This document shows, piece by piece, positions 1 through 64,000 of a stretch of 64,000 nt of DNA. Position numbers and translations under genes: made by a program. The first letter of the stretch is position 1, and each line of letters begins with the position of its first letter. A model generated the notes under the pieces. The model was not told where the DNA came from. It did no database searches and worked only from the letters and a program-made list of their open reading frames with translations. The stretch comes from Macrostomum lignano. Taxonomy: Eukaryota. The DNA lies in assembly GCA_002269645.1 (NCBI GenBank), contig NIVC01000446.1:124001-188000 (forward strand). The letters run 5' to 3'.

Positions 1-807
1 AGAGAGCCTATAGTTAATGAAATAAATCTTTTGATAAACTAGGCCCTATCTATAACATTAGCCTTAGTAATTCAATAGTAAAAAGTTTAAACTTAGTTTA
101 AAGCTTTAAAAATTAGTATTTCACAAATTAATAACCTAATAATAGCTTGAATTGCTACGAAAATGCATTATTATAAAATTAGGACATATTAATATTGCCT
201 TTGGCTTTGGGTTTGCCTTGATTAATTTTTATTCCTGAAGTAATAAACTATTATTTTTTAATTTTAAAAAAATAAAACTAATAGTATAATTCTATAAAAT
301 AAAAATAATTAGTTACTCTATAAGTGATATTTTAGTTATATGGCTAATGGTATTGATAATTTAAAATTTAAAAATTAGATAAGATCTTTATCTTTTCATT
401 ATATTATCTCTATATATAAAGTCTAGGATAATTTATTTTTTAAAACCAATTTAAATGTCAGTTTGAAATAAATTACTAATGATGAATACTAGACTTCATT
501 GGATATATAGCCAATTACATAGTTTTTGCAATTTCAACATTCTTATGGCCCTATAATATAGCTAGCTACATTGTGCAAGCAATGCATAGGCCACAACTCC
601 TATATTTCTTAGTGCTTAGAGCAATGTAGATAGAGTGGGATTTCAATCCCTAAAATCCTTGGATTCTAATAATTAAAAAAGATTTGAGATTTCTAAATCT
701 TTCTTATCCCAATATTCTTAATTCTATCTAATTGGGGATGTAACTGTGACCCTTTATTGGAGAGCAACCATCAATTGGGCCAGTACCTAGGGATGCCCTG
801 GCTATTA

Positions 808-958
808 TGAATGGGCACCAACACCTGTTGTGAATGGGCACCACAGTTGTTGTAAATAGGCCACAGCTGTTGTGAATGGGCGCCACAGCTGTTGTGAATG
901 GGCGCCACAGCTGTTGTGAATGGGCACCACGGCTGTTGTGAAGGGGAGTCGCAGCTGT
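808..958. repeat. ~21-bp minisatellite upstream of LSD1
   Basis: CTGTTGTGAATGGGC(G)CCACAG, about 6 copies. Confidence 0.85.
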
Positions 959-1051
959 TTTAAAATAGAAATTAACTTACTTTTGCCAGTTTGCTATTAA
1001 AACATTTTGTTCAGTTGCAATCGATTCGCTCGCTCCTGCCAGCTGCCAGAC

Positions 1052-3418
1052 ATGGACATGTCAGACGATGACAGCGCCGCCATTAGTCACACAGGCTCCG
1101 AGGATCCCGAGATTAGCGGAGACGAAGATCAACACGCTGGAGGTTCTAGTAGTAGAGGGCCGGCCGATGAGAATCAGACTAGTCGATTAGAATCTGCCGC
1201 TTTCCAATTGCATCTGCCGCATTCGGAGCTGTCTGACAATGAGGCAGAGCATTTCCCGGACGTGAGCACTGGTAGCGCGGCTACTCGACGTGCATTTGTC
1301 TACATTCGAAATCGTATCTTAGCCGCTTGGCTGGACGCTCCGTTGAAGCAATTAACCTTAGCTGAAGCGCAGAAGCAGTTGGAATTAACTAGCGACGCTG
1401 ATAAAGAGCTCTGCCATCGTATTTTAGTATTTCTAGAGCGTCACGGTTTTGTTAATTTTGGCGTCTTCGAACGATTGGAACGTCCGCTGACTTGGCTAGG
1501 AAATGATGGTGATAAACAGCCATTCCGTGTGCTGGTTATCGGGGCTGGCATTGCCGGCTTAGCCGCCGCTCGACAACTCGAGTATTTTGGTTGCCAGGTG
1601 CGAGATTGCGTTTTAATTCTAATTAAATTTTAATGATTGATTGGTTTGGAAGGCGTGAGGAGTTAGACGAGTGAGGAGGGTTAGACAGGAATGAGGAGGG
1701 TTAGACAGGAGTGAGGAGGGTTAGACAGGAGTGAGGAGGGTTAGACAGGAGTGAGGATGGTTAGACAGGAGTGAGGAGGGTTAGACAGGAATGAGGAGGG
1801 TTAGACAGGAGTGAGGAGGGTTAGACAGGAGTGAGGATGGTTAGACAGGAGTGAGGAGAGTTAGACAGGAGTGAGGAGGGTTAGACAGGAGTGAGGATGG
1901 TTAGACAGGAGTGAGGAGAGTTAGACAGGAGTGAGGAGGGTTAGACAGGAGTGAGGATGGTTAGACAGGAGTGAGGAGGGTTAGACAGGAGTGAGGAGGG
2001 TTAGACAGGAGTGAGGATGGTTAGACAGGAGTGAGGAGGGTTAGACAGGAGTGAGGAGGGCCGAGGGGTTAGACAGGTGTGAGGAGGGTTAGACAGGTGT
2101 GAGGAGGGTTAGACAGGCGTGAGGAGGGCCGAGGGGTTAGACAGGTGTGAGAAGGGTTAGACAGGTGTGAGAAGGGTTAGACAGGTGTGAGAAGGGTTAG
2201 ACAGGTGTGAGAAGGGTTAGACAGGTGTGAGGAGGGTTAGACAGGAGTGAGGAGGGTTAGACAGGTGTGAGGAGGGTTAGACAGGAGTGAGGATGGTTAG
2301 ACAGGAGTGAGGAGGGTTAGACAGGAGTGAGGAGGGTTAGACAGGAGTGAGGAGGGTTAGACAGGAGCGAGGAGGGTTAGACAGGAGTGGGTAGGGTTAG
2401 ACAGGTGTGAGGAGGGGTTAGACAGGTGTGAGTAGAGATTAGGCAGGTTTAAGGAGGGTTAGACAGGCGTGAGGAGGGCCGAGGGGTTAGACAGGTGTGA
2501 AGAGGGTTAGACAGGTGTGAAGAGGGTTAGACAGGTGTGAAGAGGGTTAGACAGGTGTGAGGAGGGTTAGACAGGTGTGAGGAGGGGTTAGACAGGTGTG
2601 AGTAGAGATTAGACAGGTTTAAGGAGGGTTAGACAGGCGTGAGGAGGGCCGAGGGGTTAGACAGGTGTGAGGAGGGTTAGACAGGTGTGAATAGGGGGAT
2701 GTAGACTGGGGACAAATTAATAAGTTTAAATATGTATACTCGTAGTAGTTGACAAGCATTGGGTACCATTTAAAACAATATTACTCTCTATAACCGAGGG
2801 AGTGCATTTACAACTACCGGTGTTAGTAACAACCCGTTGATATTCTTCAGGTGACGGTTCTAGAAGCGCGCAGTCGCGTTGGCGGTCGAATTTGCACTTT
2901 TCGCAAAGGCCCGTACATTGGCGACCTGGGCGCTATGGTAATCACCGGCCTAGGCGGCAATCCGTTAACAGTGTGCTCTAAACAGATTGATATAGAATTG
3001 TTTAAACTGAAAACCAAGTGCCCGCTGTTTGACGACACCGGCGTGCTGATCGATTCGGAGCGGGACGCCGTGATCGAGCGCGAGTTCAATCGGTTGCTAG
3101 AAGCGGCCGCTTATCTCACCCACGAGCGTCGTATTGAAGAGACTGCCGGCCGGCCGGACTGCGAGAAAATGAGCCTAGGGCAGGCGGTTGACCTGCTGGT
3201 GCAGATGCAGGAGCAGCGGTGTCGGGAACAGCAGCTGGTGCATTTGCAGAAGATGCTGGATTTGCAGGTTAGCGATAGGAATTGTGCTTTTACTCTTGCT
3301 CCTGTCTGTCTGTGTCTGTCTGTCTGCCTGTCTGTCTGTCTGTCTGTCTGTGTCGGTCTGTCTGTCTGTCTGTGTCGATCTGCCTGTCCGTCTGTGTCTG
3401 TCTGTCTGTCTGTCTGCC

Positions 3419-3463
<45 letters not shown>

Positions 3464-3647
3464 GTCTGTCTTACTGTCTTTCTTTTTTTCGTCTGTCTGT
3501 CTGTCTGTCTGTCTGTCTGCTTGCCTGCCTGTCTGTCTGTCTGTCTGTCTGCCTGCCTGCCTGCCTGTCTGTCTGTCTGTCTGTGTCTGTCTGTCTCGCT
3601 TTCTGTCTTTCTTTTTTCGTCTGTCTGTCTGTCTGTCTGTCTGTCTT

Positions 3648-3729
<82 letters not shown>

Positions 3730-6700
3730 CATCAAGCCGCCGGTCCAGCCGCCCAAAACCCAACCGCCAACACATTCCAGGACAGCTTAGCCAGCATACT
3801 CAAAGACATGGAGACAGCCAAAACCGAAATCGCTCGCCGTCACGCAGCTTGGCTGGCCCAAGACGCTGCCGCAGGCGGTGACTCTTCTTCGTCTGGTGCC
3901 GATGCCGCCGCCGCCGCCTCTGCCAGCAGTGACTCCTCAAACGCATTCCTGCAGCTGTTCGATCGCCGTTCGAAACAGCGCGATCTGTCTCAGGCGCTGC
4001 TGGAATTTCAACGGCTCAAAGCGAAAGGCGAAGAGCTGCAGGACAGCCTGGACGCTTTGGACGCCGAGCCGCCATCTGGAGTCTACCTGGGCCCGTCAGA
4101 CTCGCACATACTCAATTGGCACAAGGCTAATTTGGAATTTGCCAATGCAGCACCGTTGGACAAGCTGTCCCTGCGGCACTGGGATCAGGACGATGAGAAT
4201 GAGTTCTCTGGGCCGCATCTCACTGTGAGAGTTCCGTCTGCTTTATTTTTATATCTTTAGCATTCTATTTTCCACTCTATCCTATTTTCCATCAGATCTA
4301 ACTTCCATTCTATCCTATCTTCCTCTCTATCCTTCTTTTTTTCACTCTATCTATCTTCCACTCTATCCTATTTTCCATTCTATCCTATCTTCCACTCAAT
4401 CCTATCTTCCACTCTATCCTATTTTCCACTCTATCCTTCTATCTTCCACTGTATCCTTCTATCTTCCATTCTATCCTTCTATCTTCCACTCTATTCATCT
4501 ATCCTCCACTCTATCCTATCTTCCACTCTATCCTATTTTCCATTTTATCTATCTTCCACTCTATCCTACCTTCCACTCTATCCTATCTTTCACTCTATCC
4601 TTCTATCTTTCACTCTATCCTATTTTCCACTCTATCCTTGTAACTTCCACTCTATCTTATTTTCCACTCAATCCTATCTTTCATTCTACTTCTATTCTTG
4701 TATAATCCGTTTTATAGCTCTTTCTTACTCTATTCTCACACCTGACATATTTTGTTATATCTTTAACTGTTTATTTAATTTCTCTTCGCAAACTTCTACA
4801 AGTCCATGTGTCCCCTGCCTGTTCAGGTCCGCAACGGCTATTCCTGCCTGCCCCTGGCCCTAGCCGAAGGCCTCAACGATCTCAGATTGGACACCAGCGT
4901 GCAACGCATCGAATGGGACGCGGAGGGCGCCACGGTGACCTTCAAACGTACCGGCGAAGATCCGGCCACTCAACGAGCTGACGCGGTGATCTGCACCCTA
5001 CCGCTTGGCGTGCTCAAGCATCAACACGAGGATTTGTTCAGTCCGCCGTTGCCCGAGTGGAAAATCGACTCAATTAATCGGCTTGGCTATGGAGTGTTAA
5101 ACAAAGTACTTTTAGCGTTTGATAAGTACTTTTGGGATCCACAGCTTAATCTATTTGGCTACGTGCCAAATAGCGTTGACGGTCGGGGCGAGTTTTTCCT
5201 ATTCTGGAGCGTCTACAAGGCGCCTGTGCTGCTGGCTCTGGTTAGTGGCGAGTCTGCCGAGCTCATTGAAAAGGTGAGTTCACCTGATTATTGCTTGACA
5301 ACAATTCTCTTTATTTACTGCCTGACCCACTGTTATAGCTGTTCCCTGACCTTCATTTAGTCACAGCCTGACCCACTGTTCTAGCTGTTCCCTGGCCTTC
5401 ATTTAGTCACAGCCTGACCCACTGTTATAGCTGTTCCCTGACCTTCATTTAGTCACAGCCTGACCCACTGTTATAGCTGTTCCCTGACCTTTATTTAGTC
5501 ACAGCCTGACCCACTGTTATAGCTGTTCCCTGACCTTCATTTAATCACAGCCTGACTCACTGTTAAAGCTGTTCCCTGACCTTTATTTAGTCACAGCCTG
5601 ACCCACTGTTATAGCTGTTCCCTGACCTTCATTTAGTCACAGCCTGACTCACTGTTAAAGCTGTTCCCTGACCTTTATTTAGTCACAGCCTGACCCACTG
5701 TTATAGCTGTTCCCTGACCTTCATTTAGTCACAGCCTGACCCACTGTTAAAGCTGTTCCCTGACCTTCATTTAATCACAGCCTGACCCACTGTTAAAGCT
5801 GTTCCCTGACCTTTATTTAGTCACAGCCTGACCCACTGTTATAGCTGTTCCCTGACCTTCATTTAGTCACAGCCTGACCCACTGTTATAGCTGTTCCCTG
5901 ACCTTCATTTAGTCACAGCCTGACCCACTGTTATAGCTGTTCCCTGACCTTTATTTAGTCACAGCCTGACCCACTGTTATAGCTGTTCCCTGACCTTCAT
6001 TTAATCACAGCCTGACTCACTGTTAAAGCTGTTCCCTGACCTTTATTTAGTCACAGCCTGACCCACTGTTATAGCTGTTCCCTGACCTTCATTTAGTCAC
6101 AGCCTGACCCACTGTTATAGCTGTTCCCTGACCTTCATTTACTCACTGCCTGACCCACTGTTATAGCTGTTCCCTGACCTTCATTTACTCACTGCCTGAC
6201 CCACTGTTAAAGCTGTTCCCTGACCTTCATTTACTCACTGCCTGACCCACTGTTATAGCTGTTCCCTGACCTTCATTTAGTCACAGCCTGACCCACTGTT
6301 ATAGCTGTTCCCTGACCTTCATTTAGTCACAGCCTGACCCACTGTTATAGCTGTTCCCTGACCTTTATTTAGTCACAGCCTGACCCACTGTTATAGCTGT
6401 TCCCTGACCTTCATTTAATCACAGCCTGACTCACTGTTAAAGCTGTTCCCTGACCTTTATTTAGTCACAGCCTGACCCACTGTTATAGCTGTTCCCTGAC
6501 CTTCATTTAGTCACAGCCTGACCCACTGTTATAGCTGTTCCCTGACCTTCATTTACTCACTGCCTGACCCACTGTTATAGCTGTTCCCTGACCTTCATTT
6601 ACTCACTGCCTGACCCACTGTTAAAGCTGTTCCCTGACCTTCATTTACTCACTGCCTGACCCACTGTTATAGCTGTTCCCTGACCTTCATTTACTCACTG

Positions 6701-7233
6701 CCTGACTCACTTCTATTCGTATCTAATGGCTTCCTGACCCACCTTTATTACCTCTCTCTCTTACCACTCTCCCCCATCTCCTCATCCAACCGCAGGCCTC
6801 AGACGAAGCCATAGTGGAGCGCGCCCTGTCTGTCCTGGGCAAAATTTTTGGCTCAGCGCCAACGCCCAAGCACTCGGTGGTCACCCGCTGGCGCTCCGAC
6901 CCGTACAGCCGCGGCTCCTATTCCTACGTTGCCGTCGGGGCTTCCGGCGACGATTACGACGCTCTGTCCCGGCCGGTTGCCGCCACGCCGGACGCGGCCG
7001 ACGCGGACGCCGGCGCCGCAGTTGCCCGCCTGCCAGCCCGGCTGCTATTCGCTGGCGAGCACACCAACCGGCAGTATCCGGCCACCGTGCATGGCGCTTT
7101 GTTAAGCGGATTTCGCGAGGCTGGCCGACTGTGCGATCTGTTCGGCAATAGCTTCGGCAGCGGGGAAGACGGTAGCGCGGTTGGAGCTGGGTCTGCTGCT
7201 CCTGCTGCTGCTGGTACCGGAAGCGCCGAGTGA
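1052..7233 (+). CDS. KDM1A: Lysine-specific histone demethylase 1 (LSD1), 5 exons, ~763 aa
   Basis: Exons 1052-1597, 2851-3267, 3781-4224, 4827-5273, 6796-7233, all GT-AG and phase 0. SWIRM region, FAD motif VLVIGAGIAGLAAA..EARSRVGGR, Tower domain, WHKANLEFANA..WDQDD, catalytic Lys in GYGVLNKV, and FAGEHT..YPATVHGALLSG. AATAAA at ~7258. Confidence 0.96.
1655..2690. repeat. 20-bp minisatellite, LSD1 intron 1
   Basis: GAGGAGGGTTAGACAGGAGT tandem array. Confidence 0.97.
3301..3729. repeat. (TCTG)n microsatellite, LSD1 intron 2
   Basis: Directly visible. Confidence 0.97.
4262..4700. repeat. Degenerate ~17-bp minisatellite, LSD1 intron 3
   Basis: CTATCCTATCTTCCACT variants. Confidence 0.85.
5320..6710. 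repeat. 46-bp minisatellite, LSD1 intron 4
   Basis: AGTCACAGCCTGACCCACTGTTATAGCTGTTCCCTGACCTTCATTT, about 30 copies. Confidence 0.97.
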
Positions 7234-7745
7234 TTTTGCTTATCTTGCTGTCTATACAATAAAAAAGAAAAATAGTAGGTAGGGACCTCTCTCTCTCCCA
7301 GTCCCATTGTGATTCTTATCTCCCTCTCACCCTCCCTCATTCCTTCCCGTTTCCTTAGTCAATACGCTTTTACTGACAAACATATAACAACGTTAACATT
7401 TACATGCTATTGTGTATTTTTTGCGCATGTTGAATAAAAATTGTTAATCCTTTAAATGCTTTTGTTAAGTAAATGGTAAAAATCGCGTAAGATTTATACT
7501 AACTACTCGTATCAGTAGTAGTATTTCTTGTTCTAATGCATAGTGTTCATTTTTACTGTAGATATGCTTTCTAACTCGTAGACAAATTACTGTTGTCATA
7601 TTTTCCAAGCCAATTGAGCGTAGGAGCAACATATTTTAATCCTTAGTGGTGAACCAAACTATTAAAGACTGGTTTTTAATTGTCTTTCGCCGAAAAGGGG
7701 TCTGTGGAGCTTCTAAGCGCAATCGGCTTGGAACTTTTTATTTTA

Positions 7746-8260
7746 TAGCATTCATCATTTAATTCGAGTGATCGAGTGATTACACTCAATCATATTCAAT
7801 CAATGTTTCTACTTTCGTCTATGGTCGAAACACTGCCCGTCTATGATCAAAACATCGGTCGTCTGGTCAAAGCACCGACCATCTATGGTCAAAGCACCGC
7901 TTATGGTCAAAATACCGTCTATGGTCTGTAGCTTGGGCAGAGCATTGGATTTAAGAATTTAAAACAGTGTTTTGACCCTAGACGGTGCTTTGACCAAAGG
8001 CGGTGTTTTGACCATAGACGGCCGGTGCTTTGACCATAGACGGCCGTTGCTTTGACCATAGACGACCGTTGCTTTGACCATAGACGGTGTTTTGACCATA
8101 GACAGTGTTTTGACCATAGACAGTGTTTTGACCATAGACGGCCGGTGTTTTGACCATAGACGGTGCTTTGACCATAGACAATCTTCGAATCGTGGGTTGA
8201 ATATGATTGGCCCTGTCTTGAATTGAATGCTCGACTGCTTAAAGAAAATGATAAATGCTA
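7746..8260. mobile_element. Foldback-like element with inverted minisatellite arms
   Basis: Inverted pairs 7746-7760/8246-8260 and 7787-7799/8197-8209; CTATGGTCAAA units on the left face TTTGACCATAG units on the right. Confidence 0.6.
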
Positions 8261-8696
8261 TGTTAATCCTCAACCAGCTTCTCAACCAGTGAATTTAACT
8301 AATCATTTCTTACATTTTGCATTTCAATTTTTTGTTTAAAATGCTTATATAGTTCAATTTTTTTGTTTGTTAGTATCTAGTTGTTTTCAATTACAAATTT
8401 ATAAAATCCGGTTACGCTTAAAAATTGTCGTGCTGTCCCGGTTGCTTCAAAATTCTTAATACCTAAAATGCGAATAATTCATAATGCTTTATTGTTTGGC
8501 AGCAATGCACCTTACACTTAGCACTGTGCGACTGTAATAACTAAATACTGTTGTAATTGATATTGTTCAGTTAAATTTGTTGCATTGTCCGTATAGTATA
8601 CATACATATACAATATTATACATAGTACTGCTATTGCCAACTGAATATATGACTTCTCTTTGCTTTTATTTCTCAGGTTCCAATTGCTAAACAAAA

Positions 8697-9260
8697 GCCA
8701 GCCTCCCAGAGTGTCAGTTGTTGGGCCAGCCTCCCAGAGTGTCAGTTGCTGAGCCAGCCTCCCAGAGTGTCAGTTGCTGGACCAGCCTCCCAGAGTGTCA
8801 GTTGCTGGGCCCGCCTCTCAGAGTGTCAGTTGCTGGACCAGCCTCCCAGATCCTCAGTTGCTGGGTCAGCCTTCCAGATCCTCAGTTGCTGGGTCAGCCT
8901 TCCAGATCCTCAGTTGCTTGACCAGCCTCCCAAATCCTCAGTTGCTGGGCCAGCCTCCCAGATCCTCAGTTGCTGGACCAGCCTCCCAGATCCTCAGTTG
9001 CTGGGCCACCAGCCTCCCAGATATTCAATTGCTGGGCCAGCCTTCCAGATTCTCAGTTGGTGGGCCAGCCTCCCAGATCCTCAGTTGCTGGACCAGCCTT
9101 CCAGATCCTCAGTTGCTGGACCAGCCTTCCAGATCCTCAGTTGCTGCGCCAGCCTCCCAGATCCTCAGTTGCTGGACCAGCCTTCCAGATCCTCAGTTGC
9201 TGGACCAGCCTTCCAGATCCTCAGTTTCTGGGCCAGCCTCCCAGATCCTCAGTTGCTGAG
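8697..9260. repeat. 28-bp minisatellite upstream of MRPL57 (same family as 45222-46650)
   Basis: CCAGCCTCCCAGATCCTCAGTTGCTGGG. Confidence 0.95.
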
Positions 9261-9332
9261 CTACCACCGCTTGGTTCTCCCGAACCGGTTAATGTAAAAG
9301 CGCAGTCTTACATAAGCTGAAACCCTGCCCCA

Positions 9333-9692
9333 TTGCTGCATCTGTCCTTGAGCCTGCTGGGCCGCTTCGTGCCCACCAAGTCGGTGCCCGGCTCCCTGTT
9401 CGCTGGCAAACGCCGTGTTATTGCTCGCCTAACCAACGCTCGAAAGTCTGCCACAATCAACGAGCTGCTGGTTCAACGCGAGAACCTGCGCCACCTGTCC
9501 ACCCAGTACCTGGATCGTCGCCAAGAGGCCAGCATCGCTCATTATCGCCAGGCTGCGGAGATTCGTCGCGAAGAGGATGAGTTTTACGCTGTTTACGCCG
9601 AGCATTTCCGCCGGGTCCGCCCGAGTCGGTCGCTGGCTGAAGAGTGCAGGCGCACTTATCTGCGCACACAGAACTGGGAGAGGGACAGTTAA
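9333..9692 (+). CDS. MRPL57: Mitochondrial ribosomal protein mL63 (MRPL57/MRP63)-like; no in-frame ATG
   Basis: LHLSLSLLGR..PGSLFAGKRR..RENLRHLSTQYLDRRQE..YLRTQNWE resembles the mL63 pattern (PGxxxxGKxR, YLTxEQE, C-terminal W), recalled rather than searched. In-frame TGA at 9318; start codon unresolved. Confidence 0.7.
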   Translation: MLHLSLSLLGRFVPTKSVPGSLFAGKRRVIARLTNARKSATINELLVQRENLRHLSTQYLDRRQEASIAHYRQAAEIRREEDEFYAVYAEHFRRVRPSRSLAEECRRTYLRTQNWERDS

Positions 9693-10011
9693 TTAGCATT
9701 TTTATTATAATTAGATCTGCTTGACTTAATTAAGTCCTCTGTAGTTATTGCACAACCGTAATATTTGATTAAACTTAGAAAAAACTTACTTGAACGTGTT
9801 TTGCGTTGATTATTGCAATCTGAATAAAACTGTTTTCTGTATCTGCTTTTTTGTTTGTACCAATTCACATCTGACTTTTGGAATTCTCTTGAAGTGCATG
9901 GACCAGAAATTCTTATTTTCCAAATATCCTAGTATAAGGTAATTGGGATTACGAAGTTTAGTGTAAATTTTAGATTTGGAATTGTAAAGATTGAGAAATC
10001 TTTAGAATCTG

Positions 10012-10545
10012 AAGATTGGAGACTGTAGAGATCAAGGAATGTGAAGATTGGGGACTGTAGAGATCAAGGAATGTGAAGATTGGGACTGTAGAGATTAAGG
10101 AATGTGAAGATTGGGACTGTAGCGATAAGGAATGTGAAGATTGGGACTGTAGAGATTAAGGAATGTGAAGATTGGGGACTGTAGAGATCAAGGAATGTGA
10201 AGATTGGGACTGTAGAGATTAAGGAATGTGAAGATTGGGACTGTAGCGATAAGGAATGTGAAGATTGGGACTGTAGAGATTAAGGAATGTGAAGATTGAG
10301 ACTGTAGAGATTAAGGAATGTGAAGATTGGGACTGTAGAGATTAAGGAATGTGAAGATTGGGGACTGTAGAGATCAAGGAATGTGAAGATTGGGACTGTA
10401 GAGATTAAGGAATGTGAAGATTGGGACTGTAGAGATTAAGGAATGTGAAGATTGGGACTGTAGCGATAAGGAATGTGAAGATTGAGACCGTAGAGATTAA
10501 GGAATGTGAAGATTGGGACCGTAGAGATTAAGGAATGTGAAGATG
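10012..10545. repeat. 31-bp minisatellite between MRPL57 and POLB
   Basis: GGGACTGTAGAGATTAAGGAATGTGAAGATT. Confidence 0.95.
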
Positions 10546-10828
10546 TACAGAATGTTGACTGTAAAGTTTAGTGAATATGGTGCTTGTGCGATATGAAGTT
10601 TGGGTTTATTTTGAAAACGCCTAGTATATTGTACTACTAATCAGTAGACAAGTAAAGAAATACATTTAATAATACCGTAGACGCTTTCTCGAACTAACGT
10701 ACATGTAAGGGGATTTCCGAAACAGAAAGTTACAGAAATTCAGATTGAGTCCATTACTGACAACAATATTAATTTAAAAAATTCGTCAACCCATTTTATT
10801 ATTCCAGTTCCAGCCTTACCTTATCGAA

Positions 10829-13752
10829 ATGACAAGCAAACGTAAACAACCTGATTTGGACTCCGAGGATGGCGAGCAGTCTACGAATGCCAAGATTGCT
10901 AAAATTATGATTGGTAGGTCATTTTTTAATCTAATTAAAGAAGGCACCAAACCTTACCAGGTGCTAAACTAGTGCTTCAACTCTCACCGTCGGAAAAAAA
11001 ACAGGCGGGTTCTAGTCTAAGGTGACTATCCAAGTTCTAGGGTCAACATCCGGGTTCTAGGGTCAACATCCGGGTTCTAGGGTCAACATCCGGGTTCTAG
11101 GGTCAACATCCGGGTTCTAGGGTCAACATCCGGGTTCTAGGGTCAACATCCGGGTTCTACGGTCACCATCCGGGTTCTAGGGTCAACATCCGGGTTCTAG
11201 GGTCAACATCCGGGCTCTAGGGTCAACATCCGGGTTCTAGGGTCAACATCCGGGTTCTAGGGTCACCATCCGGGTTAGAAGGTCACCATCCGGGTTCCTG
11301 GGTCAACATCCTGGTTCGAAGGTCACCATTCCGGGTTCGAAGCTCACTATCCGGGTTCTAAAGTCACCATATCGGTTCTACGGTCACCATCCGGGTTCGA
11401 AGGTCACCATCCGGGTTCTAAGGTCACCATCCGGGTTCTAAGATCACCATCCGGGTTCCGGGATCACTATCCGGGTTCTAAGGTCACCGTCCAGCTTCTA
11501 AGGTCTTCATCTGGGTTCTAAGTTCACCAATCGGGTTCTAGGGTCACCATTTAACATTCACCTTTAATGTTTCAATGTATCATTAATGTTGAACTTGAAA
11601 TCTCGCCAACAACAAACAAACAGAGCTATCCAACTACGAGAAGAACAAGAACCGCAATCTGTTCAAATTCAAAGCCTATCGCAAGGCCGCCGACCTTATT
11701 AAAACGCATCCGACACCAATTAAAAGTGGCAAACAGGCCAAAGAAATGGTAAAGAATCTTATATTTTCTGTCTTTAACAAAATATTTTTACAATTAGAAA
11801 CAACAACAACAAAAAACTCTGTTCATTCAATCGCATTCAGAACGGTATCGGCGATAAGATTGCTAAAAAAATTGACGAGATCCTGACCACCGGTTCGTTA
11901 AAAAAGCTCTGCGAAGTTAAACAGGACGATGAAGCCAATAGCATTAATGAGCTGACCAAAATCAGCGGGGTTGGGTAGGTTACTGTGGAGACTATTTTTT
12001 CTATGTTATTGAAAACTATGAATACTACAGTCTACATTGCGCTTGTAGACCAGCCCTAGCTAAGAAGCTTGTTAATGAAGGCATCAAATCTGTTGAAGAA
12101 TTGAAGAAGCATCCTGGCAAACTTAATCATCAACAGAAAATTGGATTGAAGTGAGCCTCTTACAATTATGTTGCTTAATTCTGTCTGCTCATAAAGTGGA
12201 TCATTCTGTCTGCTCATAGAGTAGATCATTCTGTCTGCCCATAGTGGATCATTCTGTCTGCTCATAAAGTAGATCATTCTGTCTGCTCATATAGTGGATC
12301 ATTCTGTCTGCTTCTGTTTAGAGTCGATCATTTTGTCTGCTCATATAGTGGATCATTCTGTCTGCTCATAGAGTCGATCATTCTGTCTGCTCATATAGTA
12401 GATCATTCTGTCTGCTCATAGTGGATCATTCTGTCTGCTCATAGAGTCGATCATTATGTCTGCTCATAGTGGATCATTCTGTCTGCTCATAGAGTCGATC
12501 ATTCTGTCTGCTCATAGAGTGGATCATTCTGTCTGCTCATAGAGTAGATCATTCTGTCTGCTCATAGTGGATCATTCTGTCTGCTCATAGAGTCGATCAT
12601 TATGTCTGCTCATAGTGGATCATTCTGTCTGCTCATAGAGTCGATCATTATGTCTGCTCATAGTAGATCATTCTGTCTGCTCATAGAGTCGATCATTCTG
12701 TCTGCTCATAGGTACTTCGAAGACCTGGAGCTTCGCATTCCTCGCGCCGAGATGCTCCAACTCGAAGAGCTGGTGCTGTCCGAGGCCAAAAAAATCGACC
12801 CGGATCTGATTGCCACCGCCTGCGGCAGCTTCAGGCGCGGCGCATCCAGCAGCGGCGACATCGACTTTCTGTTGACGCACCAAACTTTCACGGAGGAGAC
12901 CAGAGCCCGAGAGGCCAAGTCTAAGGATAAAAAGAAGGGCAACCATTTGGACCAGCTGATCACTAGGCTGAAGAATTGTGGGTTCATTACGGACGTCATC
13001 TCTCACGGCCAGCTTAAATTTATGGTGAGCTCTTCTTTTGCCTTCAACCTGACTGCCTTTTCCGCCCTTTCCCGCTCCCCTTCCGCCCTCTCTTCGGCTC
13101 TCCTTTCCGCCCCATCCTCCGCTGCCCTTTCCCCCTCTCTCCCACCCCTTTCCGCCCCATCCTCCGCTCCCCTTTCCCCCCTCTCTCCCACCCCTTTCCG
13201 CCCCTTTTCCGCTCCCCTTTCCCCTTCTCTCCCGTCCCCTTTCCGCCTTCTCTTCCACTCTCATTCGGCCCCCCTTTCCGCCCCCTTTTCCTGCTCCACT
13301 TCCGCCCCCTCTCGCTCCTCTTTCCACCCTCTTTCATGCTCCCCTTACCGCCCCATTTCCGCCCCCTTTCCCGCTCCTCTTTCTGCCCTCTCTCTCGCTC
13401 CCCTTAGCTCCCTTTTCCCACTCTGCTCTGCGAATTTGTTCAATCAAGCAAATCAATTTCACTGCAGGGCATCTGCAAGCTGGACTCGTCCCAGCATCAT
13501 CGCCGAATAGATTTCCAGCTGATCCCATTCGAGCAATACTATTGCGGCCTGATCCACTTCACCGGCAGCGATCTGTTTAATATCTATCTGCGAGGCGAGG
13601 CGCACAAGCAGGGCTTCATACTGAATGAGTACAGTTTGAGGCCGCTAGGCAGTACAGGTGTCCCAGGGGAGCCGCTGCCTGTCACGTCTGAGGAGGACGT
13701 ATTCGACTATCTCGGTATTGAGTACAAAGGCCCAACCGAGCGATCGCACTGA
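10829..13752 (+). CDS. POLB: DNA polymerase beta (X family), 6 exons, ~347 aa
   Basis: Exons 10829-10913, 11624-11748, 11841-11974, 12049-12150, 12712-13024, 13468-13752 join in frame. Motifs KAYRKAA, GIGDKIAKKIDE (dRP-lyase Lys), GSFRRGASSSGDIDFLLTH, RRID, FTGSD, NEYSLRPLG..GEPLPV. Confidence 0.96.
11033..11550. repeat. 20-bp minisatellite, POLB intron 1
   Basis: CCGGGTTCTAGGGTCAACAT. Confidence 0.95.
12178..12711. repeat. 27-29-bp minisatellite, POLB intron 4
   Basis: GATCATTCTGTCTGCTCATAG core; the last copy is the splice acceptor. Confidence 0.95.
13055..13425. repeat. C/T-rich low-complexity tract, POLB intron 5
   Basis: CCCCTTTCC-type units. Confidence 0.85.
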
Positions 13753-13864
13753 TTTATTTTGTTTAAAAACTATTGATCAATTTTATACTACTTACTATAA
13801 AATTATCTTAGTTTTTTATAAAACTATTTACTCAAATTTGTTACTTTACTCAAATATACTAAAT

Positions 13865-14165
13865 CCCGGGCTCGATTCCAAGTGCAGTCTCACATTAATT
13901 TTTTGAGCTGAATTGAAGTCTTGGCTTGGCTCTGCTCGTGCCGTTAACGGCCTTGGTGGTCAAGTGAAGTGTACATGCCTAACGATAAATAAAGTTATGG
14001 CTGCTGTACACTTCTGTGTGAGTGTGTGCCTGTGCGTATGACTGCGTACGTATCCGTGCGCTTGTGTGCCTGCTCAGGGGAGTCGGCGGAACGGGCAGTA
14101 ATGCCTCTCGCTGGTTGTGTGACAATGTCGCTTAAAGTGCGCCAGGGTGCACACCCCCTGCATCT
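13865..14165 (+). mobile_element. SINE family 1, 5'-truncated copy
   Basis: Shares GCTCGATTCCAAGTGC, GTACATGCCTAACGATAAATAAAGTTA and GCCTGCTCAGGGGAGTCGGCG with 14985-15230. Confidence 0.65.
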
Positions 14166-14670
14166 AATAAAAATACTGTTTTCGCACATTTTATCCTTTG
14201 AGGTTTTTCTTTTAGCTTAAAGCTGTGATCTCTTCAAAGTTATACTTTAGGTTTTTATTACTGTATATATTGTCCTTTTTTATTTTTATTCCTATTTTAA
14301 ATACACGCAACATTACCAGTAGTAGAAAAAAAATAATCACGGATTTGACTTTGTTTGTCATTTATATTATTAGCTATTTCTAAAAGTCAGTTTTATTCTC
14401 AACAGGTAAAAATAGTCATTGAGTTCGCATTCTGTCCGCCGCAAAAGTGCCAGAATGCAATGAAAATCTTGCTTGTAATAAGTATTGAAGCAAGTGCTAC
14501 TATTAGTAGTAGCAAGGTTTTTATCAGTGTATGGAAGTTTATAAAAGTCAGGAAGTTTAATTCTTGTATTAGTAATACTCTTATTCACATGGTTCAGAAG
14601 TAGTTAGTTTACATAGGAAAAAGCACATAGGTAAACTACATACAAAAAAGTGCGTCAATTTTCAAATTAA

Positions 14671-17600
14671 CTAAGTCCCATTAGCTTTCGCCTGCGCAGT
14701 CTGTTGCTCTCCTATTCGTCCACCCAATTGAGTCCATCGTTTCCTAGCAATCTGAGTTCTGTTGACCTCCTTCAGCTTCTCATAGACGCCAAGGTTGAAG
14801 CCGAACTCTGTTCTTTGGGCTAGCATTATTGGCGTCTCGTTGCGCTGGAAGAATTATTTGACGATAATGAGGAATGGAGATGCACTTAGTTACCATGGGG
14901 AGCGTTGGGTACCGCAACAGGTCAAAGGCGACAGCCAGGGGGCCGTAGCCCAGTGGTCCAGCGCGGTGCTCTGATGTGCCAGCGGCCCAGGCTCGATTCC
15001 AAGTGCTGTCACATTAATTTGGAGCTAAATTGGAATCTCGGCTTGGCTCTGCTTGTGCAGTTAACGACTTTGAGGGCCAACCCCCCCCCCAAGGCACAGT
15101 AGTGTACATGCCTAACGATAAATAAAGTTAGGGCCGCTGTACACTCCTGTGTGAGTGTGTGCCTGCTCAGGGGAGTCGGCGAAATGGGGGGGGCAGTAAT
15201 GCTCCATGTGCTTCAGGGTGCACACAGCCCCTAACCTCTAAAAAATGCGACCTCCCGCAAAGAGGCAACCAGTTATGCCCATTTCGCTTACCTATTTTTA
15301 CCTTGAGGGCCAGATGATCTACTTACCTTATAAGAGTAAGATGAGAGAGGGGAGGAAAGGGAGATTAGAGAAAAGGAAAGAGACGGGCGAGAGGAGATGG
15401 GATGCGAAAAGATAATAGGAGAGAAGAAAGCTGAGAAGAGAAGAGACACAAACCTTTAAGCGGGCCGCATTGCTATTGTGAAGGTTCAAGGACCCGTGTG
15501 CCGCATCTGGACGCTAACCCTTGTGCATGAAAATTGCCCGCCGAAGTTTGCTCACATTTGCATTTCACCCATAATAATTAACGTGTATTTTATTTACATG
15601 ATCAAAAGTTCTTTACTCTCGTACTGTTGTAACAAGAGTTCTAAGGTCGTCCTCAAATTTCATTTATCACTGCTCATTTTAACAAGCAATTAGGGACGGC
15701 TTTGAGGATCTCTGGGCTCCGGAACACGGGATTAATAGGACCAGTTGATCGAGTATATATGAGATTAAAAAAAATTGAACTCGTGTAAGACTAAGACTTT
15801 GTCTTAGCAAAGTAATATTGAATATAGCTCATTGCTAGAGTGCAAACTTCGGCGGGCAATTTTTCCATAAGGCAACTTTCGTACTTCCACACAGCGGCCC
15901 TGACTTTCTTATTGTCAGACAATGTTCACACTTTACGCTACGCCTCAGGGCTTGACCTTCATGGGTCTTCAGCACAAGAGTCAGACACGCTCACCACTGG
16001 GCGAAACTCCGGATATTTGCTGACTTTTTGCAGTAAAATTAACGGTAGTTTACCTTGTTTTTAACGTTGACAATGGCATTCTTGCTGAGAAAGAAGTCCA
16101 CAAGCTCCTCTTGGTCTCGCCTGACCACAATGTGCAATGGCGTGTCGGCCATCTGTCATGTTTTGCGAAAAAAAATGTATTGCTTAAACTTTGTTTTAGT
16201 TGGGGCTCGGGTATCTATAAAAATCATCTGGACTAAATTCTCGGTAACAGAGAAAAGACAACTTTTGAGCGGCCCGGATTGCTATTGTGAAGTTTCAAAG
16301 GACCCGAGGACCATAGAACGCTTCACTTTATAAGTTCATGCTTAAGGGTGAATCGTCGGATTAAAAATTGCTCGCTAAAACATCCCCCTGGAAAACAATC
16401 TCTAAGCTTCCAGACTTACATTATCGGTAGTGCGAACATTCGGGTTCGTACTGGGATAATTAGTCCACAGCTGCTCCAGTTCGGCCAGTTTCTTCTTGCT
16501 AGTCAAACTTTTGTCTGCTAGAATTTCGTGCACCGAACGGCCTCGTTTCTGCGGCTGCGGTGGCGGGGGCGGTCGCGCCGGCTCCGGTCGCTTACTGCCG
16601 CGAAGCAACTCTTCGACGTCTTTGTAATCTCGCTCTATTGACATCGTCAGGGCGTCTTTGTTTTCCTGTACATTTCCCGGAATAAAAGTCAGTCTTTTGT
16701 ATTACAGCGTCTGGGATGATTACCGTACGATTCCACAGCCATGAGGGCCAACCTCTAAGGCTCAGCGAGTGCACATATATTGCACCCTGTGTGAGCGCGC
16801 GTGTGCTCAGGGGTCAGCGGGTGGTGCCCAAAGCTCCCTTGCAATATATGCGACCGTCAGCTCAGCCGCAGCTATTGTGCGGCGCATCTAAAGGCTGCGT
16901 ACAGCTGTTCAGTCCAAGGACTGGGGGGTCGCCACACAACCTCAATTACCCCAGCTAATGCTGGCACCCATTTTACAGCTGGGTGAACTGAACAAATGCA
17001 GAGTTAAGTATCTTTGGTCAAGGAAACAAACCTTTCAGTCGTGAGTCCGACGATCTAACGGCCAACAGGCCCTTAGTCAACCTTGGGGTTTGGCAACTCA
17101 AAGGGCTTTGGGCGTTGTAGTAGGTAGCAGCGTTTTAAACTGCTCGTAGTAGGAGCAGTTTAACTAGAAGTGACGTTTAGTAGCTCACCTTGTTTTTCGG
17201 CTCTTTTGGTACCCCGGCTTTCAGCAGAGCTTTAATGACGTCAATCATCTCTTGATCGTGCGGCAGTGAACTGATGGCCAGTTGGATAGCCGTGTTTCCG
17301 TGCTGCATTGAGAATTTTAAAGATACAATTATCAAGCTCAGTATAATTGGTAAATTGTATTTTAATGTCTAAAAGCAGACGGACGCTACGCTTGCCAAAC
17401 GTGCCACTTGAGGCTGGTTTTTGCTGCTAAAAGTGCATTGGCGTGAAAGAAGAAGGGAAATAATGCTGTTTACATAACGTTAAATTGCTGAGTTTCGTCC
17501 GTCTAACTTTGACTTCTCTCCTTACTGCTATCTCATTAGCTGAGCTAGATTAGGCCTGTCCACTACGGAGTTTCGTCCGTCTGACTTTGACCTCTCTCCT

Positions 17601-19901
17601 TGCTGCTCTCTCATTGGCTGAGCTAGATTGGGCCTGCCCCCTTAGGCTGAGTTTCGGTCTGGCTTTGACCTCTCCTTACTGCTCTCTCATTGGCTGAGCT
17701 AGATTGGGCCTGCCCCCTAGGCTGAGTTTCATCGGTCTAACGCTGACATCTCTCCTTACTGCTCTCTCATTGGCTGAGCTAGATTGGGCCTGCCCCCTAG
17801 GCTGAGTTTTGTCCGTCTGACTTTGACTTCTCTCCTTACTGCTCTCTTATTGGCTGAGCTAGATTGGGCCTGCACCCCCCCCCCCCTAGGCTGAGTTTCG
17901 TCCGTCTTGCGTTGCGTCACTTGTGTACATCAAGTTAAACCCTCAGGGAGGCAAGGAAATTTTAGTTACCACATTCAATTCCTAATGAATAGACGCTTTA
18001 CTTTTGCACCACTGATTGCGAGTAGCATGTCTAACTATTTTGGTAGTTAATGACTCGATGCTTACATCGTCGACGCTTCTCGGGTCCACGCCTGAGCTGC
18101 CTAGCGAATCGATTACTTGCGCCTTGTTCCGTCGCGACTCGAGCACCGCTCTGTGGTAGCACAGCATGTCTTGCAGCAGCTGCAACGGGTTGTGACGGCT
18201 ACAGATAAAGACTAGCATCAATTCATAATAGAAACCCTTCTTCTTAGTATAAATATAGCTACATCTACCTTCGCCTGCTGTTCATCCGTGCTCATCCTTC
18301 CCGCCAGCTGTTTCACTCCCTCCGCGTTGCCCTGCTGAATTGCCGTCTCCAGCAGATCGCCGTCGTTTTTCCTATTTGCTCCGAATTTCTCCTTCCAATT
18401 GTAGATGTCAATCTCGTGCCGGCGCTCCGGGTGTCGCTCGATTTCTTCTAGTAGAGCGGCCAGATCTGCGTAGCCCTTGGCGTAGGCATAGTCCTTGGGC
18501 GTTCGTTCGGCCTATGAGTGCGGTGGGTTGAGCGCTTTCAGAAAGATTCATTTCATTCATTTGTCAACTGCCCTTTGATAGACATTGTCAAAGGGCCGAT
18601 GTGTACCCCTGTGTGAGAATTGCCTCAGCGTTGAGGTTGTTGGATGATGTTGTCGAAGGCAATATAAGCCTCTTATGGTCTTCTAATGAAGGGAAGGTAA
18701 AATAACACACGAAATGCTCATTACTAACAAAATTTCTCAAGTTCGGCACGGCTCCCTCTTTCAGAAGCAGCGGCACAGAAATTTCGGCGTTAAACAGCTT
18801 GCTGTAGATAATCGCCAGGTGCAAACTGGTGTTGCCGTCTGGGGTGCATTTGGCGTCCCTGTCTGCGCCGTAGTACAGCAGGTAGTTGATGAGATCCTCC
18901 AGGTATGGCGGCTCGGGACTGACCACCGCCACGTGTAGCGGCGTCAGGCCGTTCTGATTTCGACCGTCGATGTTGCGTCGATGACCTTCGTCACTTTCCA
19001 GCAGCTGGATGAGCAGGTCGATCTCTTGGCGCAGGCACAGGTCGTGAAGCACGTAGGGCTGGATATGGGGAAAGGTTGAGATGTCTCTTACTTATTCACA
19101 AGCTGCTGTCGTTACTCTCCGATTGTCACTCTCATCGTCACTCTACAGTTGTCACTCTCATCTTCACTCTATGATTGTCACTCTCCTAGTTACTCCATGA
19201 CTTTCACTCTTTTTAATCGTCACTCAAATGACTGTCACTCTCTCAATCGTCACCGAAATGACTGTCACTCTCTCAATCGTCACCCAATGACTCATTCTCT
19301 CAATCGTCACCCAAATGACTGTCACTCTCTCAATCGTCACCCAATGACTCATTCTCTCAATCGTCACCCAATGACTCACTCTCTCAATCGTCACCCAAAT
19401 GACTGTCACTCTCTCAATCGTCACCCAATGACTCATTCTCTCAATCGTCACCCAAATGACTGTCACTCTCTCAATCGTCACCCAATGACTCATTCTCTCA
19501 ATCGTCACCCAATGACTCACTCTCTCAATCGTCACCCAAATGACTGTCACTCTCTCAATCGTCACCCAAATGACTGTCACTTTTTCAATCGTCGCCCAAA
19601 TGCGTCACCCAAATGACTGTCACTCTCTCAATCGTCACCCAAATGACTTCACTTTTTCAATCGTCGCCCAAATGCGTCACCCAAATGACTGTCACTCTCT
19701 CAATCGTCACCCAAATGCGTCACCCAAATGACTGTCACTCTCTCAATCGTCACCCAAATGCGTCACCCAAATGACTGTCACTCTCTCAATGGTCACGTGA
19801 CTAAACCGGCTCACATCTTTCAGCTGTTCATCCTTTCTGCTGATCCGAATAATCGCGTCCAAGTTGTCGAATCCTCTCTGCTCTGCCTGGCGCCGGCTCA
19901 T
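14671..19901 (-). CDS. Ankyrin-repeat protein B, 8 exons, ~468 aa
   Basis: Exons 19901-19815, 19058-18729, 18511-18269, 18179-18066, 17302-17189, 16665-16420, 16152-16054, 14844-14671, all phase 0. ANK motifs NGLTPLHVAV, DGNTSLHLAI, HGNTAIQLA, MADTPLHIVV; Pro-rich linker. Confidence 0.8.
14938..15245 (+). mobile_element. tRNA-derived SINE family 1, near full length
   Basis: A box TAGCCCAGTGG at 14946 and B-box-like GGCTCGATTCC at 14990; body shared with 13865-14165. Confidence 0.65.
15530..15863. mobile_element. Small MITE-like element
   Basis: Perfect 22-bp inverted repeat AAAATTGCCCGCCGAAGTTTGC at 15530-15551 and 15842-15863. Confidence 0.5.
16845..17058 (-). mobile_element. SINE family 2, partial copy
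   Basis: Reverse complement matches 55390-55570 (TTAACTCTGCAT..CAGCTGTAAAATGGGTGCCAG..AGCTGGGGTAATTGAG). Confidence 0.7.
17485..17905. repeat. ~80-bp tandem repeat, ankyrin B intron 4
   Basis: GCTGAGTTTCGTCC..CATTGGCTGAGCTAGATTGGGCCTGCCCCCTAG, about 5 copies. Confidence 0.9.
19110..19795. repeat. 27/30-bp minisatellite, ankyrin B intron 1
   Basis: TCTCAATCGTCACCCAAATGACTGTCACTC. Confidence 0.95.
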
Positions 19902-20429
19902 CCTCTTTCAGATGCAGAATTAGCGCGTTGTTAAAAAAATGGCTAGTAAAATCTTCTGGCACTGCTCCTAAGAGCACCAATCTTCAACAGCAAAATCAGT
20001 TGCAGCTTGCACGCTGCACCCAGTTTGAAAGTACAACTCTGTATAACAGCTTCACGAGTGCTATTATAACTTGCGCGCTGAGCAGGGCTTGAGTTGAAGC
20101 TGCACATTCTTTTATTTTGCTTCTCCGTTGCTACGTGAAAGAGAGTTGAGCCCAACACCCCAACACGTTCGTGCCCTCGGTGTGTACATCGGAGGCTTGA
20201 GCGTTTGTGCTCAGCTCTCTTCTCTGCCGCTCACCTCTTGCCCAGCTGGACCAATTGTATGCATTCTCTGACTTAGATTGGAGAGGTAGTGGCAAGGACT
20301 ACTACTACTAGTAGTCCATGTACTCCCTTCTGGGGTAGCTGCATGGCCTTCGCGTACTGCCACCGTTTGTGTCACTTCTTTGAAGCAATTCTAATTGAAT
20401 CGCTCTCTCTTTTCCATATCTCCCCTTAA

Positions 20430-21060
20430 ACTTATCCTCTCTCACCCTGTCATCTCATCCTCTCACCTGTCATCTCATCCTCTTTCACCTGTCACCTCAT
20501 CCTCTCTCACCCTGTCATCTCATCCTCTCTCACCCTGTCATCTCATCCTCTTTCACCTATCATCTCATCCTCTCTCACCCTGTCATCTCATCCTCTTTCA
20601 CCTGTCATCTCATCCTCTCTCACCCTGTCATCTCATTCTCTCTCACCCTGTCATCTCATCCTCTCATCCTCTTTCACCTGTCATCTCATCCTCTCTCACC
20701 TGTCATCTCATCCTCTTTCACCTGTCATCTCATCCTCTTTCACCTGTCATCTCATCCTCTTTCACCTGTCATCTCATCCTATTTCACCCTGTCATCTCAT
20801 CCTCTTTCACCCTGTCCTCTCATCCTCTTTCACCTATCATCTCATCCTATTTCACCTATCATCTCATCCTCTTTCACCTATCATCTCATCCTCTTTCACC
20901 CAGTCATCTCATCTCTTTCACCCCTTCACCTCATCCTCTCTGAATCGTCACCTCATCCTCTCTTAATCTTCATCTCATCCTCTCTGAATCTTTATCTCAT
21001 CCTCTCTGAATCTTCATCTCATCCTCAATCTTCATCTCATCCTCTCTCAATCTTCATTTC
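20430..21060. repeat. 22-23-bp minisatellite between the ankyrin genes
   Basis: TCATCTCATCCTCTTTCACCTG. Confidence 0.93.
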
Positions 21061-21343
21061 GTCCTCAAAGCAAAGGCCTACAGTTTTTGTTTCATAAAAC
21101 TAGCCATATCACTTGTTTATTATGCAGTAAATATTATCGAAATATTTATTTATTTCATGTTCTTTTACTCGCCTTCAGAAACAAAAAGATTTTAATTTTT
21201 TAAACGCAAAGCATATTCGAATAAAACTTGAGCATGGAAAGTCAAAATGAAAATTAGACTCAAAACATATTTAGTTTACGCTCGCGCATGCGCGATTTAC
21301 TCAAAACAGCTCGTGCTATGAATGGCTTTAGCCATTAATTCTT

Positions 21344-24300
21344 TCAGTTGGCAGCAGACCGCTTGGCAGCAATTTGTTTTTTATTGGCTTCAAGCAGCAT
21401 GTCTTCAATTTCTTGGTCCTTGCCCCAGGGCCCGTCTCGGCTCAGGGTTAGCGGTGTCTCCTTTTTCTGAAATTGTATAGGGTGAGATTCTTAATTAGGT
21501 TTCCTAAATGTGACCTTAGGTTTCCTAAATGTGACCTTAGGTTTCCTAAATGTGACCTTAGGTTTCCTAAATGTGACCTTAGGTTTCCTAAATGTGACCT
21601 TAGGTTTCCTAAATGTGACCTTAGGTTTCCTAAATGTGACCTTAGGTCTCCTAAATGTGACCTTAGGCTTCCTAAATGTGACCTTAGGTTTCCTAAATGT
21701 GACCTTAGGCTTCCTAAATGTGATCTTAGGTTTCCTAAATGTGACCCAGGATTCTTAAACTGGATTTAAGAACTTAATACAAGTCCAGGGTCATACAGGC
21801 ATTCTCACCTTGTTTCTGATACTGACTGTGGCATCGTGACTGAGCAGACAGCGAATTACTGCCGGTCGCTGGTCCCGCACCGCCATGTGCAGGGCTGTAT
21901 CGCCAATCTGGTGTTGCAAATACATAGAAAGCATATATTTTTGATTTCTTAAAATTTGCTCTCCATACTTCTAATCTGTCATAAATCAATCGCAATTATT
22001 ACATCGTCATTGGTCTGTAGATCGGGGTTCAGGCCCGGGTGAGCTTGAAACATTGCCTCCACTTCTTCGGCTATTTTTGCCCCGGGTTTGTTTTGCATCA
22101 CCAGCTCGTGCAGTCTGTGGTACTCGCCCTGAAAATCGTTTGCTGTCATCGTGTTACGCTTGGATCTTGTTGGTTTAGAGTACCGAATATTAACTATAGC
22201 TAGAAATAGTGGAGAGAGGAGCTGCAGGAGGAGAGGAAGAGGTGGAGAAGAGAGAAAAGTGGGAGAGGAGGAAAGAAGAAGAGGGCATGAAATGAGGGAG
22301 AGAGGATAGGAAGAGAAGGAAATAGGGCAGGAAGTGAGGCAGAAAGAGAGGGCAGGAAGTGAGGCAGAAAGAGAGGGCAGGAAGTGAGGCAGAGAGAGAG
22401 GGCAGGAAGTGAGGCAGAGAGAGAGGGCAGGAAGTGAGGCAGAAAGAGAGGGCAGGAAGTGAGGCAGAGAGAGAGGGCAGGAAGTGAGGCAGAGAGAGAG
22501 GGCAGGAAGTGAGGCAGAAAGAGAGGGCAGGAAGTGAGGCAGAGAGAGAGGGCAGGAAGTGAGGCAGAGAGAGAGGGCAGGAAGTGAGGCAGAAAGAGAG
22601 GGCAGGAAGTGAGGCAGAAAGAGAGGGCAGGAAGTGAGGCAGAGAGAGAGGGCAGGAAGTGAGGCAGAAAGAGAGGGCAGGAAGTGAGGCAGAAAGAGAG
22701 GGCAGGAAGTGAGGCAGAAAGAGAGGGCAGGAAGTGAGGCAGAAAGAGAGGGCAGGAAGTGAGGCAGAAAGAGAGGGCAGGAAGTGAGGCAGAGAGAGAG
22801 GGCAGGAAGTGAGGCAGAGAGAGAGGGCAGGAAGTGAGGCAGAAAGAGAGGGCAGGAAGTGAGGCAGAAAGAGAGGGCAGGAAGTGAGGCAGAGAGAGAG
22901 GGCAGGAAGTGAGGCAGAAAGAGAGGGCAGGAAGTGAGGCAGAAAGAGAGGGCAGGAAGTGAGGCAGAGAGAGAGGGCAGGAAGTGAGGCAGAAAGAGAG
23001 GGCAGGAAGTGAGGCAGAAAGAGAGGGCAGGAAGTGAGGCAGAAAGAGAGGGCAGGAAGTGAGGCAGAAAGAGAGGGCAGGAAGTGAGGCAGAAAGAGAG
23101 GGCAGGAAGTGAGGCAGAAAGAGAGGGCAGGAAGTGAGGCAGAAAGAGAGGGCAGGAAGTGAGGCAGAAAGAGAGGGCAGGAAGTGAGGCAGAAAGAGAG
23201 GGCAGGAAGTGAGGCAGAAAGAGAGGGCAGGAAGTGAGGCAGAAAGAGAGGGCAGGAAGTGAGGCAGAGAGAGAGGGCAGGAAGAGAGGCAGAGAGAGAG
23301 GGCAGGAAGAGAGGCAGAAAGAGAGGGCAGGAAGAGAGGCAGAGAGAGAGGGCAGGAAGAGAGGCAGAGAGAGAGGGCAGGAAGAGAGAGAGAGAGGGCA
23401 GGAAGTGAGGCAGAAAGAGAGGGCAGGAAGTGAGGCAGAGAGAGAGGGCAGGAAGAGAGAGAGAGGGCAGGAAGAGAGAGAGAGAGGGCAGGAAGAGAAG
23501 GAATGAGGGCAGGAAGAGAGAGAGAGAGGGCAGGAAGAGAAGGAGAGAGGGCAGGAAGAGAAGGAGAGAGGGCAGGAAGAGAAGGAGAGAGGGCAGGAAG
23601 AGAGGGAGAGAGGGCAGGAAGAGGAGAGAGGGCAGGAAGAGAAGGAGAGAGGGCAGGAAGAGAAGGAGAGAGGGCAGGAAGAGGAGAGAGGGCAGGAAGA
23701 GAAGGAGAGAGGGCAGGAAGAGAAGGAGAGAGGGCATGAAGAGAAGGAGAGAGGGCATGAAGAGGAGAGAGGGCAGGAAGAGAAGGAGAGAGGGCAGGAA
23801 GAGAAGGAGAGAGGGCAGTAAGAGAGGGAGAGAGGGCAGGAAGAGAGGGAGAGAGGGCAGGAAGAGAAGGAGAGAGGGCAGGAAGAGAAGGAGAGAGGGC
23901 AGGAAGAGAGAGAGAGAGGGCAGGAAGAGAGGGAGAGAGGGCAGGAAGAGGAGAGAGGGCAGGAAGAGAAGGAGAGAGGGCAGGAAGAGAAGGAGAGAGG
24001 GCAGGAAGAGGAGAGAGGGCAGGAAGAGAAGGAGAGAGGGCAGGAAGAGAAGGAGAGAGGGCATGAAGAGAAGGAGAGAGGGCATGAAGAGGAGAGAGGG
24101 CAGGAAGAGAAGGAGAGAGGGCAGGAAGAGAAGGAGAGAGGGCAGTAAGAGAGGGAGAGAGGGCAGGAAGAGAGGGAGAGAGGGCAGGAAGAGAGGGAGA
24201 GAGGGCAGGAAGAGAAGGAGAGAGGGCAGGAAGAGAAGGAGAGAGGGCAGGAAGAGAAGGAGAGAGGGCAGGAAGAGAGGGAGAGAGGGCAGGAAGAGAA

Positions 24301-27300
24301 GGAGAGAGGGCAGGAAGTGAGAGGGGACAACACAGACAGAGAGGAGTTAGCTAAAACTATAAGTCCACTCCCCGAAGGCAGGCAGAGGTTCAAATCCTCA
24401 CAGTGAACCGATTCACGGGATCATCCGCTGGTTTCCGTCTATCGGACGCATCTTTGGATGCGGCGTTGAGCTTGGAGGTGGCAGCGGCCGCAGCTGCAGC
24501 AGCCTTTACTCGCTGCTTCTTCTCAGCAAGCTGACGCTTGTTGGCCTGCATAAGCATGGCCTCGATGTTGCTATCGTAGCCCCAGGGGCCGTTGCGAGAC
24601 AGGATCAGTGGTGTCTCCCTTTGCTGATTGTTGCATTTGAAAGGTAATTAAAATCCAGTAAGTATACAGCTTATAAAGACTGGGGAACCACAACTCTACA
24701 TTGTGTTTACCTTGTTTTTCACGTTCACTGTGGCATTTTTCTCCAATAGAAATTCAATCGCTTTCACCTTCTGATCGCGGACCACAATGTGCAGCGCTGT
24801 GTCGCCAACCTGTGGATTTGTTTGTCAAGTGTGAATTACACTCGTGGCTTTTCTGGTCCAGATTCTCACAGGTATCTGAGGTTTACTTCTACCTACTCTC
24901 CGAGGTCATATCTACATTCTCTCTGAGGTCTATGTCTACCGGATCTCACAGATCTATCTACCGGATCTCACAGATCTATCTACCGGATCTCACAGATCTA
25001 TCTACTGGATCTCACAGATCTATCTACCGGATCTCACAGATCTATCTACCGGATCTCACAGATCTATCTACTGAATCTCAGCGGTCTGTATCTACCGAAT
25101 CTCACAGATCTATCTACTGGATCTCACAGATCTATCTACCGGATCTCACAGATCTATCTACTGAATCTCAGCGGTCTGTATCTACCGAATCTCACAGGTC
25201 TATCTACCGGATCTCACAGATCTATCTACTGAATCTCAGCGGTCTGTATCTACCGAATCTCACAGGTCTGTATCTACCGAATCTCACAGGTCTATATCTA
25301 CCGAATCTCACAGGTCTGTATCTACCGAATCTCACAGGTCTGTATCTTCCGAATCTCACAGGTCTATGTCTACCGAATCTCACAGGTCTATATCTACCGA
25401 ATCTCACAGGTCTGTATCTACCGAATCTCACAGGTCTGTATCTTCCGAATCTCACAGGTCTATGTCTACCGAATCTCACAGGTCTATATCTACCGAATCT
25501 CAGAGGTCTGTATCTTCCGAATCTCACAGGTCTATCTACCGAATCTCTCAGATCTTTTTACTGAATCTCACAGATCTATCTACCGAATCTCTCAGATCTA
25601 TCTACCGAATCTCACAGATCTATCTACCCAATCTCACAGATCTATCTACTGAATCTCACAGATAGATCTCACAGATCTATCTACCGAATCTCACAGATCT
25701 ATCTACCGAATCTCACAGATCTATCTACCGAATCTCTCAGATCTTTTTACTGAATCTCACAGATCTATCTACCGAATCTCTCAGATCTATCTACCGTATC
25801 TCACAGATCTATCTACCGTATCTCACAGATCTATCTACCGAATTTCACAGATCTATCTACCGTATCTCACAGATCTATCTACCGTATCTCACAGATCTAT
25901 CTACCGAATTTCACAGGTGTACCTACCAAATATCGCAGGTCTATCTACTCACACAGGTCTACACTGATCTATATCAACCTTTTCTGAGGTCAATATCCCC
26001 TACTATAGCTTGTTATTGCAAGCATCAGACAACGCACAGAGCACAGTTTGTCTCACATCATCATTAGTGACAATGTCCGGGTTTAAACCCGGATTAGCCG
26101 CGAACAATTGCTCCATGTCTTTGGCCATCTGAGTGCTGCCGGTTTTCTGCATGGCGATTTCGTGCAGCTTGTGGTAGGGTCCCTGCGGGAATGAGTTAAC
26201 TACTACTGAATACCGGTAAAATCAACAGTAGTACTGACTGTTTTCTATATGAATCCTGATAGAAAATTCAATCGAAGATGCTGTCTGACTCACAGTGAAA
26301 GCGTTTGGATCACCGCCCGATCGTTTTGGCGGTGGCTCTCTTGGTGTCTGCTTTGGCGGAGGCGGAGGCGGTGGCGGCTCTTTATCTTTCTTAGGCGGCG
26401 GGGCTCTTTGAGTAGATGGCGGCGGCGGTGGCACCACGATGGTCACGTGCTTCTTAGCTGGCGCTGCATCCGGGTTTCTGCCAGTCAATAGCAGCTCTTC
26501 GACGTCTGTGTAGCCGAGCTGGCGGGCCAGGGACAGGGCGTCTTGGCCCTCCTGTAGGGGAGGGATGAACAGTGATATTGCCAGTTTGACATTGTGCGAC
26601 GTGTGAGGAAGAGAGAGGTCAGAGAGGGGAGAAGGGGGAATGGTTGAGAGGGAGAGAGGAAGAGTGGGAGAGTGAGTGAGAAGGGGAGAAAAAGAGCGTG
26701 GAAGAGAGGGAGAGAGGAAAGTGGGAGAGAGAAAGAGAAAGAGAGAGGAAGAGAGGGAGAGAGGAAAGTGGGAGAGAGAAAGAGAAAGAGAGAGGAAGAG
26801 AGGGAGGATGGAAGAGAGGGAAGACGGAAGAGAGGGAGGATGGAAGAGAGGGAGGATGTAAGAGAGGGAGGATGGAAGAGAGGGAGGATGGAAGACAGAG
26901 AGGATGGAAGAGAGGGAGGATGGAAGAGAGGGAAGACGGAATAGAGGGAGGATGGAAGAGAGGGAGGATGGAAGAGAGGGAGGATGGAAGAGAGGGAGGA
27001 TGGAAGAGAGGGAGGATGGAAGAGAGGGAAGACGGAATAGAGGGAGGATGGAAGAGAGGGAGGATGGAAGAGAGGGAGGATGGAAGAGAGGGAGGACGGA
27101 AGAGAGGGGGGATGGAAGAGAGGGAGGACGGAACAGAGGGAAGACGGAAGAGAGGGAGGATGGAACAGAGGGAGGATAGAAGAGAGGGAGGACGGAAGAG
27201 AGGGGGGATGGAAGAGAGGGAGGACGGAAGAGAGGTAGAGTCAGAGAGTCAGAGTGAGACAGAGAGATGTAGAGGGTCAGGGAGACTCTGAGAAGGAGAG

Positions 27301-30300
27301 GATCACTATACGATAACCGAAATGAAAAGCAGCAAGACAGCAAGTGATATCAAGTGAAGCAAAACGCACAGAATTCCTGTGCCCCTTGGGCACTCCAGCC
27401 AGCAGCAGCAGGTAGATGGAGCGCAGCATCTCCTGATCGTGATTCATAGCTTTAATCGCCAAAGTTATTGCAGTCTCACCTTGCTGGAATTAGCCGTACG
27501 TTTTAGTTAAAAACAAGATAAAAACTCAGGAGATTAACAAAAAGCAATATTACCTCGTCAACCTGTTGCGGATCGGCCTCGTTATCAAGCAGTTGCTGCA
27601 GCATCTGCTTCTGTTTGGGGCTTTCAGTCACCGCCCAGTGCAAGGGGACGCAGCTGGTCTGGAGAATTCAATTTTTGCCATAAATTTATGTGCCATTCAA
27701 GTAGCATTTGTGTATCACAATGTTGGTATAAAGTTTTTAAGATATTTTTGTGCTTTAAGTCCCATGGGGTTAACTTTTTAAATACGAGGCTCGTAATTTA
27801 GTAGGAAAAATATGAAATCAAGATGTGTTTCAAGAAAACAATTTTACCTGAAGTGATTAGTTAGTTTTATTCCATTATATTATGTAGAAAATTATGCATT
27901 TAAGGATTGTGCAGTGTACTTACACCTTTCAGTTTCAACTATAATCAGTTAGATGCAATGACGGCGTTATTGAGATGAGATGATTTATTTTACACTTTTA
28001 ATAGTTTTACATATTTTTCATTGTCTAATAGGTGAGACTATCCTGTCTAACAGGTAACACTATAGCCTGTCTAACAGGTAACACTATAGCCTGTCTAACA
28101 GGTAATACCAGCATGTCTAACAGGTAATACTAGCATGTCTAACAGGTAACACTATCCTGTCTAACAGGTAACACTATAGCCTGTCTAACAGGTAACACTA
28201 TAGCCTGTCTAGCAGGTAACACTATCCTGTCTAACAGGAGAGACTCTATCTCATCCCAAATTCACAAATCCTTACATGATACGCCAGCTGGGCGGCCTGT
28301 CGCATCAGTGTCCCAGCTTTGGACAAGTCGCCGCTACGAATCGCCGCTCTCAGCTCCTCTGGCGTCGCTTTAACAGCAGCGGCCGCCTGCGGTGACCACA
28401 TGTAGGGATCGATGGTCCTAGCCAAGCTGGGATCGTCTTCAACCGAGGCTAGTAGTTCAGCTAGTCTGCGATAGCCATTAGCCAAGGCGTAGTCAAAGGG
28501 CGTCTTGCCCAGCTGCATTATATAATTGATATAATTGAGTTGTGGTTGGTTGGTTGGTCAATTAAGTTAATTAACCTTGTGTACACAAACTTTACTGGCT
28601 GCGGCTGTAAGGGGTGGCGGCTGTGAGGGGTGGCGGCTGTGAGGGGGCGGCTGTGAGGGGTGGTGGGTGTGAGGGGTGGTGAGTGTGAGGGGCGGCTGTG
28701 AGGGGTTGTGGGTGTGAGGGGCGGCTGTGAGGGGTGGCGGCTGTGAGGGGGCGGCTGTGAGGGGTGGTGGGTGTGAGGGGCGGCTGTGAGGGGTGGTGGG
28801 TGTGAGGGGGCGGCTGTGAGGGGTGGTGGTGTGAAGGGTGGTGGGTGTGAGGGGTGAGGTGTGTTGAGGTGTAGTGGGTCTGAGAGGTTGTGGGTCTGAG
28901 AGGTATTGAGAGTGAGAGGTGCTGGGAATCAGGGAATCAGGGAACTAGCGTCTGTGAGGGGTGGTGGGTGTGAGGGGTGGTGGGTGTGAGGGGGCGGCTG
29001 TGAGGGGTGGTGGGTGTGAGGGGTGAGGTGTGTTGAGGTGTAGTGGGTCTGAGAGGTTGTGGGTATTGAGAGTGAGAGGTGCTGGGAATCAGGGTATCAT
29101 GGAATCAGGGAACTAGCGTCTGTGAGGGGTGGTGGGTGTGAGGGGTGGTGGGTGTGAGGGGTGGTGGGTGTAAGGGGTGGTGGGTGTGAGGGGTGATGGG
29201 TGTGTGGGGTGGTGGGTGTGAGAGTTGCTGTGAATAAGGGATGGTGGCTTTATGGAAGTAGTTCCTGCGATAGGATGCTGCAGTAAGTAATTGTGCTTCT
29301 TTATTGTCATTAATTAGGCCTATTAACTGTTGTGGTCTGCAAACGATTCAACTCACGTGATTTCTAATATTCGGCGATGCCCCCTCATGCAGAAGGATCG
29401 GCACGGATAATTCCGCATTGCTCTCTTTCGAATAGAGAATGGCCAGGTGCAAAGCCGTGTTGCCATTGCTGGCAACCCTGGCGTCAACGTCCGCGCCGTT
29501 TTGAATCAGTCTGGCCATCAGAGAGTCAAGATAGGGTGGATCGGCCGTGACCACCGTCAGCTGTAGCGGCGTCATGTCGTTCTGGAATTAGGTCACGGTG
29601 TGAACATCTCGGCCCTCATGGTCGAGAACAGAACGACAACCCACCGGCCAATTTTGGAGTGCGAGAGCTCCAAATTAATATGACTGGCTCACAGAATCCA
29701 AACCGCGGGTGTACTTTAACAAGAGAGTGCCTAAGTACAGTATCTGTACACTCTAGAAAAGGCATAGAGCTAAATAGGGTTTCCACCATAGACAAATCGG
29801 TCGAGAAAATCTGAATTTTTGAGCCTTCAAATAAATTACCATGTATGTATATTTGAGGGCGGTTCTTCATCAATGCAGTGCATATTATAGGACCCAATCC
29901 GCGTACCTGATCTCTGAGATTGACGCCGGTTTTGTCGCTGGCCAAAGTTCGAGTGAGGGCTTTGGTGTCATTGTCCTGACACAGTCGGTGGATGTAGTGC
30001 GGCTGCGGATGGTGCGGTGTGTCAGGTTAGACATCTGGTCACTTCTACCTGACTCTCACTCAGACTCCTCCATGTGGATTTATCTGACTCTTCCATCTCG
30101 ACCTGACTCTTCTAACTGAATTTGACTCTTCCAAATAGATATGATTCTTTCAGTCTGGATCTGACTCTTACATATGGATCTGACTCTTTCATCTAGATCT
30201 GACTCTTCCATCTGGATCTGACTCTTCCATATGGATCTGAATCTTCCATCTGGATCTGACTCTTCCATCTGGATCTGACTCTTCCATATGGATTTGACTC

Positions 30301-30819
30301 TTTCATCTAGATCTGACTCTTCCATATGGATCTGACTCTTCCATCTGGATCTGACTCTTCCATATGGATCTGACTCTTCCATCTGGATCTGACTCTTCCA
30401 TATGGATCTGACTCTTCCATATGGATCTGACTCTTTCATCTAGATCTGACTCTTCCATCTAGATCTGACTCTTCCATCTGGATCCGACTCTTCCATATGG
30501 ATCTGACTCTTCCATCTAGATCTGACTCTTCCATCTGGATCTGACTCTTCCATCTAGATCTGACTCTTCCATATGGATCTGACTCTTCCATCTGGATCTG
30601 ACTCTTCCATCTGGATCTGACTCTTCCATCTGGATCTGACTCTTACTATGAGTATCTTAGATGTAAACTAAATCCAAAATAAACCGGTACATAGTGGCTC
30701 ACTTAATATAGTAAAGGCGACTGGTTACCCGCAAAATCATTAATCCTGCAACAGAATTGACTCACCTGGTACAAGCGCACGTCGTGCTCATCAAAGCCAT
30801 GTCTGCTATTTTGAATCAT
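21344..30819 (-). CDS. Ankyrin-repeat protein A (paralogue of B), 13 exons, ~627 aa
   Basis: Exons 30819-30766, 30002-29907, 29581-29357, 28512-28276, 27658-27554, 27483-27370, 26551-26294, 26182-26057, 24809-24711, 24623-24402, 22128-22003, 21907-21809, 21466-21344. All GT-AG, phase 0, stop-free. ANK motifs MTPLQL, NGNTALHLAI, LGKTPFDYA, VGDTALHIVV, IGDTALHMAV. Confidence 0.8.
21494..21750. repeat. 21-bp minisatellite, ankyrin A intron 12
   Basis: TTAGGTTTCCTAAATGTGACC, about 12 copies. Confidence 0.96.
22250..24320. repeat. Polypurine 25-bp then 21-bp minisatellite, ankyrin A intron 10
   Basis: GAAGTGAGGCAGAAAGAGAGGGCAG changing to GAAGAGAAGGAGAGAGGGCAG. Confidence 0.96.
24935..25945. repeat. 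22/24-bp minisatellite, ankyrin A intron 8
   Basis: TCTACCGAATCTCACAGATCTA. Confidence 0.95.
26590..27300. repeat. GA-rich repeat, ankyrin A intron 6
   Basis: GGAAGAGAGGGAGGAT units. Confidence 0.9.
28035..28240. repeat. 22/24-bp minisatellite, ankyrin A intron 4
   Basis: CCTGTCTAACAGGTAACACTATAG. Confidence 0.92.
28605..29225. repeat. G-rich ~16-bp minisatellite, ankyrin A intron 3
   Basis: TGTGAGGGGTGGTGGG. Confidence 0.9.
30045..30650. repeat. 19-bp minisatellite, ankyrin A intron 1
   Basis: TCTGACTCTTCCATATGGA. Confidence 0.95.
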
Positions 30820-31444
30820 TTGTATTTATTCAACAGTAAGTTAGTCAAAGCCGCTTTAGAGTGACTTTTATTTTAATAAAATAATTAACCCAATTTAACG
30901 GCGACGTCGCTCTTCTTCGATTTGCTTTTGTCCGTTGCCATGCAAGACCAAAGGTGAAGAAAAAGAAAAATGTGAAGGAATAGAGGAGTCTGTGCGGCAT
31001 TACTGTACAAGCTGTGTACATTGTATACGCTTTCTTTAGTTGCGATGCAACTAAGAGATTTCTACTTTCAAGCGTACGTGAGCAGCAACCTCGCACATCT
31101 GCCAATGCTTCTCAACTCCATCCACCCACACACACACACACAATGCATGGCGTGCTAGTCTTGTTTGAGCTCAAATTTAAGAGGCCATTGCAATAATTAG
31201 CTTTTCTTATATTTTCTATCTTCTATACATGTGCATGTGACTCAAGTACGTTTTTAAATTTAATTTCGGCGCCAATAATTACTATTGAAGCTACTCGAAT
31301 TGAAGGACGGGAATTTTGACGTCTCTGCAGGAGGTTTTATAAAAAAATACAGTATACATTACAGAGAATGGAGGTTTTAATTTTTTTCAATACAAAAATT
31401 GCTATGATGCTTTTTGATTTAAATACATGTAGCTGGCGTGTCAT

Positions 31445-32482
31445 TACAGGCACTCATTTTAGCGCCGCAGGCACTCATTTTAGCGCCGCAGGCACTCATT
31501 TTAGCGCCGCAGGCACTCATTTTAGCGCCACAGGAACTCATTCTAGCGCCGCGGGCACTCATTTTAGCGCCGCAGGCACTCATTCTAGCGCCGCAGGCAC
31601 TCATTTTAGCGCCGCAGGCACTCATTTTCGCGCCGCAGGCACTCATTTTAGCGCCGCAGGCACTCATTTTAACGCCACAGGCACTCATTTTAACGCCACA
31701 GGCACTCATTTTAGCGCCGCAGGCACTCATTTTAGCGCCGCAGGCACTCATTTTAGCGCCGCAAGCACTCTTTTAGCGCCACAGGCACTCATTTTAGCGC
31801 CGCAGGCACTCATTTTAGCGCCACAGGCACTCATTTTAGCGTCACAGGCACTCATTTTAGCGCCGCAGGCACTCATTTTAGCGCCGCAGGCACTCATTCT
31901 AGCGCCGCAGGCACTCATTTTAGCGCCGCAGGCACTCATTCTAGCGCCGCAGGCACTCATTTTAGCGCCACAGGCACTCATTTTAGCGTCACAGGCACTC
32001 ATTTTAGCGCCGCAGGCACTCATTTTAGCGCCACAGGCACTCATTTTAGCGCCGCAGGCAATCATTCTAGCGCCGCAGGCACTCATTTTAGCGCCACAGG
32101 CACTCATTTTAGCGCCGCAGGCACTCATTCTAGCGCCGCAGGCACTCATTTTAGCGCCACAGGCACTCATTCTAGCGTCACAGGCACTCATTTTAGCGCC
32201 GCAGGCACTCATTTTAGCGCCACAGGCACTCATTTTAGCGCCGCAGGCACTCATTCTAGCGCCGCAGGCACTCATTTTAGCGCCACAGGCACTCATTTTA
32301 GCGTCACAGGCACTCATTTTAGCGCCGCAGGCACTCATTTTAGCGCCACAGGCACTCATTTTAGCGCCGCAGGCACTCATTTTAACGCCACAGGCACTCA
32401 TTTTAGCGCCACAGGCACTCATTTTAGCGCCGCAGGCACTCACTTTGGCGCCGCAGGCACTCATTTCAGCGCCGCAGGCGCT
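31445..32482. repeat. 21-bp minisatellite
   Basis: CAGGCACTCATTTTAGCGCCG, about 49 copies. Confidence 0.97.
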
Positions 32483-35400
32483 ACATTTTGTCACCCTGAA
32501 GCAAAATTATTGATTTCCTCCATAACGGACCTCAAGGTGCATTGGGGGAACAAAGAATTGGCATGCCCCCTTCCCCCCCCCCCCCAGGGAGACCATGTCC
32601 CCTGTCCCCTCTGGTGGCGACGCCCCTGTGTGCAAGGACTTGTATAGTGCTTGTACAGGCACGTAGTTGAGTGATATACACAATCGTACTCACTAATTTT
32701 GTATGTATGTGCATGTAATAAATTCAGCGCGCGAGCGCCTGCAAGTCAGCGATGATGAGACAGTCTGTTAGAGTGGCAGTGCGGGCCTGGCCGCGGCGCA
32801 ATTGCTCGGTCGGCCGGGACGTGCAGCATGGCGCAGGGCTAGATCGATCAGAGGGGGCGCACTTGCGACGCAGGGTCCGTAGGTTATAGTGGCCCAGCAG
32901 TATCTCTGACGACGGCGCCGGCGCAGGGTAGTGCTAACTCAGGGGCGGAATTTCCAGCGCGGGCCATATATCAGAGCGTTGGTAGGCAGGCGCTCCGGGT
33001 AGTGCACGCCCAGCGCGTAGCAAGCCCTCAGACTGCCTGCTGACTGCCCCTCCCGCTCGTTCTGCTTTACGCGTAAGGGGCCTCCCGCGCGGCCTCTGCG
33101 CGCGTGCTATAATATATATACAGTAAATTGCATTTCTCAAACGCAAGAGGCAAAAATATTTATAAATGTACGAGTACATGTATAATTAATAAAAGAATCT
33201 GAATGGTCTCGTCCAGCTAGTCATTCTGGGAGGAATTAAACCCAGAAATATTTTTCTCAGTCGGCGATACTTTCCCTACTTTGATGCTTTCTGGTACTGG
33301 GTATCGGTATAAATATTTAGTGAAAAAATGGACTACTTTGACTCGTTTTCTGCAGAGACTTGACAGAACCATTTTTAGGGGTCTTTAAAAGCTTTTTGCA
33401 GACTATATAGTGTTAGTACGTCACTTGATTTCCTTTCCTCTGCTAGTGGATTTGCGCACGCTGCAGATGGTAAGAAATGATTTCTGTCTATAATCGCACC
33501 AAAGCGCCATTTAGGCAATATGTTTAAATTTTGATTTGTCTTAGCTCTTAGGTCGATTTGAATCGGACATCTTGATCTTCTTTTGGTTAGCTTTCTTCAA
33601 GCATTAAACGACATCAATTAGTCAGTATAACACAATTTTTTGGCAGCAAATTAAATTTTTGTCTCGTTGAAAGTTCTTAAGTAAATGATTCCGCCTAATA
33701 ATGTCTTATCGACTAATCGACATTGTCGTTTTCAAACTTTTAGATGTATTTAGTCTATTCCATAGGCACAGAGTATCACACAGAATGCTAGCTCATTCAC
33801 ATTTAAAGACTATCTGGACATATTAAATCGCCATTACCCTACTCTTTTTGGGGTGGGGGTGAAGAAATGAAAGCAAATGCTAAATGTAATTGTCTTCATC
33901 TGGAATGAGGTCCTGGCCTAGCTAATGTTAGCATTATATAACCACTAAGTGTAACACATCACATTTAGATTAATGCATGTATATTTTTTGCATTGCAATT
34001 GCATTGCCATTAGACTAGGTCTAGTATAGCCTAGCCTAGGCGCTAGGCTTATGCAATGTAAATATTCTTTTGTTTGCTTTGCCTTGGCTTATCAAATATT
34101 GATTTTCAATTCTGATTCTATTTGTTTGTAAATATTTTGATTACTTTCTATATACTTTTGCTTCATTTGGTCTTTTTATTTTTCTATACAATTATAATTT
34201 ATAAGTCTTATTATATAATTATAATTTTAAAATATAGAATTATAGTAACACAATACAAAAAAGTAGGCCTCCTATTAATCTAGTACTTATCAAAAGAATA
34301 ATTTTATATTATTTTTTATTTCTAGGCCTATTAGGCCTAGTATTATTTATCTTTTATCTCTTATTTATAATAGAATATTTAAAGTCAATATGAGCTAACT
34401 AGGCCTATAGCCATAAGCCATAGTTTAGATGGCAACATGTCTACTAGGATTTCCTAGTGTTACAGGGGTTTTTCTTATTTACTGAAATCCTACTGGTTGT
34501 CACTAAATTTGTTGTAGAGGTTGAGGGAATTAACTTTATTTTATCAAATTATTGCAGGGGATTTTTGGGGATTTCTTGGGATTTGGAAAAAACACACAAA
34601 TTCTATTACTAATAGGAGTAAGCCTTAGGTTGCTCCTGGTGGCGTGGTGTATCCAAGCAGCAAGACACAGTTTTCTATTCAGTCCGGGAAAATATAAATG
34701 AGAGAGGTAAAGGCTTCGCAGTGTATTAGAGTTGCCTGGTGCGCTAATGGGGAATTCTAGTGGTTAATAGGGAATGCTGGTGGGGAGGCCAGTTTGCTTC
34801 ATTGGGAATTAAGTAGCGGAATCAAACATCTAATATTAAGGGACAATTAGTTGGGGCAGCAGTGACTTGGCAATTGCTATGCCTAGGGAAGAGTGGGAGG
34901 GCTCCTTGGGATTATTGCACATCTAAGGGGGGTTTGGGTGGGCTTAGATCGTTCTAGGGAACGTTCGCAGGGAGAAAGGGAAAGGAGTAGCTATGCATTT
35001 CTACTGTACGCTCCTCTAAGAAAAGGAAGGAAGGCTAACAAATACTAAGTTCTATTTTTAACACAACTGTTCATCTAATGCTCAAAAACAGGATAGGAGT
35101 ATTGGAGCTAAGTGGCAAACCAAGCAAACACAAGTTATCTCTTCTACCGTATATTTTCTTGCTTATAGGAAACTTTATAAAAATGGCGGATACATTATAA
35201 CTGTTACAGGCCTTTTGGCTCTCTATGAGAATCTCAACTGCTGACACCAAAGTTGTTCTAGGGCTTACTTCTGTCCTCCAATTATCCCACTGCTGTTACC
35301 AAAGTTGTAACAGGTGTTATTTCTTCTTGTTAATCGTACTGTTATTACTTGCCTTTTACTAGTAGCGCATGTACTTCTATTGGTAGTGTCTGTACTTTTA

Positions 35401-37115
35401 CTGGTAGCGTATGTACTTTTATTGTACTTTCTGGCCTGAGCGTCTTTTAGGCACTGTCTATCCTATTCCTATACTCCTCTAAAGGTATTATTCTCAGTCC
35501 TGGGCGTTCCCGGGATCAGAGGGTCACAGCGCACTTCGCTGGGTATTCTGCCCTGAGGCGGGTTTCTCAGACTCTAAGCCTGGATTTCTCTACCCTGTGG
35601 TAGGAATTCTGCCTTCTAAAGGTGGGTTATTAGACTCCTAAGTCTGGGATTTCTCGTTCTCTGAGAACGGACTGAACTCCCAATTTTGGGGCAACTCCTA
35701 ACTACTATCTACTACTTGAAATAAGTAACACGAGCAAATACAAGCTGATAGAATTTCTTCTCAAATGAGAGTATTAAAGTTGTTTAACGAGGAACAGGAA
35801 GTTAGCAAGTTGGTTTGCTAGGCTCTCAAATGGCCTCTATTTATAGTATAATTTTTCCTGTCATTTCAAACAAAAAGTAATATAAAGAATATAGAAAATA
35901 TACAAAGTATACAAAATATTCGTGTAGTAAAACAAAATAATAGCTTTTTTGAATTTATACCTTTCCTAAGAAATGTAAACTACTAAAAGAAGAAGGCCTA
36001 TTGCATAACAGTGTCAATTTTATAAAGATACGAACATAGTTATACAAATGATAGCATTTAATAATGAGTATTTGTATTTTAGGAAAACTTACTTCATGAC
36101 TAAATATTAATAAAAAGAAAACAGCATGTGTAATTTATGGAGGCGCAACTTAAGGCTACCACACTAGTATACAATAAGGGTCTTACCATTTCTTAGCAAA
36201 TATTAGGATATAGTATAGGGCCTATCCTAGGCCCCCTAGCATGCATGATACAGTAAATATATTGTGTCAAATGACAAATTTTCTATATTAGCACACAAAC
36301 CTAATGTACAAACAAGGTCTTGCCATTTTTTTCTAGCAATAAACCTGGTGTACATTAATACATAATCCAAACTATGGGCTTATAAATAATATATTATGAT
36401 GAACCTGTTATATTTTCAACAAATAGACTGGGAGATTCATAAACAAACTAGGAGGATTATGAATAAATCATTAGACAAAACAATAGCAAATAGATTGATA
36501 GAATAAAAAATCACCAAAAAGAAGATATAAATATGACTTCAATTCCGTGTAAGTGGAGTTTGAGCAAAAGTACAGAAGCATATATATTACTTCTAGGATA
36601 GGATTAGTTACAAACCACTTTGTTTTTATATGCCTTCTTGTTGAATGATTGTCATTAAGTTGATAATGGTTACTGCTAGACATGCTGCTAACAGTTCTAA
36701 AAATATATGCATAAATTTGTTCTTACAAATAATTAGCATATTAATTAAGTTAATCACACATTTTACATTTTAGCTACCTTATTTGCTAAAATATAACCCT
36801 TGCTTTGCTATTGACTATCATGAAAAAATAAGTAAATGAATTATTTTTACTATACAATAAAGTGAAAAATACATAAAAATAGAACAATAGTACTAGCTTT
36901 TACAAATAATCTAATTTAACTTCAAATATATATTACTTAATCACTTAAATATACATATACACTTAAGAGCACATTACATAGCTAAACATAACTTGGTTTA
37001 TCAAAGCTAAGTTCTTGCTTGGCAACAATAGGATAAATTTATGAAGACACTTAAATAGACTATTAATAATTTTACATGTTTGTAAAAATAGCTACTAAAG
37101 AGAAGATGTTATTAT

Positions 37116-39330
37116 TGATGTAACCACGCTCTGGTCGCGGGATAGGGCATGGGAACTTTTTCGAAAGTGCCTCCTATCCCGTGCACCCTCTGCACAGAGC
37201 TGTCGAGACTCGGCCAGGTCTCCGACCGGGCCTGGAGACTCCCGCTCTGCTGCACCCCTCCTGCTGCCTTGGTCCCATCTCTCCTGCCGCCACACCTGCC
37301 TTTCCGGAGCCCCTACCCCTTTCTGTACCTCCCCCTCTACCCTATCTCTTCTGTTCCCGCCCTATTCTTCCTGTACTTTCTCTACCTCCTCCCTTTTTTT
37401 GTCTCCCTCTGCACTCTTTTCCTGCGCTGTCCCCTCTTTCCCTGTGTCTACTTACAGTACTTTGTGTGCTCACCGTCTCCCCATCCCCTCTCAAACTCCC
37501 AAACGGTGACGCAAGTCGTGTGACCCCTTCTCCCCCTCGGTGACTCATCGATGACTCATCCCCCTCTCTTGCGCAACCTTTTCTCACGCTATTGTTCTCC
37601 TTCCCAAATTTCTCATGTGACACCCACCCCACCTCCGCTTCTATTGTTCTCGTTTTTGCTTCTTTTGTTCTCTCGACCCCCACCAATTATCACATTTTCT
37701 CCGGTTTTCTCTTTCTTTTGTTCTCGTTTTCGCACCTAATTATCACCTTTTCTCCAATGTTTACTTTTCCATTGTTCTCAGTTTTCCCCAATTATCCCCG
37801 ATTTCCAATTCCTTTGTTCTCGACCCCAGCCCTATTGTTCTCAATGTTTGCTTGCGCAACACTTTCGCGACCACCCGCTGCGCCAATTATCCCCCCACCC
37901 CACCTCCGGATTGCGCAATTTCCCGATTTCTCATGTTGCTATGCCGGTCTCATGCTTCTCATCATGACTCATTCTGACATCATTCTGCCGGCAGCCAATC
38001 AGAGAGAGGGAGCCATGGTAACGACCTTGAGGAGGCGGCTGTGAGGTCTATAAAAGGAAGCGATTTCGGCATGAGAATACTCAACTGAGTTTATCTCTGT
38101 TCCTCTCCTCGTCCTTCTTTGGACTTGCTGTCCGATTGAGTTCTGACCCATTCGTCTATAAGACGAATCCCTGCCGGCCCGCGGTCTGTTACCGCCAAGT
38201 TATCCTTAGCTCCCCAAGTGAGCTCGCCTATCGGCCAGCGGTCTGATACCGCCCGCATCATCAGCATCGCCTGATCTACATCAGCGCCTCGTCGCTCCAG
38301 CGCATCGCCGCTTCACCGTCTGCCTGACTGCAGCCTACAGCCGCCCTCGGTCACTCCGCCTCTCTCTCTCTCTGTGCAGCTGCCGGTAAGTTCCTACTAC
38401 TAATTTGTGCTCTAATTGCCTTTGCTTATCCGGGGTTTGCCTATTTTCCATTGTCTGATTAGAGAGCTGAGCCAATTGTGATACCGTATCTTTTGCTGTA
38501 TTTTACTCAATAGTGAAGCCGCCTAATTGCCTGCTTATTTGCCTAAGGGCCTAATTATTAACTATTAACTAACTTCATCATTATTCAATCTTTCACCATC
38601 ATTTAACTCATGGCTTGCTAAGCCTTTCTCCCGGGGTGGCAAAGCATAAGGAAGTTTGGGTAAGCTAATGGCCTCTCCCCGTGCAAAGCCCGCCTGTGAG
38701 GGCGTGCTGCGGGGCCGCGTGTGCGTGCAGTAGAGGGATTAGCGAGTCTTGGCACAGAATGGCAGTAGGAAGGTTGCACCCCATGCTAACGCGTCCCTTC
38801 GCCCTGAGCAATCTAAACTGTAGACAGTACATGTTCGCCTCATACTACTCTTAGTAATCAAAGTCGCAAGTCAGCCTCGCTCACAGCCACAAAGGATCCC
38901 CTGCTGAGAAATCCTCCAGGATTGAGCCCAGAGTTCCCGATCATGCCCCAAGCAGAGTCCCTGTACTCGGCTGCATGCGTCTCCCCTGTTAGCCTAAATC
39001 CCCTGGTAACCAATCCAGGCGGGGCTCTAGCCTCGAGAGGTCTGGTAGAAAGATCCAGGTGCGCCAGGTCACATAGAGTGGTGGCAGCCACTCGGTCATA
39101 CTATGACCGAGTGACCAACTATTGCACCTTGGCTACAGGTGGGGTCCATGTGGGTCCTTGGCCCTCTGGTCACGAAGCGCTACCAAAGCTACTAATCATG
39201 TGGGCGGGACAGTCTGGTGCTGGAGGTCCGTCAGGTCATTGCCCGGTCATAGGCAGCCTACGGTCATTGCCCCTCTAGTCATGCGTTCGTCTCTCTACGG
39301 AGCGGACAGGCGACAAGGGCGGTTACATCA
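37116..39330 (+). mobile_element. Solo LTR (probably Ty3/Gypsy-type)
   Basis: Begins TGATGTAACC and ends GGTTACATCA (10-bp inverted termini, TG..CA), flanked by a 4-bp TTAT direct repeat. GC-richer than its AT-rich flanks; no transposase or RT ORF. Confidence 0.75.
37995..38391 (+). promoter_or_regulatory. Pol II promoter-like module inside the solo LTR
   Basis: CCAAT at 37995, TATAAAAG at 38049, then a consensus donor G|GTAAGT at 38386. Confidence 0.5.
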
Positions 39331-40556
39331 TTATTTTTTATTTATTATTTTATTTATTGTATACAATATTCTTTTAAAACCATATTGCAGAAATTTCTGT
39401 GCAAAAATTATATTTTTAAAATCATATTTCTAGATTTATTTAAGATTTATTCAAAAGTAAAGAATATATTATGTTCAATATTAGTAAGGTATATGGATAA
39501 TTCCATGATAGTATCATACTTAAAAAGTTATAAGCTATAAGTTATATTAGCAGCATAAATAATAAGTAAAAAAGAATAACTCAAAATAGAGCATTGCTCA
39601 AAAATCTATTTCATGTTTTTAAGGATTTAGTTTCAGAGACTAATGTATAGAGTATATAAGTCAAAAAGAGTTAAAAGAAATATATAGGTCAGAAAAACAA
39701 CTAAAATTAGGTAGATTGCAAATAGAGGTAATTAATAAGCAAGAAATGGTCTTAGATAATATCAAGAATTAGAGTAAAAATGAGAAAAACATTTGAAATA
39801 GTGTAAAAAATGGTAGAAAATGACAGATAATGAGATAATGACAAATAGTAAAACCTAGAAAATAAAAAGAATGTTCTGAAACTCTTTACCCTAAGTATCA
39901 AATGACAATTACATTATTTTTGTTGTTTCTTTGTTAATTTATTTGAATAGAGATTAGCAAAATTGCAAATTTGACTTGTGATACTTAATTACTATAATAA
40001 ACAACACTTTCCTAAAACAGAAAAACATTGCTTTCTTGGGTTGGGCAAAAGGTCTAAGCAAGGGCAAGATTTGCCAAAATAAATGCAAAGGCGCCAGGCT
40101 GCTGAAAAGCTGGAATGAAGCTAGCCTGGGGAAGCTAGAGTGAAGTGCAAATTTGGCCTATCAACATATATAGCTATGACCCAATTCAGTGCCTCAGGTG
40201 TAGATGTTGAAACAACAGTCTAAGCAATAGGGGCCTGATCATTGGCTGGGCTCTGTCTAGGGTGCAGTGCTAAGTGGGGGTTGTCAGGGGTCACCACAGC
40301 ACTTCTCAGCTGCTTGGTAGTGTGGCAGGTTAGACATCATGCTTGGGCGCAACATTATGTGACCATGTAACCTTATGTGACCATCAGTGTGACCCTCCAA
40401 TGTGACCATAGAATAAACGGTCACTCATGTAATTATCAGTGTGAGCCTCCAATGTAACAGTTAAATAAACGGTCACTCAAAATCAGTCAGCTAATATGCT
40501 ACCCCATGTCACACTTCTGCTTGTGTCAAATCAATCAATCAATTCGTAACAAAGGC

Positions 40557-43500
40557 ATGGCTGAATGGCGTGGAAATTTTGGCATTGACTCAGATGAAGA
40601 GGCAAATCTAGATGAGGCTGGCAGAGGTGATGACGGGCCTGGCTCCAGGTCCCAGCCCAGTCGCGACGGCCTTATAGTTCTAATCGATTGTCGGGATTCA
40701 ATGCGTCAACAGGCAAACAGCGCCAATCAGACGCTAATTAAAATGTCATTCAAATGCGCTAAAACTGTGCTGAAACGCAAGGCGCTAGCATCCGACAGAG
40801 ATCTGGTAGCTGTAGTTCTGTTCGGCTGCGGCAAGTGTTCTAACCCGGATATGCGACACGTGCTGACCCTGCAGCCGCTGGAACAGCCGGGCGCTGACCG
40901 GATTAAACAGTTGGGCCACCTAGCTGAACTGGATGCGGCAGCATTAGAGACTGAGATTGGCAGATCGGCTCCTGAGGTTTGCAAATAATTTGTTGATTTT
41001 AAATTTTAAAATGGTTTTAGCGCTGCAGGCGAGATCTTAGCGCCACAAAGGTGTGATTTTAGATTTTAGATTTTAGGTGTCAAATGAGATTTTAGTGCCA
41101 TAGGTGAGATTTTAGTGCCAGAGGTGAGATTTTAGTGCCACAGGTGAGATTTTAGTGCCATAGGTGAGATTTTAGTGCCAGAGGTGAGATTTTAGTGCCA
41201 CAGGTGAGATTTTAGTGCCGCAGGTGAGATTTTAGTGCCACAGGTGAGATTTTAGTGCCGCAGGTAAGATTTTAGTGCCACAGGTGAGATTTTAGTGCCA
41301 CAGGTGAGATTTTAGTGCCACAGGTGAGATTTTTGTGCCGCAGGTTAGGTTTTAGTGCCACAGGTGAGATTTTAGTGCCACAGGTGAGATTTTAGTGCCA
41401 CAGGTGAGATTTTAGTGCCACAGGTGAGATTTTTGTGCCGCAGGTTAGGTTTTAGTGCCATAGGTAGATTTTTGTGCCGCAGGTGAGATTTTAGTGCCAT
41501 AGGTAGATTTTAGCGCCGCAAGTGAGATTTTAGTGCCGCAGGTGAAATTTTAGTGCCGCAGGTAAGATTTTAGTGCTGCAGGTGAGATTTTAGTGCCACA
41601 GGTGAGAGTTTAGTGTGCCGCAGGTGAGATTTTAGTGCCACAGGTGAGAGTTTAGTGTGCCGCAGGTGAGATTTTAGTGCCACAGGTGAGAGTTTAGCAG
41701 GTGAGATTTTAGTGCCATAGGTAGATTTTAGCGCCGCAAGTGAGATTTTAGTGCCGCAGGTGAAATTTTAGTGCCGCAGGTAAGATTTTAGTGCTGCAGG
41801 TGAGATTTTAGTGCCACAGGTGAGAATTTAGTGTGCCGCAGGTGAGATTTTAGTGCCACAGGTGAGAGTTTAGTGTGCCGCAGGTGAGATTTTAGTGCCA
41901 CAGGTGAGAGTTTAGCAGGTGAGATTTTAGTGCCGCAGATGAGCTATAAGTTTCCAGACCATATTCCAGGTGTCAATCTCGGATGCAATCTGGACCTGTC
42001 AGAGCATATTCAGCGCCTGCACTGTTAGACTAGGCTATCGCAGAATCTTCATGCTTACTAACGACGATAATCCTCACGATGGCGACCAGCACAAGCGTGC
42101 TCAGTTGAGAACTAAAATTCTGGACTTGCAGCAGACTGAAATTGAACTGCTGATTATACCGCTGCTACCGACTGCTTCAGGGGCCAATCTGTTCGACTGT
42201 AGGAGATTCTATTTTGATAACCTGCTGCCGGAGAATGAAAGGTATGAAATTATAATTGCGGTTATCGCCCTATCACCTAGCAATTCCCCATGAGAATCGC
42301 CCTATCACCTATGAGAATCGCCCCATCACCTATGAGAATCGCCCCATCACCTATGAGAATCGCCAATCACCTAGCAATTCCCCATGAGAATCGCCAATCA
42401 GCTAGCAATTCCCCATGAGAATCGCCAATCATCTAGCAGTTCCCCATGAGAATCGCCAATCACCTAGCAATTCCCTTTGAGAATCGCCAATCACCTAGCA
42501 GTTCCCCATGAGAATCGCCAATCACCTAGCAATTCCCTTTGAGAATCGCTAATCACCTAGCAATTCCCTTTGAGAATCGCCAATCACCTAGCAATTCCCT
42601 TTGAGAATCGCCAATCACCTAGCAATTCCCTTTGAGAATCGCCAATCACCTAGCAATTCCCTTTGAGAATCGCCAATCACCTAGCAATTCCCTTTGAGAA
42701 TCGCCAATCACCTAGCAATTCCCTTTGAGAATCGCCAATCACCTAGCAATTCCCTTTGAGAATCGCCAATCACCTAGCAATTCCCTTTGAAAATCGTCCC
42801 CTCACCTAGAAATTCCCTTTGAGAATCGCCAATCACCTAGCAATTCCCTTTGAAAATCGTCCCCTCACCTAGCAATTCCCTTTGAGAATCGCCAATCACC
42901 TAGCAATTCCCTTTCAGAATCGCCAATCACCTAGCAATTCCCTTTGAGAATCGCCAATCACCTAGCAATTCCCCATGAGAATCGCCCTATCACCTATGAG
43001 AATCGCCCCATCACCTATGAGAATCGCCCCATCACCTATGAGAATCGCCAATCACCTAGCAATTCCCTTTGAGAATCGCCAATCACCTAGCAATTCCCTT
43101 TCAGAATCGCCAATCACCTAGCAATTCCCTTTGAGAATCGCCAATCACCTAGCAATTCCCTTTGAGAATCGCCAATCACCTAGCAATTCCCTTTGAGAAT
43201 CGCCAATCACCTAGCAATTCCCTTTGAGAATCGCCAATCACCTAGCAATTCCCTTTCAGAATCGCCAATCACCTAGCAATTCCCTTTGAGAATCGCTAAT
43301 CACCTAGCAATTCCCTTTGAGAATCGTCCCCTCACCTAGCAATCATACCCGTTATGCTCTCAAAAATACCCTCCCCCCGCCGAACCCTCCCGACAGACCA
43401 GAACAGGGCAGCGACCTACTCGCCGAACTGCTGCAAAATGTCGACAGCAAAGCCGCCATTCGTCGAGCTCAGGTTCGTCTGAGCATTCGCCTGGGCCCTG

Positions 43501-43922
43501 GCATGTCCTTGCCAGTCTCTGTGTACAATCTGACTCGCCGGTGCACAGTGCCAACCGCCGAGCGGCTGCACCGAGCCACTAACGAGCGGGTGAAGCGGAC
43601 TACTAGGAAGTTCCTGACGGACACAGCTGAGGTGCTGATGCCGACCGATCTGAAGAAGGCCGCCGTGGTTAATGGTGAGCGATAGGTCTGCCTCTTCCTG
43701 TCTGTCTGTCTCTTCCTGTCTGTCTGTCTCTTCCTGTCTGTCTGTCTCTTCCTGTCTGTCTGTCTCTTCCTGTCTGTCTGTCTCTTCCTGTCTGTCTGTC
43801 TCTTCCTGTCTGTCTGTCTCTTCCTGTCTGTCTGTGTCTGTCTCTTCCTGTCTGTCTGTCTGTCTTTTTGTCTGTCTATCTATCCATCCATCTATCTGTC
43901 TATCTTTCTATCTATCTATCTG

Positions 43923-43989
<67 letters not shown>

Positions 43990-43990
43990 G

Positions 43991-44045
<55 letters not shown>

Positions 44046-44046
44046 G

Positions 44047-44081
<35 letters not shown>

Positions 44082-44107
44082 GTCTATCTATCTATCTATC
44101 TGTCTAA

Positions 44108-44173
<66 letters not shown>

Positions 44174-44226
44174 GTCTATCTATCTATCTATCTATCTATC
44201 TGTCTGTCTATCTATCTATCTATCTG

Positions 44227-44276
<50 letters not shown>

Positions 44277-44285
44277 CATCTATCC

Positions 44286-44316
<31 letters not shown>

Positions 44317-44378
44317 CATCTATCCATCTATCCATCTATCTATCTATCTATCCATCTATCTATCTATCTATCTGTCTG

Positions 44379-44428
<50 letters not shown>

Positions 44429-47025
44429 CATCTATCTATCTGTCTATCTATCTATCTATCTATCTATCCATCTATCTATCTGTCTATCTATCTATCTATC
44501 TATCTATCTATCCATCCATCTATCTTTCTATTTATCTATCTATCTATCTATCTCCCACCCGCAGGCAAGAAGGTGCTATTTGAGCAGGAGGAAGTGAAGC
44601 AGATGCGCCGCCTAGCCGAGACGGGCCTGAGCCTTATCGCTTTCTATCCCATGTCCGCCATGAAGTCGCACTACCACATTGGCCCAGCCTCCTTCATCTA
44701 TCCGGACGAAGTTGCCGCCCAGGGCAGCGTCTGCCTGTTCACTGGCCTACTTAAGGCCTGCCTAGACAAAAACCGATTTGCTCTGTGTTCTTACACGCCC
44801 AGATCCAACGCTGTCACCAGCCTGGTGGCTCTGCTGCCCCAGGCCGAGGTGCGCGACCCAGACACTGGGGCCCAGTCGGTGCCGCCCGGCTTCCACCTGG
44901 TTCACCTTCCGTTTGCTGACGATTTTCGTAAATTAACATTCGATCAAGAAGCCGACGAGTTACGGAAATGCCAGGCCGCTGAGGAGGAGCTGAAATTGGC
45001 TGGCGCTCTAATTGAGCGGACCGTGGCGGACAAGTGGAGCCCGGAGATGCACTGCAACCCGGCGCTGCAGGCCTACCAGTCGCAGCTGGAGGCCATCGCT
45101 CTGGACAAGGCCGAGCCCCGTCAGTTCACGGATACCACACGGATGAGTGAGAGAGACATCGCCCACTCTGCTAAGGCTGTGGATCGCTTTCTAAAGGTCA
45201 GAGTGATTTGCTGCTTGTTGGTCACCAGCCTTTAAGATTCTCAGTTGCTGTGCCAGCCTCCCAGATCCTCAGTTGCTGGGCCAGCCTCCCAGATCATCAG
45301 TTGCTGGGCCACTAGCCTCCTAGATCCTCAGTTGCTGGGCCACTAGCCTCCTAGATCCTCAGTTGCTGGGCCACTAGCCTCCTAGATCCTCAGTTGCTGG
45401 GCCAGCCTCCAGGTCCTCCGTTTCTGGGCCACCAGCCTCCCAGATCCTCAGTTGCTGGGCCAGCCTCCCAGATCCTCAGTTGCTGGGCCAGCCTCCCAGA
45501 TCCTCAGTTGCTGGGCCACTAGCCTCCTAGATCCTCAGTTGCTGGGCCACTAGCCTCCTAGATCCTCAGTTGCTGGGCCAGCCTCCAGATCCTCCGTTTC
45601 TGGGCCACCAGCCTCCCAGATCCTCAGTTGCTGGGCCAGCCTCCCAGATCCTCAGTTGCTGGGCCAGCCTCCCAGATCCTCAGTTGCTGGGCCAGCCTCC
45701 CAGATCCTCAGTTGCTGGGCCAGCCTCCCAGATCCTCAGTTGCTGGGCCACCAGCCTCCCAGATCCTCAGTTGCTGGGCCAGCCTCCCAGATCCTCAGTT
45801 GCTGGGCCAGCCTCCCAGATCCTCAGTTGCTGGGCCAGCCTCCCAGATCATCAGTTGCTGGGCCACTAGCCTCCTAGATCCTCAGTTGCTGGGCCACTAG
45901 CCTCCTAGATCCTCAGTTGCTGGGCCACTAGCCTCCTAGATCCTCAGTTGCTGGGCCAGCCTCCAGATCCTCCGTTTCTGGGCCACCAGCCTCCCAGATC
46001 CTCAGTTGCTGGGCCAGCCTCCAGATCCTCCGTTTCTGGGCCACCAGCCTCCCAGATCCTCAGTTGCTGGGCCAGCCTCCCAGATCCTCAGTTGCTGGGC
46101 CACTAGCCTCCTAGATCCTCAGTTGCTGGGCCACTAGCCTCCTAGATCCTCAGTTGCTGGGCCAGCCTCCAGATCCTCCGTTTCTGGGCCACCAGCCTCC
46201 CAGATCCTCAGTTGCTGGGCCAGCCTCCCAGATCCTCAGTTGCTGGGCCAGCCTCCCAGATCCTCAGTTGCTGGGCCAGCCTCCCAGATCCTCAGTTGCT
46301 GGGCCAGCCTCCCAGATCCTCAGTTGCTGGGCCACCAGCCTCCCAGATCCTCAGTTGCTGGGCCAGCCTCCCAGATCCTCAGTTGCTGGGCCAGCCTCCC
46401 AGATCCTCAGTTGCTGGGCCAGCCTCCCAGATCCTCAGTTGCTGGGCCAGCCTCCCAGATCCTCAGTTGCTGGGCCAGCCTCCCAGATCCTCAGTTGCTG
46501 GGCCAGCCTCCCAGATCCTCAGTTGCTGGGCCACCAGCCTCCCAGATCCTCAGTTGCTGGGCCAGCCTCCCAGATCCTCAGTTGCTGGGCCAGCCTTCCA
46601 GATCCTCAGTTGCTGGGCCAGCCTCCCAGATCCTCAGTTGCTGGGCCACCATCGCCGCCCTTTCAGTCGCATCTTTATTAAGCAAAATTTTAATTAGTAT
46701 ATAATGCGAGTGATAAAAATCGCACGTCTCTACTTACAGTACGAAAGTTAGTGTAAGTAGCTATTCAAAAACGCAAATGTATTATGGAATTATTCAGGCA
46801 TTCGACATTCGCAAACGCAGCGAAGGCGGCATCGGCAATGCGGCAGCTAAACGGGCCAGAGTTATTGACGCAGCCAACGACATCGAGGCGGAGGCCCGGG
46901 CTGGCCAGCTTGCTAAACTGACTGTCCCAGTGCTGAAAGAGGCTGCCAATGGGTTGCGTTTAAAACCGGCTAGCCAACGTAAACAGGATCTCATCAATGC
47001 TATTAATGCTCATTTCGGCCTGTGA
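40557..47025 (+). CDS. XRCC6: Ku70, 5 exons, ~609 aa
   Basis: Exons 40557-40976, 41970-42241, 43397-43674, 44565-45196, 46798-47025 join in frame. vWA domain ([31 protein letters not shown]), beta-barrel ([26 protein letters not shown]), NPALQ, and C-terminal SAP domain ([17 protein letters not shown]). Confidence 0.96.
41025..41940. repeat. 20-bp minisatellite, Ku70 intron 1
   Basis: CAGGTGAGATTTTAGTGCCA. Confidence 0.96.
42268..43342. repeat. 31-bp minisatellite, Ku70 intron 2
   Basis: GAGAATCGCCAATCACCTAGCAATTCCCTTT. Confidence 0.96.
43685..44552. repeat. (TCTG)n/(TCTA)n microsatellite, Ku70 intron 3
   Basis: Directly visible. Confidence 0.97.
45222..46650. repeat. 28-bp minisatellite, Ku70 intron 4
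   Basis: CCAGCCTCCCAGATCCTCAGTTGCTGGG with +3-bp variants. Confidence 0.97.
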
Positions 47026-47369
47026 GCAATCATATTTTGATTGACTGATCTGACAATTTAAGTATGCATCTACCGTATTTGAATAGTCCTATCTAGTTTT
47101 TTATTCAGCACCGTTCACTGACTAAATAGTGAATCACATTCTATCTTAGTTTGTGTAGTTATTTTTTATTTTTTATTCACCTAGCTCGTACAAGTTGCGT
47201 ACTTTTTCGATACTGTATACCAAAATACACTCTTATTGTGACGTTTGTTCTTTATTGCTAAATTGATTCCTGTTTTCTTATTTAGGTAATGAATTAAAAA
47301 AATCAGTAATCCAAGTTAGCATTGGCAAGATTTTTGGCATTGTACCTGTCAGTTGTACCTGTTCAGGTG

Positions 47370-47371
47370 TA

Positions 47372-47408
<37 letters not shown>

Positions 47409-47411
47409 GCC

Positions 47412-47468
<57 letters not shown>

Positions 47469-47495
47469 TAGTATCTGTCTGTCTGTCTGTCTGCC

Positions 47496-47539
<44 letters not shown>

Positions 47540-47655
47540 CTTCTGTCTGTCTGTCTGTCTGTCCTTCTGTCTGTCTGTCTGTCTGTATGTCTGTCTGTCT
47601 GTCTGTCTGTCTGTCTTCATTCTGTCTGTCTATATGTCTGTCTGTCTGTCTGCTA
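47370..47655. repeat. (TCTG)n microsatellite between Ku70 and DDX11
   Basis: Directly visible. Confidence 0.96.
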
Positions 47656-47987
47656 TCATCTATTTTCTATTACGTATTAATATACTTATCCATACAACCT
47701 CAGTCAAGACGATTCTATTCTAGCAGGAAGCACAAGATACAGTTTAGTGAGCGCAATAAGAAAATGAAAAATCTCTGATTTCAAGTTAGTATTGCCAGTT
47801 TAGTGTTCTTTTGGCACTGATAAAGTCTGATTTTTATAACCAATGATTGGATAAATAACTTTTTTATGATCTAAACAAAGAAACTTCAAGGTGATATAAT
47901 CACCAGCATTTAACTTATTTATTTTTTTCATATAGAGGATAACATAAAAGTCCTAAGGAAGCCATTAGTAAAAGTTATTAAAACAAG

Positions 47988-50900
47988 ATGACGGCCGAAA
48001 AGATTGATGAATTCTTTAATGATGTCGAGGGAGACGAACTTTTTGCTTCCATTGATCTAGATGCGGTGATCCAGTGTGCAACAGCAAAGCAACCTGTTGA
48101 GACAAGCACTGCAACAGAGAAGACTCCTGTTGGTATGAGAACTGCAACAGAGAAGACTCCTGTTGGTATGAGAACTGCAACAGAGAAGACTCCTGTTGGT
48201 ATGAGAACTGCAACAGAGAAGACTCCTGTTGGTATGAGAACTGCAACAGAGAAGACTCCTGTTGGTATGAGAACTGCAACAGAGAAGACTCCTGTTGGTA
48301 TGAGAACTGCAACAGAGAAGACTCCTGTTGGTATGAGAACTGCAACAGAGAAGACTCCTGTTGGTATGAGAACTGCAACAGAGAAGACTCCTGTTGGTAT
48401 GAGAACTGCAACAGAGAAGACTCCTGTTGGTATGAGAACTGCAACAGAGAAGACTCCTGTTGGTATGAGAACTGCAACAGAGAAGACTCCTGTTGGTATG
48501 AAAACTGCAACAGAGAAGACTCCTGTTGGTATGAGAACTGCAACAGAGAAGACTCCTGTTGGTATGAGAACTGCAACAGAGAAGACTCCTGTTGGTATGA
48601 GAACTGCAACAGAGAAGACTCCTGTTGGTATGAGAACTGCAACAGAGAAGACTCCTGTTGGTATGAGAACTGCAACAGAGAAGACTCCTGTTGGTATGAG
48701 AACTGCAACAGAGAAGACTCCTGTTGGTATGAGAACTGCAACAGAGAAGACTCCTGTTGGTATGAGAACTGCAACAGAGAAGACTCCTGTTGGTATGAGA
48801 ACTGCAACAGAGAAGACTCCTGTTGGTATGAGAACTGCAACAGAGAAGACTCCTGTTGGTATGAGAACTGCAACAGAGAAGACTCCTGTTGAAGAAAGAA
48901 GTGCAACGGACAAGAAAATAGCTGTGTTAAAAACAGATACTGATCAGTCACAATCGTTGGTACCGAACTCAACCCGTCGTGAGTTCGATTTCCCTTTCGA
49001 GCCTTATCCAATCCAATTGCAATTGATGCGTCGGCTTCACGCAACCCTTTCTGGTGGTCAACGAGCAGGAATTTTTGAGTCGCCAACCGGAACAGGAAAA
49101 AGTCTCAGCTTGTTGTGCGCTTGTCTTACCTGGCTTAACGAAGAGTATGAGAGGTGAAAATTTTCAGTTGCTTGAAGTACTGTAATAGCCTTAAGAAATA
49201 ATGGCTAGTATCTTGAAAGCAAGTTTTATTTAACGAAGATCAAGACAACTTGAAATTATACAGAAAAATTCCAAAACTGGTTGGCGATCACTAAATATAT
49301 ACACTCTGAAACATTGAAAAGTTTCCACCCTAGCGCGCGCGAAGGGTCAACGTTTTGGTGGGTGGAGATATTCGTGGTTTGAGCCATAGACAAATATATA
49401 ATCCGGATTCGAACGAAGCAAAGGAACAGCAAAGAAACAAAGTACGCGAGCATGGGTGACAACTTGCCCAGAACAGGGTCAGTAACGCGTATAGCAGCCA
49501 CGTGCGTGCAGCAGAGCGCTCACTCTCCGGGGCATCCCCAGAACCAGGCGTCGCAGAAAATCTTGCGGTAGTTGTTGCCATGCAGTAGACAGTGATTCGC
49601 GCAGTTGGGCAACGTTTTGCGGCGGATTGTCGTGCCGAATGGAGCGCTTCAGGTAATCCCAAACGTGCTCTATAGGATTCATGTCCGGTGATCGGGACGG
49701 CCAGCGCAAGGTTCGCAGGTGCAGCAGCTCCTTCAGATGCGCCACAGCGGCTTTGCGATGCGGTGGGGCGTTTTTCGTCTTGGAGGACGCTGTTCCCACG
49801 CCACCACATGAAGCATCAATGACACAAGTGCGTGTTGACGAAATCATCAATCGTCTATGGCACAAGTCCGGCGACAAAAACCAGTTTTGAAACTTTAAAT
49901 ATACACGGCTGGCGAGAGGTTGGAAACTTCAATGTTGCTGAGTTGCTGAGAGTATTCTAGGAAGTTGATATGAAGTAACTAGAACAATAAAAACAACAAA
50001 TTTTGGAACAACTTTGTGTTGTTAACGATGTACCTCTAAAAATAAAGGTTGTAGTTTTAGTTATCCTACTCGTATTGAAAAGTGGTTGAAAGGCACAGTA
50101 AGCACACCAGCTGAGAATGTCTATGGCCAAAAGACCACTAACTCAGAGTGTGCTAAACGCGTTTCTCGCCCACCGAGACTTGGTGCTATGTTAAATACAA
50201 CACTAACATGGATTGACTGTCTCGTACGTATCTCGACTTAAAAAAATTGCCGCAAGATTACCCCTATGAGTACTCACTCTCAAAGTGCTACTGCAAAATT
50301 GGTAGCTTTTGAAGAATTTTTTAAGCCTGTCAATAGTTTAAAAATGCCCGCGACTAGACAATTCAATTGCGGAAACTTAATCATGATTTATTATTGGGCG
50401 AGAAGTTACATGTACACTGTACAGAAAGTATTCGAGTGAGTTTAACTGGCGTGAGTCAACCCCGAGGCTATCTCGTACCCCCCCCCCCCCCAATTACGTA
50501 TTGTCGCTAGAGACGCTAGCTATTTCTTACTGTTATTGTAATAAGCACTGATAAGTTGATTATTATTCCAAGATAATAGCCACTAGTTCTTGGATTTTAA
50601 ACTTCTCGATACAAATGGTTTGAGTTTTATTAAAAAGTTTAATAATCCTTCTTTAAATGCTCGCAGACAGAAGCTCAGCTTGTCAAGTTTAACTGCGGAA
50701 TTGAATCCGGATTCCGTGGAATCCAGCTCCACCGCTTCGCCCGACGCTTGGATCGCAGAGTTTGCGGCCAAGCGCCAGCGTCAGCGCCAAAACGATGCCG
50801 AACGCGCCAAATTAGAAGCGCGTGAGAAAGCTTTGCAAAAATTGGAGAAAATTCGATCTGGCGAATCGGACGAAGAAGCTGACTTGGAAGATCGCATTGA

Positions 50901-53900
50901 CGAAGAAATTGACAGTGTCGAAGAATCGACTGCCGTAGAGCCGACAAAGATTTTGTTTGCCTCGAGGACTCATTCGCAGTTGTCGCAAATTCGTAAGGAG
51001 TTTAGTCGTACGGTGCATGCCAATAAGCTGTCGGCTGTTAGTCTGGCAGCTCGCAACTGTTTATGCGTCAATTCGGATGTTACGGCTCTTGGCGCCTCGG
51101 CTCTTATTAATGAGAGATGCTTGGAATTGAGAAGGAAATCGTCCGGAAACAAGGCTGGTGCGTGAAAGCTTAAGCTTGTCAATTAACGGGGAAGCGACTT
51201 TCCTTCATGGTTTTGCTTTATTAAAGTAACCGAGTCAAAAGGGTGTCTATTTATTTGAAGTCTTCCTTTTTAAAGTGGACAAAGACTAGATTCTTCGGAT
51301 TCGCTAAATTGACAAAGACTTGATGTTTCATACATGTCTTTTCTTCCTAAAAGTGACAAACAGCTCATTCTTCATTCCAATTCTTTATGAAAAGATCTAC
51401 CTTTATGACAAAGCCGTGATGCTTCACACCAGTCCTACTCCCTGAGTGACAAAGACCTAATGTTTCAAACCAGTCCTACCCCCATAGAGTGACAAAGACC
51501 TAATGCTTCACACCAGTCCTACTCCCATAGAGTGACAAAGACCTGTTGCTTCATTCCTATTCATTATAACCACTAATTCAAGTAGTAATGCTAGATTTCC
51601 GGCTTATTTTTTTTCTTCCTCACAGAACCCGGCAAAGAAAATCGAGGTGACAAATCGCCTCCCGCTAAACGAGCTCGCGTCGCTAAAGACGACTGCGGCT
51701 GCGGCGGTGGCGGCGGGTGTCCCTATTATCGACGCTCCGCCATAGACAGTCTGGCTCGCGAGGCTCTACGGGGCCCCCCGTTAGACATTGAAGATCTGGC
51801 CAGATTGGGCCGCGAGCGGCGCGCCTGTCCATATTACGCAGCGCGCCGGGCCGCTCCGCTAGCCCAGCTGTTGTTGCTACCCTACCAGACTTTGCTACAT
51901 CGGGGCACAAGAGCAGCAACCGGATTAAATCTGCGCGGTCACGTCCTTGTGATTGACGAGGCGCACAACCTATTAGAGACTCTAGCGGGTGTGCACAGCG
52001 TCTGTTTGACTGTCGGACATCTGCGCTTGGCTGTCGATCAATTAGCCGAATACGAGGCGCGATATCTTAGTCGTTTAGCACCTCAGAATCTGCTGATGGT
52101 GCGGCGTGCTCGACTGGTTGCTAAGCAGTTGTTGGCCGCTGTAGATGGTGACGTTTCTAAAACTGCCGCTCGTACTTCCTGTTCGACTGTTGTTTCTTCC
52201 GGTTCTCCTGATCAAAGTCTTGCTTTTGCTAAAGGTACTCCCAGTTCTAAAGTTGGCACTTCCTGTTCAAATATCGGCACTTATGATTCTAAAATCGGCA
52301 TTTTCGGCTCTAAAGTTGGTACTTCCGGCTCTAAAGTTGGTGCTTCCGGTTCAAATATCGGCACTTCCGGTTCTAAAGTAGGCATTTCCGGCTCTAAAGT
52401 TGGTGCTTTCGGTTTAAATATCGGCACTTCCGGTTCTAAAGTAGGCATTTCCGGCTCTAAAGTTGGTGCTTCCGGTTCAAATATCGGCACTTCCAGTTCT
52501 TCTACTACAGCCGACTCCACTTGCGTCAAGGTATTTGGCGTCACGGAGTTCCACCTGCACTGCGGCATCGACAATGTAGACGTGCCAGATCTGCTGCGCC
52601 GATTGAAAGAGGCTCGCCTGTCGAGGAAAGTCGGCGATGGTGGTGCTGGAGGTTCAAAAAAGGGCGTCGTAGTAGGCGGCGGTAGCGGCTCTGGGGAAGG
52701 CAAACAGGCGCCTTTATTGCAAATGCAGGTTGGTTATTTACCACAATCAGTATGGATCGATCAGCCTTCGATACCACTTGTCATTATTGGGTCCTAATCC
52801 CAGCTTTTATATCAGATCTACCGACTATATTCCAATGAGATGGCCAATTCTGTCACGACTAATAGGAACAACCAATATCTAGGCATGTCCCTATAATCAG
52901 CTTATGATCAAATCCTCTGCTTATGACCCTACAGTCAGCTTATGACCCAATCCTCCGCTTATGACCAAATCCTCTGCTTATGAAACTACAGTCAGCTTAT
53001 GACCCAATCCTCAGTTTATGACCCGATCCTCAGCTTATGACCCAAGTCCTCAACTTATGGCCAAAATCCTCAGTTTATGACTTAAATCCTCAACTTATGA
53101 CCCAAATCCTCAACTTATGACCCAAATCCTCAGCTTATGACCTAATAATCTATTTATAACCTAAATCCTCAACTTATGACCCAATAATCATTTTATGACC
53201 TAAATCCTGTGCTTATGACCCAATTCCCTAGCTTTTGACCTAAATCCTCAGCTTGTGACCTAAATCCTCAGCTTGTGACCCAATAATCAGTTTATGGCCA
53301 AATAATCTACTTATGACCCAATAATGAGCCCATGAACAACTCTCCAATTTCTTCTATTCAACAACCAGGCCTTCCTATCCGCTCTGCTCAGCGCAGACGA
53401 TGACGGGCGAGTCCTGCTTCAGCCGGGCGCCCACCTGAAGTACCTCCTACTGAATCCCGCTTCGCATTTCGCCGAAGTTGTTCAACAATCGCGTTGCGTC
53501 ATCCTTGCCGGCGGTACAATGCGACCGGTGGATGATCTCATCACCCAGCTGTTCGTGCCCGCTGGCTGCAGTCAGGTCTGTGGGGATTTTTCATTTCTAT
53601 TGGCTGGTGAATATTAGTGTCTGCGTTGATAGAGTGAAGGTCTGTGAGATAGAGATTAAGTGAGTGAGAATATGGTCTATGTTACTGGGATGTGAACTTA
53701 AGCTCCAGAATGGAGCTCGAATGAGGCCAGCAGACCAAACCGACTGGAATCGATAGCTTGTCAGTCCAGATGACTACAAACGCTGACACATCCCACCCGA
53801 GTCTATTCTACTGGGTCGTGGGGAAGAAATGGGATAAATGGGGATTTCATGTGAACTTTAGGCTCTAGAGTTTATCTCAAGGACGCGCAGTGTTATGCAG

Positions 53901-55904
53901 CCCTTAAGCCATGTTAAGGATAGTGATTATTTTGGAAACCAAGAAGCGAGTCAATGGCCCTCACATTTCAGTTTTTGGTTTAGGCCGCGACTTTTTTACG
54001 GTCTAATTGCCTAAGACCATAAGGTGCCATAAGCGCCACTCGGGCTGGCGGGTGGGGAAGCGGTCGCCCCCCCCCCCCACCTTAGGAGGCGACCCGCAAA
54101 AATGGTTCGGGAGGACCAATCGAATTTTCGCAAAAATCCAAGCCCACCTTACTCCACCCTCCCTCTGCATCTTTAAAATCAGCGTCTGGCATAAAATCGA
54201 TGACATGAGGATTGACTCAGGTTGAAATCCATTCGTTAAGAGTAAGGGCCAAATGTCCAGACGGTTATAGTCATCTGGTCCGACAAGTTATCGATTCCAG
54301 TCGGTTTGGTCTGCTGGCCTCATTCGAGCTCCATTCTGGAGCTTCAGTTCACATCCCCTTTGTACTGAATTAAAACTTGCACTTCTAACTTTTCTTAATC
54401 AACTAATCCAGGTAGAGCAGTTCTCATGCGGTCACGTGGTTGACAAGCGGAACGTGCTAGCGTTAGTTGTCGATCGCTACGACAGCAGCAGCAACGCTGG
54501 ACACCAGTTGTGCTTCACTCAGTCTGCCAAAAACCAGCCAGATCTATTAACAGCCGCAGGCGACGCCCTAGTCGACCTGTTGTCGGCCGTCCCATCCGGA
54601 GCCGTTGTGTTCTTCCCGTCGCACGATTGGGAATCGGCCGTCCATAGTCGCTGGCAGTCGGACGGCCGGTTGGCTCGTCTGTGCCACCGGAAGCGCCTGT
54701 TCCGGGAGCCTCGGGCTGCTGCCGAGGTCGAACCGCTGTTGCAGCGTTACCAGACTGCCGCCGTGACAGCTGGCGGCGCCATCCTCTTTGCCGTGGTTGG
54801 CGGCCGACTGTCCGAGGGTATCAATTTTGCTGACGACTTTGGTCGGTGCGTTGTTATGCTGGGGATGCCCTATCCTAATAAGGGCTCGCCTGAGCTGATT
54901 GAGACTATGGCCTATCTGTCTGACAGGTGGGTAGTTGGTTGATTGATTCGATTCGGGATGATTTTCATTGCTTTATCCTCATTATTGATTTTGCTTTCTT
55001 TATTATTTTACCACTCTTATCCTTCGCCCTCCCTCTTCCCTCACCCTCTCCCTCTCCTCACCCTCTCTCCTCTCGCCACCTCCCTCTCTCCCCTCACCCT
55101 CTCCTCCCTCCCCACTCTCACATCTCTTACCTCTTCTCTTAGCCTCCCTCCCTCCCCTCTACTCTCGCATCCTTTCTTTTATCTCCCATCCCTTCTCCCC
55201 TTACTCTCCTCCATATCTCCTTCCTCCCACTTCTCTCCATTGCTTCGCTTAGTTTTGCTTTGCTATTTATCCTCATTTCCACCCAGTTTCTACCGCTGCG
55301 ATTGGTTACAGGTTGGTCACTGGGGATTTGTCATAGTTGCTAGCATCTGTTACAAGAATTGCACACGAATGGAGATTGTAGCATAATGGTTAGAGCGTCG
55401 GACTCTTGACTGAAAGGTCGGGGGTTCGATTCTCGATTTTCACTTGGAACAATTTGTGTCCTTGAGCAAGAGACACTTAACTCTGCATTGCTTCAGTTCA
55501 CGCAGCTGTAAAATGGGTGCCAGATTTAGCTGGGGTAATTGAGAGTGTGCAGCTGAGCTGTCGGTTGTACATCTGGCCCAATTAGGGCAGGTGTAATAAA
55601 AAAATACACTAATCTGAAATCACCAACAACCCCCCCCCTCCCCAGATTCGGTCCGAACGCCGGTCGCGCCCACTACGAGAGCCTGTGCATGCGAGCTGTC
55701 AATCAGTGCATCGGTCGGGCTATTCGTCACAAATCAGATTACGCAGCCATAGTATTGCTGGATAGTCGCTACTCTCGGCCAGCTGTCCGAGCTAAACTGC
55801 CCGATTGGATTGGCCAATCGCTGTTGCCAAGGCCGCTGAATTCGAGTCTGGCTGTGAAAACATTGACCGAATTCTTTGCCGCTAAGCAGGCTGAGAGTGT
55901 TTGA
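47988..55904 (+). CDS. DDX11: Fe-S DNA helicase DDX11/ChlR1
   Basis: Exons 47988-49153, 50667-51157, 51626-52728, 53369-53575, 54412-54926, 55646-55904. Q motif FPFEPYPIQ, Walker [19 protein letters not shown], four Fe-S Cys (LCVN, INERC, CPYY twice), [35 protein letters not shown]. 1246 aa with both repeat arrays, 906 aa if both are spliced out. Confidence 0.95.
48108..48890 (+). repeat. 33-bp in-frame tandem repeat ([11 protein letters not shown]; 23 full units plus a partial) in DDX11 exon 1
   Basis: ACTGCAACAGAGAAGACTCCTGTTGGTATGAGA; near-identical copies. Confidence 0.98.
49479..49877 (-). mobile_element. Tc1/mariner transposase C-terminal remnant in DDX11 intron 1
   Basis: [40 protein letters not shown] is the Tc1 signature. 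The QDNAPPH motif appears frameshifted and the N-terminus is absent. Confidence 0.85.
51345..51560. repeat. ~43-bp tandem repeat, DDX11 intron 2
   Basis: GACAAAGACCTAATGCTTCACACCAGTCCTACTCCCATAGAGT variants. Confidence 0.8.
52235..52500 (+). repeat. 21-bp in-frame repeat ([14 protein letters not shown]) in DDX11 exon 3
   Basis: GGCACTTCCGGTTCTAAAGTT variants. Confidence 0.92.
52895..53335. repeat. ~20-bp minisatellite, DDX11 intron 3
   Basis: CTTATGACCCAAATCCTCAG. Confidence 0.9.
53687..54357. mobile_element. Non-autonomous TIR element (MITE) in DDX11 intron 4
   Basis: 53687-53776 and 54268-54357 are 90-bp inverted repeats with only a few mismatches; no TSD recognised. Confidence 0.8.
55371..55595 (+). 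mobile_element. tRNA-derived SINE family 2 with CORE-like central domain
   Basis: A box at 55379, B box GGTTCGATTCT at 55423, then TGTGTCCTTGAGCAAG..CACTTAAC..CAGCTGTAAAATGGG. Confidence 0.75.
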
Positions 55905-56742
55905 TGTTTCTGTGGTAGATTATAGGACTGCTGCTACAGTGAGGGGATGGATGGGTCTTGACGCTTTTTTGAAAGCCTGGTTTAGACTTTAATTTGCCTA
56001 TTTAAAGTTGTTATTGGTTTCTAGAATTACAGAATCTCAACTATCACTTACGTACTAAATTTTTAGTATAGTGGACTAGCATCAGCGCCGCCCCGTTGGG
56101 GCGGCAACAAAATAAAGGGGAATAACAATTTAGAAGACAAAGATTTTAACTTTGTACAGGCACTATTGTTAATGTGTTAAAGGAAATGATGTTCTCAGCA
56201 TTTTTCCGCCTGTCTCTGTAGTGCATTTTTCTAGACCAAATTTTTCTATGGCCAAACCCCATCCAGGGCTATGCATCAATTTTTTAAACACCCTTATTTA
56301 TTTCGGCATTTCTCCACAAGTCTAAAGACTGTTGAAAGCAATGCAATGCAATTCAGTTAGGTCTTTTCTTGTTTGAAATACATCGATATAACAAAACGTT
56401 ATGCATATATTAATATATTCACAAGGTTTTGGTTCACTAAATGTCTCTTTATTGTTTATTTATTTTATATAAATTTTAAAGCTAGTGTAACTTTCATTAG
56501 TGGCCTTTTGTGTTTTTGTGAGCCTTCGAGTGAGTCTATTGAGTCGTCGAGTTTGTGTGAAATCGTTAGAATTTGTGTGAATATATCGTTTGGATTTGTG
56601 TGAACAAACATCGGTTGGGTTTGGATTTGTGTGAACATATCGTGCGAGTTTTTATATTAGTACTTTTGTCCAAATTAGGTCTCTCTAAAGTCGGTCCAAT
56701 TTATTTTACATTTTCATAATTTTTGCTGTTGGAAATAAATTC

Positions 56743-58029
56743 ATGTCTGTACAGACGGATCAACAAGGCGGGGGTGACTGGTCTGCTATGCAGCCACAGC
56801 AGATGAATCCAGGAGAGACTTGTCACCAGCTGCTCAACCAGCGAGCCCATCGATTCGAATCCGTCAGCGTTGCCAGCGGCCTCGGCTCGGCCGAAGGCGA
56901 GTCAGTCGGTTTGGACGGTGTCCCAGTCGGACAAGATCAAGTAGTAGCCGTAGCTGTGAACACCATCACAGGCAGGCTGTGGCAGGGTCGCGTACTGTTT
57001 CTACGGTTGTCATTGGCAACCGGCCCCGCTGCGGCGACGGCCGCTTATTCTACGCCAGCCTGCGCTCCGCTAGTGCTGGAAGGCCCACTAGGCCGGGATA
57101 AAGTGCAGCGGTTGAGCATCAGCGACTGCTGCTTTCTGCCAATCGGCAGTCAGCAGCGACGTCTGCTGGCGCTTGCCGGTGACGATGGCAGCGTGGCGGC
57201 GGTGACGAATCCGCTGGCTGGCGAGCGGCATTGCAGCCTTCGAACTGAGCACGACTCTGGCGTGGCCTGTCTGACCCCGGTGGGAAATTCGACCACTACT
57301 GACGAATGTCGATTCGTATCGATTAGTGGCGGATCGGATAGGCAGGTTAAACTGTGGCAGGTGGAGTCAGACGGCGGGCTCGTGTCCTTGAACACTTGGA
57401 CGGCCGGTGGCAGCGCGTCGCCGCTCGTGTCTGCGGCCGGATCGACGAAGTCTGACCGATTGGCAACTTGCTCCGCCGACGGTCGGGTTCGAGTTTGGGA
57501 CCTCCGACAGCGTCTGGTTGCAGCTTCCGGAGTAGTGGCGTCGGCGGCGTGTTTCCCTGGCAACGACGGTTGCTATGCGCGCTGTCTGGATTGGCTCGAC
57601 GACTGTCGCTTAGTAACTGGCGGGATCGACGGCCGATTGAGGCTGCACGATCTGCGGGGTCAGAGTTCGAGTGCAGCGGAGGTGCAGCTGGGGCGAGTGG
57701 CTTCCAGCAGGCTGACTCGAGTTCGTTGCTCTGGAGGCGGCGAAGCCAGACAGCCAGTTGCTGCGGCTTCCACCAGCGACGGCGGCGTCTACGTTGTCGA
57801 TTTCTTAGAAAGTGCCCCAATGATCGTGAGTCTGCCTAAGCCGGACAGGTTCTCCATAGCGTCTATGGCCGAGTTTGGCGACGAAGTGGTTGGCGGATTG
57901 GCCTGGACTGGTGGTCAATCTTTGGCTATAAGTAGAGGTCGCAGCCTGGTGCTGGCCTGTTGCCAGGCCGATGATGGTAAAATGTGGCCAACTGTGCCTC
58001 TGACTGTGCCTCATCTGTTGTACACCTAG
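56743..58029 (+). CDS. WDR77: WD40 protein, methylosome protein 50 (MEP50/WDR77)-like, single exon
   Basis: 428-aa ORF. NTITGRLWQGRV, EHDSGVACL, SGGSDRQVKLW and TCSADGRVRVWDLR match the recalled WDR77 pattern (SSLSGRCWAGSL, EHDDIVSTV, SCSEDNRILLWDTR). Confidence 0.75.
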   Translation: MSVQTDQQGGGDWSAMQPQQMNPGETCHQLLNQRAHRFESVSVASGLGSAEGESVGLDGVPVGQDQVVAVAVNTITGRLWQGRVLFLRLSLATGPAAATAAYSTPACAPLVLEGPLGRDKVQRLSISDCCFLPIGSQQRRLLALAGDDGSVAAVTNPLAGERHCSLRTEHDSGVACLTPVGNSTTTDECRFVSISGGSDRQVKLWQVESDGGLVSLNTWTAGGSASPLVSAAGSTKSDRLATCSADGRVRVWDLRQRLVAASGVVASAACFPGNDGCYARCLDWLDDCRLVTGGIDGRLRLHDLRGQSSSAAEVQLGRVASSRLTRVRCSGGGEARQPVAAASTSDGGVYVVDFLESAPMIVSLPKPDRFSIASMAEFGDEVVGGLAWTGGQSLAISRGRSLVLACCQADDGKMWPTVPLTVPHLLYT

Positions 58030-58159
58030 TTTGAATTGACGCATCAGGACTAATGGGCATTTAAATTTCAAATATTATTCATTTAGCTAAAGTGGCTTGC
58101 TACTTATTCACATTAAGTCTCCTGAATCTACAAATGCCACAGTTTCTCTGGCGACCCTA

Positions 58160-58772
58160 GCGCAAACTCAAACATAAGCCCAAGTTCAAACCCAAACCCA
58201 AGCCCAAGTTCAAACTCAAACCCAAACCCAAACTCAAACCCAAGCCCAAGTTCAAACTCAAACCCAAACTCAAACCCAAGCCCAAGTTCAAACTCAAACC
58301 CAAACTCAAACCCAAACCCAAACCCAAACCCAAACTCAAACCCAAACTCAAACTCAAACCCAAACTCAAACTCAAACCCAAACTCAAACCCAAACTCAAA
58401 CCCAAGCCCAAACTCAAACCCAAACCCAAACTCAAACCCAAGCCCAAGTTCAAACTCAAACCCAAACTCAAACCCAAACTCAAACCCAAACTCAAACCCA
58501 AACTCAAACCCAAGCCCAAACTCAAACCCAAACCCAAACTCAAACCCAAGCCCAAGTTCAAACTCAAACCCAAACCCAAACTCAAACCCAAACTCAAACT
58601 CAAACCCAAACTCAAACCCAAACCCAAACTCAAACCCAAACTCAAACCCAAACTCAAACCCAAACTCAAACCCAAGCCCAAACTCAAACCCAAACCCAAA
58701 CTCAAACCCAAGCCCAAGTTCAAACTCAAACCCAAACTCAAACCCAAACTCAAACCCAAACTCAAACTCAAA
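58160..58772. repeat. (CCCAAA/CTCAAA)n hexamer array after WDR77
   Basis: Directly visible. Confidence 0.96.
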
Positions 58773-59457
58773 CTATCGGCAGTGAGTTCGCACACCATAA
58801 ATTGTGTTTCTTCCATGTCAATTTCAGAATAACAAAAAGTGATTTTTTCTACTTATGTCTAATTAAATTTTAACTACGGGTTTAGTAATTGAATTCCTAA
58901 ATTGCTACTCTGTGTAACTTTTTTCGCTAACTGCTATTTATGCTATTTGTAGAAGTTTATTTGGGTCAATGTACTTCACTTTATAAGTATGAGTATTAAG
59001 TATATAAAATATACATTGAATCTTGTCGGTTGTTAGTTAGTTTTATACTAATAAAAATATTCAAATTTGAACAGTGTTCTTATTCTGTATTTTTTAAGTA
59101 TGAAAAAACACTTTTTAGAGCGCGAAACACTGAGTGATTGACTGTGAAGGGCAGACAGGTGTTGACATTGAGGCAATAAGAGTTCCTGTTTAAACTGGAA
59201 ACCGAGCCGGCGAGCAGTGACTCGGACCAATGCTAGTGCTCATTCATTCTCTCATGCCTCTCTCATACCAGTGGGGTCGGCGGTTAATTTTGGTTTAAAC
59301 CGGAAAGAACAGCTCACTCTGGAATTCTCTTGCTGAGTGTACATTTTTCCAGGCCAAGAGTACATTCAGACCCTATATGAGCTGAGGTCGTGAATGATTA
59401 CAAAATGACTTTGAAACTGTATTGCATCAGCTAATTAGCAGCACATACATTATAACA

Positions 59458-62400
59458 ATGTTGGGCATTACTAATGTTACTAACAAGACTGCCTTGATGG
59501 TGAGTTCTGCATATATTCTGTTATATAGATCCTGTCACCTGTTATGTAGACCCTGTCACCTGTTATATAGACCCTGTCACCTGTTACATAGACCCAGTGA
59601 CCTGTTACATAGACCCAGTTGCCTGTTACATAGACCCAGTTGCCTGTTACATAGACCCAGTTGCCTGTTACATAGACCCAGTTGCCTGTTATATAGACCC
59701 AGTTACCTGTTATATAAACCCTGTCACCTGTTGTATATATAGACCCTGTCACCTGTTTTATAGACCCGTCACTTGTTATATAGACCCTGTCACCTGTTAT
59801 GTAGACCCTGTCACCTGTTACATAGACCCTGTCACCTGTTATATATCTAAACCCTGTCACCTGTTATGTAGACCCTGTCAACTGTTAGACCCTGTCACCT
59901 ATTATATAGACCCTGTCACCTGTTTTATAGACCCCGTCACTTGTTATATAGACCCTGTCACCTGTTATATAGACCCTGTCACCTGTTATATAGACCCTGT
60001 CACCTGTTACATAGACCCTGTCACCTGTTATATATCTAGACCCTGTCACCTGTTATGTAGACCCTGTCACCTGTTAGACCCTGTCACCTATTATATAGAC
60101 CCTGTCACCTGTTATATAGACCCTGTCACCTGTTATATAGACCCTGTCACCTGTTATATAGACCCTGTCACCTGTTATATATCTAGAACCTGTCACCTGT
60201 TATGTAGACCCTGTCACCTGCTAGACCCTGTCACCTGTTTTATAGACCCTGTCACCTGTTATATAGACCCTGTCACCTGTTATGTAGACCCTGTCACCTG
60301 TTATACAGACCCAGTCACCTGTTATATAGACCCTGTCACCTGTTGTATATCTAGACCGGGTCACCTGTCACTTTTTTTCTCACCTTGATTCTCACAGCGC
60401 TACTTGGCTCTGCCTCAGCCAGCCGACAAAGTGCAGTGCATGTACATCTGGATCGATGGCTCAGGGGAGAATCTGCGTGCCAAGTCTCGAACAGTGGACT
60501 TCACGCCTAAGTCGCCTAAAGGTTATTAATTAAAAAGAACTAATTAGATATATGCACTTGATCTACTTATGAATATGGCAGTGCACACAAGTTTTCACTG
60601 TATTCTGTTTCTTTTGGTCGGTGCCCCTGTCTCTTGATGGGTGCCCCTGTCTCTTGGTGGGTGCCCCTGTCTCTTGATGGGTGCCGCTGTCTCTTGGTGG
60701 GTGCCCCTGTCTCTTGATGGGTGCCCCTGTCTCTTGATGGGTGCCCCTGTCTCTTGGTGGGTGCCCCTGTCTCTTGATGGGTGCCCCTGTCTCTTGGTGG
60801 GTGCCCCTGTCTCTTGATGGGTGCCCCTGTCTCTTGATGGGTGCCCCTGTCTCTTGGTGGGTGCCCCTGTCTCTTGGTGGGCGCCCCTGGTTGGCGCCGC
60901 TAGTTGGCGCCGCTGTTTGGCGCCGCTGTCTTTTAGTGGGCGCTCCTGTCCTCTAGGCCGGTAGATGCCACGTCCTAAGTTGGCAAAAGTTGAGCTCGTG
61001 CCATTCGTTGAGCTTGGTCGCCTCTCATTCTCTCTCATTTTTTGGAGGAGCGAAAGCCCCCCCCCCCTCGGGACTCCCTCCTGCGTACGCTACTCGTACT
61101 TAAAGTGAGAAAGTGTTTAGAAGCTGAGTGAGTGAAGACAGGAGGAAAGAAACACCGGTTTACCCTCCTGGTTTTGCGCATTCAAAAAGTTCATTTCACT
61201 CCCAGCCACAGCTACTATTAGTAGTATTGTTCAAAAAAATTGGCCTAAGGGGGGTTGTCACAAGGAGTATACATGCCATGTAGTGCACATGTGAACGTTC
61301 TTTCTTTACGCCAGAACTGCCAATCTGGAATTTCGATGGGTCCAGCACGGGCCAAGCCGAAGGCCACAATTCCGACGTGATGATTCACCCGGTTGCCCTG
61401 TTCAAAGATCCATTCAGAGGCGGCAACAACAGGCTGGTACTGTGTGAGACCTATTCTCACGATGGCACAGTGCACAGGACTAATAAGCGTCACTCCTGCA
61501 ATGAGGTGATGCAGAAGGTCAAAGATCAGCATCCCTGGTTTGGCATCGAGCAGGAGTACACCCTGCAGGACACGGATCTGCACCCGTTTGGCTGGCCGAA
61601 GAACGGCTTCCCGGGACCGCAGGGTCCGTACTACACCGGGGTCGGAGCCAACAAAGTCTACGGCCGAGACGTGGTCGAGGCTCACTACCGAGCCTGCCTG
61701 TACTCCGAAGTGAAGATCGCCGGCGAGAATGCCGAGGTGATGCCGGCCCAATGGGAATTCCAGGTTGGACCATGCGAAGGCATCGATATGGGCGATCACC
61801 TGTGGCTGGCTCGGTTCCTGCTGCATCGGGTGGCCGAAGATTTTGGCATTGTAGTCAGCTTCGATCCGAAACCAATGCCAGGAGACTGGAACGGGGCCGG
61901 CGCCCATACCAACTATAGCACTGGGGCCATGCGACAGCCTGGCGGCATGAAGGTCATGATTGAGGCTATCGAAAAGTTGGGCAAGCGACACGCATCTCAC
62001 ATCCGGGCCTACGATCCGCACGGGGGCGCCGACAACAAGCGGTGACTGACTGGCCTGCACGAGACGTCTAGCATTGACAAGTTCAGCTATGGTGAGGATT
62101 GTGGGCAGTTTCGGCCGCGTGTTGGCGTCGGTTAGACCCTGGTTTTAGGGCCCGGTGGACACTAACTTTAGAACTCGGTAGAGACTGACTTTAGGGCTCG
62201 GTAGACACTAACTTTAGGGGTTGGTTGACACTGATTTTAGGGTCCGGTAGAAACTGATTTTAGGGCCTAGTAGACACTGACTTTAGGGCCCGTTAAGACA
62301 CCAATTTTAGGGCCTGGGAGACACTGATTTAAAGGCCCTTTAGGCTTTGATTTTAGGGCCTGGTAGACACTGAATTTAGGGCCCAGTAGACACTGATTTT

Positions 62401-63220
62401 AGGGCTTGGTAGACACTGACTTTAGGGCCCGGTGGACACTGGTTTTAAGGCCTGGTAGGCTGTGATTTTAGGGCCTGGTAGACACTGATTTTAGGACCTG
62501 GTAGACACTGATTTTAGGGCCTAGTAGACACTGACTTTAGGGCTCGGTAGACACTGACTTTAGGGCCTGGTAGACACTGACTTTAGGGCCTGGTAGACAC
62601 TGACTTTAGGGCCCAGTAGACACTGATTTTAGGGCTTGGTAGACACTGACTTTAGGGCCCGGTGGACACTGGTTTTAAGGCCTGGTAGGCTGTGATTTTA
62701 GGGCCTGGTAGACACTGATTTTAGGACCTGGTAGACACTGATTTTAGGGCCTAGTAGACACTGACTTTAGGGCTCGGTAGACACTGACTTTAGGGCCTGG
62801 TAGACACTGACTTTAGGGCCTGGTAGACACTGACTTTAGGGCCCAGTAGACACTGATTTTAGGGCTCGGTAGACACTGACTTTAGGGCCCGGTGGACACT
62901 GGTTTTAAGGCCTGGTAGGCTGTGATTTTAGGGCCTGGTAGACACTGATTTTAGGACCTGGTAGACACTGATCTTAGGGCCCGGTAGACACTGATTTTAG
63001 GGCCCGATAATTCTGCCGGCCTCCAAAAACATTCCAAGCTCATTCAATTGAACTCTTTATTGAAGGCGTGGCACATCGCGGCTCCTCGATTCGGATTCCG
63101 CGTCAGTGCAGCGACGAGGGCTGCGGCTACATAGAGGATCGTCGTCCAGCTTCTAACTGTGATCCCTACAGCGTAACCGAAATGATCGTGCGCACCACCT
63201 GCCTTGGCGAGACTGACTAG
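59458..63220 (+). CDS. GLUL: Glutamine synthetase type II, 4 exons, with in-frame TGA at 62043 (possible pseudogene, error or recoding)
   Basis: Exons 59458-59499, 60398-60521, 61315-62091, 63066-63220. Motifs [61 protein letters not shown]. 365 aa if the TGA is read as sense. Confidence 0.93.
59520..60370. repeat. 21-bp minisatellite, GLUL intron 1
   Basis: AGACCCTGTCACCTGTTATAT. Confidence 0.96.
60615..60890. repeat. 20-bp minisatellite, GLUL intron 2
   Basis: GGGTGCCCCTGTCTCTTGAT. Confidence 0.95.
62140..63005. repeat. 23-bp minisatellite, GLUL intron 3
   Basis: GGTAGACACTGATTTTAGGGCCT. Confidence 0.96.
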
Positions 63221-63344
63221 GTGTATTATTGTGTACACTTCGCTTTGTCCTTTTTATCCTCGTCTCGCTTTCCCTTCCTTATCTTGCTCGCGGCGACCCC
63301 CTCTAGGCATATGGCTGTTAGGTAAAGAGTGTACATTGTTTATA

Positions 63345-64000
63345 TCTCCTTGCCCCATTGTATCGTAAATGAAGGTACATTTTCTATGGCTCCTCTCTGC
63401 CCCATTGTATCGTAAATGAATGTACATTATCTATGGTTCCTCTCTGCCCCATTGTATCGTAAATGAATGTACATTATCTATGGCTCCTCTCTGCCCCATT
63501 GTATCGTAAATGAATTTACATTATCTATGGTTCCTCTCTGCCCCATTGTATCGTAAATGAATGTACATTATCTATTGTTCCTCTCTGCCCCATTGTATCG
63601 TAAATGAATGTACATTATGTATGGCTCCTCTCTGCCCCATTGTATCGTAAATGAATTTACATTATGTATGGCTCCTCTCTGCCCTACTGTATTGTAAATG
63701 AATGTACATTATGTATGGCTCCTCTCTGCCCCATTGTATCGTAAATGAATTTACATTATGTATGGCTCCTCTCTGCCCTACTGTATTGTAAATGAATGTA
63801 CATTATGTATGGCTCCTCTCTGCCCCATTGTATCGTAAATGAATTTACATTATGTATGGCTCCTCTCTGCCCTACTGTATTGTAAATGAATGTACATTAT
63901 GTATGGCTCCTCTCTGCCCCATTGTATCGTAAATGAATTTACATTATGTATGGCTCCTCTCTGCCCTACTGTATTGTAAATGAATGTACATTATGTATGG
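63345..64000. repeat. 47-bp minisatellite downstream of GLUL, runs off the window
   Basis: TGTACATTATGTATGGCTCCTCTCTGCCCCATTGTATCGTAAATGAA. Confidence 0.96.

Follow-up and report, generated by a model that had tools for sequence, protein, structure and literature searches.

Does a tandem repeat inside the first coding exon of a flatworm helicase gene encode protein, or does it behave as an intron in the making? The question is raised by a 64,000-nucleotide stretch of Macrostomum lignano DNA (contig NIVC01000446.1; hereafter the window), in which Tandem Repeats Finder reports a period-33 tandem array at 48108-48891 with 23.8 copies, 99% matches and no indels. Read unit by unit, the array starts with 23 near-identical 33-bp units of 11 codons each on the plus strand (48108..48866; ACTGCAACAGAGAAGACTCCTGTTGGTATGAGA, unit 12 alone differing, by one G>A that turns R>K), every one of which holds TTG|GTATGA, AACAG|AG and an in-frame ATG. 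A 24th unit of a different, EER type (48867..48899, plus strand) has no GT and is identical to the main, GMR-type unit at 28 of 33 positions; all five mismatches are clustered, GAAGAA standing in place of GGTATG, and unit 24 ends in GAAGAAAGA, whereas the main units end in GGTATGAGA. A preceding sequence-only reading of the locus had left two interpretations side by side, namely a repeat insert of about 260 amino acids that grew recently from coding sequence in a DDX11-type helicase, and an intron forming now with a ladder of isoforms. The first is supported by our analysis, the deposited gene model translating the whole array, and the second finds no support. Thus the array is probably a coding minisatellite, or protein VNTR, that is translated as part of exon 1 of a DDX11/Chl1-like helicase gene.

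The 33-bp period is divisible by three, and the array shares its frame with the coding sequence on either side. The open reading frame that contains it (47988-49157) begins with an ATG two codons past a stop and runs without interruption through the array and then through conserved helicase motifs. The 33-bp unit is open in two of the three plus-strand frames, and openness of the reading frame alone is little proof of coding. Stronger support is provided by the deposited 1246-aa protein PAA82830.1, which aligns to the window in six exons without a mismatch, with the whole array in exon 1; thus the complete 33-bp array is annotated coding sequence. The corresponding locus of contig NIVC01000446.1 (L002) is identical to the window at 26505 of 26505 bases (window coordinate = L002 coordinate + 30520), and the gene called there occupies 47988-55904 in window coordinates, directly after Ku70, with a 1246-aa product.

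In the exact spliced alignment, exon 1 of this gene (BOX15_Mlig021250g1; 47988..49153, plus strand, as are all exons below) holds the array together with the start codon and the first helicase motifs. It opens with a unique acidic N-terminal peptide of 29 residues, weakly predicted to be helical (47988..48074, plus strand; ORF listing and AlphaFold2), and closes with the start of the conserved helicase core, including LTWLNEEYE (48981..49153, plus strand), which matches DDX11/CHL1 at 58-61% identity by tblastn and BLASTP. Intron 1 (49154..50666, plus strand; gag|GTGAAA ... tcgcag|ACA) includes minus-strand remains of a Tc1-like transposase (49479-49877). It is followed by exon 2 (50667..51157), exon 3 (51626..52728), exon 4 (53369..53575), exon 5 with Helicase_C_2 (54412..54926) and exon 6 with the stop codon (55646..55904, the protein aligning to 55901), all placed by alignment of the deposited protein and the last two also by Pfam matches. 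Exon 3 holds a second, older coding minisatellite (52237..52500, plus strand; 21/63-bp period, GTSGSKV-like heptads), which lies between conserved DDX11 segments and is likewise inside the annotated coding sequence, an in-frame precedent within the same gene. Two candidate splice placements around the array were rejected: an intron from GCG|GTGATC at 48066 to gatcag|TCA at 48948 (both phase 0), all of whose sequence is held by the deposited protein, and an exon 1 donor at 49145, aga|GTATGA, which is not conserved in another copy of the gene (L001, see below; AATATGA there) and is passed over by the exact alignment in favour of gag|GTGAAA at 49154.

Several features place the predicted protein among the XPD/Rad3-like helicases: Pfam matches to DEAD_2 (PF06733) and Helicase_C_2 (PF13307) on exons 2, 3, 5 and 6, a score of 455 bits with the TIGR00604 rad3 model (cut-off 247), and, in the translation, a Walker A motif GTGKS in exon 1 and a DEAH box VIDEAHNL in exon 3. 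The two domains, the Walker A motif and the DEAH box are shared with the XPD/Rad3-like Fe-S helicases DDX11/Chl1, together with the Q motif and a 25-residue DDX11-type segment. The label DDX11 is likely for this gene, though not proven. The named database matches for the N- and C-terminal exons are DDX11 or chromosome transmission fidelity protein 1, and DDX11 orthologues align over exons 1-6; among solved structures, however, the best score belongs to FANCJ (2e-56), with XPD and CHL1 (3e-42) behind it. The helicase is divergent. Its best N-terminal matches come from oomycetes, and word-indexed protein searches with exons 1 and 5 returned only distant DDX11/CHL1 relatives and no repeat-bearing protein.

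The protein departs from these relatives at its N-terminus. The orthologues that we read have only 10-50 residues before the first motif, whereas the M. lignano protein has about 330, of which 264 are repeat. None of those orthologues has an N-terminus resembling the M. lignano extension; their short and unlike N-termini indicate that the extension is lineage-specific, and by the same token its length has no conservation behind it. In a single-sequence AlphaFold2 prediction the repeats have a pLDDT of about 30 and no secondary structure, and helices are placed at residues 3-12, 17-20 and 24-32 with a pLDDT of about 50. This weakly suggests that the repeats may form a disordered spacer between the acidic N-terminal peptide and the helicase core. 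Every unit encodes one T-P dipeptide and has a net charge of +1; any role for either would be a matter of speculation.

In M. lignano DV1, a neopolyploid, the SNP divergence among the three subgenomes (S, L1 and L2) is about 1.4-2.4% (PMC10733133). An exhaustive HMMER search with the neighbouring Ku70 exon found a 99% identical protein, in a cluster of M. lignano proteins from assembly GCA_002269645.1. We compared the gene at three loci, on the contigs encoding the three Ku70 copies: the window (L002), L001 and L003. Unique sequence is 97-100% identical between them, and by this measure the loci fit the three-subgenome picture. Copy number of the array varies between the three. The window has 23 GMR-type units and one EER-type unit, the single R>K change lying in unit 12; L001 has 12 GMR-type units, among which are four P-A-G-M-R and one S-A-G-M-R variant, and one EER-type unit; L003 has 18 GMR-type units, with one S-A-G-M-R, and six of the EER type. 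The totals are thus 24, 13 and 24 units, the genomic lengths of exon 1 are 803 and 1166 nt, and the length differences consist of whole units only. All substitutions in the array among the copies are amino-acid-changing (V>A, P>S, R>K and T>S), with no stop codon, and the array contains no indels of 1-2 nt, whereas intron 1, compared between these copies, has 6-10 gap openings per 1.5 kb. The missing small indels are mild evidence for frame preservation, although they may be due to the youth of the array.

The same comparison bears on the possibility, named in the sequence-only reading, that the array is an artefact. The Mlig_3_7 assembly is PacBio-based and represents a repeat-rich neopolyploid with 36% of its length in chimeric scaffolds (PMC10733133), and it is odd that exon 1 measures 1166 nt in both the window and L003 when their unit composition is unlike. 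Nevertheless, it is scarcely credible that the array or its copy number was created by long-read assembly: the array occurs on three independent contigs with distinct internal variants, its flanks are colinear and 97-100% identical among the copies, and proteins predicted from the independent, older ML2 assembly contain it as well.

One reason to suspect an intron is the arrangement of splice-like motifs. Both were claimed to lie in phase 1, and this is confirmed by codon positions, since codon position 2 is occupied both by the G of every GT (48133+33n) and by the base that follows every CAG (48118+33n, the last at 48877). The array contains 23 such donors and 24 such acceptors, so that any donor joined to any downstream acceptor keeps the frame, as had been asserted; the removable lengths are 33n+18 nt, 22 possible values from 51 to 744 nt in 33-nt steps, all of them multiples of three. 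The arithmetic of the longest excision was also right: removal of 48133-48876 takes out 744 nt in frame and leaves a TPV-E-KTPV junction. It could accordingly be imagined that, in some or most transcripts, a GTATGA donor in one unit is joined to the CAG of a later unit, with up to 22 isoform lengths differing in 11-residue steps.

The quality of these sites was judged against 13 introns of the window, nine from exact Ku70/DDX11 protein alignment and four of LSD1 located via human KDM1A. A position weight matrix (PWM) was trained on these 13 introns, and the real sites were scored leave-one-out. The array donor, TTG|GTATGAG, scores 3.5 bits, at the bottom of the range of real donors (3.1-10.6), and is equalled or exceeded by 33 of 343 exonic GT decoys; it has T at both -2 and -3, whereas in real sites position -2 is mostly A, and position -3 is C, A or G and in no case T. 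The acceptor is poorer. Its score of -6.3 bits is below every one of the 12 real acceptors (-0.2 to 11.8) and is reached or surpassed by 276 of 408 exonic AG decoys (68%). Only 40% of the 20 nt upstream of it are pyrimidines, in agreement with the earlier remark that the acceptor lacks a good pyrimidine tract. Moreover, 16% of shuffled 33-bp units hold an in-frame donor and acceptor pair that is equally good. The decoy scores and the shuffles together place the array motifs at chance level; they are no better than the exonic background.

A caveat comes from the looseness of splice signals in this species, which makes a matrix of 13 introns a blunt test. Among the real donors are GTGAGT, GTGCGT, GTTTGC, GTCTGT and GTTGGT; 12 of the 13 have G at -1 and 10 of the 13 have AG before the GT, and the acceptors all end in CAG. 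Most local donors begin with GTG, and the description of GTATGA as a consensus donor was therefore not upheld: this hexamer is used once in the window, in Ku70 intron 2 (aag|GTATGA at 42242). The variant CTG|GTATGA found in L001 scores 7.5 bits. At the same time, a perfect gtc|GTGAGT at 48979, in the conserved coding part of exon 1, is unused in the deposited model, which suggests that exonic donor-like motifs are routinely ignored here. The best splice-like sites in the unit of the exon 3 minisatellite were no better than those in its shuffles, and no general enrichment of splice motifs was seen in the intronic arrays, where only a 20-mer in Ku70 intron 1 and a 20-mer in DDX11 intron 3 stand out.

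Indirect evidence on splicing comes from the annotation of M. lignano, for which RNA-seq reads were mapped by STAR and assembled by StringTie, and the result was merged by TACO with a de novo transcriptome (PMC5730564). None of the deposited models of the three copies has a splice junction inside the array; in all three the coding sequence starts at the upstream ATG and the array is kept, and, judging by these RNA-seq-guided models, it looks as if the array stays in the mature mRNA. The L001 model, rebuilt with the array kept, gives a protein of 433 aa with a stop at the called end coordinate, and an exact look-up identified it as PAA53174.1. Five introns are spliced out in the PAA82830.1 model although several of them contain minisatellites, and thus repeats as such were no bar to intron calling. 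However, two of the three deposited models of the gene (those with 433-aa and 942-aa products) read through real introns, which indicates that unspliced RNA or multi-mapping between the copies affected assembly at these loci. In addition, short-read pipelines easily miss junctions in a perfect repeat: both sites lie within one here, a junction read would fit at up to about 250 equivalent places, and StringTie/TACO could for this reason miss a minor isoform. The deposited models therefore carry good weight for the main isoform and weak weight against minor ones.

Taken with the phase-1 motifs that always keep the frame, the genuine use of GTATGA in Ku70, the loose real donors and the abundance of minisatellites in almost all of the real introns nearby, this leaves some room for splicing within the array. 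Still, we regard it as unlikely, given the acceptor outscored by most exonic AGs, the marginal donor, the frequency of comparable pairs in shuffled units, the neglected GTGAGT in the same exon and the lack of modelled junctions. One more observation points the same way, namely that in L003 the GT-less EER-type unit has also multiplied, to six copies; the expansion is thus not tied to the splice-like motif. It is similarly doubtful that a fraction of DDX11 transcripts use the array sites, so that the VNTR would at the same time be a polymorphic exitron with multiple sites, from which N-terminal lengths would form a ladder. If this were true, a change of copy number between the subgenomes would alter the set of isoforms, and an intron would have been caught at its birth from a coding tandem repeat. 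The junction 20-mer GACTCCTGTTGAGAAGACTC is absent from the genomic copies and can therefore be counted in reads.

Exitrons are in-frame introns within protein-coding exons. The array resembles them in having GT...AG within a coding exon, a removable length divisible by three and a probably disordered product, and differs from them in that its acceptor is weaker than the exonic background and that the deposited transcript models show no removal. Two routes of intron gain can also be compared. In Cryptococcus, introns were gained in CNN00420 by expansion of a repeat whose unit already held a working intron (PMC2395259). In both cases a tandem repeat expands inside a gene, and in Cryptococcus the gene structure changes within a population; however, the expansion there copied introns, whereas the M. 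lignano unit is coding sequence. According to the Rogers model, introns arise by tandem duplication of an AGGT-containing segment, as in the case of the potato RdRp (PMC4974935). Here too, tandemly duplicated exonic sequence supplies both GT and AG, but the 33-bp unit contains no AGGT, so that excision from donor to acceptor would leave a 15-nt scar (an extra E-K-T-P-V) and would not restore the ancestral sequence.

A different way in which the annotated coding sequence could mislead is that the array is translated only in part. The mRNA would then begin inside the array, either from an internal transcription start or by spliced-leader trans-splicing onto one of the 24 CAGs, and translation would be initiated from any of the 23 ATGs that lie in frame, one per unit, as the M of GMR. 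As many as 38.8% of M. lignano genes are trans-spliced (PMC5730564), trans-splicing requires an acceptor only, and Ku70 lies 960 nt upstream of the gene on the same strand. Nevertheless, we consider partial translation very unlikely. In three of three copies the deposited coding sequence starts at the upstream ATG, and the N-terminal peptide (47988..48074), with the 40-codon N-terminus to which it belongs, is 99-100% identical in the other two copies. As an acceptor the array site is weak, and direct reading of the sequence finds a far better acceptor-like tttatttttttcatatag|AGG about 55 nt upstream of the ATG. Since the stretch from the array to the conserved FPFEPYPIQ motif contains no ATG, translation must start in or before the array. 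The ATG at 47988 is the only start codon upstream of the array; the 5' end of the mRNA would lie upstream of it, in which case the array would be translated.

The origin of the coding minisatellite can be traced in its flanks, which the sequence-only reading had taken to be degenerate versions of the unit. This proposal is borne out by comparison with another 2047 33-mers taken from this gene's exons, which reach at most 18/33 identity to the unit. The left-flank proto-unit (48075..48107, plus strand) reaches 21/33 and the right-flank one (48900..48932, plus strand) 19/33, both old, degenerate and in register. Because both flanks match the unit in register above this maximum, the array appears to have grown from older degenerate 11-codon repeats. 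The starting point would have been a run of three or four such repeats in the lineage-specific N-terminal extension. Two neighbouring units sharing 25 identical bases could then have allowed slippage in replication or unequal exchange to amplify the 33-bp unit, and, the period being a multiple of three, each gain or loss stays in frame. The presumed product, some 260 low-complexity and probably disordered repeat residues, would be tolerated as a flexible spacer leading from the 40-residue acidic peptide to the helicase core, and the exact length of the array would be close to neutral.

The array has counterparts in other coding minisatellites, among them mucin-type VNTRs. Intragenic coding minisatellites have also been described in yeast cell-wall genes (Verstrepen et al. 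2005, as cited in PMC2395259, ref. 29). The M. lignano array agrees with both in its multiple-of-three period, near-identical units and change of copy number by whole units from one allele or copy to another, and in the low-complexity, probably disordered and length-tolerant sequence that it encodes. Unlike them, it is hosted by a nuclear DNA helicase and has no length-linked phenotype, and its variation is between subgenome copies in one inbred line and not between individuals.

Simple or tandem repeats make up 15% of M. lignano DNA (PMC5730564), and the array is an ordinary coding VNTR in a minisatellite-rich genome. It is already contained, undescribed, in a public 'hypothetical protein' record and matters little alone; our literature search found no description of it, nor of intronic minisatellites in Macrostomum. 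It can serve as a length marker to distinguish the three copies that one locus has in the subgenomes of M. lignano, and it provides a clean test case for whether splice-like motifs placed in a perfect coding repeat are used at all in a species with loose splice signals and introns full of minisatellites.

More striking than the array itself is its surrounding: in the neighbouring genes, minisatellites fill almost all introns, and their lengths vary from one subgenome to another. For two arrays built of the same 28-mer unit, no shared flanks that would be a sign of a mobile element were found. The LSD1 exons are 55-65% identical to human KDM1A, the tower domain included; a word-indexed protein search with one of them returned only partial proteins. 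Finally, a (CTGT)n intron of LSD1 is open in frame, and one intron of Ku70 contains about 43 perfect donor motifs, so that in this genome neither an open reading frame nor the presence of GT and AG decides between exon and intron for an array.

The introns of the LSD1 and Ku70 genes in the window are largely made of tandem repeats. In both genes a mini- or microsatellite occupies most of every intron (window 1598-2850, 3268-~3790, 4225-4826 and 5274-6795 in LSD1; 40977-41969, 42242-43396, 43675-44564 and 45197-46797 in Ku70), and the unit differs from intron to intron; across the 64 kb, Tandem Repeats Finder reported 97 rows. The lengths of the intronic arrays vary among the subgenome copies of the locus, so that the three copies of the Ku70 gene measure 6505, 4578 and 5552 nt. 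No description of satellite-filled introns in Macrostomum was found in the literature.

Two of these introns bear on how repeat arrays in this genome can be read. The (CTGT)n array at 3302-3729 lies in an LSD1 intron, and the frame is open through it and through both neighbouring exons; the resulting ORF (2830-4257, 476 codons) would encode CLSV about 100 times. Thus continuity of an ORF across an array is no evidence of coding in this genome. In Ku70 intron 1, a 20-mer array (41085-41943) of the unit TGAGATTTTAGTGCCACAGG yields approximately 43 tandem copies of CAG|GTGAGA, each scoring 11.3 bits with the donor matrix derived from 13 introns of the window, a score above that of every one of the 13 annotated donors. 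For this intron the annotated donor is gag|GTTTGC at 40977, which is weak. The array motifs could be either inert decoys or candidate recursive splice sites.

Some repeat units are shared between arrays. The 28-bp unit GCCAGCCTCCCAGATCCTCAGTTGCTGG is arrayed near an unannotated ORF (8697-9258) and in Ku70 intron 4 (45235-46648); comparison of the flanks of these two arrays revealed no similarity, and thus nothing points to a carrier transposon. An ATTTTAG-GCC core is common to three further arrays, at 31447, 41085 and 62133.

The DDX11/Chl1-like helicase gene lies on the same strand as Ku70 and begins 960 nt downstream of it (46798-47022 to 47988), with a (TGTC)n microsatellite at 47368-47652 between the two genes. 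Approximately 55 nt upstream of the DDX11 ATG is a strong acceptor-like site, tttatttttttcatatag|AGG, a putative site of spliced-leader trans-splicing. DDX11 intron 1 is one of the few introns in the window without a minisatellite; it contains a remnant of a Tc1/mariner-type transposase on the minus strand (49479-49877; Pfam DDE_3, E = 1.6e-8).

In addition to the 33-bp minisatellite of exon 1, DDX11 carries a second coding minisatellite in exon 3 (52237-52500), annotated as CDS and flanked by conserved segments, with GTSGSKV-like heptads, a 21/63-bp period and 72-91% matches. Since it has 12.6 copies both in the window and in the subgenome copy L001, this array is the older and more stable of the two. 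In the same exon of L001, a GGGG run at ~19826 (window ~52693 equivalent) is one G short, which puts the final ~12 exon codons out of frame. Either one subgenome copy has a genuine frameshift here, or the long-read assembly contains a homopolymer error.

Exon 1 is exactly 1166 nt long and holds 24 units both in the window (47988-49153) and in the third copy, L003 (16463-17628), despite the differing make-up of the array, with 23 GT-containing units and one lacking GT in the former, 18 and six in the latter. The two lengths may agree by coincidence, through gene conversion, or because total length is constrained. Finally, two models from the older ML2 assembly, P0323 (UniProt A0A1I8G3F4) and P0326 (A0A1I8G9P5), begin within the 33-bp array in a wrong frame, giving first wrong-frame 11-residue repeats and then the correct frame, a switch likely caused by a 1-nt assembly error; as a result, the public records of this gene disagree with one another.
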